Below, piece after piece: positions 1 through 45,758 of a DNA stretch of 45,758 nt. Position 1 is the stretch's first letter; each line of letters starts with the position of its first letter. This stretch comes from a bacterium (GTDB lineage: Bacteria; UBP18; UBA7526): the NCBI GenBank assembly GCA_030616365.1, contig JAUWXM010000002.1:1-45758 (forward strand), read 5' to 3'. The notes beneath the pieces were generated by a model. It was not told the DNA's origin and did not search any database. It saw nothing but the letters and a program-made list of their open reading frames with translations. The position numbers were made by a program, and so were the translations under genes.

Positions 1-1
1 C

Positions 2-817
2 CTGAAGTATGATCAGGATGATATAAGGAATGTTCTGGAGAGGGCTTCTGCGCGGGAGACAGCAGCCAGGGTAGCCATAGGTGTTATAACCAAGATCCTT
101 CTCTCTGAATTTGGGATCTCAATCATTAGTCAGGTCATTCAGATTGGGAAAGTGAAGGTAAAGATAAAGAATTTGAAGATCGATGAGATTGAGAAGAAGA
201 TAGCTCGTTCCTTGGTTTCCTGTCCGGATGAAGAGGCAAGCAGATCAATGATGGCAGAGATCGATCGGGCAAGGAAAAAGGGGGATACCTTAGGAGGGGT
301 CTTTGAAATCATTGCTGCTGGTCTACCCATAGGATTGGGAAGCTATGTCCATCCTGATCGGAGGCTGGATGGTAGGTTGGCTCAGGCCTTGATGAGCATC
401 CCAGCAGCAAAAGGAATTGAGATCGGATTAGGGTTCAGAGCCAGTGAACTTCCCGGATCAGAGGTTCAGGATGAGATATTCTATGAGAAGAGAAAAGGCT
501 TCTATCGCAGGACGAATAATGCTGGAGGATTGGAGGGCGGGGTAACCAATGGAGAGCCCTTAAGGATAAAGGTAGCCATGAAGCCCATTTCCACTCTCCA
601 GAAACCTCTCTCCTCAGTAAATCTGATTACTAAGAAAAAAGTTAAAGCAACTGTAGAGAGAGCGGATATCTGTGTGGTGCCAGCAGCAGCAGTCATTGGA
701 GAATCAGCAGTATCTTTTGAGTTAGCTAATGCCATGCTGGAGAAGTTTGGGGGAGATAGCCTTTCTGAGATGAAAAGGAATTATGAAGGCTACCTAAAGT
801 ACCTTAAACAAAGATGA
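2..817 (+). CDS. aroC: Chorismate synthase, C-terminal part (5' end outside window)
   Basis: The frame is open from nt 2 ([25 protein letters not shown]...), well upstream of the GTG listed at 152. AroC-like motifs are present: [46 protein letters not shown]. The stop overlaps the aroK start (ATGA at 814-817). Confidence 0.93.
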
Positions 818-1323
818 AGAATGTGGTATTAACAGGTTTCATGGGCACAGGAAAGAACGCTATTGGGAAGAGACTGGTTCAAGAATTGAACCTTAAGTTT
901 GTCGATACGGATGACATTATAGAGAAGAAAGAAGGCATTACCATTAGTAAAATCTTTAAGAGATTCGGAGAGAAATATTTTCGAAAACTTGAGAAAAAGG
1001 TGGTAAAGAAAATTACTCAGGGGAAGGATCAGGTCATCTCCACAGGCGGGGGAGTAGTTCTAGACCAAGAAAATATCTCTAATTTGAAGAAAAACGGAGT
1101 TATCATCTGTCTTTGGGCTTCTCCAGGGGTAATTAGAGAAAGGACGGAGAAGGAAGCCCATCGCCCCCTCTTAGAGAATGTAAATAGAGAGAAAAGAATC
1201 AAGGAACTATTAGATTATAGAAAGTCATTCTATGAGAAGAGTGCAGACTATATCATCGATACTTCGCATTTGACTGTAGAAGAGACAGTAGAAAAAATCC
1301 TAAAGTATTTGGAGAAAATTTGA
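814..1323 (+). CDS. aroK: Shikimate kinase
   Basis: Walker [13 protein letters not shown], a DTDD motif, STGGGVV, and about 169 aa. It sits between aroC and aroB with overlapping stop/start codons. Confidence 0.9.
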
Positions 1324-2423
1324 TGGAGGAGATAAAAGTAGATCTTGGTGAGAGAAGTTATAAGATCTTAGTTGATAATGGGAATTTAAAGGATATCGGA
1401 AAGGTCCTGAAAGATTACCATCTGGGGAAAAAAGCGACTATAATTACCAATCCTTTAGTAGGAAATCTCTATCAGGATATGGTAAAAGATAGTTTAGTGA
1501 AGGAAGGCTTCGAAGTGGCCATTGCTCGGGTCCCAGATGGTGAAGAGTACAAATCCTTAGAATGGGCCTCTAAATTATACGATGAACTCTTAGAGCATAA
1601 GAGGGATAGGTATTCCTTCATCCTCGCCTTAGGGGGAGGAGTAATCGGAGATCTAGCAGGCTTCGTTGCTAGTACCTATATGAGGGGCATTCCCTTCGTC
1701 CAGGTTCCCACCTCCCTACTTGCCCAGGTGGACGCCTCTATCGGGGGGAAGGTAGCAGTGAATCATCCTCTGGGGAAGAACCTCGTCGGCTCCTTCTATC
1801 AGCCGAAACTGGTCTATACTGACCTTGCAGTCCTTAAAACCTTGGCCCGTAGGGAACTTATCGCTGCTTTAGCAGAGGTCATTAAGTATGGGATAATTAA
1901 GGATAGGGAATTCTTTGGTTATCTGGAAAAGAACATAGATGAAGTAAAAACGCTTCGTCAGGACGTCCTAAAAAAAATAGTTGCTATCTGTACTCGCATT
2001 AAATCGGAGTTAGTCTCTCTTGATGAGAGGGAAGAGAAGGGAATACGCTCCATCATAAACTATGGTCATACCATTGGCCATGCCTTAGAGGTATTAACAA
2101 AATATAAAATCTATCGCCATGGGGAGGCGGTCTCTATTGGGATGGTAGCAGCAGCCAAGATCGCTCAGAGGATGGAGATTCTGAATAAAGAAGGGGAAAG
2201 GCGCCAGGTAGAACTCTTAGAAAGAGCAGGACTTCCTACAAAAGTAAAGGATGTTGATCCCTTAGGGATTATAAAGGCTTTAAGTAGAGATAAGAAAGTA
2301 CAAGAGGGAAGGATAAGGTTTATCTTGGCAACCGAAATAGGCAAAGTGGAAACAAGGGACGATGTTCCACCAGAAATAATAAAAGAAGTCCTGCAAGAAA
2401 TAACCGAGAACAGTGAACGGTGA
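1323..2423 (+). CDS. aroB: 3-dehydroquinate synthase
   Basis: Motifs LGGGVIGDLAGFVASTYMRGIPFVQVPTSLLAQVDASIGGKVAVN and NYGHTIGHALE. The ATG at 1323 overlaps the aroK stop (TGATG) and is preferred over the TTG at 1320. Confidence 0.92.
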   Translation: MEEIKVDLGERSYKILVDNGNLKDIGKVLKDYHLGKKATIITNPLVGNLYQDMVKDSLVKEGFEVAIARVPDGEEYKSLEWASKLYDELLEHKRDRYSFILALGGGVIGDLAGFVASTYMRGIPFVQVPTSLLAQVDASIGGKVAVNHPLGKNLVGSFYQPKLVYTDLAVLKTLARRELIAALAEVIKYGIIKDREFFGYLEKNIDEVKTLRQDVLKKIVAICTRIKSELVSLDEREEKGIRSIINYGHTIGHALEVLTKYKIYRHGEAVSIGMVAAAKIAQRMEILNKEGERRQVELLERAGLPTKVKDVDPLGIIKALSRDKKVQEGRIRFILATEIGKVETRDDVPPEIIKEVLQEITENSER

Positions 2424-2454
2424 ACCGTGAACAGTTACCGATCGCCGATTACCA
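2406..2454 (+). repeat. Seven tandem heptamers
   Basis: The units read directly as gagaaca gtgaacg gtgaacc gtgaaca gttaccg atcgccg attacca. The array spans the last codons and stop of aroB. Confidence 0.8.
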
Positions 2455-2479
2455 GTTTTAAATCCGTGGGGGTAGCAGT

Positions 2480-2911
2480 ATGAAAATACTTGTTATTCAT
2501 GGGCCAAACCTGGACCTTTTGGGCACCAGAGAGCCGGAGGTTTATGGTAAGACTACCTTGGCTGAGATTGATAAAAGCATTCAGGACTTGGCAAAAAAGA
2601 AAGGGGTAGGAGTCAGGATCATCCAGTCCAACCACGAAGGAAAGATCGTGGAAGAAATAAGCAACTCAAAAGAGGATGCCTTGGTCATTAACCCTGCCGC
2701 CTATACTCATACCAGCGTAGCCATCAGAGACGCCATTGTTGCCCGTAAGATACCGACAGTGGAGGTTCACCTCTCCAACATCTATGCCCGGGAGGAGTTC
2801 CGCCATAAATCCTTGATTGCCCCTGTAGCAGTAGGTCAGATCTCAGGCTTTGGAATGGATAGCTATCTCTTAGGATTGAAAGCAGCAATTTCTTGTCTTA
2901 AGAAGAAATGA
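2480..2911 (+). CDS. aroQ: Type II 3-dehydroquinate dehydratase
   Basis: Motifs [37 protein letters not shown] and [13 protein letters not shown]. 143 aa. Confidence 0.92.
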
Positions 2912-4779
2912 TTTTTGAGCGGCTCATTACCCTGGGCCTGGTAGCCATCGTTCTCTTCAGCCCTCTCTTCAGAGCCGCCCTCCCCATCTGGGCTATAACT
3001 TCCGTTTACTTAATACTCTTAGTTACTTTAGCCAGCTGGCTGGTCAGGATAAAAGAGGATAGAGGATTCAGCTTTACCAGAACCTCACTGGATCTTCCCA
3101 TCCTCTTTTTTATTTTGTTTGCTTCTCTCTCCCTGATAAGATCCATTAACATCCATCACAGTATAAGCGCTCTCTATCGTCTCATCTCTTATGCCCTGAT
3201 ATACTTTCTGGTTGTCAATAACATTAAGAGTAAATTAGAAATTAAAAAATTAATCCAGAGCATCTTAGAAGTGAGTGTCTTTGTCGCCCTATATGGTCTC
3301 ATAGAATTCTTTATCCACAATTTCACCCCACCCTTTTCTACTTTCCCCAATCTAAATATCTTTGCCAGCTTTCTACTTATTCCTTTTTCCTTAGCCTCAG
3401 GGATATTACTATTCGGCAAGGAAAGGGGAGGGGGAAAGAGAATAGCTCTTGGGGTAATGATCATCCTTTTTCTCTTAGCCATTATAACTACCAGGTCCCG
3501 AGGGGCATTCCTAAGCTTAGCCCTAATTGTCACATTCTTGGGATACTTAAAAAGCAAACGTTATGCCCTGATAACTTTAGCCTTAGTTATTCTCCTCTTT
3601 AGCCTTTTCCCCACTCCAGTTAACTCACCATTGATGCGTCTGATAACTGTGGGGGGAAAGGACCCCTATGCCTACACCAGGATCTCCATCTGGAAGAGCG
3701 CCCTTTCTATAATTAAAGATCATCTCTTCTTGGGCACTGGCCTGGGGACCTTTAAGGATGCCTTCCCAGGATATAGCTTTCCAGTAGAAGGAGTCTTTGC
3801 CCGCTTCGGGAAGAAGGCTTCTTTTGCTCATAATGAATACTTACAGATTGCCTCTGAGATGGGAATATTCGCTCTGGGAATATTCCTCTGGCTTCTATCC
3901 GCTTTCTTCAAGAAAGCAAAAGAAATATTAAAAAACCTTCAGGGTAAAGAAGAATACGGCTTAGTCATTGGTCTGGTAGCAGGAATAATAGGAGTTCTAA
4001 TCCACAGCTTGGTAGACTTTCCTCTCCATGCCCCAGCCATTCCTATCGTCCTCTCTATAAATGCAGGCATAGTAATGGGCTTGAGTTTTAACATTAGATA
4101 TCAGACATCAGATATCAGAAAAAAATCGACTTTTTTGCAAAGTAAAAGGTATTATCTCTATTTAGTTTTAATTATTGTGATCTTGGGCTATGCTGTCCTT
4201 GCTCCCTACCTGGCAGACATCTATGCAGAGAGGGGAGAATATAAAAAAGCCATCGCCCAGGATCCCTTATGCGGAGAATATCACTTTAAATTGGCCAACC
4301 TCTATGTCGACCAATACAGAGAAACAGGGGATTCTTATTATCGCATCGATGCTTATGGGGAGTTCAAGACGGCAATAAAACTTGAACCAAGAAATAGTTA
4401 TTACCACCGGCGCCTGGCAAAGTTTTATCACCAGAACTTCGCTGGAAGGTCGAGGATAAACTTTGCTATTCGAGAGATGCAAAAGGCTTTAGAACTTGCT
4501 CCTTATGACTGCTTCTTCCATTACGAGCTGGGCTCCATCTATGCCAATGAGGAAAGATATGAGGAAGCCATTCAGAACTATAAAAAGGCAATAGAACTGG
4601 AACCAAACTATGCCCAAGCCCACTATAACCTGGGTCGCATCTATGAAGACTCAGGCAGAACTGAGATAGCGGAAGAAGAGTATAAAAAGGCAGAAGAAGC
4701 AAGAAAAAGAGGACTGGCCAAATTAACACGCACCAAGTACGAGAATCAATTAATTTCTTTACAAAGAAGAGGTCTCTGA
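2908..4779 (+). CDS. O-antigen ligase / Wzy_C-like polytopic membrane protein with C-terminal TPR repeats
   Basis: About 10 hydrophobic segments, with Wzy_C-type motifs [10 protein letters not shown] and [18 protein letters not shown]. The C-terminal ~180 aa carry TPR-like repeats ([59 protein letters not shown]). The start overlaps the aroQ stop (ATGA). Confidence 0.75.
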
Positions 4780-4799
4780 AAAAATCTTCAGAGCCCTCT

Positions 4800-4861
4800 G
4801 ATTACACAGATTATTTACGATTACACAGATTTTTCCTGACGAGAATTTAATCTGCGTAATC
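4800..4861. repeat. Three copies of the 13-mer GATTAC[A/G]CAGATT
   Basis: Two direct copies lie at 4800-4812 and 4819-4831. One inverted copy lies at 4849-4861 (aatctgcgtaatc is the reverse complement of gattacgcagatt). All read directly from the sequence. Confidence 0.8.
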
Positions 4862-4918
4862 TGTTTTTAATCCTTTAATTAGAGATTTCTGACTTTTTCA
4901 GCAATCTCAAAAAAAGAC

Positions 4919-4947
4919 TTGACAAATGAATAAAAAGGTGTTATTAT
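4919..4947 (+). promoter_or_regulatory. Sigma70-like promoter
   Basis: TTGACA (4919-4924), a 17-nt spacer, then TATTAT (4942-4947). It is followed by the inverted repeat GTGTTTA-N8-TAAACAC (4958-4979). It lies about 190 nt upstream of the regulator gene. Confidence 0.5.
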
Positions 4948-5053
4948 TTTATTTAGAGTGTTTACAATATTCTAAACACACTAAACACAGATGACCGTGA
5001 TTACAAACTGTGATTACAATGATAGCACAACCTATTAGTATTTCTTCTGAACT

Positions 5054-5120
5054 TATTCGCGTATATTCGCGTTTTCATATTTGCGACTATTCGCGTCTTT
5101 AGAATTCGCGATTATTCGCG
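5054..5120 (+). promoter_or_regulatory. Array of six (T/A)ATTCGCG boxes, candidate operator array in a 5' leader
   Basis: Boxes lie at 5054, 5064, 5078 (tatttgcg variant), 5088, 5103 and 5113. This gives three ~24-25-bp units, each with two boxes 10 bp apart. The array ends 5 nt before the GGAGGGGAGG RBS of the 5135 gene. Confidence 0.45.
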
Positions 5121-5134
5121 TCTAGGAGGGGAGG

Positions 5135-5647
5135 ATGAACAAAAATCTTGAAAAGGCATACCATAACTTCATTGAGGGAATAGGACATCTCAGTTCTAGC
5201 TTAGGATTCAGCAAGGTGATGGGACAGTTATATGCGCTACTTTACCTTTCTGAGAAACCGCTCTCTCTCGATGATATGGTCAAAAGGTTAGCCATTAGTA
5301 AAGGGAGCGCCAGCATTAATATCCGGGAATTAGAGGAGAAGGGAGCAGTAAAGAAAATCTGGATGAAGGGGTCAAGAAAAGATTTCTACGAGGCGGAGAC
5401 CGATCTGGCAAAAATAGTAAGAGATAGAATTACCCTCTCAGCAAAGTGGAGAATGGATGAGATAGGAAATATAATCCAGAAGAGTGAAGAACTACTTCAG
5501 AATGCTAAAGGAAATTCAAATGATAGTGAAGAAAGAAGAAAAATCAAATTCTATAACCAGAGACTGAAAGAAATGAAGAGACTCTACAAACGTGCCAATA
5601 GCCTCCTAGGAAAGTTTCTTTTCTTCGCCAAAACAATCAAACTTTAG
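5135..5647 (+). CDS. MarR/GbsR-type winged-helix transcriptional regulator
   Basis: Winged-HTH segment LYLSEKPLSLDDMVKRLAISKGSASINIRELEEKGAVKKIW, typical of the GbsR/MarR-like family. Strong RBS. 170 aa. Confidence 0.7.
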   Translation: MNKNLEKAYHNFIEGIGHLSSSLGFSKVMGQLYALLYLSEKPLSLDDMVKRLAISKGSASINIRELEEKGAVKKIWMKGSRKDFYEAETDLAKIVRDRITLSAKWRMDEIGNIIQKSEELLQNAKGNSNDSEERRKIKFYNQRLKEMKRLYKRANSLLGKFLFFAKTIKL

Positions 5648-5740
5648 AATAAAGGCTGAAAATAATTATGCAAAGTGTCCCTATTGTGGCAATGAATATA
5701 GACAAAAAGATGGAAAAATAGAAATAGTAAAGGAAAAAAT

Positions 5741-6043
5741 GTGGATATGAAAGCAGGCGGTTTATTAATTAAAGTTAAAGAAATAAAAGGTTTTTGTCCT
5801 GTCTATAAAGAAGGGGATTCGTTTATTATCCTTGAAGGTTACAAGCTGAAAACTGAAAAAGCAATTTGCATGCATTCTTTAACTGCAATTATGCCTTATT
5901 ATGTAGCCTTAAGCCGTGGAATTTTATCAAAAGAATTGGGATTAGCTAAGGAAGATGAAAATATTGCCTATGTACAGTGCCTTGATCCTTGCCATTACAC
6001 AAGTGGCGGAACCGTAATTTTTGAAATAGAAGTTAAAAAATGA
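5741..6043 (+). CDS. Small Cys-containing protein resembling the TIGR04076 family
   Basis: 100 aa with FCPVYKEGD, AICMHSL...PYYVAL and VQCLDPC...VIFEIE, which matches my recollection of the TIGR04076 pattern. The start is GTG 5741 or ATG 5747. The stop overlaps the wecB start (ATGA). Confidence 0.5.
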   Translation: MDMKAGGLLIKVKEIKGFCPVYKEGDSFIILEGYKLKTEKAICMHSLTAIMPYYVALSRGILSKELGLAKEDENIAYVQCLDPCHYTSGGTVIFEIEVKK

Positions 6044-7134
6044 AAGTAATTCTAGTAGCTGGTGCCAGACCAAATTTTATGAAGATTGCTCCTATATGGG
6101 AAGAGATGAAGAAATACCCTGACAATTTCCAGCCTATAATTGTTCATACTGGCCAGCACTATGACTATGAAATGTCCAGAATTTTCTTTGAAAATTTGAA
6201 TCTATCCCAACCCGATATTTACCTTGGGGTTGGTTCTGCTTCACATGCCGTCCAGACTGCAAAAATAATGGTCAAGTTTGAAAAGGTACTCTTAAGGGAA
6301 AGACCTAATCTAATCTTAGTCGTAGGAGATGTTAACTCTACCTTTGCCTGTGCTCTGACAGCGGTAAAACTAAATATCCTGGCAGGTCATGTGGAGGCTG
6401 GACTACGTAGTTTTGATCGTTCTATGCCGGAAGAAATCAATCGTCTCCTCACTGACGCTATTTCAGACTATTTGTTTATTACCGAAGAAAGTGCTAGGAT
6501 CAATCTTTTAAAAGAGGGAAGGCCTGAGGAGAAAATATACTTTGTAGGCAATGTAATGATTGATACCCTGCTTAGTAATTTAGAGAAAGCAGACCGTTCC
6601 CAGATACTTTCCACTCTTTCCCTCAAACCTAAAGACTACGCCCTTTTGACCCTTCACCGGCCAAGTAATGTAGACTCAAAAGAAAGTTTTGTAGGAATAC
6701 TAAATGTTTTAGGGGAGCTTCAAAAATCAATCCCAATAGTCTATCCCATCCATCCCCGGGCAAGGAGACGAATAAAAGAGTTTGGACTGGAGAAAAGAAT
6801 GACTAAAATGTCTCATTTCAAGATTATAGAGCCCCTGGGTTATCTCGATTTCCTGAAACTTATGAAGGAATCTAAGTTAGTTATGACTGATTCTGGGGGA
6901 ATACAGGAGGAGACTACAGTTTTGAAGATTCCCTGCTTAACCTTAAGAAAGAATACCGAAAGGCCAATAACAGTAAATATCGGGACAAATGTTGTTGTGG
7001 GAAATAATCCAGAAAAGATTACAAAGGGAGTAGAAGGCGTTTTAGAAGATAAAAGGAAAAAAGGAAGAATCCCTCCCCTCTGGGATGGTAAGGCAGCTCA
7101 AAGAATAGTCACAATCTTGAGGAAGAAATTATGA
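6040..7134 (+). CDS. wecB: UDP-N-acetylglucosamine 2-epimerase (non-hydrolysing)
   Basis: Motifs GARPNFMKIAP, VHTGQHYDYEMS, VVGDVNSTFA, HVEAGLRSFDRSMPEEINR, DSGGIQEE and ERP. 364 aa. Confidence 0.9.
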   Translation: MKVILVAGARPNFMKIAPIWEEMKKYPDNFQPIIVHTGQHYDYEMSRIFFENLNLSQPDIYLGVGSASHAVQTAKIMVKFEKVLLRERPNLILVVGDVNSTFACALTAVKLNILAGHVEAGLRSFDRSMPEEINRLLTDAISDYLFITEESARINLLKEGRPEEKIYFVGNVMIDTLLSNLEKADRSQILSTLSLKPKDYALLTLHRPSNVDSKESFVGILNVLGELQKSIPIVYPIHPRARRRIKEFGLEKRMTKMSHFKIIEPLGYLDFLKLMKESKLVMTDSGGIQEETTVLKIPCLTLRKNTERPITVNIGTNVVVGNNPEKITKGVEGVLEDKRKKGRIPPLWDGKAAQRIVTILRKKL

Positions 7135-8690
7135 AAATTACTCTTATCAGGCCATACTATATGCATAATCCTTATGAGCCACCTCTGGGCGTTGCTATAT
7201 TGGCTGGCTATTTGGAAGAGAAGGGTTACTCTGTAAGTATCATCGATTTCGAAGCGGCCTGGGTTAAGTCAAAAGACAAAATCAAGAAACACATAGAAGC
7301 AGAAGATCCAGATATTGTGGGAGTTTCATTTTTTACCTATGATAGATTTGAAGCTGTAAAGGTGGCAAATGCGGCAAAGGAATTAGGAAAGGTGGTGATT
7401 GGTGGAGGATTACATATAACTTTCGATCCCATAAATACGCTTCAGTCAATACCCAGTATAGACATAGGGGTATTAGGGGAAGGTGAAGAAACACTCTTTG
7501 AATTGGTGAAAGTACTTGAGGAAGATAGATCATTACAGGATATTGAGGGGATCGCTTACAGAAGGAATGGAAAGGTGGTGATTAATCAGTTAAGGCCATT
7601 AATCAGTAATTTAGACTCCCTCCCGATGCCTGCCTACCATCTTCTTCCGATGGTTAAGTATCCTTATCATCAAATATTAGGCTCAAGAGGTTGTTCCTAT
7701 AACTGCATCTTTTGCGCAAGCCCAGAATTTTGGAGGAGAAGAGTTAGATTCAGAACCTACAAGATAGTTGTAGACGAGATAGAATATCTTATCAAAAACT
7801 ATGGCCAGAAGGAATTTGATTTTAAGGATGACGTTTTGTTTCTTAACAAAGAATGGACTAAAAATCTCTGTAATGAATTGTTAGAAAGGAATATAGACAT
7901 AAGATGGAATTGCTTAGGGAGAGCCGATGTAATTGATGAACCCCTTTTCAAATTGATGAGAAAGGCAGGATGCGAGACTTTAAGGTTTGGTATTGAGTCG
8001 GGCAATGAACGCATCCTGAGAGTGATCAATAAGAATATAACTAAACAGCAAGTAAGGCACGCCGTTAAAGTGGCAAAGGAAATACCATTTGAAGTAGGAA
8101 CTCTGTTTATGTTAGGACACCCTTCTGAAACTATGGATGAAATGGAGGAAACCTGTCAATTTGCGGTCGAACTTAGCGCAGAGCATTATAGCTTTAAACC
8201 TACCGACGTTTATCCAGGCACTCAACTTTTCCATATAGCAGTCAAAGAAGGCTTACTACCTAAAGAGTATAACTGGTTTGAAAAAGGAAGATATAAAGCT
8301 GGCTTTTTAACCTACGATGATGTTCCTAGTTATGAATCCTCACAATTTTCAAGAGGACCGCTAGAAGATACAGCAAAAAAATTCTATCTTAGAACTTTTT
8401 TTGCTCGTGCGTTTACTTTAAAATCTCTTTCAGATTTTAACATATCTCGCTTTCGCACAGAGATTGGTTTTATCCCCAAGTCAAGTAAAGACTTTCGAAT
8501 CTTCGTAAGTGAAGTGATTAGAGAACTCAGAATTAAACGCACTTTAAAACAAAGGTTTTTAGGCATAGTAGTTGTAACTATTTGCATTCTCCGAAAAGGC
8601 GGGAAAGCTTTCTATCATCGTTTTAAAAAATCATTTCAGCTTGGCATTAGGCGGACTCCTTTAGCAGGGACGTTAATTAGGCACCGATGA
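7131..8690 (+). CDS. B12-binding-domain radical SAM enzyme (class B)
   Basis: The N-terminal part looks like a cobalamin-binding Rossmann domain (PPLGVAILAGYLEEKGYSVSIIDF...DIVGVSFFT...VVIGGGLH). It is followed by the CX3CX2C cluster GSRGCSYNCIFC and FGIESGNERIL. The start overlaps the wecB stop. Confidence 0.85.
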   Translation: MKITLIRPYYMHNPYEPPLGVAILAGYLEEKGYSVSIIDFEAAWVKSKDKIKKHIEAEDPDIVGVSFFTYDRFEAVKVANAAKELGKVVIGGGLHITFDPINTLQSIPSIDIGVLGEGEETLFELVKVLEEDRSLQDIEGIAYRRNGKVVINQLRPLISNLDSLPMPAYHLLPMVKYPYHQILGSRGCSYNCIFCASPEFWRRRVRFRTYKIVVDEIEYLIKNYGQKEFDFKDDVLFLNKEWTKNLCNELLERNIDIRWNCLGRADVIDEPLFKLMRKAGCETLRFGIESGNERILRVINKNITKQQVRHAVKVAKEIPFEVGTLFMLGHPSETMDEMEETCQFAVELSAEHYSFKPTDVYPGTQLFHIAVKEGLLPKEYNWFEKGRYKAGFLTYDDVPSYESSQFSRGPLEDTAKKFYLRTFFARAFTLKSLSDFNISRFRTEIGFIPKSSKDFRIFVSEVIRELRIKRTLKQRFLGIVVVTICILRKGGKAFYHRFKKSFQLGIRRTPLAGTLIRHR

Positions 8691-8862
8691 TTTATAAACT
8701 TAATATATTCAGTTCGAAGACAAAGGCTGTAAAATCGAAAGTGGTTCAAAAGGGGCATTTAGAAAAACTGGTCAAATTTGGTAATTACCTGTGGTGAGAA
8801 ATCCGGCTCGCCTATGAAGACTATTTGATGAATATGGCATAAAACAGGAGAAGAAATTATAA

Positions 8863-10362
8863 ATGATTACGGGACTTCTTAAAAAAGATATGCGAAGATA
8901 TCTACCTTCAGTGATTGCCCCGGCAATAATGGGGCTGATTGCTATCCCTATTGTTACTCGCCTGTTTCCCCCAGGGGATTATGGAAACTATGTTTTAGTG
9001 ATAGCCACAGTTGGTATATTCTCCACTATTGTAGGGTGGTTATCTATGTCTGTTATCAGGTTTTATCCTGCCTATGAACGAGATGGGAAACTTGATGAAT
9101 TTTATGCAAACATAATAAAATTGACTATTATCTCAATATTGGTTATTTCTCTTGCTTTTTTAAGCATTCTTTTATTTATCAGATCCCGCATTTCAACAGA
9201 TGTATATTCTCTAATGAGGATTGGTATACTCGTATTTATTTTAACTTCGGGTTTTGGTATACTCCTTCATTTTCTCAGAGCAAAACGCCAAGTAAACTGG
9301 TATACTGGCTTTTCTGTATGGAAGAGTATAACAGCGCTAGGTTTTGGAATACTCTTAATAATGGCTTTTCATTTTGGTGTTGAAGGTTTGCTTTGGGGTT
9401 CTATATTGAGCGTGGCGGTAGTTTTTCCTCTGCTTTGGAAAAAGGCTGTAGGGAAAGTTTCCTTAGGCCCAAGAAATATTTCTCTTCCGCTGACTTCAGA
9501 AATGGCGAAATATGGTTTCCCCTTAGTGGTGGGCAGTCTTGCTGCCTGGATACTGAGCCTTTCTGACCGTTATATCTTAGAACTTTTTCGGGGTAGTCAT
9601 GAGGTAGGAATATACTCTGCCAGCTATGCTATCTCAGAGCATAGCATACTACTCATTGCCACTCTATTTTGGTTGGCATCTACTCCAATTGAAATGAGTA
9701 TGTGGGAGAAGCAAGGGAAGAGGGCGAGCCAAGAGTTTATCAGTGAGGTCACCCGGTATTACCTCCTTATAGGACTTCCTGCGGCAGTAGGATTAAGCGT
9801 ATTGGCAAAGCCGGTTATTGCTGTTTTCACCGGCCCAGAGTATTATCAAGGATATACAATCATTCCACTGGTTACCTTTGGTGCTTTCCTTCTTGGACTT
9901 CAGCGAAGATTTTCATCAGGATTAACCTTCTATAAAAAAACCAATCTTATTATGGCCGCTATCATTGTATCAGGACTATTAAATTTGGGACTTAACTTTC
10001 TCTTGATACCTAAATACGGCTATATGGCAGCCGCATTTACCACCCTTCTCAGCTACGCCTTTCTTGTGGCAGCAATGGGGGTTGTTTCGAGGAAATATTT
10101 CATTTGGGAATTTCCATTTAAGGTTTTAGCAAAAGCAGTTTGTGCTTCAGTGGTGATGGGGATAGTAGTATATTATGTAGGCGGTAGTTTAACCTCTTCA
10201 GCCCTATTGAACTTAATTTTAGGCGTATGTTCAGGTACACTAGTATATATTATGATGCTTTTTTTATTACGGGAATTTAGGCCGAGTGAGATTCAGGCAT
10301 TGTTAGCCTTAAAAGCAAAGATTTGGGGTAGTGTTAGGTGGCAAAACAGAAAGACAATATAA
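8863..10362 (+). CDS. Wzx-like oligosaccharide/polysaccharide flippase (MOP superfamily)
   Basis: 499 aa with about 12-14 hydrophobic helices. The topology and length match polysaccharide biosynthesis (Wzx) proteins, and it sits inside a glycan locus. Confidence 0.75.
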   Translation: MITGLLKKDMRRYLPSVIAPAIMGLIAIPIVTRLFPPGDYGNYVLVIATVGIFSTIVGWLSMSVIRFYPAYERDGKLDEFYANIIKLTIISILVISLAFLSILLFIRSRISTDVYSLMRIGILVFILTSGFGILLHFLRAKRQVNWYTGFSVWKSITALGFGILLIMAFHFGVEGLLWGSILSVAVVFPLLWKKAVGKVSLGPRNISLPLTSEMAKYGFPLVVGSLAAWILSLSDRYILELFRGSHEVGIYSASYAISEHSILLIATLFWLASTPIEMSMWEKQGKRASQEFISEVTRYYLLIGLPAAVGLSVLAKPVIAVFTGPEYYQGYTIIPLVTFGAFLLGLQRRFSSGLTFYKKTNLIMAAIIVSGLLNLGLNFLLIPKYGYMAAAFTTLLSYAFLVAAMGVVSRKYFIWEFPFKVLAKAVCASVVMGIVVYYVGGSLTSSALLNLILGVCSGTLVYIMMLFLLREFRPSEIQALLALKAKIWGSVRWQNRKTI

Positions 10363-11108
10363 TGGACGTAAAGACAAGAAAACTAAAGGGATCTGTGGAA
10401 AAGGCTTACACTGAATTTGCTAAAAGGTGTCAAAATTGGCCTAATAAATATGATATTATTCGGCAAACTGGCAAAATGCTCTCTGATTATGATCTTTTGT
10501 CAAGAGTAGATTTAGTGGGTAAAAAAATTCTAAACATTGGTTGTTCAGAACCAGATGACGAGGTGTATTTCGTTAACTTAGTGAAAGAATGGCATACTAT
10601 AGATATCAATGAGGCGATAGTCCGAACAGCAAGAAAATTAGCTGCTGAAGTGTTACCGCAGCATCTATACTCCAAGCTGAAATTCATTGTGGGTGACGCT
10701 ACTAAGCTCGATTTGAAAGATGGGTATTATGATGTGGTGGTTTCTTTTTCCACTATAGATCACATTCCGGGAAAAGAAAATAGGATGAAAGCGATAAACG
10801 AGATGTGTCGGGTGTTGAAGACGGGGGGATATTTAATTGTTACTGTTCCTAATAGATGGGATGTAATTTATTCTTATCGTTCTAATAAGTTACAAAGGGA
10901 AGGTAAGGCCATATTTGGCTATGAATATCAGTTTTCACCTCTGGAGCTAAAAAAGATGCTCACATCTAATGGGCTTAAAATGATTGATTGTGCGTCGACC
11001 GCCTTCAACCCTTATTCTTATTTTGATAGGATATTGAGGAAATTAAAACTTCATAAGATCAAGATTTATTTTGGAACAAGGTTTGGTTTTCTTGCTCAAA
11101 AGATTTGA
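10362..11108 (+). CDS. Class I SAM-dependent methyltransferase
   Basis: Motif I ILNIGCSEPDD, then VVVSFSTIDHI and LKTGGYLIVTVPN. The ATG at 10362 overlaps the flippase stop (TAATG) and is preferred over the GTG at 10338. Confidence 0.8.
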   Translation: MDVKTRKLKGSVEKAYTEFAKRCQNWPNKYDIIRQTGKMLSDYDLLSRVDLVGKKILNIGCSEPDDEVYFVNLVKEWHTIDINEAIVRTARKLAAEVLPQHLYSKLKFIVGDATKLDLKDGYYDVVVSFSTIDHIPGKENRMKAINEMCRVLKTGGYLIVTVPNRWDVIYSYRSNKLQREGKAIFGYEYQFSPLELKKMLTSNGLKMIDCASTAFNPYSYFDRILRKLKLHKIKIYFGTRFGFLAQKI

Positions 11109-11134
11109 GTCATTGTCGAACCGGAGGGAGTAGA

Positions 11135-13183
11135 ATGACATCGTTGAATACCAAATCTAAATATTATCTCCACAAAGTAAAGACTTTACCGACTCAGGTG
11201 TTAGTAAAAAAGGCTTTACGTAAGGTTAGAGGCAAAAGTGTAGATACTATTGACAGAATATTTGCCAATGCGCTTGGCACTGAAATGACAGATACAGAAT
11301 TTTTGAGGAAAGCCTGGGATTCAAAGTATAAATTTCAAAATTTAGAAGAATTGAGGAAACATTTTTATAATAAAAGAAAACCGGAATTTTTTATTGATTC
11401 CTCAAAGCGGGGAGAAATAACTTCCGTTATCTGTGAGCATTTTTCAGACGCTTTAAGTAAGGTCGCTGCCGAAGCTGATAAAGTTTGCGAGCATATTTTT
11501 AATCTACTTGGCTCTGGTGATGTAAATTTAGGAAAAAAAATTGATTGGCATCTTGATTTTAAAACAGGTTATTGCTGGAGTCCTAAGAAATATTATAAGG
11601 ATATAGAAATACCTTATGGAAAAGCAGATATAAAACTTCCCTGGGAACTTTCCAGATTTCAGCATTTGGCTATGCTTGGTGAAGCATATTGGTTGACCAA
11701 TAATAAAAAATATAGTAAGGAATTTGTCAATCAAATTTGTGATTGGATAGATAACAATAAGCCCAAGTTTGGTATTAACTGGCACTGTACAATGGATGTA
11801 GCTATTCGTGTTTGCAATTGGATTTTAGGATATTACTTTTTTAAGGATTCAAAAGGAATAACTGATGAATTTTTATTAAAATTTTTAAAAAGTATCTTAA
11901 TTCACGGAAAGCATATTAGAAAAAATTTGGAATACAGTAGCAAACTAACTTCAAACCACTACCTCTCTGATATAGCTGGCCTGGTCTATCTAGGAACAAT
12001 GTTTCCCGAATTTAAAGAAGCAACGGAGTGGAAGGATTTTGGTATTCAAGAACTTGTTAAGGAGATGAAAAAGCAGGTTTATCCGGATGGAGTAGATTTT
12101 GAGGCTTCAACTTGCTATCACCGATTGGTTTTAGAACTTTTCTTTTTTTCTACATTGGTGGTAGTAATAAATGATGAAGACTTTAAAAGCAATAATTATG
12201 CAGAAATTGCCCAAAAAATCTTTGGGAAAGAATATGTTCAAAGGCTTTATAAAATGTTTGAGTTTGTTCTTCACGCCCTAAAGCCTAATGGCAAAATGCC
12301 ACAGATTGGAGATAATGATAGTGGCAGGCTTTATATATTTGCTAAGCGAGAAGTGTTAGATATGCGGTATTTGCTTACTCTTGGGGCAATATTCTTTAAA
12401 GAACCTAAGTTTAAAGTTGGGGAATTTGGTTTTTGTGAAGAAGTGCTGTGGGTTTTCGGAGAAAAAGGCTATAACATCTGGCAGAATTTAGGAGAGAATT
12501 GTCTTGCAAATATTGGTAGCCGCGCATTTCCCAATGCTGGATGGTATATAATGAGGAATGATAAAAATTATATGATTATCTCCTGCGGACCTAATGGTCA
12601 AAATGGAAATGGTGGTCATTGCCATAACGATAAGTTAGGTTTTGAATTATGTATTGACGGAGAGGTTGTAATTGTGGATCCAGGCACTTATGTTTATACG
12701 CCGAGTCCTGATGCAAGAAATAAATTCAGAAGCACAGCATCTCATAATACAGTGATGATTAATGATAAAGAACAGAATAGATTCAATAGGAAAAACTTGT
12801 TTCAAATGAAAGACGAAGCAGGTGCAAAATGTTTAAAATGGAAAACAGGAGATAAAGTAGATATTTTTATTGGAGAACATTATGGATATAAGCAACTTTT
12901 TCAGATTGTTATCCACCGAAGAGAAATAAAATTTTATAAAAAAGAAGGCACATTGGAAATAACCGATAGATTGGAGGGAACAGGAAAGCATAATTTAGAA
13001 TGGAATCTTATTTTATCACCAGAGCTTAAACAGAAATTAGAAATTAACTCAGATAAACTCCAATGGCACAAAGTGCCTGCTTTTTATTCTCCTGAATATG
13101 GACTAATTATTAAAACCGAGAAGTTTATCTCAGCGTTAAAAGCGTTGATTCCTGCTGAAGTAAAATTTTCAATAGAGAGTTAA
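11135..13183 (+). CDS. Heparinase II/III-like (alginate-lyase superfamily) protein
   Basis: WHLDFKTGY...LPWELSRFQHL, NWHCTMDVAIR, LTSNHYLSD and ASTCYH in the N-terminal toroid-like part. GHCHNDKLGFEL and FRSTASHNTV in the C-terminal part. The ATG at 11135 is preceded by GGAGGGAG and is preferred over the TTG at 11105. Confidence 0.65.
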   Translation: MTSLNTKSKYYLHKVKTLPTQVLVKKALRKVRGKSVDTIDRIFANALGTEMTDTEFLRKAWDSKYKFQNLEELRKHFYNKRKPEFFIDSSKRGEITSVICEHFSDALSKVAAEADKVCEHIFNLLGSGDVNLGKKIDWHLDFKTGYCWSPKKYYKDIEIPYGKADIKLPWELSRFQHLAMLGEAYWLTNNKKYSKEFVNQICDWIDNNKPKFGINWHCTMDVAIRVCNWILGYYFFKDSKGITDEFLLKFLKSILIHGKHIRKNLEYSSKLTSNHYLSDIAGLVYLGTMFPEFKEATEWKDFGIQELVKEMKKQVYPDGVDFEASTCYHRLVLELFFFSTLVVVINDEDFKSNNYAEIAQKIFGKEYVQRLYKMFEFVLHALKPNGKMPQIGDNDSGRLYIFAKREVLDMRYLLTLGAIFFKEPKFKVGEFGFCEEVLWVFGEKGYNIWQNLGENCLANIGSRAFPNAGWYIMRNDKNYMIISCGPNGQNGNGGHCHNDKLGFELCIDGEVVIVDPGTYVYTPSPDARNKFRSTASHNTVMINDKEQNRFNRKNLFQMKDEAGAKCLKWKTGDKVDIFIGEHYGYKQLFQIVIHRREIKFYKKEGTLEITDRLEGTGKHNLEWNLILSPELKQKLEINSDKLQWHKVPAFYSPEYGLIIKTEKFISALKALIPAEVKFSIES

Positions 13184-13201
13184 AATTTTAGGTAGAAATT
13201 A

Positions 13202-14524
13202 ATGGTAACTATCAGAGCTGATTCAATAAAAAGAATCTTAATGATAACGGACACCTTTCCTCCCCACGTAGGAGGAGGTGGTACTATACGAATGGTAAAG
13301 TTTGCCAAATATTTTTCTCTTAAAAAATGGAAGGTTACGATTTTGACTACAACTGCTAAGAGAACAGCAGCCGGCGAAGATAAAGAACTGTTAAAAGAAA
13401 TTTCTTCTAATTATATCCAAATTCATAGAGTGGGAACAACGATTTTGAATTTTGGCGAAAGATTGAAGAATATTTTAGGGAAAAGAGGGGGAAAGCTAGA
13501 TATAAATAAGACTAAAAAAAGGAGAAATCTAATTGCTGCTTTATTGGCAATCCCAGATAGCTTAAATATCTGTATTTTAACAATGGTATGGGCTGGATTA
13601 AGATTGATTAGAAAAGAGAAAATCAATTTTATTATTGCCTCTTCTCCCAGTTTTTCGATTTTAGTAGTAGGTTATTTTTTAAAAATGATAAGTGGGAAAC
13701 ATTTCATTGTAGATATTCGTGACGATTGGGCGGGGAGCCCGGCACATTCTTATGATTTTAATTTCCGCAAGATAATAGATCTTTTTTTAGAGAGAAAAGT
13801 TATGAGATTAGCGGATATGATTATTGCCACTTCGACAGGGATAAAGAAGAGTTTGTTAGAAAAACATCCAATGATTCCTGGTGAAAAAATTAGAATAGTT
13901 TTTAATGGATTTGACCCGCAGGATTTTGAGATAAAAAGTTCAATAAATAAGAATTCAGAAAAATTCATAATATCTTATCTCGGGGTACTTAATTATGTGA
14001 AGACCCCTCAATATATTTTTGAGGGATTAAAGGAAGCTATTCAAAGAGAACCAGAGATTGGAAATTATATAAAGCTGCGTCTGGTTGGAAAGCGTCATTC
14101 CTGGGTAAAGAAATTAGTAAAGGAAGAAAATTTAGAGGATTTCGTTGAATTTACTGGATTTGTAAGTCATAAAAAGAGTATTCAATATATGCTTACCTCT
14201 GATATTTTGGTGCTCATCCTTTTTAAAGAAGAAGGTGGGGATACAGCTGTTCCTGGAAAATTATATGAATATTTAGCAGCAAGAAAGCCAATATTAGCAT
14301 GTGTGTGTGAGGGCGAAACAAGAAAATTTGTAATTCAACAAAGAGTAGGTAAAGTAACCTCCCCTAAAGGCATAGATAGTATCGTTAATGCTATTATTGA
14401 GTTTTACCAGGAGTGGAGAAAAGGGGAATTAAAAAAATATAGTATGTCATCTTCCTTATTAGGCCAATACAGTAGAGAAAAAGCAGTAATAGGATTAATT
14501 GATCTCCTGACTAAAATGGAATAA
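13202..14524 (+). CDS. Glycosyltransferase, GT4 (GT-B fold)
   Basis: N-terminal TDTFPPHVGGGG, and a C-terminal E-x7-E-like region (PGKLYEYLAARKPILA). 440 aa. Confidence 0.75.
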   Translation: MVTIRADSIKRILMITDTFPPHVGGGGTIRMVKFAKYFSLKKWKVTILTTTAKRTAAGEDKELLKEISSNYIQIHRVGTTILNFGERLKNILGKRGGKLDINKTKKRRNLIAALLAIPDSLNICILTMVWAGLRLIRKEKINFIIASSPSFSILVVGYFLKMISGKHFIVDIRDDWAGSPAHSYDFNFRKIIDLFLERKVMRLADMIIATSTGIKKSLLEKHPMIPGEKIRIVFNGFDPQDFEIKSSINKNSEKFIISYLGVLNYVKTPQYIFEGLKEAIQREPEIGNYIKLRLVGKRHSWVKKLVKEENLEDFVEFTGFVSHKKSIQYMLTSDILVLILFKEEGGDTAVPGKLYEYLAARKPILACVCEGETRKFVIQQRVGKVTSPKGIDSIVNAIIEFYQEWRKGELKKYSMSSSLLGQYSREKAVIGLIDLLTKME

Positions 14525-14708
14525 AGGTAATTACGAAATAAAAATATTAAATATAAAACAAGAGAGATAAGAAGTATTTACTCCCAAAACCTAGACTGAG
14601 CGGAAAAAGATGGTATAACGAAATTGCAATTTTCACCCCTAAAGCAGATAGAGTAAAATTTCAAAATAGAAGGAGGGTTAAAAAGTACCTTACACTGGAT
14701 TATTTATT

Positions 14709-14737
14709 TTTATGATATCTAGCCAAGATATCATAAA
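14709..14737. promoter_or_regulatory. Perfect 12-bp inverted repeat with a 5-bp spacer
   Basis: tttatgatatct-agcca-agatatcataaa, read directly. It lies in the 326-bp non-coding gap upstream of the GT2 gene. Confidence 0.6.
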
Positions 14738-14850
14738 TGAAAAAGGTTGGCAAAATAGATGTGTAGACAAAAAAGAAAATCAAGCGATAGTGGGATCTTT
14801 GCGGTATTTAGTTAAAGCTTTAGTGGGGGCTTTTTTTAAAGGAAGAAAAG

Positions 14851-15766
14851 ATGGAAATAAGTGTTGTTATACCAACAAAAGACAGACCCCTTGATCTTGA
14901 TCAATGCATCAATTCAATTTTGAGCCAAACATTCCCCCCTGAAGAAATTATTATTATCGATGATGGTGAGCTTTCAGAAAATTTTATAGAAAAAATTAAA
15001 AATAAAATAAAAGAAAAGGAAATTATATGTAAATATATCAGAAAGAAAATACCGGGGCTCTTGATATCTCGCAATCTCGGTGCTTCTAAATCGGAGAATT
15101 CCATTGTCTTATTTCTCGATGATGATGTAATATTGAACAAGGACTATATAGAAATATTAAAAAAATTGGGAAAAACATCAAAACGAGCAAAAAATTGGGG
15201 ATATCGGTGGTATTATTAAAAATTTACGTAAAATAAGTGGCTTAGAAAAATTTTATTATAAGTTATTCTTCTTATCTTCACCGATAAAATGGGATGTTAC
15301 AAACGTAGGCTTCCAGGTCTGGGATCCATCAATCAGAGAAAAAGAAAAAGTTTATTATCTTCCTGGTGGGATTGCATCTTTTAAAAAGAGTTTGATAGAA
15401 AAGCTACCCTTTAAACAGTTAAGCCCTGGGAGAACTCCTTCAGATGATATTGAATTTTTTCTACGAGCAAAAAAGGCCGGTTACTTCTTTTACCTCGATC
15501 CAAGAGCAAAGCTCTTCCATAAAATCTCTCTTATGGCGAGAGAAAATGAGTTTACCAAGGGGAGAAAGGAAGGTTTCGATCAATGTATTATTTTTAGGGA
15601 TAATGTTGAAAAAAATCTGAAAAACTATTTAAAATTTATTTGGTTGAGTATAGGTTGGATTTTGCGTCAATTTTTGTCTGGATATGTAAGAAAAGCCATG
15701 GGTCTAGTGGTTGGTTATATAAAGGTGGAAACTTTGGGTATAAAGGAAATTTCGAGGTTCAGATAA
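14851..15766 (+). pseudogene. GT2 glycosyltransferase interrupted by a frameshift at an A7 run
   Basis: The N-terminal ORF (ISVVIPTKDRP...IIIDDG...LFLDDDV) stops at 15219. The GT2 sequence continues in the +1 frame from 15161 (WEKHQNEQKIGDIGGIIKN...YYLPGGIASFKK...DDIEFFLRAKKAGY...H). The frames join at the A7 run at 15159-15165. Removing one A gives a single ORF of about 305 aa. Confidence 0.75.
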
Positions 15767-15767
15767 A

Positions 15768-17636
15768 ATGTGTGGTATATGTGGGATTTTGAACTTTGAA
15801 AGGAATGAATTAGTTGATGAGAATTTACTATATAAAATGACCAATGTTGTCCACCATCGGGGGCCGGATGATGAAGGATTTTATCTTGAGAGGAATATCG
15901 GCTTAGGAGTAAGGCGTCTGGCGGTTATCGATCTGGAGACCGGACATCAGCCGATACATAATGAGGATGAAACCATCTGGATTGTCTCCAATAGTGAGAT
16001 TTATAATTTCAAAGATTTGAGGAAAGATTTAGAAAAGAAAGGACACAGGTTCTACACTAAGAGTGATACAGAAGTAATTGTTCATCTTTATGAAGATTAT
16101 GGAACAGATTGTGTAGGATACTTGAGGGGAATGTTTGCTTTTGCCATCTGGGATGAAAGAAAAAGAGAATTGTTCCTGGCTCGGGATCGTTTAGGTCAGA
16201 AACCGTTAATTTATACTGTAGTCAATAATTCTTTAATCTTTGCTTCTGAGATAAAGTCCATTCTAATAAATCTAGAAGTTGAGAAAGAAGTCAACTTAGA
16301 AGCACTCCACCATTATCTGACCTACCAATATATTCCCGCTCCTCTAACTATGTTCTCCGGAATCAAAAAGCTTCCTCCAGCGAGTACCTTAATTTGTAAT
16401 GCAGATGGTGAAATAAAGATTGAACGCTACTGGAAGCTTAATTATAAAAATAAATTGGAGCTTTCTGAACCAGAATATTGTAAGAGAATTCTGGAGTTAC
16501 TTAGAGAAACGGTACAGTTAAGACTAATCAGTGATGTTCCTCTGGGAGCATTCTTATCTGGCGGTATTGATTCTTCGGCAATTGTAGGGATAATGAGCCA
16601 GTTGATGAATAAACCGGTGAAGACCTTCTCCATCGGTTTTGAGGAAGAGGACTTCTCTGAAATAAATTATGCCCGAACTGTAGCAGAATATTTTAAGACA
16701 GACCATCATGAGTTTATTGTTAAACCAAAGGCGATAGAAATCTTACCAAAACTTATCTGGCATTATAATGAGCCCTTTGCCGATTCTAGTGCTCTACCTA
16801 CTTATTATCTCGCCCGCGAGACGAGGAAGCATGTTACGGTAGCCCTGAATGGCGATGGTGGGGATGAAAACTTCGCTGGCTATGATAGATATCGAGCGAA
16901 TATGCTCGCTTCCTATTTTGATCGTATTCCCCAACCTTTAAAGAGGGTAGCAGTAGGTGTAGCAGAGAAATTTCCTGTTAGAAAAGCAAAGAAATTCTTC
17001 CAAGCAATAAATGAATCTCCCGAGAGGCGCAACATCCGCTGGCATTGCTTCTTTGACAATGAAAGAAAGGATAAACTTTATAGCGAAGAAATGAAAAAGA
17101 GACTATCTTATTTAGATACCTATGACTATATGATAAATGTATTCCGGGAAGCAAAAGCAGATGACTTTTTAGATAAGATTCTATATACAGACATCAACAC
17201 CTATCTTCCGGAAGATCTATTGGTTAAGATGGATATTGCCACCATGGCTAATTCCCTGGAGACCAGATCTCCCTTTTTGGATCATGAGCTTATAGAGTTT
17301 GTTGCTAGAATACCATCGAACTTGAAACTGAAAGGCCTGACCAGTAAGTATATCTTGAAAAAAGCTCTGAAAGACCTCTTACCTAAAGAAATCTTAAAGA
17401 GAGGAAAAATGGGCTTCGGGATACCAATAGGAAAGTGGTTCAGAAAAGAGTTAAGAGACTACCTGAAAGAGATTTTATTAGATGTCAAGAGTCTAAAGAG
17501 AGGATATTTTAGGAAAGAAACAATAGAGAAATTATTGACAGAGCATACTTCTGGCAGAGTGGACCATGGCTATCGGCTCTGGGCGCTCCTCAACCTGGAA
17601 TTGTGGCACCAGACATTTATAGATAAGAAGATATGA
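15768..17636 (+). CDS. asnB: Asparagine synthase (glutamine-hydrolysing) family amidotransferase
   Basis: N-terminal MCGI nucleophile, RGPDDEG, and the PP-loop SGGIDSS. 622 aa. Its position inside a glycan locus suggests a WbpS-type sugar amidotransferase role (inference). Confidence 0.88.
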   Translation: MCGICGILNFERNELVDENLLYKMTNVVHHRGPDDEGFYLERNIGLGVRRLAVIDLETGHQPIHNEDETIWIVSNSEIYNFKDLRKDLEKKGHRFYTKSDTEVIVHLYEDYGTDCVGYLRGMFAFAIWDERKRELFLARDRLGQKPLIYTVVNNSLIFASEIKSILINLEVEKEVNLEALHHYLTYQYIPAPLTMFSGIKKLPPASTLICNADGEIKIERYWKLNYKNKLELSEPEYCKRILELLRETVQLRLISDVPLGAFLSGGIDSSAIVGIMSQLMNKPVKTFSIGFEEEDFSEINYARTVAEYFKTDHHEFIVKPKAIEILPKLIWHYNEPFADSSALPTYYLARETRKHVTVALNGDGGDENFAGYDRYRANMLASYFDRIPQPLKRVAVGVAEKFPVRKAKKFFQAINESPERRNIRWHCFFDNERKDKLYSEEMKKRLSYLDTYDYMINVFREAKADDFLDKILYTDINTYLPEDLLVKMDIATMANSLETRSPFLDHELIEFVARIPSNLKLKGLTSKYILKKALKDLLPKEILKRGKMGFGIPIGKWFRKELRDYLKEILLDVKSLKRGYFRKETIEKLLTEHTSGRVDHGYRLWALLNLELWHQTFIDKKI

Positions 17637-18730
17637 AAAAAATCAATATCCTATATCTGATAATAGGCTTAGAAATTGGAGGGACAGAGATTCAACTTCT
17701 GGAACTCCTCAAAAAATTGGACAGAAAGAAGTATAACCCTATGGTTTGTTGTATGAAGAAGAGGGGAGTTTTAGCGGATGATATGGAGAAAATGGGCATT
17801 AAGATAGAGTCGTTAAACATCAGAAATAGATTTAATTTCTTAGCCCTTCCCAGGTTAGTAAAAATATTAAGGAGGGAAGGGATTGATATTCTTCATACCT
17901 TTCTCTTCCGGGCCAATATCTTGGGTCGCCTAACGGGCAGAATGGTCAGGGTGCCAATTGTCATCTCTAGTGAGGAATGCATTAAGCTAAAAAAGAAAAA
18001 AATATCTATCTTAATCGATAGGCTAACTTCGAGGTGGGCAGATAGGATTGTCGTCATTTCTGAAGCCATAAAGAATACCCTAACCAAAAGAGAAAAAATT
18101 AATCCGGAAAAGATTGAAGTTATCTATAATGGCATCGATCTAAGTAGCTTCAGGGTAGAAAATAAAAGAGAGAAAGATTCAATACCGAAGGTGGGAATAG
18201 TTGGTCGTCTTCATCCAGATAAAGGCCATCGCTATTTTCTAAAAGCAGCAGCCCAGACAATAAAGAAAGAACCAAAAGTAGAATTTCTCATTGTTGGCCA
18301 TGGACCGTTGAGGGGAGAACTAGAAGATTTGAGCAATGAATTAGCCCTATCTGATAAGGTTGTTTTCGTGGGAGGGCGTCGAGATATTCCTCAGATAATG
18401 TCTTCTCTGGATATTCTGGTTCTCTCTTCCCTAGAAGAAGGTCTGGGCAATGTTCTCTTGGAAGCTATGGCCTGTGGGAGACCAGTGGTGGCTACTAAGG
18501 TGGGAGGGGTGCCAGAAGCAGTCCTCGATGGTGAGACTGGCATTTTGGTTTCCCCCAAGAATCCAGATGCCCTGGCCCAGGCGACCCTTAAGTTATTGAT
18601 GAACCGAGCCCTGGCCAAGGGTATGGGTCAGGCAGGAAGGAGAAGGGTAGAGAAATATTTTAGTATAGATAGAATGGTAAAAGAAACAGAAAAGGTGTAT
18701 AATAATCTCATTCAGGAGAAACTGTTTTGA
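17633..18730 (+). CDS. Glycosyltransferase, GT4
   Basis: IGLEIGGTE at the N-terminus and EEGLGNVLLEAMACGRPVVATKVGGVPE at the C-terminus. The start overlaps the asnB stop (ATGA). Confidence 0.85.
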   Translation: MKKINILYLIIGLEIGGTEIQLLELLKKLDRKKYNPMVCCMKKRGVLADDMEKMGIKIESLNIRNRFNFLALPRLVKILRREGIDILHTFLFRANILGRLTGRMVRVPIVISSEECIKLKKKKISILIDRLTSRWADRIVVISEAIKNTLTKREKINPEKIEVIYNGIDLSSFRVENKREKDSIPKVGIVGRLHPDKGHRYFLKAAAQTIKKEPKVEFLIVGHGPLRGELEDLSNELALSDKVVFVGGRRDIPQIMSSLDILVLSSLEEGLGNVLLEAMACGRPVVATKVGGVPEAVLDGETGILVSPKNPDALAQATLKLLMNRALAKGMGQAGRRRVEKYFSIDRMVKETEKVYNNLIQEKLF

Positions 18731-18741
18731 AAGGATCCTTA

Positions 18742-19812
18742 ATGAATTTCAGTTTAATATTAGCTTTACTATTAATAGGTTGCCAGGCTCAAGAGAAAAT
18801 TCGATTTCCTGAAAACATAAAAATCATTGATTTTCAAAACGGTGAGATAATAAAAGGTAACCATCATTTTGTTTATGAGGACTATAAACAACCGCAGCTT
18901 AGAATACTAAGAGAACAGGAAAAGTTAGACCAAGCAGTTAAAAAAGCAAAAACGGAATTTGAGAAGTTTATCCTTCTTCGCAATTGGGTAAAATCCCAAT
19001 GGGTACATAGTATTCCCCAACCCTATCCTCCTTGGAATGCTTTAATTATTCTTGATTGGATAAGGAAGGGTAAGACTGGAGGGTTTTGCGCCCAATATGC
19101 TGTAGTCTATGTTCAGGCCTGCCTATCCCTAGGATTACAGGCACGTTATATTGATATTAACTGTAAAGGAGGAACGGGACATTTCTTAACTGAAATATGG
19201 TCTAACGACTATAATAAATGGGTAGTTATGGATCCCGATTTTAATATCCATTACGAAAGAAATGGTACTCCCTTAAACGCCTTAGAATTACATAATGCCT
19301 GGGTAAATAATAACTGGCAAGATATAGAAATAATCCAAGGTTACCCACCATCCAAGATTCATCGTATCGATGATTATAAATATAACCTCATTGATTACTA
19401 CTATGATATCAGTATTGACTTAAGAAATAATCATCTTTCCCAACCAAATAATTTTTGGGATAGAAAGCATGGCTATCTAAGCTGGAGAGATGAATATACT
19501 CAAGGTCGTTCAACAAGCTACACCAAATTTTCTAATCGAAAACAAGATTTTTATTGGCCATTAAATCAAACCGTGATCAAGTTAACTAAAACAAGCGAGC
19601 CAGATTTATCGAAAGTAGATCTTGAAACAGTTACTCCTAACTTTGAAACTTTTTTAACTAAAATTAATCATTCTCAATGGTCCAAAACGAATCCACCCTT
19701 CTTTTGGAAGTTAAAGAAAGGTTCTAATATTCTGGAGGCGAAAAGTAAGAATAAATTTGGAATATCAGGGCCAACAAGTTACATTATTATTGATTACATA
19801 GGAAGTGATTAA
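18742..19812 (+). CDS. Transglutaminase-like (Cys-His-Asp papain-fold) lipoprotein
   Basis: The ATG at 18742 follows AGGA. Signal peptide plus lipobox MNFSLILALLLIGC. The candidate catalytic triad is GGFCAQYA ... GHFLTEIW ... VMDPD. Confidence 0.6.
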   Translation: MNFSLILALLLIGCQAQEKIRFPENIKIIDFQNGEIIKGNHHFVYEDYKQPQLRILREQEKLDQAVKKAKTEFEKFILLRNWVKSQWVHSIPQPYPPWNALIILDWIRKGKTGGFCAQYAVVYVQACLSLGLQARYIDINCKGGTGHFLTEIWSNDYNKWVVMDPDFNIHYERNGTPLNALELHNAWVNNNWQDIEIIQGYPPSKIHRIDDYKYNLIDYYYDISIDLRNNHLSQPNNFWDRKHGYLSWRDEYTQGRSTSYTKFSNRKQDFYWPLNQTVIKLTKTSEPDLSKVDLETVTPNFETFLTKINHSQWSKTNPPFFWKLKKGSNILEAKSKNKFGISGPTSYIIIDYIGSD

Positions 19813-19813
19813 A

Positions 19814-20839
19814 ATGTCAAAGTATTATTTTATTGCCTTTTTATCTTCTCTTATCTTAGCCTTTCTATTGACTCCTCTGGTCAGGAGGATGGCCTTTAGA
19901 TTTGATATTCTGGATCATCCCCGGGCACCGGTAAAGGTTCATAAGGAACCGGTTCCCTACCTGGGAGGAGTAGCCATTTTCCTCGCCTTTCTGATTCCGG
20001 TAATAGCCGGATTCTTTCTTCTCAACATTCCGGAAGAAGGGAAGCCGCAACTGCTGGGCATTCTTTTAGGGGGGACGATAATCATTGCCTTGGGCTTAGC
20101 CGATGATCTGCAGGGCCTCTCCGCCAGGACGAAACTCTTCGTAGAAAGCCTGGCAGCCATAGTTTTAATTATGTTTGGTGTAAGGCTTAAGTTCCTACCC
20201 TTCTGGCCCAGCATTCCTCTAACTATACTCTGGGTAGTGGGAATCATCAATGCCTTCAATATTATCGATATTATGGATGGTCTATCGAGCGGGGTGGTCT
20301 TCATTGCCTCTTTAGCCTTAATTGCTATCGCCCTACCTGGTAATCAGGTCTTTGTTATCTTAGCCTGCGTTGCCCTGGCTGGTGCTTCTTTAGGATTCTT
20401 AAGATATAATTTCTTTCCGGCAAAGATCTATATGGGGGATGCGGGAAGCCTATTCTTAGGATTTACCATGGCTGCCCTGGCTATCGGGACGAGTTATACC
20501 GCAGTAAATAGAATTGCCCTCTTCGCCCCCATCCTCATTTTAGGGATCCCCATCTACGATGCCTTCCTGGTCACCACCTTACGAACAAAGAAAGGTCGAT
20601 CTATCTTGCGGGCGAGCAATGACCACTTTGCTCTTCGCTTGGTGGCCTTTGGATTAAGTCGGAAGAAGACAGTCCTGATTGTCTATCTAATAAGTATCTT
20701 GTTAGCCATCGCCGGAATAATTGTCACTCTGGTAGAAATTAAATGGGCTATTTTTATCTATTGCTTAGTTATCTTAATCTCCTTTTTAGTTGGCCATCGA
20801 TTGGCTCAAATTGAGATGAGAGAAGAGATCCATGGTTGA
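19814..20839 (+). CDS. Undecaprenyl-phosphate HexNAc-1-phosphate transferase (MraY/WecA family)
   Basis: About 10 transmembrane helices, with ALGLADDL, NAFNIIDIMDGL, FFPAKIYMGDAGSLFLGF and NDHFALRL. ATG at 19814 (TAAAATG). Confidence 0.85.
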   Translation: MSKYYFIAFLSSLILAFLLTPLVRRMAFRFDILDHPRAPVKVHKEPVPYLGGVAIFLAFLIPVIAGFFLLNIPEEGKPQLLGILLGGTIIIALGLADDLQGLSARTKLFVESLAAIVLIMFGVRLKFLPFWPSIPLTILWVVGIINAFNIIDIMDGLSSGVVFIASLALIAIALPGNQVFVILACVALAGASLGFLRYNFFPAKIYMGDAGSLFLGFTMAALAIGTSYTAVNRIALFAPILILGIPIYDAFLVTTLRTKKGRSILRASNDHFALRLVAFGLSRKKTVLIVYLISILLAIAGIIVTLVEIKWAIFIYCLVILISFLVGHRLAQIEMREEIHG

Positions 20840-22139
20840 GGTAATTATCTTAGGTGCCGGGCTTTCTGGCTTAACTTGCGCCTATTATTTAAGAAAAGAT
20901 TATTCCATATTTGAGAAAGAATCGAAAGTGGGAGGATTGTGCCGTTCAGAGAGAATAGACGGCTTTACTTTTGACTATACTGGGCACTTACTCCATCTTA
21001 AAAAAGACGAGAATAAAAGACTGGTCAGGAAACTTTTAGGGAAAAATCTCTTTCTTCAGAAGCGAAAAGCCTGGATTTATTCTAAGGGAATCTATACCAA
21101 GTATCCCTTTCAGGCCAACATCTATGGATTACCCGAAGAGGTTATAAAGGAGTGTATCAGTGGCCTCCGAGAAGCTAGGACTAACCGTAAACGGTACACC
21201 GTAAACCGTAAACCCGTTGATTTCAAAGAGTGGATCTATAGAAACTTTGGAAGGGGCTATGCTAAGCACTTCATGATTCCCTATAACGAGAAGTTATGGA
21301 CCGTTCCCTTAGAAGAGATGTCCACAGAGTGGACCAAGAGGTTTATCCCCATTCCTACATTGAAGGAGGCATTAGCTGGGGCAAGGGGAAGGCAGGAGAA
21401 GGACTTTGGTTATAATATCCGATTCTATTATCCCTTAAAGGGGGGGATAGAAAAACTGCCCAAATCCTTCCTCTCACATATTAAGAGAGTGAATTTAAAA
21501 ACAGAAGCGACCAGAATCTTGTTTAAAGATAAAAAGATTAAATTAAGTAATGGCAGAGAGATAAGATACCAAAAATTGGTGTCTACCATTCCTTTACCAG
21601 AACTGATAAGAATTATTGACCGAGTTCCAGGAGAGGTTAGTAAGGCTTCTAAGCGTTTAAGATATATTTCAGTCTTTAATCTAAATCTGGGAATTGAGCG
21701 AGAAAATATATCAGATAAGCACTGGCTTTACTTTCCAGAAAAAGAATTCGCTTTCTATCGGGTGGGCTTTACCTCCAACTTTTCTCCCTATCTCGCCCCT
21801 AAAGGAACGAGTTCTATCTATACCGAAGTCTCCTATTCTAAAGATAGACCTCTTGATAAGAAGAAAATAGTAAAGAAGGTAACCGAGGATTTAATAAAGG
21901 CAGGCATTATTACTTCCCGGGATAGAATTCTGGCAAAACTTGCCTTAGATATCAAATATGCCTATCCTCTCTATGATCATGACTACAGAGAGAGTGTGGC
22001 TATCGTTCAAAGATTTTTAAGAAAGAATAATATCTATTCCCTAGGAAGGTTTGGCTCCTGGGAGTATCTCTCCATGGAAGATGTCATTAATCAAGGTAGA
22101 GAAACAGCCCAACTAATCAGTAAGCAAGTAGGAAAGTAG
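20832..22139 (+). CDS. FAD-dependent oxidoreductase (amine oxidase / HemY / UDP-galactopyranose-mutase-like fold)
   Basis: N-terminal dinucleotide fold VIILGAGLSGLTCAYYL...FEKESKVGG, and C-terminal GRFGSWEY. The specific function cannot be resolved by eye. Confidence 0.6.
   Translation: MVEVIILGAGLSGLTCAYYLRKDYSIFEKESKVGGLCRSERIDGFTFDYTGHLLHLKKDENKRLVRKLLGKNLFLQKRKAWIYSKGIYTKYPFQANIYGLPEEVIKECISGLREARTNRKRYTVNRKPVDFKEWIYRNFGRGYAKHFMIPYNEKLWTVPLEEMSTEWTKRFIPIPTLKEALAGARGRQEKDFGYNIRFYYPLKGGIEKLPKSFLSHIKRVNLKTEATRILFKDKKIKLSNGREIRYQKLVSTIPLPELIRIIDRVPGEVSKASKRLRYISVFNLNLGIERENISDKHWLYFPEKEFAFYRVGFTSNFSPYLAPKGTSSIYTEVSYSKDRPLDKKKIVKKVTEDLIKAGIITSRDRILAKLALDIKYAYPLYDHDYRESVAIVQRFLRKNNIYSLGRFGSWEYLSMEDVINQGRETAQLISKQVGK
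21184..21218 (+). repeat. Five tandem heptamers inside the oxidoreductase CDS
   Basis: The units read directly as accgtaa acggtac accgtaa accgtaa acccgtt. They encode TNRKRYTVNRKPV. Confidence 0.8.
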
Positions 22140-22158
22140 GAAAGTAAAAAAGTAAAAA
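22119..22158 (+). repeat. Five tandem octamers of AGTA-NNN-A type
   Basis: The units read directly as agtaagca agtaggaa agtaggaa agtaaaaa agtaaaaa. The array covers the last codons and stop of the oxidoreductase and runs into the RBS region of the next gene. Confidence 0.8.
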
Positions 22159-22169
22159 GAGGTTAGATT

Positions 22170-23114
22170 ATGAAGGTTTTAGTAACGGGAGTGGCGGGGT
22201 TCATCGGTTCCCACTTAGCAGAAGGATTATTAAAATTAGGATGGGAAGTAAAGGGGATCGATTCTTTTACTGACTATTATTCTCGCAAGATTAAAGAGAA
22301 TAATCTAAAAAACCTTAAAGAGAATAAAAATTTCTCTTTTGTAGAAGGCGATCTCTTAGAAATAGACCTGAAGAAAATCTTGGAAGGGGTTGCTTATCTC
22401 TTCCATGAAGCCGCCCAACCGGGAGTAAGAGAAAGCTGGGGGAAGCGTTTTGGGCTCTATATCCAAAATAATATTACGGTAACGCAAAGACTATTGGAAG
22501 AAACAAAGAAATTTCCCTTGAAGAAATTCATCTTAGCTTCCTCTTCCTCCGTTTATGGAGAGAGCCCCTTACCTACGAGGGAGGATAATATTTTAAAACC
22601 CGTATCCCCTTACGGAGTTACCAAATTGGCCTCGGAAAATCTGGGCTACCTTTACTATAAGTCTTTTGAAGTGCCGGTGATTGCTTTACGCTACTTCACA
22701 TTATATGGTCCGAGGCAGAGACCGGATATGGCCTTCCACAAATTCATTAAGGCCTTATTGAACGATGAAGAGATTACTATCTATGGGGATGGGAATCAGA
22801 CCCGGGACTTTACCTATATCGCTGATACTGTAGAGGCGACCATAAAGGCAGCCCAAAGTAAAGTAGCTGGAGAGATAATAAATATCGGGGGAGGAGCACA
22901 AGTCACCGTAAATGAAACCTTAAGAATATTGGAAGAGATTACCAGAAAGAAAGCAAGGATAAGATATATCGAGAAGCAAAAGGGAGATGTGCTACATACC
23001 TTTGCCGATATATCAAAGGCGAAGAGATTATTGAACTATCAGCCCAAGGTAAAGTTAAGAGAAGGTCTGGAGAAAGAAGTAGCCTGGCTTGCAACCGCCA
23101 AAGCGCAAAAGTAA
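22170..23114 (+). CDS. NAD-dependent nucleotide-sugar epimerase/dehydratase (extended SDR)
   Basis: VTGVAGFIGSHL, SSSSVYG and the catalytic YGVTK. 314 aa. It resembles UDP-glucuronate or UDP-hexose 4-epimerases. Confidence 0.85.
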   Translation: MKVLVTGVAGFIGSHLAEGLLKLGWEVKGIDSFTDYYSRKIKENNLKNLKENKNFSFVEGDLLEIDLKKILEGVAYLFHEAAQPGVRESWGKRFGLYIQNNITVTQRLLEETKKFPLKKFILASSSSVYGESPLPTREDNILKPVSPYGVTKLASENLGYLYYKSFEVPVIALRYFTLYGPRQRPDMAFHKFIKALLNDEEITIYGDGNQTRDFTYIADTVEATIKAAQSKVAGEIINIGGGAQVTVNETLRILEEITRKKARIRYIEKQKGDVLHTFADISKAKRLLNYQPKVKLREGLEKEVAWLATAKAQK

Positions 23115-23136
23115 AAGTAAAAACGCAGAGAATATT

Positions 23137-24306
23137 ATGAGAAAGTTAAATGTTCTGCATGCCATTACTAAGTTGGAACTGGGTGGAGCGCAGGAGAATA
23201 CCCTCTATACTCTTCAGAACCTAAATCGGGAGAGATATAACCTTTTCTTAGCCGCCAATGATGAGGGAATTCTAATAAAGAAGGCGAGAGAATTAAAGGA
23301 TGCAAAAGCATTCTTTATTTCAGAGCTCATACGCCCCCTCAATCCCTTGAAGGATTTAATTGCTTTGATTAAACTAGTTCACTTTTGTAAAAGAGAAAAA
23401 ATAGACATCATCCATACTCATTCCTCAAAGGCCGGGATCCTGGGGAGGTGGGCAGCCCGGTTAGCCAGGGTACCGATCATTACTCATACCATTCATGGCT
23501 GGGGCTTCTATCCCAAGCAGAATCTCTTGAAGAAGAAACTCTTCATTCTCCTGGAGAAGATAACAGCTAAAATTACGGATAGATTGGTTGCTGTCTCCCG
23601 AGCAAATATTGAGACTGGGATAGAGAATAGAATTGGAAGGAAAGAAAAGTATACTCTTATCCGAAGTGGAATAAAACCATCCCGATTCCAGAATATGGAA
23701 GTGGATATTGGGGAAAAAAGGAAGGGGTTGAGTCTTGAGGAGGATACTAAAGTAGTGGCCATGATCGCCCCCCTCAAGCCCCAGAAGGCCCCTCTGGACT
23801 TTGTTAAAGTGGCCAATCAAGTAATAAAGAAGAAGCCCAAAACTCAATTCCTTTTAATCGGGGATGGGGAATTGAGGCCAGAGATTGAAGAGTTAATAAA
23901 GGAACTCAATTTAGAGAAGAAGGTAATCCTCACTGGCTGGAGAAGAGATATTCCCCAGATTTTAAGAATTGCAGATATCTTAGTCTTAACCTCTCGCTGG
24001 GAGGGCCTTCCCCGAGTCTTTCCCGAAGCCATGGCGAGTGAGTTGCCCATCGTTGCTACTAAAGTAGATGGCGCCCCAGAGGCCATAGAAGAAGGAATAA
24101 ATGGATTCTTAGTCTCTGTGGGAGAGATCAGGGGCATGGCAGAGAAGATAATCACTCTGTTAGATAATCCCGAAATGGCAAAGGAGATGGGAAGGAGGGG
24201 AAAGGAGAGGGCCTTCCCAGAGTTTGATATCGATTTAATGGTTAAAAAGATCGATGATCTCTATCAAGAACTAATTAGGAGTAAAAGACTTAGATGCAAA
24301 GATTAG
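23137..24306 (+). CDS. Glycosyltransferase, GT4
   Basis: LELGGAQEN at the N-terminus and WEGLPRVFPEAMASELPIVATKVDGAPE at the C-terminus. The ATG at 23137 is preferred over the TTG at 23089, which would overlap the epimerase. Confidence 0.85.
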   Translation: MRKLNVLHAITKLELGGAQENTLYTLQNLNRERYNLFLAANDEGILIKKARELKDAKAFFISELIRPLNPLKDLIALIKLVHFCKREKIDIIHTHSSKAGILGRWAARLARVPIITHTIHGWGFYPKQNLLKKKLFILLEKITAKITDRLVAVSRANIETGIENRIGRKEKYTLIRSGIKPSRFQNMEVDIGEKRKGLSLEEDTKVVAMIAPLKPQKAPLDFVKVANQVIKKKPKTQFLLIGDGELRPEIEELIKELNLEKKVILTGWRRDIPQILRIADILVLTSRWEGLPRVFPEAMASELPIVATKVDGAPEAIEEGINGFLVSVGEIRGMAEKIITLLDNPEMAKEMGRRGKERAFPEFDIDLMVKKIDDLYQELIRSKRLRCKD

Positions 24307-25361
24307 AAAGATTGAGAGAGAGGATGGTCGAAAAGAAGATCCCCGCTCTCCTATTAACCAATCCCGTAAACATAGGTTATCTAAGTGGCTTCGTTGGTTC
24401 TGAGGATGCCGTCTTAATCACTCTGAAGAAAGCAACGCTCTTCACCGACTTCCGCTATCTGGGAGAGGCAAAGAAAAAGGTAATTAAATTCCAGATAAAA
24501 AAGAGAAAAGGCCCACTCCTCAAGGCCTTAGCCCCTGTCCTGAATAAGCCAAAGATTAAAAAATTAGGATTTGAGGCAGAGCATCTATCCTATTCTCGCT
24601 ATCGTCTTTTTTCTAAAAATCTAAAGGGAATCAGATTAATCCCCACCAAGGGATTGGTAGAGAACCTTCGCCGTATTAAAGATCAGGGAGAGATTAAATC
24701 AATCAAGAAAGCAATTAGAATTACCGAAAATGCTTTAGCTAACACGCTAAAGAAAATAAGAAATTCCATGAAAGAAAGAGAACTTTCTGCTCTCTTAGAA
24801 TATGAACTAAGGAAGGCTGGAGCAGAGGGAAGAGCCTTTCCTCCCATAGTCGCCTTTGGTAAGAGGACTTCTTATCCCCACAGTAAACCCTCTTCAGCGA
24901 AACTGAAGAAAGGGAATGTGGTCAAGATAGATTGTGGAGCAATTTATCAAGGATACGTTTCTGATCTTACCCGTACCTTTGTCTTGGGGAGGGCAACTAA
25001 AAAGCAGAAGAGAATTTACTCCCTTCTTTATCAAGCACAGAGTGCGGCCATAGAGAAGATTAATCCGGGAATAGAATGTTCCCGAATAGATAGCGTAGCC
25101 CGGGATATAATCACCAGGGAAGGTTATGGAAAGTTCTTCGGCCATGGACTGGGTCATGGAATAGGGAGGGAAGTACATGAAGGACCCTATCTGAAATCAG
25201 GAGATCATACCCTTCTTGAACCAGGAATGGTTTTGACAGTAGAGCCGGGGATCTACATCCCAGGATGGGGTGGAATGAGAATTGAGGACATAATCCTAGT
25301 TACTGAGAGGAGATGCGAAATATTGAGTAGACGAGCCCCAAAAGAATTACCAGAACTATAA
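24294..25361 (+). CDS. pepP: Xaa-Pro aminopeptidase (M24B)
   Basis: Pita-bread fold metal ligands VKIDCGAIYQGYVSDLTRT, GHGLGHGIGREVHE and TVEPGIY...RIED. Confidence 0.85.
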   Translation: MQRLERLRERMVEKKIPALLLTNPVNIGYLSGFVGSEDAVLITLKKATLFTDFRYLGEAKKKVIKFQIKKRKGPLLKALAPVLNKPKIKKLGFEAEHLSYSRYRLFSKNLKGIRLIPTKGLVENLRRIKDQGEIKSIKKAIRITENALANTLKKIRNSMKERELSALLEYELRKAGAEGRAFPPIVAFGKRTSYPHSKPSSAKLKKGNVVKIDCGAIYQGYVSDLTRTFVLGRATKKQKRIYSLLYQAQSAAIEKINPGIECSRIDSVARDIITREGYGKFFGHGLGHGIGREVHEGPYLKSGDHTLLEPGMVLTVEPGIYIPGWGGMRIEDIILVTERRCEILSRRAPKELPEL

Positions 25362-25376
25362 AGGCGGAAGGCAGAG

Positions 25377-25934
25377 ATGATCTCCACAAAGGATTTTAAA
25401 AGAGGAATGGCCATCATTGTAGATGGCCAGATTCATCTCATCCTCTGGTTCCAGCATCATAAGCCGGGCAAGGGTGGGGCAGTGATGCGCACCAAACTCA
25501 AGAATCTTGCTGTGGGAAGCATTATAGATCGAACATTTAGAGCAGGTACCAAGTTTGAAGAGGCACGTTTAATAAAGAAGAAGATGGAGTATCTTTATAA
25601 AGAAGGCGGGAGCCTGGTCTTCATGGATGATAAGACATACGAACAAGTAATCCTGAAAGCCTCTCAGGTAGGGGAGGGGATTCACTTCTTAAAAGAGAAC
25701 ACCAAGGTCGAACTTTTAACCCATAAGGGAAGGATCCTGGGGGTGGAACTGCCTATTACTGTCTCTTTAAAGGTCACTCATACTGAACCAGGGTTAAAGG
25801 GAGATCGGGCAACCTCGGGCACAAAACCGGCTACCTTGGAAACCGGTGCTATAATTCAGGTCCCGCTATTTATAAATGTTGGTGATATCATTAAGGTAGA
25901 TACCAGAACCGGAGAGTATTTGGAGAGGGCCTAG
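25377..25934 (+). CDS. efp: Translation elongation factor P
   Basis: HHKPGKGGAVMRTKLKNL loop and TEPGLKGD...KPATLETGA. 185 aa. Confidence 0.95.
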   Translation: MISTKDFKRGMAIIVDGQIHLILWFQHHKPGKGGAVMRTKLKNLAVGSIIDRTFRAGTKFEEARLIKKKMEYLYKEGGSLVFMDDKTYEQVILKASQVGEGIHFLKENTKVELLTHKGRILGVELPITVSLKVTHTEPGLKGDRATSGTKPATLETGAIIQVPLFINVGDIIKVDTRTGEYLERA

Positions 25935-27214
25935 AACTCGTTCTTCAGGAAGGAGTAGTGGCGGCGGGGCTCCTTCACCATTAAAATCAAAATAGCCAGG
26001 CTGATGAAGGCCACAAGAGCCGTCAGGCCAAAGACGAAGCGATAACCTATTCTATCTATTAAGAGGCCACCCAGAAGGGGAGCAATGGTTAAGGGAAGGG
26101 CGAGCAGGGTATGGCCTAATCCGATGTAGGTGGGCCTTTCTTCAGGTGGGGAAAACTCCAAGACGATATTCATATATCCCAGCATGACGGCACTCATATA
26201 GAAACCCAGGAGAATGAAGACAAGCAAGTAGAGTCCAATACTTCCGGCAAGAAGGGCCAGAACCGCTGCCGAACCAGCAAATAGAGCGCTTAAGACCATC
26301 ACCCCCTTATAACCCCGCCTATCTCCTAAATATCCCCAGAGAATAAAGGTTATCGTCTGGGCCCCTAAGAGTAAGGCAGTAAATATTCCTATCCATCCCT
26401 CCGGGGCTTTTAACTTCTCAATAGCATAGAGGGCATAGAAGGGAGTGGCCATGCCTACAAAGCAGAGGACAATATTGGCTAAAAGACAATAGGAGTAATT
26501 TTTATTCCCCTTTAAAATCCTTCCTAACCCCTTGAAATATTTTCCCCAGGCCACTCTCTTTTTAACTACAGGATAAGCGGGTTCTCTATAGAAAGAAAAA
26601 ACGGTCAGAGAAATTGAGGTCATAAGAAAGGCCAGCAGGAAGCAGAGAGAGAAGTTGTTGGGGAAGGGAAGATGGCCCAAGATACGACCCGCTATTAAGG
26701 CCCCCACTATTCCCAGAATGCCTCCCGCAAAGCGATTGAACCCCAGAACCCGGCCCCTCTTCTTGGGCAGGAGGATCTTCCCGATCAAATCAAGCCAGGG
26801 GACGAAGTTAAATCCTCCCGCAAGGGCATGGCATCCATAGAAAACGAAGAAGAGAAGGAGACCTGCCAGAGAACCTTTCCTTATAAAAAAATAGGTAGCC
26901 AAGGCTAAGAATAACCAGGGGAGGCGCTGCCCTATTCCTACCAAAAAGACCAGCCTCTTCTTGCGCGCTAGGGGTTCTACCAGGCGAGCAGAGATGATCT
27001 GGGGACCAAAAAAGCCCAGCATCCATAAGGCAGAAGCTAGGCCCACCACAGACTTATAGGGGGTTAATTTGCTGATGAACAGGGGGAGGATAGTGATCTC
27101 AAAGACGAACCCCAGTCCGAAGAAGAAGAAAGCCCCATCCAGAATGGTAACTACGGTATTCCATCTATGATTCTTGGTGATTTCCTTCTTCCATTCCTTT
27201 AGTTTATCATTCAT
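25931..27214 (-). CDS. MFS transporter
   Basis: 12 predicted hydrophobic helices, with the loop motif LARKKRLVFL and G-rich helices. The ATG at 27214 follows AAGGAGG. The longer TTG start at 27262 would overlap the divergent thi promoter. Confidence 0.8.
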   Translation of the reverse strand: MNDKLKEWKKEITKNHRWNTVVTILDGAFFFFGLGFVFEITILPLFISKLTPYKSVVGLASALWMLGFFGPQIISARLVEPLARKKRLVFLVGIGQRLPWLFLALATYFFIRKGSLAGLLLFFVFYGCHALAGGFNFVPWLDLIGKILLPKKRGRVLGFNRFAGGILGIVGALIAGRILGHLPFPNNFSLCFLLAFLMTSISLTVFSFYREPAYPVVKKRVAWGKYFKGLGRILKGNKNYSYCLLANIVLCFVGMATPFYALYAIEKLKAPEGWIGIFTALLLGAQTITFILWGYLGDRRGYKGVMVLSALFAGSAAVLALLAGSIGLYLLVFILLGFYMSAVMLGYMNIVLEFSPPEERPTYIGLGHTLLALPLTIAPLLGGLLIDRIGYRFVFGLTALVAFISLAILILMVKEPRRHYSFLKNEF

Positions 27215-27255
27215 ACTATCTGCCTCCTTGTCTATTCTAACCCCTTTTCTTCTGT

Positions 27256-27284
27256 TTGACAAGGATAATTTATTATGGTATACT
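27256..27284 (+). promoter_or_regulatory. Sigma70-like promoter of the thi operon
   Basis: TTGACA (27256-27261), a 17-nt spacer, then TATACT (27279-27284). It lies immediately upstream of the riboswitch. Confidence 0.55.
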
Positions 27285-27290
27285 CAATAA

Positions 27291-27444
27291 GCCACGGGGG
27301 AGCTTTTGCCCCGTTAGAAGTCCCCGATGTTTACATCGGGGCGATCGCCATAGGCGCCCTACCTCTAACGGGGTTTGCTGAGATCCCCGATTTATCGAGG
27401 AAACCCCTGGAACCTGTTGGGTAATTCCAGCGGAGGGAAGTGGT
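27291..27444 (+). promoter_or_regulatory. TPP (THI-box) riboswitch aptamer
   Basis: P1 is GCCAC/GTGGT, followed by GGGGGAGC. CTGAGA lies at 27378-27383, then AACCCC, then ACCTG..GGTAAT.CCAGCG.AGGGAAG. It is upstream of thiE/thiC. P3 is unusually long (10-bp stem 27309-27318 / 27364-27373), and an extra hairpin follows CTGAGA. Confidence 0.85.
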
Positions 27445-27446
27445 AC

Positions 27447-27493
27447 GCCGTGAATTCCTTTGCTGGATTCCTAAAGGGGTTTACGGCTTTTTT
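27447..27493 (+). terminator. Intrinsic terminator (riboswitch expression platform)
   Basis: A 15-bp stem pairs 27447-27461 with 27473-27487 (3 G-U pairs) around an 11-nt loop, followed by T6 (27488-27493). CCGTG at 27448-27452 can alternatively pair with CACGG at 27293-27297. Confidence 0.7.
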
Positions 27494-27596
27494 ATACGCT
27501 GATGCCGGATGCGCTTCGCTGGCATCCGAGAGAGCGTGAATATCAAGCAATGACCGCAGATCTAAGCGCAGATTAACGCAGATAGAGAGGGGAAAA

Positions 27597-28022
27597 GTGA
27601 AGGAAGAAATTTATCGTATATTCGATGCCAATATCAATCGGGCGAGAGAGGGATTGCGGGTCTGTGAGGAGGTGGCCCGGTTCATCCTTTGTGATGAGAA
27701 ACTGACTAAGAAACTCAAAGGTATTCGTCACCAGGTAACAAAGATTATCCAAAGCCTAAAGATTGACACTAAAAGATTATTTGCCATTCGTGATGTCCAA
27801 AAGGACGTGGGGGCCAGAACCTATCCCAGGAGTGAAGGAAGAAGAAAAAGCTACCAGGACATCGTTACCTCTAATATGAAACGGGCGGAAGAATCCCTGA
27901 GGGTCTTAGAGGAGTTTACTAAAAAGATCAATCCTTCTGCAGGAGCAAGGTTTAAAAAACTACGCTTTCAAGCCTACGATCTAGAAAGGGAATTGTTGGA
28001 AGGGTTAGAAGAAATAAAATGA
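27597..28022 (+). CDS. ThiE-associated conserved domain protein (ThiD2-like)
   Basis: DANINRAREGLRVCEEVARF...RAEESLRVLEEF is a duplicated helical motif that I recall from domains fused to or adjacent to thiamine-phosphate synthases. GTG start. The stop overlaps thiE (ATGA). Confidence 0.5.
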   Translation: MKEEIYRIFDANINRAREGLRVCEEVARFILCDEKLTKKLKGIRHQVTKIIQSLKIDTKRLFAIRDVQKDVGARTYPRSEGRRKSYQDIVTSNMKRAEESLRVLEEFTKKINPSAGARFKKLRFQAYDLERELLEGLEEIK

Positions 28023-28645
28023 ACCTCGAGCTATACGTTATTATCGATAGAAAGATGATAAAGGATAGATCGCCCATTCAGGTAGCAAGGGAAACAATTA
28101 CAGGAGGAGCAACCGCTATCCAGTTGAGGGGGAAGGATATGGAGAGCAGGGATTTATGTACTCTGGCCTCCTCCCTTAAAAAGATAGTCAAAAAAGGGAG
28201 GGCGTTATTTCTAATTGACGATCGGGTAGACATCGCTTTAGCCGTAGACGCTGATGGAGTACATTTAGGAAGTGATGACCTCCCAATAAAGATAGCAGGA
28301 AAGCTTTTAGGGAAGAAAAAGGTTATCGGAGCTACGGTGCGCAATCTCTCTCAAGCACTAAAGGCCCAAAGGGAAGGAGCAGGCTATCTCAGCCTGGGAC
28401 CCATCTTCTCTACTAAGACGAAGAAAGACCTACCCCCGCCACGAGGCTTGAAAGCAATTACCCAGATTAAGAAGAAGATTAGAATTCCCTTGATCGCTAT
28501 CGGTGGCATAAATAGGGATAATGTGGCCAGTGTAATAATGGCCGGGGCAGATGGGATAGCGGTGGTCTCAGCAGTAATGAGAACAGAGAATGTCCGAGAA
28601 GCTACCAGGGAATTATTGTTTAGGATTAGAGAGGTCAAGAGATGA
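28019..28645 (+). CDS. thiE: Thiamine-phosphate synthase
   Basis: TMP-TENI motifs: IQLRGKD, LIDDRVDIALAVDADGVHLG, GATVRN, YLSLGPIFST.TK, IAIGGI and GIAVVSA. Confidence 0.9.
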   Translation: MNLELYVIIDRKMIKDRSPIQVARETITGGATAIQLRGKDMESRDLCTLASSLKKIVKKGRALFLIDDRVDIALAVDADGVHLGSDDLPIKIAGKLLGKKKVIGATVRNLSQALKAQREGAGYLSLGPIFSTKTKKDLPPPRGLKAITQIKKKIRIPLIAIGGINRDNVASVIMAGADGIAVVSAVMRTENVREATRELLFRIREVKR

Positions 28646-29913
28646 CTCAGTTAACTGAAGCCAGGAAGGGCAGAATAACAAGCCAGATGCGCTATGTCGC
28701 CAAACAAGAAGGTCTGAAGCCTGAGATAATAAGAAAAGGCATAGTAAAAGGAGAGATAGTCATTCCGGCAAACATCAGGCGAAAAAAGATTAGATGGTGT
28801 GGAATCGGCAAGGGATTGAGAACAAAGGTAAACGCCAATATCGGAACCTCTCCTCAAATGGTGAATATCAGAGATGAATTAGCCAAACTCAAAGCGGCCC
28901 AAGAGGCAGGTACAGATACCGTCATGGACTTGAGCATCGGGGGAGATCTGAGAAAGATAAGGAGAAGGATTCTAAGCACCACCGATCTACCCTTGGGTAC
29001 CGTTCCCATCTATCAGGCAGCTATTGATACTGTGAAGAGAAAGAAATTTATTGGCCGGATGACGAAGGAGAATATCTTGGAAGTGATCGAAGAGCAGGCT
29101 AAAGATGGTGTGGACTTCATGACCCTTCACGCTGGAGTAACCCAGAAGACCTTAGAGATTTTAAGAAAGAAGAAGAGGATGACGGGCATCGTCAGTAGGG
29201 GAGGGGCCTTTTTGGCAGAATGGATAATTTTTAACAAGAGAGAGAATCCTCTCTATGAAGAGTATGATGAAGTCCTCAAGATTGCTAAGAGGTATGATGT
29301 CACCTTAAGCCTGGGGGATGGCCTGCGACCTGGCTCCCTAGCCGATGCCTCTGATGAGGCTCAGATAGAGGAACTGGTAACCTTGGGGAAGTTGGCAGAG
29401 AGGGCGAGGAAGGTTGGGGTGCAGGTTATGATCGAGGGACCAGGCCATATGCCCTTAGATCAGATAGAGGCCAATGTCGATTTAGAGAAGAGGCTCTGCC
29501 GTGGAGCTCCTTATTATGTCCTGGGTCCATTGACCACGGATGTTGCCAGTGGCTATGATCATATCTCCGGGGCGATTGGTGGAGCCCTGGCTGCCTGGAG
29601 AGGAGCGGACTTCCTATGCTATGTTACTCCTGCTGAGCATCTGAGACTACCCACTGCCCAGGATGTCTGGGAGGGGGTAGTCGTTACCAGGATTGCCGCC
29701 CACAGCGCAGATATCGCTAAGGGAATAAAGGGAGCAAGGGATTGGGATGATGAGCTATCAAGAGCAAGGGGAGACCTAAGATGGAAGAAGATGATTAATC
29801 TTGCCCTGGATACCAAAAAGGCCAAGAGATACCATCCCTCACTAAAGGAAGAGACCTGTACCATGTGTGGTAAATACTGCGCCATAAAAAAGGTGAAGGA
29901 ATACTTTAGATGA
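28642..29913 (+). CDS. thiC: Phosphomethylpyrimidine synthase
   Basis: VNANIGTS, DTVMDLSIGG, VPIYQA, MTLHAGV, IVSRGG, GDGLRPG, MIEGPGH, GPLTTDVA.GYDHI, and the C-terminal CTMCGKYCA cluster. Confidence 0.93.
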   Translation: MTQLTEARKGRITSQMRYVAKQEGLKPEIIRKGIVKGEIVIPANIRRKKIRWCGIGKGLRTKVNANIGTSPQMVNIRDELAKLKAAQEAGTDTVMDLSIGGDLRKIRRRILSTTDLPLGTVPIYQAAIDTVKRKKFIGRMTKENILEVIEEQAKDGVDFMTLHAGVTQKTLEILRKKKRMTGIVSRGGAFLAEWIIFNKRENPLYEEYDEVLKIAKRYDVTLSLGDGLRPGSLADASDEAQIEELVTLGKLAERARKVGVQVMIEGPGHMPLDQIEANVDLEKRLCRGAPYYVLGPLTTDVASGYDHISGAIGGALAAWRGADFLCYVTPAEHLRLPTAQDVWEGVVVTRIAAHSADIAKGIKGARDWDDELSRARGDLRWKKMINLALDTKKAKRYHPSLKEETCTMCGKYCAIKKVKEYFR

Positions 29914-31349
29914 AGATCTTTAAATTACTAAATTATTTAGCTAAGAAGAGAAAAGGAAAGGTCTATCTCGTCGGTGGGTACTTGAGAGACCTGATTCTAA
30001 AAAGGAAGAACAAAGATCTGGATTTCGTCCTTGCCCCCTTAGACGCAAAGCATCTTTCGGGGTTCACTGGCGAACTCACAGGTTTTGTAAAAGAATTTGC
30101 TGAGAAGATAAATGGTACCTTCTTCCTCTTAAACGATAGATACCAGACGAACAGGGTCATTGACAAGAAGAATGGTCTAACCTACGACTTTACCAAGATG
30201 CGTGGGAGATCGATGGAGGAAGATTTGAGGAAAAGGGACTTTACCATCAACGCCCTAGCCCTTGACCTTGAAAAACCCCTTCTCTCAGCGGTTATTAATC
30301 CCTATAAAGGAAAGGAGGATATTAAAAGGAAAATAATTAAGGTAGTTGGTAAAAAAGCATTTACTGACGACCCCTTGCGCCTCCTGCGTAGCATACGCTT
30401 CCGAGCCCTCTTGAATTTTAAAATCGAGGGCAAAACAAGAAAATTGATCTTACAGAAAGCCACGCTACTTAAGAAAGTCTCTGGAGAGAGGATAAGGGAT
30501 GAACTCTTCGGGATCCTGGCCCTGAAGGAGAGCCATCAATTTATAAGAGAATTGGACGAATTGAAACTCCTTACCCAGATCATTCCAGAGATAGAAGCAT
30601 TAAGAAAAACAGACCAGGAGGGCTTCCATCATCTCGATGTCTGGAAACATTCCCTCGAGACCTTAGAGCACACTGAAAAGACACTGGAGGATTTAAAGAA
30701 ACTTTTCCCTAAATTTTACAGAAAGATTGATAAGCACCTGAAAGAGGAAGTGGCGGATAAGCAACCCAGGATCACCCTTTTGAAGTTAGCTACTCTTCTT
30801 CACGATTTAGGAAAACCGCAGACACAGAGCATTACTTCGGAAGGAAGAATGAGGTTCATCGGCCATGAAGAGAAGGGCGCAGAGATGACAGAGGAAATTG
30901 GGAAAAGGCTAAGGCTCTCCCGGAAAGCGATTGAAACTGTAAAGAGAGAGATCCTTCATCATATGCGACCCGGTAATTTGAGTGAAGTTCCCAAGGTGAC
31001 CAATCGGGCCATCTTCAGATTCTTCCGGGACTGTAAGGAAGAGGGGATTGAGACCCTGATTCTATCCTATGGGGATAGATTGGCTGCTTGTGGCCCTCTG
31101 GCTACTCCCCGGATGATTAAGAGACATAGGGAAGTAGTAAAAGAGATGCTCGGGGATTACTATGAGAAAAAGTCCATTGTCAAGCCTAAAAGGTTAGTCA
31201 ATGGGAATGAGATTATGAAAAGGTTTAAACTCTCTCCGGGACCGAAGATAGGGGAAATCTTGGAAGCACTCAGCGAGGCCCAGGTTGAGGAAAAGGTTAA
31301 GACAAAAAAAGAGGCCTTTAAATTCGTTCAGAAGTTATTAACTAATTGA
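29910..31349 (+). CDS. cca: CCA-adding tRNA nucleotidyltransferase with HD domain
   Basis: The head domain has LVGGYLRDLIL...DLDF and RDFTINALA. DPLRLLRSIRF is present. The HD region has FHHLDVWKHS...LLHDLGKP...GHEEKG. The start overlaps the thiC stop (ATGA). Confidence 0.85.
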   Translation: MKIFKLLNYLAKKRKGKVYLVGGYLRDLILKRKNKDLDFVLAPLDAKHLSGFTGELTGFVKEFAEKINGTFFLLNDRYQTNRVIDKKNGLTYDFTKMRGRSMEEDLRKRDFTINALALDLEKPLLSAVINPYKGKEDIKRKIIKVVGKKAFTDDPLRLLRSIRFRALLNFKIEGKTRKLILQKATLLKKVSGERIRDELFGILALKESHQFIRELDELKLLTQIIPEIEALRKTDQEGFHHLDVWKHSLETLEHTEKTLEDLKKLFPKFYRKIDKHLKEEVADKQPRITLLKLATLLHDLGKPQTQSITSEGRMRFIGHEEKGAEMTEEIGKRLRLSRKAIETVKREILHHMRPGNLSEVPKVTNRAIFRFFRDCKEEGIETLILSYGDRLAACGPLATPRMIKRHREVVKEMLGDYYEKKSIVKPKRLVNGNEIMKRFKLSPGPKIGEILEALSEAQVEEKVKTKKEAFKFVQKLLTN

Positions 31350-31411
31350 CCCCGCACCTTTTTCTTGAAAAAATCGTTTAACTTATTTTAGTGACACTTA
31401 AAGGTGCGGGG

Positions 31412-31440
31412 TTGACTTTTTTTGCCTATTGAAGTATAAT
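31412..31440 (+). promoter_or_regulatory. Near-consensus sigma70 promoter upstream of tRNA-Gly
   Basis: TTGACT (31412-31417), a 17-nt spacer, then TATAAT (31435-31440). It lies about 68 nt upstream of the mature tRNA 5' end. Confidence 0.6.
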
Positions 31441-31508
31441 ATTTTATTGGGCGGACGTGATTCCCTGTCCCGCCTTTGGCGGGAAATGGCACCCCGCACC
31501 TTTGTAAT

Positions 31509-31582
31509 GCGGGTGTGATTCAATGGTAGAATATCAGCTTCCCAAGCTGAATACGAGGGTTCGATTCCCTTCACCCGCTCCA
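31509..31582 (+). tRNA. tRNA-Gly (anticodon CCC), CCA encoded
   Basis: Manual cloverleaf. Acceptor GCGGGTG/CACCCGC. D arm ATTC-AATGGTA-GAAT. Anticodon arm TCAGC-TTCCCAA-GCTGA. T arm GAGGG-TTCGATT-CCCTT. Discriminator T, then CCA. Confidence 0.95.
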
Positions 31583-31623
31583 CGAAAAATGGCTACGCCA
31601 TCTCGTGGCAAGCCATTTTGAGT

Positions 31624-31666
31624 GCCCCGTGATGGGCGGAGCGAATTTTACGGGGCATTTTATTTC
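31624..31666 (+). terminator. Candidate intrinsic terminator after tRNA-Gly
   Basis: GCCCCGT (31624-31630) pairs with ACGGGGC (31650-31656), followed by ATTTTATTT. The loop is long (19 nt), and the element lies only 15 nt upstream of the apt start, so its role is uncertain. Confidence 0.45.
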
Positions 31667-31681
31667 TGCGAAGGAGGTAAG

Positions 31682-32197
31682 ATGAAAAGAGCAAAGAAAT
31701 TGATACGGGATATCAAAGACTTTCCCAAGAAAGGAGTGGTCTTTAAAGATATCACTACTTTACTAAAGGATGGGCCATCCTTCAGAAGGGTCATTGATCT
31801 CATGGCTGCCCGCTACAAGAACAAGAAGATAGACGTGGTAGTAGGGGTAGAGGCCAGAGGATTTATTATGGGTGCCGCTCTGGCCTATAAATTAAAAGCA
31901 GGGGTCATTCCTATTAGAAAGGCAGGAAAGCTCCCCTATAAGACCCATAGGGCAGAGTATGAATTGGAATACGGGAAGGATGCCTTAGAGGTCCACATCG
32001 ATGCCATAAAGCCTGGGGACAAGGTGCTCATTGCCGATGACCTCTTAGCCACTGGAGGAACGGTCAAGGCAGCCATCAATCTCGTCAAGAAATTAAAAGG
32101 GGAGATTGTAGAGGCCACCTTCTTAATCGAACTTACCTTTCTCAAAGGTCGAGAGAAATTAAAGCCCTATAAAGTCTTCTCTCTCATCCAGTATTAA
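31682..32197 (+). CDS. apt: Adenine phosphoribosyltransferase
   Basis: FPKKGVVFKDITTLL, GVEARGF and the PRPP motif VLIADDLLATGGT. The ATG at 31682 follows GAAGGAGG. The upstream extension from 31622 runs through terminator-like hairpins. Confidence 0.92.
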   Translation: MKRAKKLIRDIKDFPKKGVVFKDITTLLKDGPSFRRVIDLMAARYKNKKIDVVVGVEARGFIMGAALAYKLKAGVIPIRKAGKLPYKTHRAEYELEYGKDALEVHIDAIKPGDKVLIADDLLATGGTVKAAINLVKKLKGEIVEATFLIELTFLKGREKLKPYKVFSLIQY

Positions 32198-32287
32198 GTA
32201 AAAAGTAAGAAGTAACAATAATCATTTTAAATTTTTCATTTTGCATTTTGAATTTCAATAAGGCCTGCCCCGCACCATTATCAATAG

Positions 32288-32361
32288 CTCCCCGTAGCTC
32301 AGCTGGACAGAGCGTCCCCCTCCTAAGGGGAAGGTCGAGTGTTCGAATCACTCCGGGGAGG
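32288..32361 (+). tRNA. tRNA-Arg (anticodon CCU), no encoded CCA
   Basis: Manual cloverleaf. Acceptor CTCCCCG/CGGGGAG (C1-G72). TA, then D arm GCTC-AGCTGGACA-GAGC. Anticodon arm TCCCC-CTCCTAA-GGGGA. Variable loop AGGTC. T arm GAGTG-TTCGAAT-CACTC. Discriminator G. Confidence 0.9.
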
Positions 32362-32485
32362 CGGAATGAGATATGGTGCGGGGCCCAGCACCAGAGCAAA
32401 GCTCGGTGCTGGACTAGTCCCGCACCGAAACAAAGTTTCTGGTGCGGGGTAAAAATCCGTCCGGGGGCGCCAGAAGGAAATATAA

Positions 32486-32884
32486 TTGAATAGAAAGAGA
32501 ATAGCAGGCTGGATTTTTCTTGTTAGCGGAATAATGATGCTTATGGGAGTGATAGGACAGATCCAGGATTTTATTCCCAGACTCCTCAAGGCAACAGAGA
32601 ATATAGAGCCCTATATGCGGAATAGAATATTCCTGATAGAGTATCTCTTCCTCTTGGGATTTGGAGCAAATGGTATCTTAGCAATCTGTATCTTCCCTGG
32701 ACTTAAGAGGGGAGAGAGGAGGGTCTGGGGACTGGCCTTTATTCCCACCTTCTATATGTTAATCATGGCCATCTTAATTCCTATCTTCACCCCTCAGGAC
32801 TGGATGCACTCCCTTATCTACACCCTACCCTTTGGCCTGGCTATGTTTATTTCCTTAATCCTCGGCCATAAAGAAATCAAATAA
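32486..32884 (+). CDS. Small integral membrane protein, unknown function
   Basis: 132 aa with four hydrophobic segments. TTG start preceded by GAAGGAAA. No recognisable family motif. Confidence 0.5.
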   Translation: MNRKRIAGWIFLVSGIMMLMGVIGQIQDFIPRLLKATENIEPYMRNRIFLIEYLFLLGFGANGILAICIFPGLKRGERRVWGLAFIPTFYMLIMAILIPIFTPQDWMHSLIYTLPFGLAMFISLILGHKEIK

Positions 32885-32898
32885 TTTTCTCTTAAGTT

Positions 32899-33411
32899 AT
32901 GGTATATAAAATCTTTGCCGATATAATCGTGGTTATGCATTTTGCCTGGATATTGTTTATGCTCCTGGGGTTTATACTCACCTCATGCGGTTTCTTTTCC
33001 ACCTACGTCTTCCCGCTTACGCTAAAGCTTCAGCGGACAGGTCGGACTTCGGCGGACAGATGGAAAAGATTTTTTGATAAGTGGCTCTTTAGGACACTTC
33101 ATCTTTTTGGTATAGCCTATGTCAGCTTTTTAGCCATTCTGGGTAAGTACTGCCCGCTGACCATATGGGAAAATTCCTTAAGGGCGAAGTATGATCCTAC
33201 TCTAACCTATTCTGGTTCGTGTATCGTTCATTATATCGAGAAGTTAATCTATCTGGATGTCAATCTATTAGTGATATTAATACCCACGATATTCATCGCT
33301 ATCTTCACCCTAGTGGTATTTATAATTAAACCGCCGACAAAAGTAAGGAAGCCCTTCGCTTTGCTCAGGAACCTTGTTTTTCACTTTGTTCAAAATAAAA
33401 AGAATATTTAA
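32899..33411 (+). CDS. DUF2784-like membrane protein
   Basis: HFAWILFMLLGF..., then the GKYCPLTIWENSLR motif that I associate with DUF2784. It contains a short Arg-rich segment encoded by a CGGAC repeat (33033-33059). Confidence 0.55.
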   Translation: MVYKIFADIIVVMHFAWILFMLLGFILTSCGFFSTYVFPLTLKLQRTGRTSADRWKRFFDKWLFRTLHLFGIAYVSFLAILGKYCPLTIWENSLRAKYDPTLTYSGSCIVHYIEKLIYLDVNLLVILIPTIFIAIFTLVVFIIKPPTKVRKPFALLRNLVFHFVQNKKNI

Positions 33412-33530
33412 ATGGAGAAAAATTTAATCTTAATTTTGCTTATCCTCCGCTATTTTTAAATTCTTAAGAATTTGGAAACAAGAAATGGAAGAATAATAGG
33501 GAAGGAAGGCAAAGAAGTAGGAAAATAAAA

Positions 33531-33560
33531 TTTGCCCCCATTAAGAGAATATGATAGAAT
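33531..33560 (+). promoter_or_regulatory. Possible promoter of the HTH gene
   Basis: TTTGCC (33531-33536), an 18-nt spacer, then TAGAAT (33555-33560) with an upstream TG (extended -10). Confidence 0.35.
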
Positions 33561-33582
33561 GTGATTGGAAAGGCGTAGATTT

Positions 33583-33789
33583 ATGGCAAAGGAAATTGAG
33601 GAGTTCAGGGAACTTCATAAGATTTACTTATATGTTGATTACAAAATCAGCGATTTAGCAAAGCGATTGAATGTAAGCCGCAAAACGGTTGGGCGTTGGC
33701 TAAGTGGTAAAGCCCAACCAAGCAAGGAACAATTAAAGGAAATAAGAAAATATCTGGATGAGAAAAAGGCAGCACAGAAAACTATTTAA
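33583..33789 (+). CDS. Small helix-turn-helix DNA-binding protein
   Basis: 68 aa from the ATG at 33583. The HTH is ISDLAKRLNVSRKTVGRWLSG. The gene is isolated, with its own promoter-like and terminator elements. Confidence 0.55.
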   Translation: MAKEIEEFRELHKIYLYVDYKISDLAKRLNVSRKTVGRWLSGKAQPSKEQLKEIRKYLDEKKAAQKTI

Positions 33790-33815
33790 GTAATAGTCAT
33801 TTGTAGATTATAAAC

Positions 33816-33846
33816 AAGCAGGGGAGTTTTAAACCCTGCTTTTTTG
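33816..33846 (+). terminator. Intrinsic terminator of the HTH gene
   Basis: AAGCAGGG (33816-33823) pairs with CCCTGCTT (33834-33841), followed by a T-run up to 33845. Confidence 0.65.
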
Positions 33847-33865
33847 TTTAACGGGGGGCAGGCAG

Positions 33866-33960
33866 GTTATTTCTGAACAAAGTGAAGAAAGAGACAACTT
33901 GCTTGGCTCATTTCTGAGCATCAGTGAAGAAAGAGACAACTTGTTTGACTCATTTTTAGC
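33866..33960 (+). repeat. 42-bp tandem repeat, about 2.3 copies
   Basis: Copy 1 is 33881-33922 (agtgaagaaagagacaacttgcttggctcatttctgagcatc). Copy 2 starts at 33923 with 3-4 mismatches. A partial copy (ttatttctgaacaa) precedes copy 1. Confidence 0.75.
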
Positions 33961-34592
33961 CCATTTTAATAATTTTGGCCTATGAAAGCCCAGGATCCCC
34001 AAATTTGGCCATACCAAACCCTAGGTATATTGAGAAAAGGCCCTTAGAGGCGATTCTCGTGCGTCCTACGCCGATGTTAATGCTCTGGCTAGGCTCTTAT
34101 TTTAGGGGTATTTGGTAATGAGCAGGGGGCAGTAAGAAAAAATTGGATTTTGGTGGGGAAGTCTTTGATATAAGTTACGAATGACGAGTTATGAGTTATG
34201 CGTGAGAGATGAATGATTATATTTCTGCTAAGTCCAATTATTATAAGGGGTTAGTGGGTTCTTATTCCTTAAAATTCTTAGTACCAGTAGGGGATTATTC
34301 TCGAAAAGGGGCTATTTTTGTGGATGTCGCACTGGTAGTGATAACATATCTTATGTAAACTTCATAGCATTTCAACAAGCATAAAATGAGCAGAAATAAG
34401 CATAATACAAGGGTTTATGATTTCCTTTCTCTGAGGCCATTTTCCTTAAAGTAATTTCTCAAGTTAAATAACGTAACTACTTGATCTCTCCGCAGTTTAG
34501 AATTTTATCATTTCCCTGCTGTAATACCTATTTTTACAGCAAAATATCGTAGAGAAGGTAGCGATTGGGCTATTTAAATCATTTTTGAGGGC

Positions 34593-34635
34593 AATAAAAA
34601 ATGCCGACCCATCCTTTTATATAGATATTCGGCAT
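34593..34635 (-). terminator. Possible terminator downstream of the nucleotidyltransferase gene
   Basis: On the minus strand, ATGCCGA and TCGGCAT pair, followed by TTTTTATT. The loop is 21 nt, so this is weak. Confidence 0.3.
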
Positions 34636-34705
34636 CTTAAAATGCTTATTCAGTGATTAATTAGGCCAAAACAGCCATTTAGCCCATATCAAACCATTAC
34701 TACTT

Positions 34706-35566
34706 CTAAAAAAGGCCCTTGGAGGCGATTTTTGAGGCTTCTTCGAGGCTTTTCAGGCTTCCCACCTCATGCCAGAACTCCCCTGTCAGGTATCCGAAGA
34801 GGGGATCTCCCTTCTTAAGCATCTGGAGGTATACCCTTTCCAGACCGTAGAATTTATTAGGCGGGATATACTGCAAGACCCTTGGCTCTAAAATAACGAT
34901 CCCAGTATGGGCCGCTTTAGTCGCTGGTTCTTCGCTTTTATATTTGTTTAAAAACTGGCAGACCCTTCCCTGATCATCTAACCCAATGACTCCATACCTC
35001 CGAGGATTCTTAGTTTTCTTTAAGATCATAGTGGCTAAAGACTTCTTATTTTTATGGAAAGCAAGGGCTTTTTTAATATCTATAGTGGTTAAAGAGTCGC
35101 AGGCAGTAACCAAGAAGGTTTTCTTTAACTCCTTCTCTTTCTTCTTTAAGGCCCCAGCGGTACCCAGAATATTCTTCTCGTAGGAATAAGTAATCTTTAG
35201 ACCAAACTCCCCTCTCCTAAGATATCCCCTTCGGGGATACTTCCATAGGGGTTTCACCCCTCTGGCGGTCGGCAAAGGCATGCCTTGCCTCCCTGTCACC
35301 CTCCTGGGGGGAAGCAGATTCTTTCCCCCAGACCCCCTAATCCGCGTGGGAATTTTAACAAATTCCGATGCGCTGAGATATCTCTTAATCATATCTGGCA
35401 TATAATGAAGATTGATAATGACCTCTTTTATTCCTTGATTAGCCAACCACTCTAAGACATAGTCTATGACTGGTCGGCCCTTAACTTCGATTAATGGTTT
35501 TGGTTTCTTAAATGTTAAAGGCCGCAGTCTGGTTCCCAGTCCCGCGGCCAGTATAAAGGCTTTCAT
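34706..35566 (-). CDS. Sugar-1-phosphate nucleotidyltransferase carrying a 52-aa in-frame insertion
   Basis: N-terminal AAGLGTRLRPLT..KPKPL, then ...INLHYMP...YL, then after the insert GLKITYSYEKNILGTAGAL. Residues 70-121 are an R/G/P-rich segment encoded by GC-rich hairpin DNA. Confidence 0.8.
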   Translation of the reverse strand: MKAFILAAGLGTRLRPLTFKKPKPLIEVKGRPVIDYVLEWLANQGIKEVIINLHYMPDMIKRYLSASEFVKIPTRIRGSGGKNLLPPRRVTGRQGMPLPTARGVKPLWKYPRRGYLRRGEFGLKITYSYEKNILGTAGALKKKEKELKKTFLVTACDSLTTIDIKKALAFHKNKKSLATMILKKTKNPRRYGVIGLDDQGRVCQFLNKYKSEEPATKAAHTGIVILEPRVLQYIPPNKFYGLERVYLQMLKKGDPLFGYLTGEFWHEVGSLKSLEEASKIASKGLF

Positions 35567-35612
35567 CTACTTTCCTACTTTCCTACTTTCTTACTTTCCT
35601 ACTCTTATACTC
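35567..35612 (-). repeat. Intergenic spacer made entirely of tandem octamers
   Basis: The minus strand reads TAA-gagtataa gagtagga aagtaaga aagtagga aagtagga aagtag-ATG. The unit is the same as at 22126-22141 on the plus strand. Confidence 0.85.
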
Positions 35613-36482
35613 TTATTCAAAAATGTACTCTAAAGAAATGTCGCTTCTGTCTCGGGGACGAAGGAGATCGAAGATGGTGAGCCTCCTTTTCTCCTTCTCC
35701 CGGATGACCTTTGGTTCTCCCTTTATCTTGGCCAGTTCTCCGGCTACCTTTATAGCATCATCCAGGTTACCTAACTCATCTACCAGGCCCAATTTCTTGG
35801 CTTGCTTCCCAGTAAATATCCTTCCATCTGCTAAGGAACGCACCTTTCTCTTATCTAAATTCCGCTCCTTTGCAATGACCTCGATGAACTGATTATGGAC
35901 GTCGTTTATCACCCTTTGAAGGAGGACTCTCTCTGCTGGGGTCATGGCCCGAGAGGGTGAGCCGATGTCCTTATGGACACCGCTCTTTATTACCTCAAAC
36001 TTCAGTCCCACTTTCTTAAATAATTCCTCCAGATTTGAGATGTGCATGGCCACTCCGATGGAACCAGTTACTGTTCCTGGATTGGCGATGATCTTATCTG
36101 CAGCACAGGCGATATAGTATCCCCCAGAGGCCGCCACCCCACCCATTGAGGCCACCACTTTCTTTTTCTCCCTGACCTTGTTCAACTCCTCGTAAATCTC
36201 CTGGCAGGCAGCCACTCCCCCGCCCGGGGTCTCAATCCTGATGACTAAGGCCTTGACCCTGTGATTCTTTTTATATTTATGAATCTTTTCAATTATCCCT
36301 CTTGAAGTATAGATGGGCCCTTTGATGTCAATGATGGCGACATTCCCCACCCCAAGCTCTGCCCTCCGTGCCAGGAATACTGAGAGGACGACTATTTCCA
36401 CAAGCAGGATGAGAAGAATAATCCCTCCCGCAACTATTCCCACGATGAGCGCTACCTTCCTTTTTTTCTTTTCTTTCTTCAT
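35613..36482 (-). CDS. sppA: Signal peptide peptidase SppA (36K type)
   Basis: An N-terminal transmembrane anchor, then SMGGVAASGGYYIACAADKI, GSIGV, and a K in SGVHKD. The RBS AGGAGG lies 5 nt upstream. Confidence 0.9.
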   Translation of the reverse strand: MKKEKKKRKVALIVGIVAGGIILLILLVEIVVLSVFLARRAELGVGNVAIIDIKGPIYTSRGIIEKIHKYKKNHRVKALVIRIETPGGGVAACQEIYEELNKVREKKKVVASMGGVAASGGYYIACAADKIIANPGTVTGSIGVAMHISNLEELFKKVGLKFEVIKSGVHKDIGSPSRAMTPAERVLLQRVINDVHNQFIEVIAKERNLDKRKVRSLADGRIFTGKQAKKLGLVDELGNLDDAIKVAGELAKIKGEPKVIREKEKRRLTIFDLLRPRDRSDISLEYIFE

Positions 36483-36512
36483 CTCTTCCTCCTATTTTAA
36501 AGTATCGAAATT

Positions 36513-36548
36513 TCAATAAAACAAGGTTCTCCCCGATTTATCGGGGAG
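36513..36548 (-). terminator. Hairpin/terminator between the CaCA gene and sppA
   Basis: On the minus strand, CTCCCCGA-TAAA-TCGGGGAG (36529-36548) is followed by AACCTTGTTTTATT. Confidence 0.5.
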
Positions 36549-36552
36549 GTTC

Positions 36553-37527
36553 TTATCTCATTTTGAATAGATAATACATTCCGATCAGGTAGACGGTGAT
36601 GATGAATAGACTATCGGGGCTGAAGCGGGGAACCTTCTTTTTCGAGCGATAGAGGAGACCCCCCAGAGTAATAATAGTTAGGGCAATTACTATCCCAGCA
36701 GTGAGAAGATTAGTAGAGGATACTGCCTTAAGTATCGGCCCATCGCGATAGAAAATATCGGTTAAAGGAATGATAGCTAAGTTGAACATATTGCTTCCCA
36801 GTAGAGCCCCAATGGCCATATCTAAAGCACCTATCTTGAGAGCGGTTCCTGCTACCACCACCTCAGGAAGAGAAGTGGTCACTGCCAAGAAGAAACTGCC
36901 CACAAATGTCCTACCCCAGTGAGTCTTTATAGCGATTTCCTCTCCCAGATTAGCCAACCAGATGCCCGCCCCCACAATGAATAGAGCAGCAATAATAAAC
37001 TTAGTAATTGGTAACTTCTCTCTTAACCCTTGACCCTTGACCCGTGACCCTTCATTTCTGCGCTCATATCTATAAACAAACCTCATACCCAGAAGATAGA
37101 TAATGAGGATTAAGAGACTATCTAGGCCGAACCATCCTAAAGAGAAGGGAGAATGAGACAGAATGCCTCCTCCCACTATGCCAACCAGGATAATACCAAA
37201 GAGACTGCAGATTGCCCCACCAACTATTTTAGATGTGGGACGCTTCTGACGATAAATGACAAGTAATAACCCCAGAGCCATAAGGTTAAAGGCATTGCTT
37301 CCCAGAAGATCCCCCAGGGCCAGGTCCGGAGCCTTTACCATTAAAGCGGCACCCATACTGGTTACTAATTCAGGGAGGGAGGTCACAGCAGCGATTAATA
37401 TTATTCCGATCCAGGCCCTGGTCAAACCTGTCCTCTGGGCAATCTGATCTCCGTAATGGCAGAGTCTTATCCCAGAGAAGATAATAATTAAAGCAGTAAC
37501 AATAAACTTAAGCCAAAGCAGTAACAT
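36553..37527 (-). CDS. Sodium/calcium exchanger family (CaCA, YrbG-like) membrane protein
   Basis: Two alpha-repeats: SLPELVTSMGA...GDLLGSNAFNL and SLPEVVVAGTA...GALLGSNMFNL. 324 aa. Confidence 0.85.
   Translation of the reverse strand: MLLLWLKFIVTALIIIFSGIRLCHYGDQIAQRTGLTRAWIGIILIAAVTSLPELVTSMGAALMVKAPDLALGDLLGSNAFNLMALGLLLVIYRQKRPTSKIVGGAICSLFGIILVGIVGGGILSHSPFSLGWFGLDSLLILIIYLLGMRFVYRYERRNEGSRVKGQGLREKLPITKFIIAALFIVGAGIWLANLGEEIAIKTHWGRTFVGSFFLAVTTSLPEVVVAGTALKIGALDMAIGALLGSNMFNLAIIPLTDIFYRDGPILKAVSSTNLLTAGIVIALTIITLGGLLYRSKKKVPRFSPDSLFIITVYLIGMYYLFKMR
37027..37054. repeat. Four tandem heptamers inside the CaCA central loop
   Basis: The units read directly as cccttga cccttga cccgtga cccttca. 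They encode NEGSRVKGQGL on the minus strand. Confidence 0.8.
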
Positions 37528-38118
37528 CTATTTGTTCTTCATCCTGAGGATTCTCTGGTGATAGAGACTAGGGCTTAGAGTTTTTACCAGATGGATTATC
37601 ATAGAGGAATGTTCTAAAGAAGAGGTCTTAAGGTAAGCCTCTTCTAAGGTCTCTCCAATAGCAAAACTTCCATGTCCTTTAATCATAGCGATTTTGCTCC
37701 CATTGAAGAGTTTTGCCAATTGAGAAGCAACGACCTCTGAACCAATGCTATTCTCGACGGCTAAGATAGGAACCTTTGGTAGATAGAAAGCGCCCTCTTC
37801 GTCAATGGGAATGATCTCCTTCTCTATGAGAGATAAAGCGATAGCATAAGGAGGGTGGGCATGGACGCAGGCCAAAGTAGAGGTTGCCTGATAGATCGCC
37901 CGATGAACGACCAATTCTCTTGAGGCAGCCTCTACTTTATCAGCGATTAGAGGGACAGAGACGATATCTTCCCCTGTCAAATTTCCCAGCATAGAACCCC
38001 GGCGGGTGATGAGGATTTCGTTTCCCCGCTTCACGCTCAGGTTCCCACTATGGGAGGCGATGAGCCCTCGAATGAAAAGTTCCCTACCGAATTTTATAAA
38101 ATCTTCTTCTAATCCCAT
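37528..38118 (-). CDS. Class II aldolase/adducin-family protein (fuculose-1-P aldolase / MtnB-like)
   Basis: HSGNLSVKRG...ITRRGS, and metal ligands in VHAHPPYA and KGHG. 196 aa. Confidence 0.8.
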   Translation of the reverse strand: MGLEEDFIKFGRELFIRGLIASHSGNLSVKRGNEILITRRGSMLGNLTGEDIVSVPLIADKVEAASRELVVHRAIYQATSTLACVHAHPPYAIALSLIEKEIIPIDEEGAFYLPKVPILAVENSIGSEVVASQLAKLFNGSKIAMIKGHGSFAIGETLEEAYLKTSSLEHSSMIIHLVKTLSPSLYHQRILRMKNK

Positions 38119-38370
38119 CTTGCTTCCCTACTCTATTTTATTGGGCAAAATACTAAATTCTAATATCGAAACTCTAAACAATATCTAAATTCAAAATTCA
38201 AATGACCAAAACAGTTTTGGATTTAGAACATTCGGATTTTGGACATTTGATATTGTTTCGGTCAATGCTTAATTATTTATGCTCTCTCCAATGCCAGCGA
38301 AGCGCATTGGGTTTTCGGATTTTCCCGCCTCTGGCGGGACCCCGTCGTATGGCGGTGGCGTGCTTCGGAT

Positions 38371-38838
38371 TTATCTATCTATTCCCTTTCCTCCGTAGAG
38401 CCAAGGATGAAGGATCTGAGGGTATTCACAGAGTTCCTGTGGTTTGAAAAGTAAACGGATTTCCCTCTCTGCATTCTCTTTAGAGTCGGCACTGTGCACC
38501 AGGTTGAACCTCTCATGAATAGCATAGTCCCCTCGAATACTTCCTGGTCCTGACTCTTCAGGAGTGGTTGCTCCGATTATCTTGCGTACCATACTTACCG
38601 CCTCCCTACCTGCTAAGACCAAAGCAACATTTGGCCCAGCAGTAGTGAATTTAATGAGGTATTTGAAGAATGGTTCACCTCTATGCATCTGGTAGAGTTT
38701 CTTGGCTAAAGGGATTGAGATATTGACCATCTTCAAGCCAACAATCTTAAGCCCCTTATCCTCAAACCTTTTAATGATTTCTCCGATTAACTTCCTCTGT
38801 ACCCCATCAGGCTTTATCAGAACTAAGGTTCTCTCCAT
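38371..38838 (-). CDS. ndk: Nucleoside diphosphate kinase
   Basis: ERTLVLIKPDGVQR, GPNVALVL, SIRGDYA and the catalytic NLVHSAD. Confidence 0.95.
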   Translation of the reverse strand: MERTLVLIKPDGVQRKLIGEIIKRFEDKGLKIVGLKMVNISIPLAKKLYQMHRGEPFFKYLIKFTTAGPNVALVLAGREAVSMVRKIIGATTPEESGPGSIRGDYAIHERFNLVHSADSKENAEREIRLLFKPQELCEYPQILHPWLYGGKGIDR

Positions 38839-38860
38839 CTCAAAATCTCCTTGATTTCTT

Positions 38861-39376
38861 TTAGAGATTTCTGAAAAAGTCAGAAATCTCTTTTATAATT
38901 CTTTTTCTGTTCTCAAAAGTTACTTCAATTATCTTGGCATCTTCTCTTTTTCTTATGGAATCCAGGAATTCGTTATGCCTGGCCTGTATGGTTCCCAAAA
39001 CTCTCTTTTCGCTATCCAAGGCCTTCTTTACTAAGGAGCAGAACTTCGGGGAATAGAGTTCCATCCTCCCTATCTCATCAATAATGATACACTCCTTATT
39101 CCTTAATGCCTCCTCTATGGCCGGGGCAGCAATCTCTTCCAAGTCTTTAATATTCACTCCGTATTTACTTACTCGATAAGGACTCCTGCAATCTACGTGA
39201 GCCAGTATTCCTTTCTTTCCATTTAAGGTAATAATCTCAAATCCTTTCCTTACGCCACCTTCTCTAATCTCTCTGGTATAAAATCCTCCAGCGTTTATCT
39301 TTAGAATATCAATCACCTCTCTAATGACTGAAGTCTTTCCAATGCCTGGTCTACCGGTCAGTAAAATATTGTTCAT
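38861..39376 (-). CDS. THEP1-like nucleoside-triphosphatase (NTPase_1)
   Basis: P-loop LTGRPGIGKTS, YGVNIKDLEE, and Walker B IIIDEIGRMEL. It is colinear with my recollection of Aquifex THEP1. Confidence 0.8.
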   Translation of the reverse strand: MNNILLTGRPGIGKTSVIREVIDILKINAGGFYTREIREGGVRKGFEIITLNGKKGILAHVDCRSPYRVSKYGVNIKDLEEIAAPAIEEALRNKECIIIDEIGRMELYSPKFCSLVKKALDSEKRVLGTIQARHNEFLDSIRKREDAKIIEVTFENRKRIIKEISDFFRNL

Positions 39377-39379
39377 CTT

Positions 39380-40330
39380 CTATCTCATGAAGAATTGTAC
39401 TACCCATCCCAAAGAATAGGCCAAAATACCGGATCCCACAAGAGTAAAAATCCAGCCAGTAAAGATATTGCCCAGCGTCTTCTTATTGACCATCCTCATC
39501 CCCTTCACCAATCCTACGCCTACTACGGCACCTACCACTGCCTGAGAGCTGGAAACGGGAACATGAAGCTGGACATATATATGGAGAGTAACGGCCTGGG
39601 CCAGGACCACTATTAGGGCCGAGAAAGGATCCAAAAGGGTTATCTTCTTCCCTACAGTATACATTACATTTCGGGAATAGGTTAGAGCACCTAGGGCAAT
39701 ACTTCCTCCTCCTAAAAGAGTAGCCATAAGAGGAGAGAAGCCGGGCACTACCCCCACAAAGGTTCCGGTGGTGTTGGCAACATTATTCGCTCCCAAAGTA
39801 TAGGCGGCATAGCAACCGATGATAATAGAGGAGATTCCCACTATTCTATTGAAGACCATTAAGTTCTTGACTCTCTTCTGCCAGACAAAGGCTAAGAATT
39901 TATAGAGAAGATAGGCGATGACCACTGCCCCCAAAGGGGTTAATATCCAGCAGATGAAGACCTTACGTAACAGGACATATTCTATCTTGGTATGTCTTAG
40001 CAAGCCTACCCCGATAATGGCTCCGATAATTGCTTGTGAGGTGGAAACAGGAATCTTGAGTTAACTCATTAAGTTTACGGTCAGTGCTGCAGCCAGAGCG
40101 GAGACCACTGCGGTCCAGATGACTAAATTGGTAATGCCCCCCACAGTTGCAAAACATTTCCTTCCCTCCAAGAGAGCACCAATAATAACGAAGATCGCGG
40201 TTAGAATGGTTGCCGTGCGATATCTTATAATTTCAGAATTAACCTGGGGGCCAAAGACATTGGCGGCATCGTTTGAACCTAAGCCCCAGCCCATATAGAG
40301 ACCAGGGAAAGGAATGAGAAATCTAAACAT
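39380..40330 (-). pseudogene. PiT-family inorganic phosphate transporter interrupted by one in-frame TAA
   Basis: The N-terminal ORF (GLGSNDAANVFGP...) ends at the TAA at 40061-40063. The same frame continues LKIPVSTSQAIIGAIIGVGL into the ORF listed from 40003. GANNVANTTG and PVSSSQAVVGAVVGVG lie in the second half. Confidence 0.8.
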
Positions 40331-40356
40331 TTGTTCCGTCCCCTTTTTTTAGATCC

Positions 40357-40998
40357 TTAAACCTGTTTTTTAATAATTAGGATCTCTAAGACATCGGCAG
40401 CATCCTCTATCACATCGGAGATGCTTGCTATGTGCCAGATGACATCCCGCAAGAGCATCTTCTGAGACAAAAGTAACTCGGAAGTGAATATGCGGCGATT
40501 CAGCTTCCATTCCTCATCATCTACCTTAGCCTCTAATCCATGAACCTCGATGGTCTTTTCCCGCGAAAGGGAGAAGTCTTTGAAAAGATTCATCTTCCCC
40601 TCCCTCAAGGGAAGGAAGACAGCTATGGAATCGATGGTAGTTTTTCTAAAATCTTCTTTAAACTCCTCTGGAATTTCTGGCCGGGTGAGCATAATGAAGT
40701 CACAAGTCGATTCTGCCCGATCAGCGATTTTATCTATGGCTAAGGCTAGGCCAATCAGGTCTTCCCGCAGAGCGGGAAGGAAAGCGCCCTTATGGAATTC
40801 CTCAATTATCCTGCGCCTTAAGCCATCTGCCGCCCCTTCTAAGTTATGGGTCTTGAGAGCATTTGCCTTGGCCGAATCGATATTCCCTCCCAGATAATCC
40901 TCAATGGTCTTTCTCATGCTTTCCAGGCACTCCCCTATCTTCTCCAGATGCTGGTCCATCAAGGATATAACCTCCTCTTCTCTTCTTTTTCTAGGCAT
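40357..40998 (-). CDS. DUF47 / PhoU-like putative phosphate transport regulator
   Basis: 213 aa and helical. It lies directly upstream of the PiT gene, which is the usual DUF47-PiT pairing. Confidence 0.7.
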   Translation of the reverse strand: MPRKRREEEVISLMDQHLEKIGECLESMRKTIEDYLGGNIDSAKANALKTHNLEGAADGLRRRIIEEFHKGAFLPALREDLIGLALAIDKIADRAESTCDFIMLTRPEIPEEFKEDFRKTTIDSIAVFLPLREGKMNLFKDFSLSREKTIEVHGLEAKVDDEEWKLNRRIFTSELLLSQKMLLRDVIWHIASISDVIEDAADVLEILIIKKQV

Positions 40999-41001
40999 CT
41001 T

Positions 41002-42633
41002 CTACCTCCTTTCTTTCTTCATTAAATCTTTTAAACTGGTCTTTGCCTCCTTCTCGCTTCCCATATATTCTTTCATCTCTTCTTCGTCCTTATCTAAGAG
41101 ATATTCCTTGATGCTCAGGGCGATCTTCCTCTTTTTTCTGTCTACCTTTATTATTTTGGCCATCACCTCTTCTCCTGAGGAGACAGCATCCTCACAGGAT
41201 TCCACCCTCTTCTTTGCCAATTGAGAGATATGGATCAATCCTTCTATTCCCCTTTCTAGTTCCACGAAGACTCCGAAGGGGACGATATCTATCACCTTGA
41301 CCTTGAGATGCATCCCCTCTTTGAACTTCTCATAGGGGTCTGGCGTAAGCTGCTTCAAGCCGAGTGAAATCTTCTCTTCCTGGGGATTGACATCCAATAC
41401 TACAACCTCATGTTCCTCCCCCTCCTTTACTATTCTCGAAGGATGGGAGATCCTTTCCTCCCAGGATAGATCAGAGATGTGGATGAGACCCTCCAGGCCA
41501 TCCTCCAATTTCAAGAAGGCCCCGAATCTGGTAATCCCGGTTATTCTCCCCTTTACCCTGGAACCTATGGGATACTTCTTCTCCATCTCTTCCCATAAGA
41601 GGCTCTTCCTATCCAGAGTCATCCTCTGATTTTGAGAATCGACATTCAAGACCTTCACCCCAACCTTCTCCCCCACCTTTAAGGCCTGGGAAGGATGTTC
41701 CAAATAGCTAGAGGACGAAAGACGCGAGACATGCAAAAGCCCCTCCAGGCCTTCTTCCAATTCTACGAAGGCCCCGTAGTCTGTTAAGGTGGTAACCTTC
41801 CCAGCCACTATAGAGCCCGGAGGATACTTCTTCTCTGCTTCTTCCCAGGGGTCTGGTTTGAGTTGCTTCAATCCCAGAGAGATTTTTTCTTTCTCTTTAT
41901 TCAGGGAGAGGACCAAGGCCTCCACCTCTTCTCCAACAGAGAGAAGCTCCGAAGGATGTCTCAGATGGGCATAGGAGATATCCTTGATATGGACCAGACC
42001 GTCGAATCCCCCCAGATCAACGAATGCCCCAAAGTTAATCAAGCTCTTTACCCTTCCCTTCAGAACATCCCCCACCTGGGTCTGGGAAAAGATCCTCTCC
42101 TTTGCTTTCGCTCTCTCTTCCTCTAAGAGCACCCGGCGCGAGAGAACCAGATTCTTTCTTTTTCTGTCCAATTTAATAATCCGTACTTTAATCTTCTGGC
42201 CAACAAACCCTTCCAGATTATATCTGGGATAAAGATCTACATGGGAACCAGGAAGGAATCCCTCCTGACCAACATCGACCATAAGTCCCCCCTTAATCCT
42301 TCGCCTCACCATTCCTTCCAATATCTTCTTTTTCTCGAAAGACTGACTTAAATTCTCCCAGATAATGGTCTCTTCCGCCCTCTTTTTAGAAAGGAGGACA
42401 AGCCCTTCCCCCCCGGCTCTCTTCATAATGTAGACCGGGAGTTTATCCCCAACCCTGGGCGGTTCCTTAAATTCCCTTCTGGGGATGATCCCTTCCACCT
42501 TATACCCGATATCGACTAAGACTCCATCATCCATTATCTGAACGACTCTTCCCTCCACTATCTGGTCCTGGCGAATGGATTCTCTGGCAAAGGATTCCTC
42601 GTATAATTGCTTCAGTTCTTTCTTAGTTGCCAT
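41002..42633 (-). CDS. rpsA: 30S ribosomal protein S1
   Basis: Six S1 (OB) repeats of the type G.V...T.FGAFV.L..G.EGL.H.S. 543 aa. Confidence 0.93.
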   Translation of the reverse strand: MATKKELKQLYEESFARESIRQDQIVEGRVVQIMDDGVLVDIGYKVEGIIPRREFKEPPRVGDKLPVYIMKRAGGEGLVLLSKKRAEETIIWENLSQSFEKKKILEGMVRRRIKGGLMVDVGQEGFLPGSHVDLYPRYNLEGFVGQKIKVRIIKLDRKRKNLVLSRRVLLEEERAKAKERIFSQTQVGDVLKGRVKSLINFGAFVDLGGFDGLVHIKDISYAHLRHPSELLSVGEEVEALVLSLNKEKEKISLGLKQLKPDPWEEAEKKYPPGSIVAGKVTTLTDYGAFVELEEGLEGLLHVSRLSSSSYLEHPSQALKVGEKVGVKVLNVDSQNQRMTLDRKSLLWEEMEKKYPIGSRVKGRITGITRFGAFLKLEDGLEGLIHISDLSWEERISHPSRIVKEGEEHEVVVLDVNPQEEKISLGLKQLTPDPYEKFKEGMHLKVKVIDIVPFGVFVELERGIEGLIHISQLAKKRVESCEDAVSSGEEVMAKIIKVDRKKRKIALSIKEYLLDKDEEEMKEYMGSEKEAKTSLKDLMKKERR

Positions 42634-43450
42634 AACTCTTGACCTTTTCTCTCACTTCATCTATCAGCCACTCTGGGGTGGAGGCTCCCCCGCTAATCCC
42701 AACTATTTCTCTGTTCTTCAGCCATCTGAGATCTATTTCGAATGGCCTCTCAATGTGATAGGTCTCGGTAAATTCTTTGCTGATCTGAGCCAGTCTTTTG
42801 GTATTGGCACTATTCCTTCCCCCGATGATGAGCATGAGATCTACCTTCTTTGCTAACTCTCTGGTAGAGCGCTGTTGTCTGGATACTGCACTACAGATGG
42901 TGGCATGGACTTTCAATTCCTTTGTCTTACTTCTCAATCTTTTGACGATCTCTTTGAAATTCTCCAAGGATTGGGTGGTCTGGGCTACTACCCCGATTCT
43001 GGAGTAAGACTCCATCTTCTCTACCTGGGAAGGCCTCTGGAGAACGATGCTTTTTTCCGAAGCCATACTCTCTACCTCTGGATGGCCCCGGTCACCCACA
43101 ATTACCAGTTGATAACCTTTTGCTTCTAACTCCCTTGCCCTTTCCTGGGCCCTCTTCACATAGGGACAGGTAGCATCGACGATCTTCAGACCCCGTTTCT
43201 TAGCTATCTCAATAGTAGCAGTGGGCAGGCCATGAGAACGAATGATGAGAGTTCCCGCTTTAATTCCCTTTAAATTATCTATTACTTTAAGCCCCCTTCG
43301 GGATAGTCTATCTACTACCTGGGGATTGTGGATCAAAGGGCCCAGAGTATAGAAGGGGCCCCTCTCTTCCCCAAGCGCCTCCTCTACTATTGCCAGGGCT
43401 CTCTTCACCCCAAAGCAGAAGCCTGATCCTTTAGCAATGATCACCCTCAT
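42623..43450 (-). CDS. ispH: 4-hydroxy-3-methylbut-2-enyl diphosphate reductase
   Basis: GFCFGVKRA, GPLIHNPQV, DATCPYV, GHPEV, TTQS, ICSAV and GGRNSANT. It overlaps the rpsA start by 11 nt. Confidence 0.92.
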   Translation of the reverse strand: MRVIIAKGSGFCFGVKRALAIVEEALGEERGPFYTLGPLIHNPQVVDRLSRRGLKVIDNLKGIKAGTLIIRSHGLPTATIEIAKKRGLKIVDATCPYVKRAQERARELEAKGYQLVIVGDRGHPEVESMASEKSIVLQRPSQVEKMESYSRIGVVAQTTQSLENFKEIVKRLRSKTKELKVHATICSAVSRQQRSTRELAKKVDLMLIIGGRNSANTKRLAQISKEFTETYHIERPFEIDLRWLKNREIVGISGGASTPEWLIDEVREKVKSYGN

Positions 43451-44727
43451 TCCTTTTGCATTTCCCTTATTCTATTCATGGTCTCATCGCTTATTGTCTG
43501 ATAGGCTTCTTTGGGTTTAAGGTGAGAGAATCTCTCAATGGCCAAGGGCCGGCCAAAAGAAACCTTTATCTTCCTTGGTCGGATGAACCTGCCCTTGAAG
43601 GGAAGGGCCCGATGGGAACCAACAATGAGGGTGGAAATTATCGTTGCTCCTGATCTATAGGCAAGCATCCCTACTCCTGGCTTCGGCTTGAGCAGTTTAC
43701 CGCTTGGACTCCTCGTCCCCTCAATAAAGATGAGCAGGGCCTCTCTATCTTGTAAGATCTTTAGGGCCTTTTTTGTGGCCTCTATGTCCGCTCCCCTTCT
43801 CTTTACCGGAAAGGCACCCAGCCTTCTTGTTAGATTACCGATGAAGAAGAATTTGAAAGTCTCTACTACCGCCATATAATGGAGCCTTCTGGGAGAGGAA
43901 ACGCCCACCAGTGGAGGATCTAAGAAGCTTAAGTGATTGGAGGCGATAATGAGTGGTCCCTTGCTTGGTATATTTTCCCTTCCCCTGACCTCTATTCTGA
44001 AGAGGAGTTTGAAGAGTAACCTTCCTATGAAGTGGAGAATGGTATAGAGAATCCACTTCTTCCTTCTCTTGCTTATCTCTCTTAAAACCGCCCCTACTTC
44101 TTCTTCAACGGTGAGATCTGTGGTATCGATCCTAATGGCATCGGCTGCCTTTTTCAAGGGGCCGGCCTTTCTGGTCATATCCGCCAGGTCCCTCTCTCTC
44201 GTCTCTCTCAAGACTTTAGAGAGGGGAACCTCATAGCCCCTTTCTTTCAGTTCCTTGCACTTCCTCTTTGCCCGCTCTTCTAAGGAGGCATCTATGTAGA
44301 ACTTTTTATCTGCTTCAGGAAGAACCACAGTTCCGATATCCCTTCCCTCTACAACAATCCCTCCCCTTCTTGCCATCTTCCTCTGAAATATTAGAAACTC
44401 CTTCCTTATCCCCGTTATCTTCCCTATTCTGGCTACCTTCTCATCCACCTCAGGGGTCTTTATCTTCTCTGAGATATCATCACCATTTAGAAAGATGCGC
44501 CATTCCCCACCTACTTCTTCAATCTCTATCTTTATCTCAGCGGCCAATCTTATCAAGGCCTTCTCATCTTTAAGGTCAATTTTTCTCTTTAGCGCCTCAT
44601 AGGTGAGGGCGCGATAAAGGAGGCCACTCTCCAGATAGGAGTAACCCAGCCTCCTGGCTATCAATTTCGCTAAGGTGCTCTTTCCCGCACCTGCTGGACC
44701 ATCGATGGTGACGGTTAGTCTTCTCAT
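43447..44727 (-). CDS. cmk: Fusion protein: cytidylate kinase (N) + 1-acyl-sn-glycerol-3-phosphate acyltransferase (C)
   Basis: The N-terminal ~220 aa carry IDGPAGAGKST, SGLLYRA and GRDIGTVV. The C-terminal ~200 aa carry the NHLSFLDP (H-x4-D), FPVKR and FIEGTRS motifs of PlsC/LPLAT. Confidence 0.85.
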   Translation of the reverse strand: MRRLTVTIDGPAGAGKSTLAKLIARRLGYSYLESGLLYRALTYEALKRKIDLKDEKALIRLAAEIKIEIEEVGGEWRIFLNGDDISEKIKTPEVDEKVARIGKITGIRKEFLIFQRKMARRGGIVVEGRDIGTVVLPEADKKFYIDASLEERAKRKCKELKERGYEVPLSKVLRETRERDLADMTRKAGPLKKAADAIRIDTTDLTVEEEVGAVLREISKRRKKWILYTILHFIGRLLFKLLFRIEVRGRENIPSKGPLIIASNHLSFLDPPLVGVSSPRRLHYMAVVETFKFFFIGNLTRRLGAFPVKRRGADIEATKKALKILQDREALLIFIEGTRSPSGKLLKPKPGVGMLAYRSGATIISTLIVGSHRALPFKGRFIRPRKIKVSFGRPLAIERFSHLKPKEAYQTISDETMNRIREMQKE

Positions 44728-45758
44728 ACCACTTTTAATCTTTCTAAGATCGCTTCAAACTCTGGAAAGGAGGTCTTAATACATTCTGTGTCAAAGATGA
44801 TTGTCTCTTCCTTAGCAATCAATCCAGCTATGACTAAAGCCATGGCCATCCGATGATCAGTAAAGCTATCTACCTTTGCTCCCTTCAGCTGGCAAGGTCC
44901 CTGAATGATGAGGCCGTCTTCTCTCTCCTCTACCTCCACTCCCAGCTTAGAAAGGTTAATGCTTAAGGCCCGGATCCTGTCCGTCTCCTTTACTCTCAAC
45001 TCCTGGGCATCCTTTATTATCGTCTCTCCTTTTGCCTTTGTAGCAGCCAGGGCCAGAAGGGGAAGCTCGTCGATGACCCTGGGGATCATCTCTCTACCGA
45101 TGGTTATTCCCTTTAAGCTACTTCCTTTAACTACCATATCTCCTAGGGGTTCATTATTCTCTTCCCTCAAATTCTCAATCTCTATCTCCGCGCCCATGCT
45201 CTTTAAGATATCGATTACTCCCGTTCTTGTGGGATTGAGGCCTACCCCAGAGAGCCTAATATGAGAACCGGGCAGAAGAATAGCGCCTACCACAAAGAAA
45301 GAGGCGCTTGATATATCCCCAGGGATGTTAACCGGCTTAGCAACCAATTCCTTTCCTCCAGTTATACTCACTGTCAGATCCCTGATTTCTATATCTGCTT
45401 CCAGGTACTTAAGCATCCTCTCCGTATGATCCCTCGATTTCGCGGGCTCTGTGATCTCTGTCTTTCCTTGAGCATATAGACCAGCCAAGAGGATGGCCGA
45501 TTTCACCTGGGCGCTGGGGATGGGTGTCTGATAAGAGATGGCTTTTAACCTTCCTCCTTCTATTTTGAGAGGGGCAAATCTCCCTTCTATCTTCGCCCCC
45601 ATTCTTTCTAAGGGCTCGACTATCCGATCCATGGGCCTCTTCCCTAAAGACTCATCTCCTGTGATGGTGGAAGAGAAATTTTGGGCAGCTAGGATGCCCG
45701 AGAGGAGGCGCATAGTAGTGCCCGAATTTCCGCAGTCTATGATATCCCTTGGTTGGGA
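44724..45758 (-). CDS. aroA: 3-phosphoshikimate 1-carboxyvinyltransferase (5' end outside window)
   Basis: The frame is open to the window edge (SQPRDIIDCGNSGTTMRLLSG...). Also LGKRPMDR, DHRMAMA and F.E...L. The stop overlaps the cmk start. Confidence 0.93.
   Translation of the reverse strand, partial: SQPRDIIDCGNSGTTMRLLSGILAAQNFSSTITGDESLGKRPMDRIVEPLERMGAKIEGRFAPLKIEGGRLKAISYQTPIPSAQVKSAILLAGLYAQGKTEITEPAKSRDHTERMLKYLEADIEIRDLTVSITGGKELVAKPVNIPGDISSASFFVVGAILLPGSHIRLSGVGLNPTRTGVIDILKSMGAEIEIENLREENNEPLGDMVVKGSSLKGITIGREMIPRVIDELPLLALAATKAKGETIIKDAQELRVKETDRIRALSINLSKLGVEVEEREDGLIIQGPCQLKGAKVDSFTDHRMAMALVIAGLIAKEETIIFDTECIKTSFPEFEAILERLKVV

What the first reader, a model, noticed from the sequence alone, without database searches (positions are those of the whole stretch)
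35204..35365. 156-nt GC-rich multi-hairpin element inserted in frame in a nucleotidyltransferase gene
What the sequence shows:
- Residues 70-121 of the 34706-35566 (-) protein read VKIPTRIRGSGGKNLLPPRRVTGRQGMPLPTARGVKPLWKYPRRGYLRRGEF.
- This segment splits what is normally a contiguous NTP_transferase stretch (...YL..SEF | GLKITYSYE..LGTAGAL).
- The coding DNA is visibly more G+C-rich than its flanks.
- It is a string of hairpins: tatcccc-ttc-ggggata (35223-35239), agggg-tttca-cccct (35247-35261), the near-palindrome ggcaaaggca/tgccttgcc (35271-35289), and tgggggg..ccccca (35305-35330).
- It is bounded by GAATTT (35360-35365) and GAGTTT (35204-35209), encoding SEF and GEF, which looks like a target-site duplication.
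- It shares CCTCTGGCGG (35259-35268) with an intergenic GC-rich module at 38328-38337.

Interpretation (inference): a miniature palindromic element has colonised a CDS without breaking the frame. Rickettsia palindromic elements behave this way. Alternatively, the segment may be removed or act at the RNA level.
Basis: partly seen in the sequence, partly recalled or inferred. Interest (0 to 1): 0.7.

Follow-up and report, generated by a model that had tools for sequence, protein, structure and literature searches.

The report
Site-specific hairpin element inside an enzyme gene
A 153-base, hairpin-rich piece of mobile DNA from a previously undescribed family sits in frame inside a sugar-nucleotide enzyme gene of an uncultured sediment bacterium, where it is probably tolerated as a floppy surface loop and is better conserved than the gene around it.

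Summary
The insert is exactly 153 nt (window 35220-35372, residues 66-116), not 156. It splits a 286-aa NTP-transferase between helix 2 and strand 3. At least 15 close orthologue clusters (235 aa) lack it and four carry it.

It is the G+C-richest 80-nt stretch of the window and folds into five hairpins. The real flanking repeat is GATATCT(Y)AG. The 10-mer shared with 38328 is at chance level.

The segment belongs to a dispersed family, found so far at eight loci:
- All copies have the same orientation relative to neighbouring genes.
- They have no terminal inverted repeats.
- They sit just 3' of a host site that mimics the element's own 3' end (GATATCTTG).
- A second locus (DegT 3' end) also has filled and empty alleles.

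At both loci the element is about 96% identical between lineages whose flanking genes are 84-90% identical. Filled alleles are scattered in the host gene tree.

Best reading: a non-autonomous, site-specific mobile element that is translated as a disordered loop. Its end architecture resembles the single-strand (HUH, IS91/IS200-like) transposons. No transposase was found.

The parts
34706..35566 (-). Host gene: NDP-sugar pyrophosphorylase (NTP_transferase), 286 aa including the insert; orthologues without it are 235 aa
   Evidence: PDB relatives align to residues 1-65 and 120-280. dN/dS among filled alleles is 0.10-0.19.
35220..35372 (-). The inserted element, 153 nt = codons 66-116 (ASEF...RRGYL). 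Boundary ambiguity is 1 nt (35219-35371 is equally possible).
   Evidence: DNA alignment of 4 filled and 4 empty alleles. Family members elsewhere. pLDDT is below 50 for residues 68-116.
35344..35371 (-). Hairpin H5, at the 5' end of the element in gene sense (GCATCGGAATTT/AAATTCCCACGC). Family consensus is a perfect GCATCGGAATT/AATTCCGATGC stem.
   Evidence: (I1). Four pairs in this helix show changes on both sides.
35304..35331 (-). Hairpin H4 (CTGGGGGAAAG-AATCTG-CTTCCCCCCAG), flanked by invariant single-stranded GGATTAGGGGGT and GGGTGACAG
   Evidence: (I2)
35271..35289 (-). Hairpin H3, the hypervariable central hairpin. Family members have unrelated sequences here, most of which fold as a clear hairpin.
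35243..35265 (-). Hairpin H2 (CCAGAGGGGTGAAACCCCTATGG)
   Evidence: I3; the loop-closing pair covaries UA/CG
35219..35243 (-). Hairpin H1 plus tail at the element's 3' end (AAGTATCCCC-GAA-GGGGATATCTT). It is invariant in all copies, partly because it was the search pattern.
   Evidence: (I7)
35373..35382 (-). Host target copy GATATCTCAG (GATATCTTAG in empty alleles), immediately 5' of the insert in gene sense. It encodes part of R-Y-L-S.
   Evidence: Across 8 loci the 5' flank matches GATATCTTG at 48 of 72 positions, against 19.1 +/- 3.8 at random.
35217..35226 (-). Second copy of the 10-nt direct repeat: the element's last 7 nt (GATATCT) plus host TAG
   Evidence: (D1, I5)

Best explanation
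SHOWN:
- The 153-nt segment is one copy of a dispersed family. Members are about 140-160 nt, with one 213-nt variant.
- They are G+C-rich and have five hairpins.
- Both ends are conserved. The central hairpin is hypervariable.
- There are no terminal inverted repeats.
- Each copy lies in the same orientation as its neighbouring genes.
- Each lies directly 3' of a host sequence that resembles the element's own 3' end (GATATCTTG). The fullest target (in L013) is the palindrome CAAGATATCTTG.
- At two loci, the NTP-transferase gene and the DegT 3' end, both filled and empty alleles exist.
- In the window the element landed in the loop between helix 2 and strand 3 of the NTP-transferase.
- The frame stays open and the host gene stays under purifying selection.

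INFERRED:
- The element is translated as a 51-residue disordered surface loop and tolerated there. It is not removed.
- It is a non-autonomous mobile element, moved in trans by a site-specific enzyme encoded elsewhere.
- Its anatomy is closest to the ends of single-strand (HUH) transposons of the IS91 / IS200-IS605 type. The shared features are: no target duplication; a short target motif (...CTTG) abutting one end; the other end finishing in the same motif just after a subterminal hairpin; and hairpins at both ends.
- A mini-IS91 of 89 + 82 bp of ends is known to transpose in trans (PMC13181058).
- The scattered distribution of filled alleles, with differences clustered next to the junctions, suggests spread between related lineages by short-tract gene conversion or by repeated site-specific insertion.
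For: Lineage-specific insert:
- Four filled alleles come from four independent assemblies (window, L001, L005, L006). At least 15 empty orthologue clusters exist.

Family:
- One metagenome scan with the terminal hairpin found full-length relatives in seven other contexts. An nhmmer profile re-detects these copies and finds no further copy in any locus.
- All 8 contexts have the same orientation relative to genes.

Target:
- The 5' flanks, which were not part of the search pattern, match GATATCTTG at 48 of 72 positions, against 19.1 +/- 3.8 at random (0 of 20,000 trials).
- Empty sites at two loci show that this copy is host sequence.
- The DegT site is occupied by two element subtypes at the same nucleotide.

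No TSD or TIR:
- In diverged copies the left flank differs from the invariant right end at 4-8 of 9 positions.
- The two ends share no inverted repeat.

Structure:
- 97.7% of cells are paired. Seven pairs have changes on both sides, against 2.3 +/- 1.0 in shuffles and at most 2 in slid controls.

Conservation:
- The insert is 96-97% identical among filled alleles, against 84-90% for the host gene. It has 0 synonymous and 4-6 non-synonymous differences, while host dS is 0.30-0.72.
- At the DegT locus the element is 96.4% identical, against 86-87% for the flanking genes.

Tolerated loop:
- pLDDT is above 90 for the fold and below 50 for residues 68-116. PDB alignments skip residues 66-119.

Patchy distribution:
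- Each filled allele's nearest relative is an empty one.
- L001 and L002 are 99% identical, and 4 of their 7 differences lie within 6 nt of the junctions. L005 and L024 show 5 differences within 15 nt on the left side.

IS91-type rules are taken from PMC13181058.
Against: - No transposase of any kind is present in the window or in about 190 kb of related loci.
- There is only one copy per locus, so copy number per genome is unknown. The genome-wide scan used a 23-mer that overlaps the variable hairpin.
- Target mimicry extends over about 9 nt, not the 4 nt typical of IS91.
- In the NTP-transferase the junction lies after TTAG(T), not after CTTG. It fits a clean 'CTTG|' rule only with a 3-nt irregularity.
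- The ends show no sequence similarity to anything in PLSDB plasmids or phage records.
- Orthologous copies are better conserved than neighbouring genes. This is not expected of a dead passenger. It points to some selected function or to continuing conversion.
- Translation of the insert is inferred, not observed.
Confidence: 0.6

Rival explanations
1. The element is mainly a functional structured RNA, either a cis-acting mRNA module or a small RNA gene. It is transcribed with its host operon and selected for that function. Mobility only explains how it is dispersed. The copy inside the enzyme gene is then either an accident or a regulatory module inside an mRNA.
For: - Joining regions are invariant while helices vary and covary, and one hairpin is hypervariable. 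This is the pattern of functional RNAs.
- One copy (L017) has hairpin-shaped expansions rather than random indels.
- All 8 contexts are co-oriented with transcription.
- The gene-sense strand folds more stably than the antisense in 10 of 11 copies.
- Orthologous copies are 4-5 times less diverged than the flanking genes at two loci.
- Four of eight contexts are polysaccharide-biosynthesis operons.
Against: - No Rfam family matches, even at a permissive threshold.
- There is no promoter- or terminator-like signal.
- Neighbouring genes are functionally mixed: TyrRS, a tRNA cluster, DUF58, Memo/AMMECR1.
- The distance to the next start codon ranges from 1 to about 120 nt.
- G-U versus A-C counts do not discriminate between the strands.
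- Hairpins bound as single-stranded DNA would give the same covariation.
Confidence: 0.3
2. The element is a module serviced by an RNA-guided or conservative site-specific recombinase or nuclease. Possible models are IS110-family bridge-RNA recombination or TnpB/IscB-type homing. It would integrate by recombination between its end-to-end junction and a look-alike palindromic target. Alternatively it would be copied into empty alleles after targeted cleavage.
For: - The fullest target (in L013) is a palindrome (CAAGATATCTTG), and targets at the other loci closely resemble the element's end. ISPpu9 and its non-autonomous ssr9 module show the same feature (PMC12288879).
- The same nucleotide position is reused by two subtypes.
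- Filled alleles are scattered in the host tree, with short co-conversion-like tracts.
- The element is about the size of a guide or bridge RNA and is highly structured.
Against: - No DEDD, TnpB or IscB gene occurs in any locus.
- The HEARO / IS605-orfB RNA families of Rfam do not match.
- A crossover within GATATCT predicts junctions that fit the DegT locus but miss the NTP-transferase junctions by 3-4 nt.
- No internal segment is obviously complementary to the target, apart from the palindromic end itself.
Confidence: 0.15
3. It is a classical MITE: a DDE-transposase substrate with terminal inverted repeats that duplicates its target on insertion. The GATATCTTG repeat would be a 9-10-bp target-site duplication at a symmetric hot spot.
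For: - In L013 the element is flanked by an identical 9-nt direct repeat. In the window the flanking repeat is 10 nt with 9 matching.
- Symmetric target consensus sequences are known for DDE elements such as Tn10 (from background knowledge).
Against: - There are no terminal inverted repeats.
- The right-hand copy forms part of the conserved terminal hairpin. In four of the eight contexts the left copy matches it at only 1-6 of 9 positions, although the elements themselves are 75-91% identical.
- The window junction is 3 nt short of what any TSD model predicts.
- The orientation bias of 8 out of 8 is unexplained.
Confidence: 0.08
4. The segment is removed after transcription or translation (intron-like or intein-like), so the enzyme is unaffected.
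For: - It interrupts a conserved enzyme in four lineages without loss of selection on the host gene.
- Its boundaries can be brought together by an 8-bp helix between the 5' flank AGAUAUCU and the 3' end GGAUAUCU (I5; this pairing is my inference).
Against: - At 51 aa it is far below intein size, and the junction residues typical of inteins (Cys/Ser at the insert's first position, Cys/Ser/Thr just after it) are absent (Ala66, Arg117).
- At 153 nt it is below group I/II intron size, and no Rfam intron or ribozyme matches.
- The coding-region copies differ from intergenic relatives by the small length changes that keep the frame open: no TGA triplet, one extra loop base and one extra C. This suggests the insert is read through.
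- Most family members are intergenic.
Confidence: 0.04
5. It is an ordinary lineage-specific protein loop that evolved as coding sequence.
For: It lies in a surface loop and is in frame.
Against: - Related DNA occurs in non-coding contexts.
- Within the insert there are no synonymous and 4-6 non-synonymous differences per pair, while host dS is 0.3-0.7.
- A search of 1.84 billion representative proteins with the peptide found nothing real.
- Filled alleles are scattered in the gene tree.
Confidence: 0.01

Closest known systems
Rickettsia palindromic elements (RPEs) and other MITEs that create in-frame fusions
   Same: - About 150-nt palindromic repeat inserted in frame in a metabolic gene.
- The host protein apparently stays functional, and the insert lies at a surface position (review PMC10969869).
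   Different: - The host is an uncultured cold-seep or sediment bacterium, not Rickettsia.
- Only 1 of 8 known insertion loci is in frame inside a gene, and one more overlaps a gene's 3' end. In Rickettsia conorii 44 copies were reported, nearly half of them in ORFs.
- Insertion is site-specific next to ATATCTTG.
- All copies share one orientation.
- The encoded peptide is not conserved as a peptide (all differences are non-synonymous).
- Sequence comparison with RPE families was not done.
IS91-family (HUH Y2, rolling-circle) ends and mini-IS91 derivatives
   Same: - No target duplication.
- A target motif (5'-CTTG for IS91) abuts one end.
- The other end finishes with a similar tetranucleotide right after a subterminal imperfect palindrome.
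- Palindromes are present at both ends.
- About 170 bp of ends suffice for transposition in trans (PMC13181058).
   Different: - Target mimicry extends over about 9 nt.
- The window junction is not at CTTG.
- The ends have no detectable similarity to IS91-family ends present in plasmid records.
- No HUH transposase was seen.
IS200/IS605-derived palindrome-associated elements (PATEs) and REP/RAYT repeats
   Same: - Small, hairpin-ended, with no inverted repeats and no duplication.
- Insertion is strand-specific, 3' of a short motif.
- Precise excision would explain clean empty sites (from background knowledge of the family).
   Different: - The hairpins sit 2-5 nt from the ends, not 10-20 nt.
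- There are five different hairpins rather than a REP doublet, and no GTAG/CGTC tag.
- No TnpA or RAYT gene was seen.
ssr9 module of ISPpu9 (IS110 family) in Pseudomonas putida
   Same: A short non-autonomous module that encodes a structured RNA. It is moved by a transposase supplied in trans into a palindromic target that resembles the element's own end (PMC12288879).
   Different: - There is no sequence relation.
- No IS110-type recombinase was found.
- The junctions fit a simple core crossover at only one of the two loci.

Membership tests
Rickettsia palindromic elements (RPE) | Palindromic repeat of about 100-150 bp inserted in frame in ORFs | tested here: met
   153 nt, five hairpins, in frame, 51 codons
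Rickettsia palindromic elements (RPE) | Sequence homology to the defined RPE families | not tested
   No RPE consensus library was available. Rfam has no match.
Rickettsia palindromic elements (RPE) | Many copies per genome, a large share of them inside ORFs | tested here: not met
   One copy per locus in about 190 kb. One of 8 contexts is in frame inside a gene and one clips a gene's 3' end. No other protein carries the peptide.
Classical MITE (DDE-mobilised) | Terminal inverted repeats | tested here: not met
   The ends GCATCGGAATT... and ...GGGGATATCTTG share no inverted repeat.
Classical MITE (DDE-mobilised) | Target-site duplication of fixed length | tested here: not met
   The right copy is part of the conserved terminal hairpin. 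The left copies diverge from it (1-9 of 9 matches). The window junction is 3 nt off any TSD model.
IS91-type (HUH Y2) mini element | No TSD; target tetranucleotide (CTTG/GTTC) abutting one end | tested here: inconclusive
   Met at the DegT locus (ATATCTTG|) and in 4-5 other flanks. In the window the junction follows TTAG(T) or TCGG(T).
IS91-type (HUH Y2) mini element | Subterminal palindromes at both ends, with the far end closing in a tetranucleotide like the target | tested here: met
   H5 lies 0-2 nt from one end. H1 is followed by TCTTG at the other.
IS91-type (HUH Y2) mini element | A cognate HUH transposase in the same genome, flanked by the same ends | not testable with these tools
None was found in the fetched loci.
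IS110-dependent module | Target resembles the element end or junction; short core shared by donor and target | tested here: inconclusive
   The resemblance is strong. A core crossover fits the DegT junctions but not the window junctions.
Intein | Size of at least about 130 aa, with the nucleophilic junction residues typical of inteins (Cys/Ser first, Cys/Ser/Thr just after) | tested here: not met
   51 aa. The first insert residue is Ala and the residue after the insert is Arg.
Group I/II intron or known ribozyme or other RNA family | Match to a curated covariance model | tested here: not met
   Rfam 15 gave only the two tRNAs at gathering score and nothing meaningful at E<=10.

The most novel reading that the evidence does not exclude
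The element is a free-standing, structured guide-like or recognition module that "homes". Transcribed with its host operon, it recruits a nuclease or recombinase encoded elsewhere to ATATCTTG sites and is copied into empty alleles. This would explain four features together:
- it is better conserved than the genes around it;
- it always points the same way;
- two subtypes reuse exactly the same nucleotide position;
- it appears in scattered lineages, with only a few co-converted flanking bases.
Probability: 0.15. Interest if true: 0.85.

Novelty: new variant of a known kind. Interest (0 to 1): 0.55.

Why it matters
In-frame colonisation of genes by palindromic elements is well documented mainly in Rickettsia. 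This case comes from uncultured marine-sediment bacteria, and both filled and empty alleles are available at two loci. The insertion can therefore be reconstructed base by base.

The family is unusual for a small bacterial repeat in four ways:
- it is site-specific for a sequence that mimics its own end;
- it is strictly oriented;
- it has no inverted repeats or duplications;
- it is several-fold better conserved than the neighbouring protein-coding genes.

If the mobilising enzyme can be found, the system would give a compact (about 150-nt) substrate for a sequence-specific insertion mechanism. It would also give a natural experiment on how much unstructured peptide a Rossmann-like enzyme tolerates in a loop.

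Tried and rejected
- BLASTN (word size 7) and an nhmmer family profile found no second copy in the window or within any of the fetched loci.
- The genome-contig scan with a 23-mer returned only the L001 contig. In hindsight the 23-mer overlapped the variable hairpin, so this says little about copy number.
- Two viral-contig scans were empty. Plasmid and phage BLAST searches were empty.
- The word-indexed protein search with the 51-aa peptide found no candidate. The exhaustive representative search gave only four low-identity, repetitive hits.
- The first AlphaFold run, with 16 sequences, was unusable (pLDDT 37). The second, with 72 sequences, was good.
- The early idea that the antisense (+) strand is the structured one was dropped. 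It holds for the window copy only; 10 of 11 copies fold better in gene sense.
- Splicing was rejected as the origin of the empty L002 contig because the flanking SNPs differ.
- Deletion between the direct repeats was rejected as the origin of empty alleles. It would leave a 234-aa protein lacking the second TAG, whereas all empty alleles encode 235 aa.
- The taxonomy of CSMAG_2758 was not found in the cold-seep catalogue supplement. Shared genes between the window and other loci are too distant to relate the hosts.
Full report
**1. What is there**

- ORF 34706-35566 on the minus strand encodes a 286-aa protein. Pfam NTP_transferase matches it in two separate stretches.
- Residues 66-116 are encoded by a stretch that is 57% G+C in a 41.8% G+C window. 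Its 66% peak is the highest 80-nt value anywhere in the 45.8 kb.
There is also a fifth, at 35344-35371.
- No tRNA or Rfam family covers the region, even at E<=10.

**2. Exact limits**

- A protein search returned three further 286-aa proteins and at least 15 clusters of 235-aa orthologues at 68-75% overall identity. Outside the insert the identity is up to 91%.
- I fetched DNA for four filled alleles: the window, L001 (GCA_030619985.1, a cold-seep MAG), L005 (GCA_009619115.1) and L006 (a JGI metagenome).
- I also fetched four distinct empty alleles: L002, L003 (L004 is an identical second contig), L024 and L025. All lie in the same gene neighbourhood.
- The alignment shows a clean 153-nt insertion, window 35220-35372:
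  - empty: AGAGATATCTTAG|TAGGAGAGG
  - filled: AGAGATATCTCAG[CGCATCGG...GGGGATATCT]TAGGAGAGG
That "duplication" is therefore not real.
- The real repeat is GATATCT-YAG. One copy is host. The other is the element's last 7 nt plus host TAG.
- The 10-mer shared with 38328-38337 is at chance level.

**3. It belongs to a dispersed family**

- One scan of JGI metagenome contigs with the terminal hairpin (21 nt) returned ten loci.
- Seven of them carry a full-length relative, 75-91% identical, in unrelated contexts:
  - between a methyltransferase and a GT4 gene (L011);
  - arginase-like to Memo/AMMECR1 (L015);
  - DegT aminotransferase to epimerase (L013);
  - upstream of DUF58 (L014);
  - upstream of a GT2 gene (L008);
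  - upstream of TyrRS (L012);
  - inside a tRNA cluster, 1-2 nt from the 5' end of a tRNA (L017).
  - Supporting calls for these contexts: 34, 35, 58, 60, 90, 91.
- In all eight contexts the element points the same way relative to the flanking genes.
- No locus holds a second copy.
- Nothing similar exists in the viral, plasmid or phage collections.

**4. Anatomy of the family** (gene-sense strand)

- Order of parts: hairpin H5 (GCATCGGAATT/AATTCCGATGC); invariant GGATTAGGGGGT; H4; invariant GGGTGACAG; H3; CGCCAGA; H2; TATGGAAG; H1 (TATCCCC-GAA-GGGGATA); tail TCTTG.
- H3 is hypervariable. Family members have unrelated sequences there, and most of them fold as a clear hairpin.
- L017 has extra hairpin-shaped expansions.
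- Excluding H3, 97.7% of cells are paired.
- Seven pairs show changes on both sides, against 2.3 +/- 1.0 in column shuffles (0 of 500) and at most 2 in slid controls.
- The two ends share no inverted repeat.
- The gene-sense strand folds more stably than its complement in 10 of 11 copies. The window copy is the exception.
- G-U versus A-C counts do not settle which strand matters.

**5. Target**

- The nine bases upstream of the element were not part of my search pattern. Across eight loci they match GATATCTTG, the element's own 3' end, at 48 of 72 positions. Random 9-mers from the same loci give 19.1 +/- 3.8 (0 of 20,000 trials).
- Empty alleles at two loci prove that this copy is host sequence.
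- The second such locus came from a search with the DegT protein of L013. Some orthologues end ...ILRHRNY*, which is read from the element. Others end ...ILEKVKR*.
- The DNA shows:
  - empty: CAAAATATCTTG|GAAAAGGTCAAGAGATGA
  - filled: CAAGATATCTTG[AGGCATCGG...GGGGATATCTTG]GAAGAGGTCAAGAGATGA
- So the element lies directly 3' of ATATCTTG and ends in the same bases. The fullest target is the palindrome CAAGATATCTTG.
- The same nucleotide position is occupied by two subtypes of the element. L013 and L018 have one H3 type. L020 and L021 have the window type.
- In four of the eight contexts the left flank matches the invariant right end at only 1-6 of 9 positions. The repeat is therefore not a target-site duplication. 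It is target mimicry of the element's end.

**6. Evolutionary behaviour**

- Among the four filled NTP-transferase alleles the host gene is 84-90% identical (dS 0.30-0.72, dN/dS 0.10-0.19). The insert is 96-97% identical.
- Every pair has 4-6 differences in the insert. All are non-synonymous and none is synonymous.
- The same holds at the DegT locus. Between L013 and L018 (a MAG named Candidatus Scalindua sp.) the element is 96.4% identical and the flanking genes 86-87%.
- In a neighbour-joining tree of the host protein the four filled alleles are scattered. Each has an empty allele as its nearest relative.
- L001 and L002 are 99.0% identical outside the insert. Four of their seven differences lie within 6 nt of the junctions.
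- L005 and L024 show five differences within 15 nt of the left junction. L006 and L025 have identical flanks.
- Empty alleles cannot derive from filled ones by deletion between the direct repeats. That would remove one TAG and give 234 aa, whereas all empties have 235 aa.
- L002 is not a spliced copy of L001, because its flanking SNPs differ.
- The pattern needs one of three things: repeated site-specific gain, precise loss, or short-tract gene conversion between lineages. It also points to a constraint on the element's nucleotide sequence that is unrelated to the peptide it encodes.

**7. Effect on the protein**

- PDB relatives (GDP-mannose and UDP-glucose pyrophosphorylases) align to residues 1-65 and from 120 on.
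- With a 72-sequence alignment AlphaFold2 gives mean pLDDT 83. The host fold is above 90. Residues 68-116 are below 50 with no secondary structure, between helix 57-66 and strand 124-129. A first run with 16 sequences was unusable.
- The coding-region copies differ from their intergenic relatives by the small length changes that keep the frame open.
- I infer that the insert is translated as a disordered loop. This has not been observed.

**8. Mechanism**

- The shown anatomy is:
  - no inverted repeats and no duplication;
  - hairpins at both ends;
  - insertion 3' of a short motif that the far end repeats just after a subterminal hairpin;
  - strict orientation;
  - conserved ends around a hypervariable middle.
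- This anatomy is closest to single-strand HUH transposons. For the IS91 family the literature reports the following (PMC13181058):
  - no TSD;
  - a target 5'-CTTG or GTTC next to oriIS;
  - a subterminal palindrome next to a similar tetranucleotide at terIS;
  - transposition in trans of a derivative carrying 89 + 82 bp of ends.
- I therefore rank "non-autonomous derivative of an HUH-type element" first.
- An IS110-type module is the main mechanistic rival. In ISPpu9 the target palindrome resembles the IS end, and a small-RNA module (ssr9) is mobilised in trans (PMC12288879).
- Weaknesses:
  - No transposase gene occurs in the window or in any fetched locus.
  - The mimicry spans about 9 nt rather than 4.
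  - The window junction follows TTAG(T), not CTTG.
  - The excess conservation suggests either an RNA-level or DNA-level function, or ongoing conversion.
- There are no promoter-like or terminator-like signals in the element.

**9. Comparison and novelty**

- In-frame insertion of about 150-nt palindromic repeats is the hallmark of Rickettsia palindromic elements. It is occasionally seen with other MITEs (PMC10969869).
- I would not file it as an RPE or a classical MITE. It lacks inverted repeats, duplications and high copy density. It is site-specific and oriented. Its peptide is not conserved as a peptide.
- No curated RNA family or public plasmid or phage record matches.
- I rate it a new variant of a known kind, of moderate interest. 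It would rank higher if the guide-like or homing reading (probability about 0.15) proved true.

Noticed in passing
window 31350-31500 and 32268-32449 (also L001, L003, L015, L017): A second short repeat, CCCCGCACC / GGTGCGGGG, occurs 6 times in the window (0.07 expected). The copies form inverted pairs that bracket the tRNA-Gly and tRNA-Arg genes. The same 9-mer occurs in the syntenic loci, next to the element in L015, and as a replacement hairpin inside the L017 copy of the element. It looks like a REP-like palindrome of this lineage and hints that the L015 and L017 hosts are related to the window's host.
   Followed up: partly
window 38119-38370: The NDK-aldolase spacer is 252 nt here, against about 115 nt in L001 and L003, and cannot be aligned with them. 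It contains G+C-rich hairpins (CCCGCC-TCT-GGCGGG, CCAATGC...GCATTGG). It is unrelated to the element under study.
   Followed up: partly
window 14851-15766: A family-2 glycosyltransferase gene appears truncated or frameshifted. ORF 14851-15219 (122 aa) matches only the first 99 of 168 profile positions. A 124-aa ORF at 15392-15766 follows, with no family match. This could be a pseudogene or an assembly error.
   Followed up: partly
L020 and L021 (contig ends), L013: Two independent contigs from different assemblies end inside the element at the DegT locus, as expected if assemblers break at a repeat present more than once in the community or genome. In filled DegT alleles the element replaces the last five residues (..ILEKVKR to ..ILRHRNY) and separates an overlapping stop/start (ATGA) from the downstream epimerase gene.
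   Followed up: partly
L016 3968-3988 and L010 300-320: Two orthologous coding contigs contain the exact 21-nt terminal hairpin (CAGATATCCCCTTCGGGGATA) but nothing else of the element. This is either a chance match or a solo hairpin.
   Followed up: no
window 6040-24306: A large polysaccharide-biosynthesis cluster. It includes a UDP-GlcNAc 2-epimerase, a B12-radical SAM enzyme, a flippase, a heparinase II/III-like protein, several GT4/GT2 glycosyltransferases, an asparagine synthase-like protein and a GDP-mannose dehydratase-like epimerase. Four of the eight insertion contexts of the element family lie in or next to genes of this kind.
   Followed up: no
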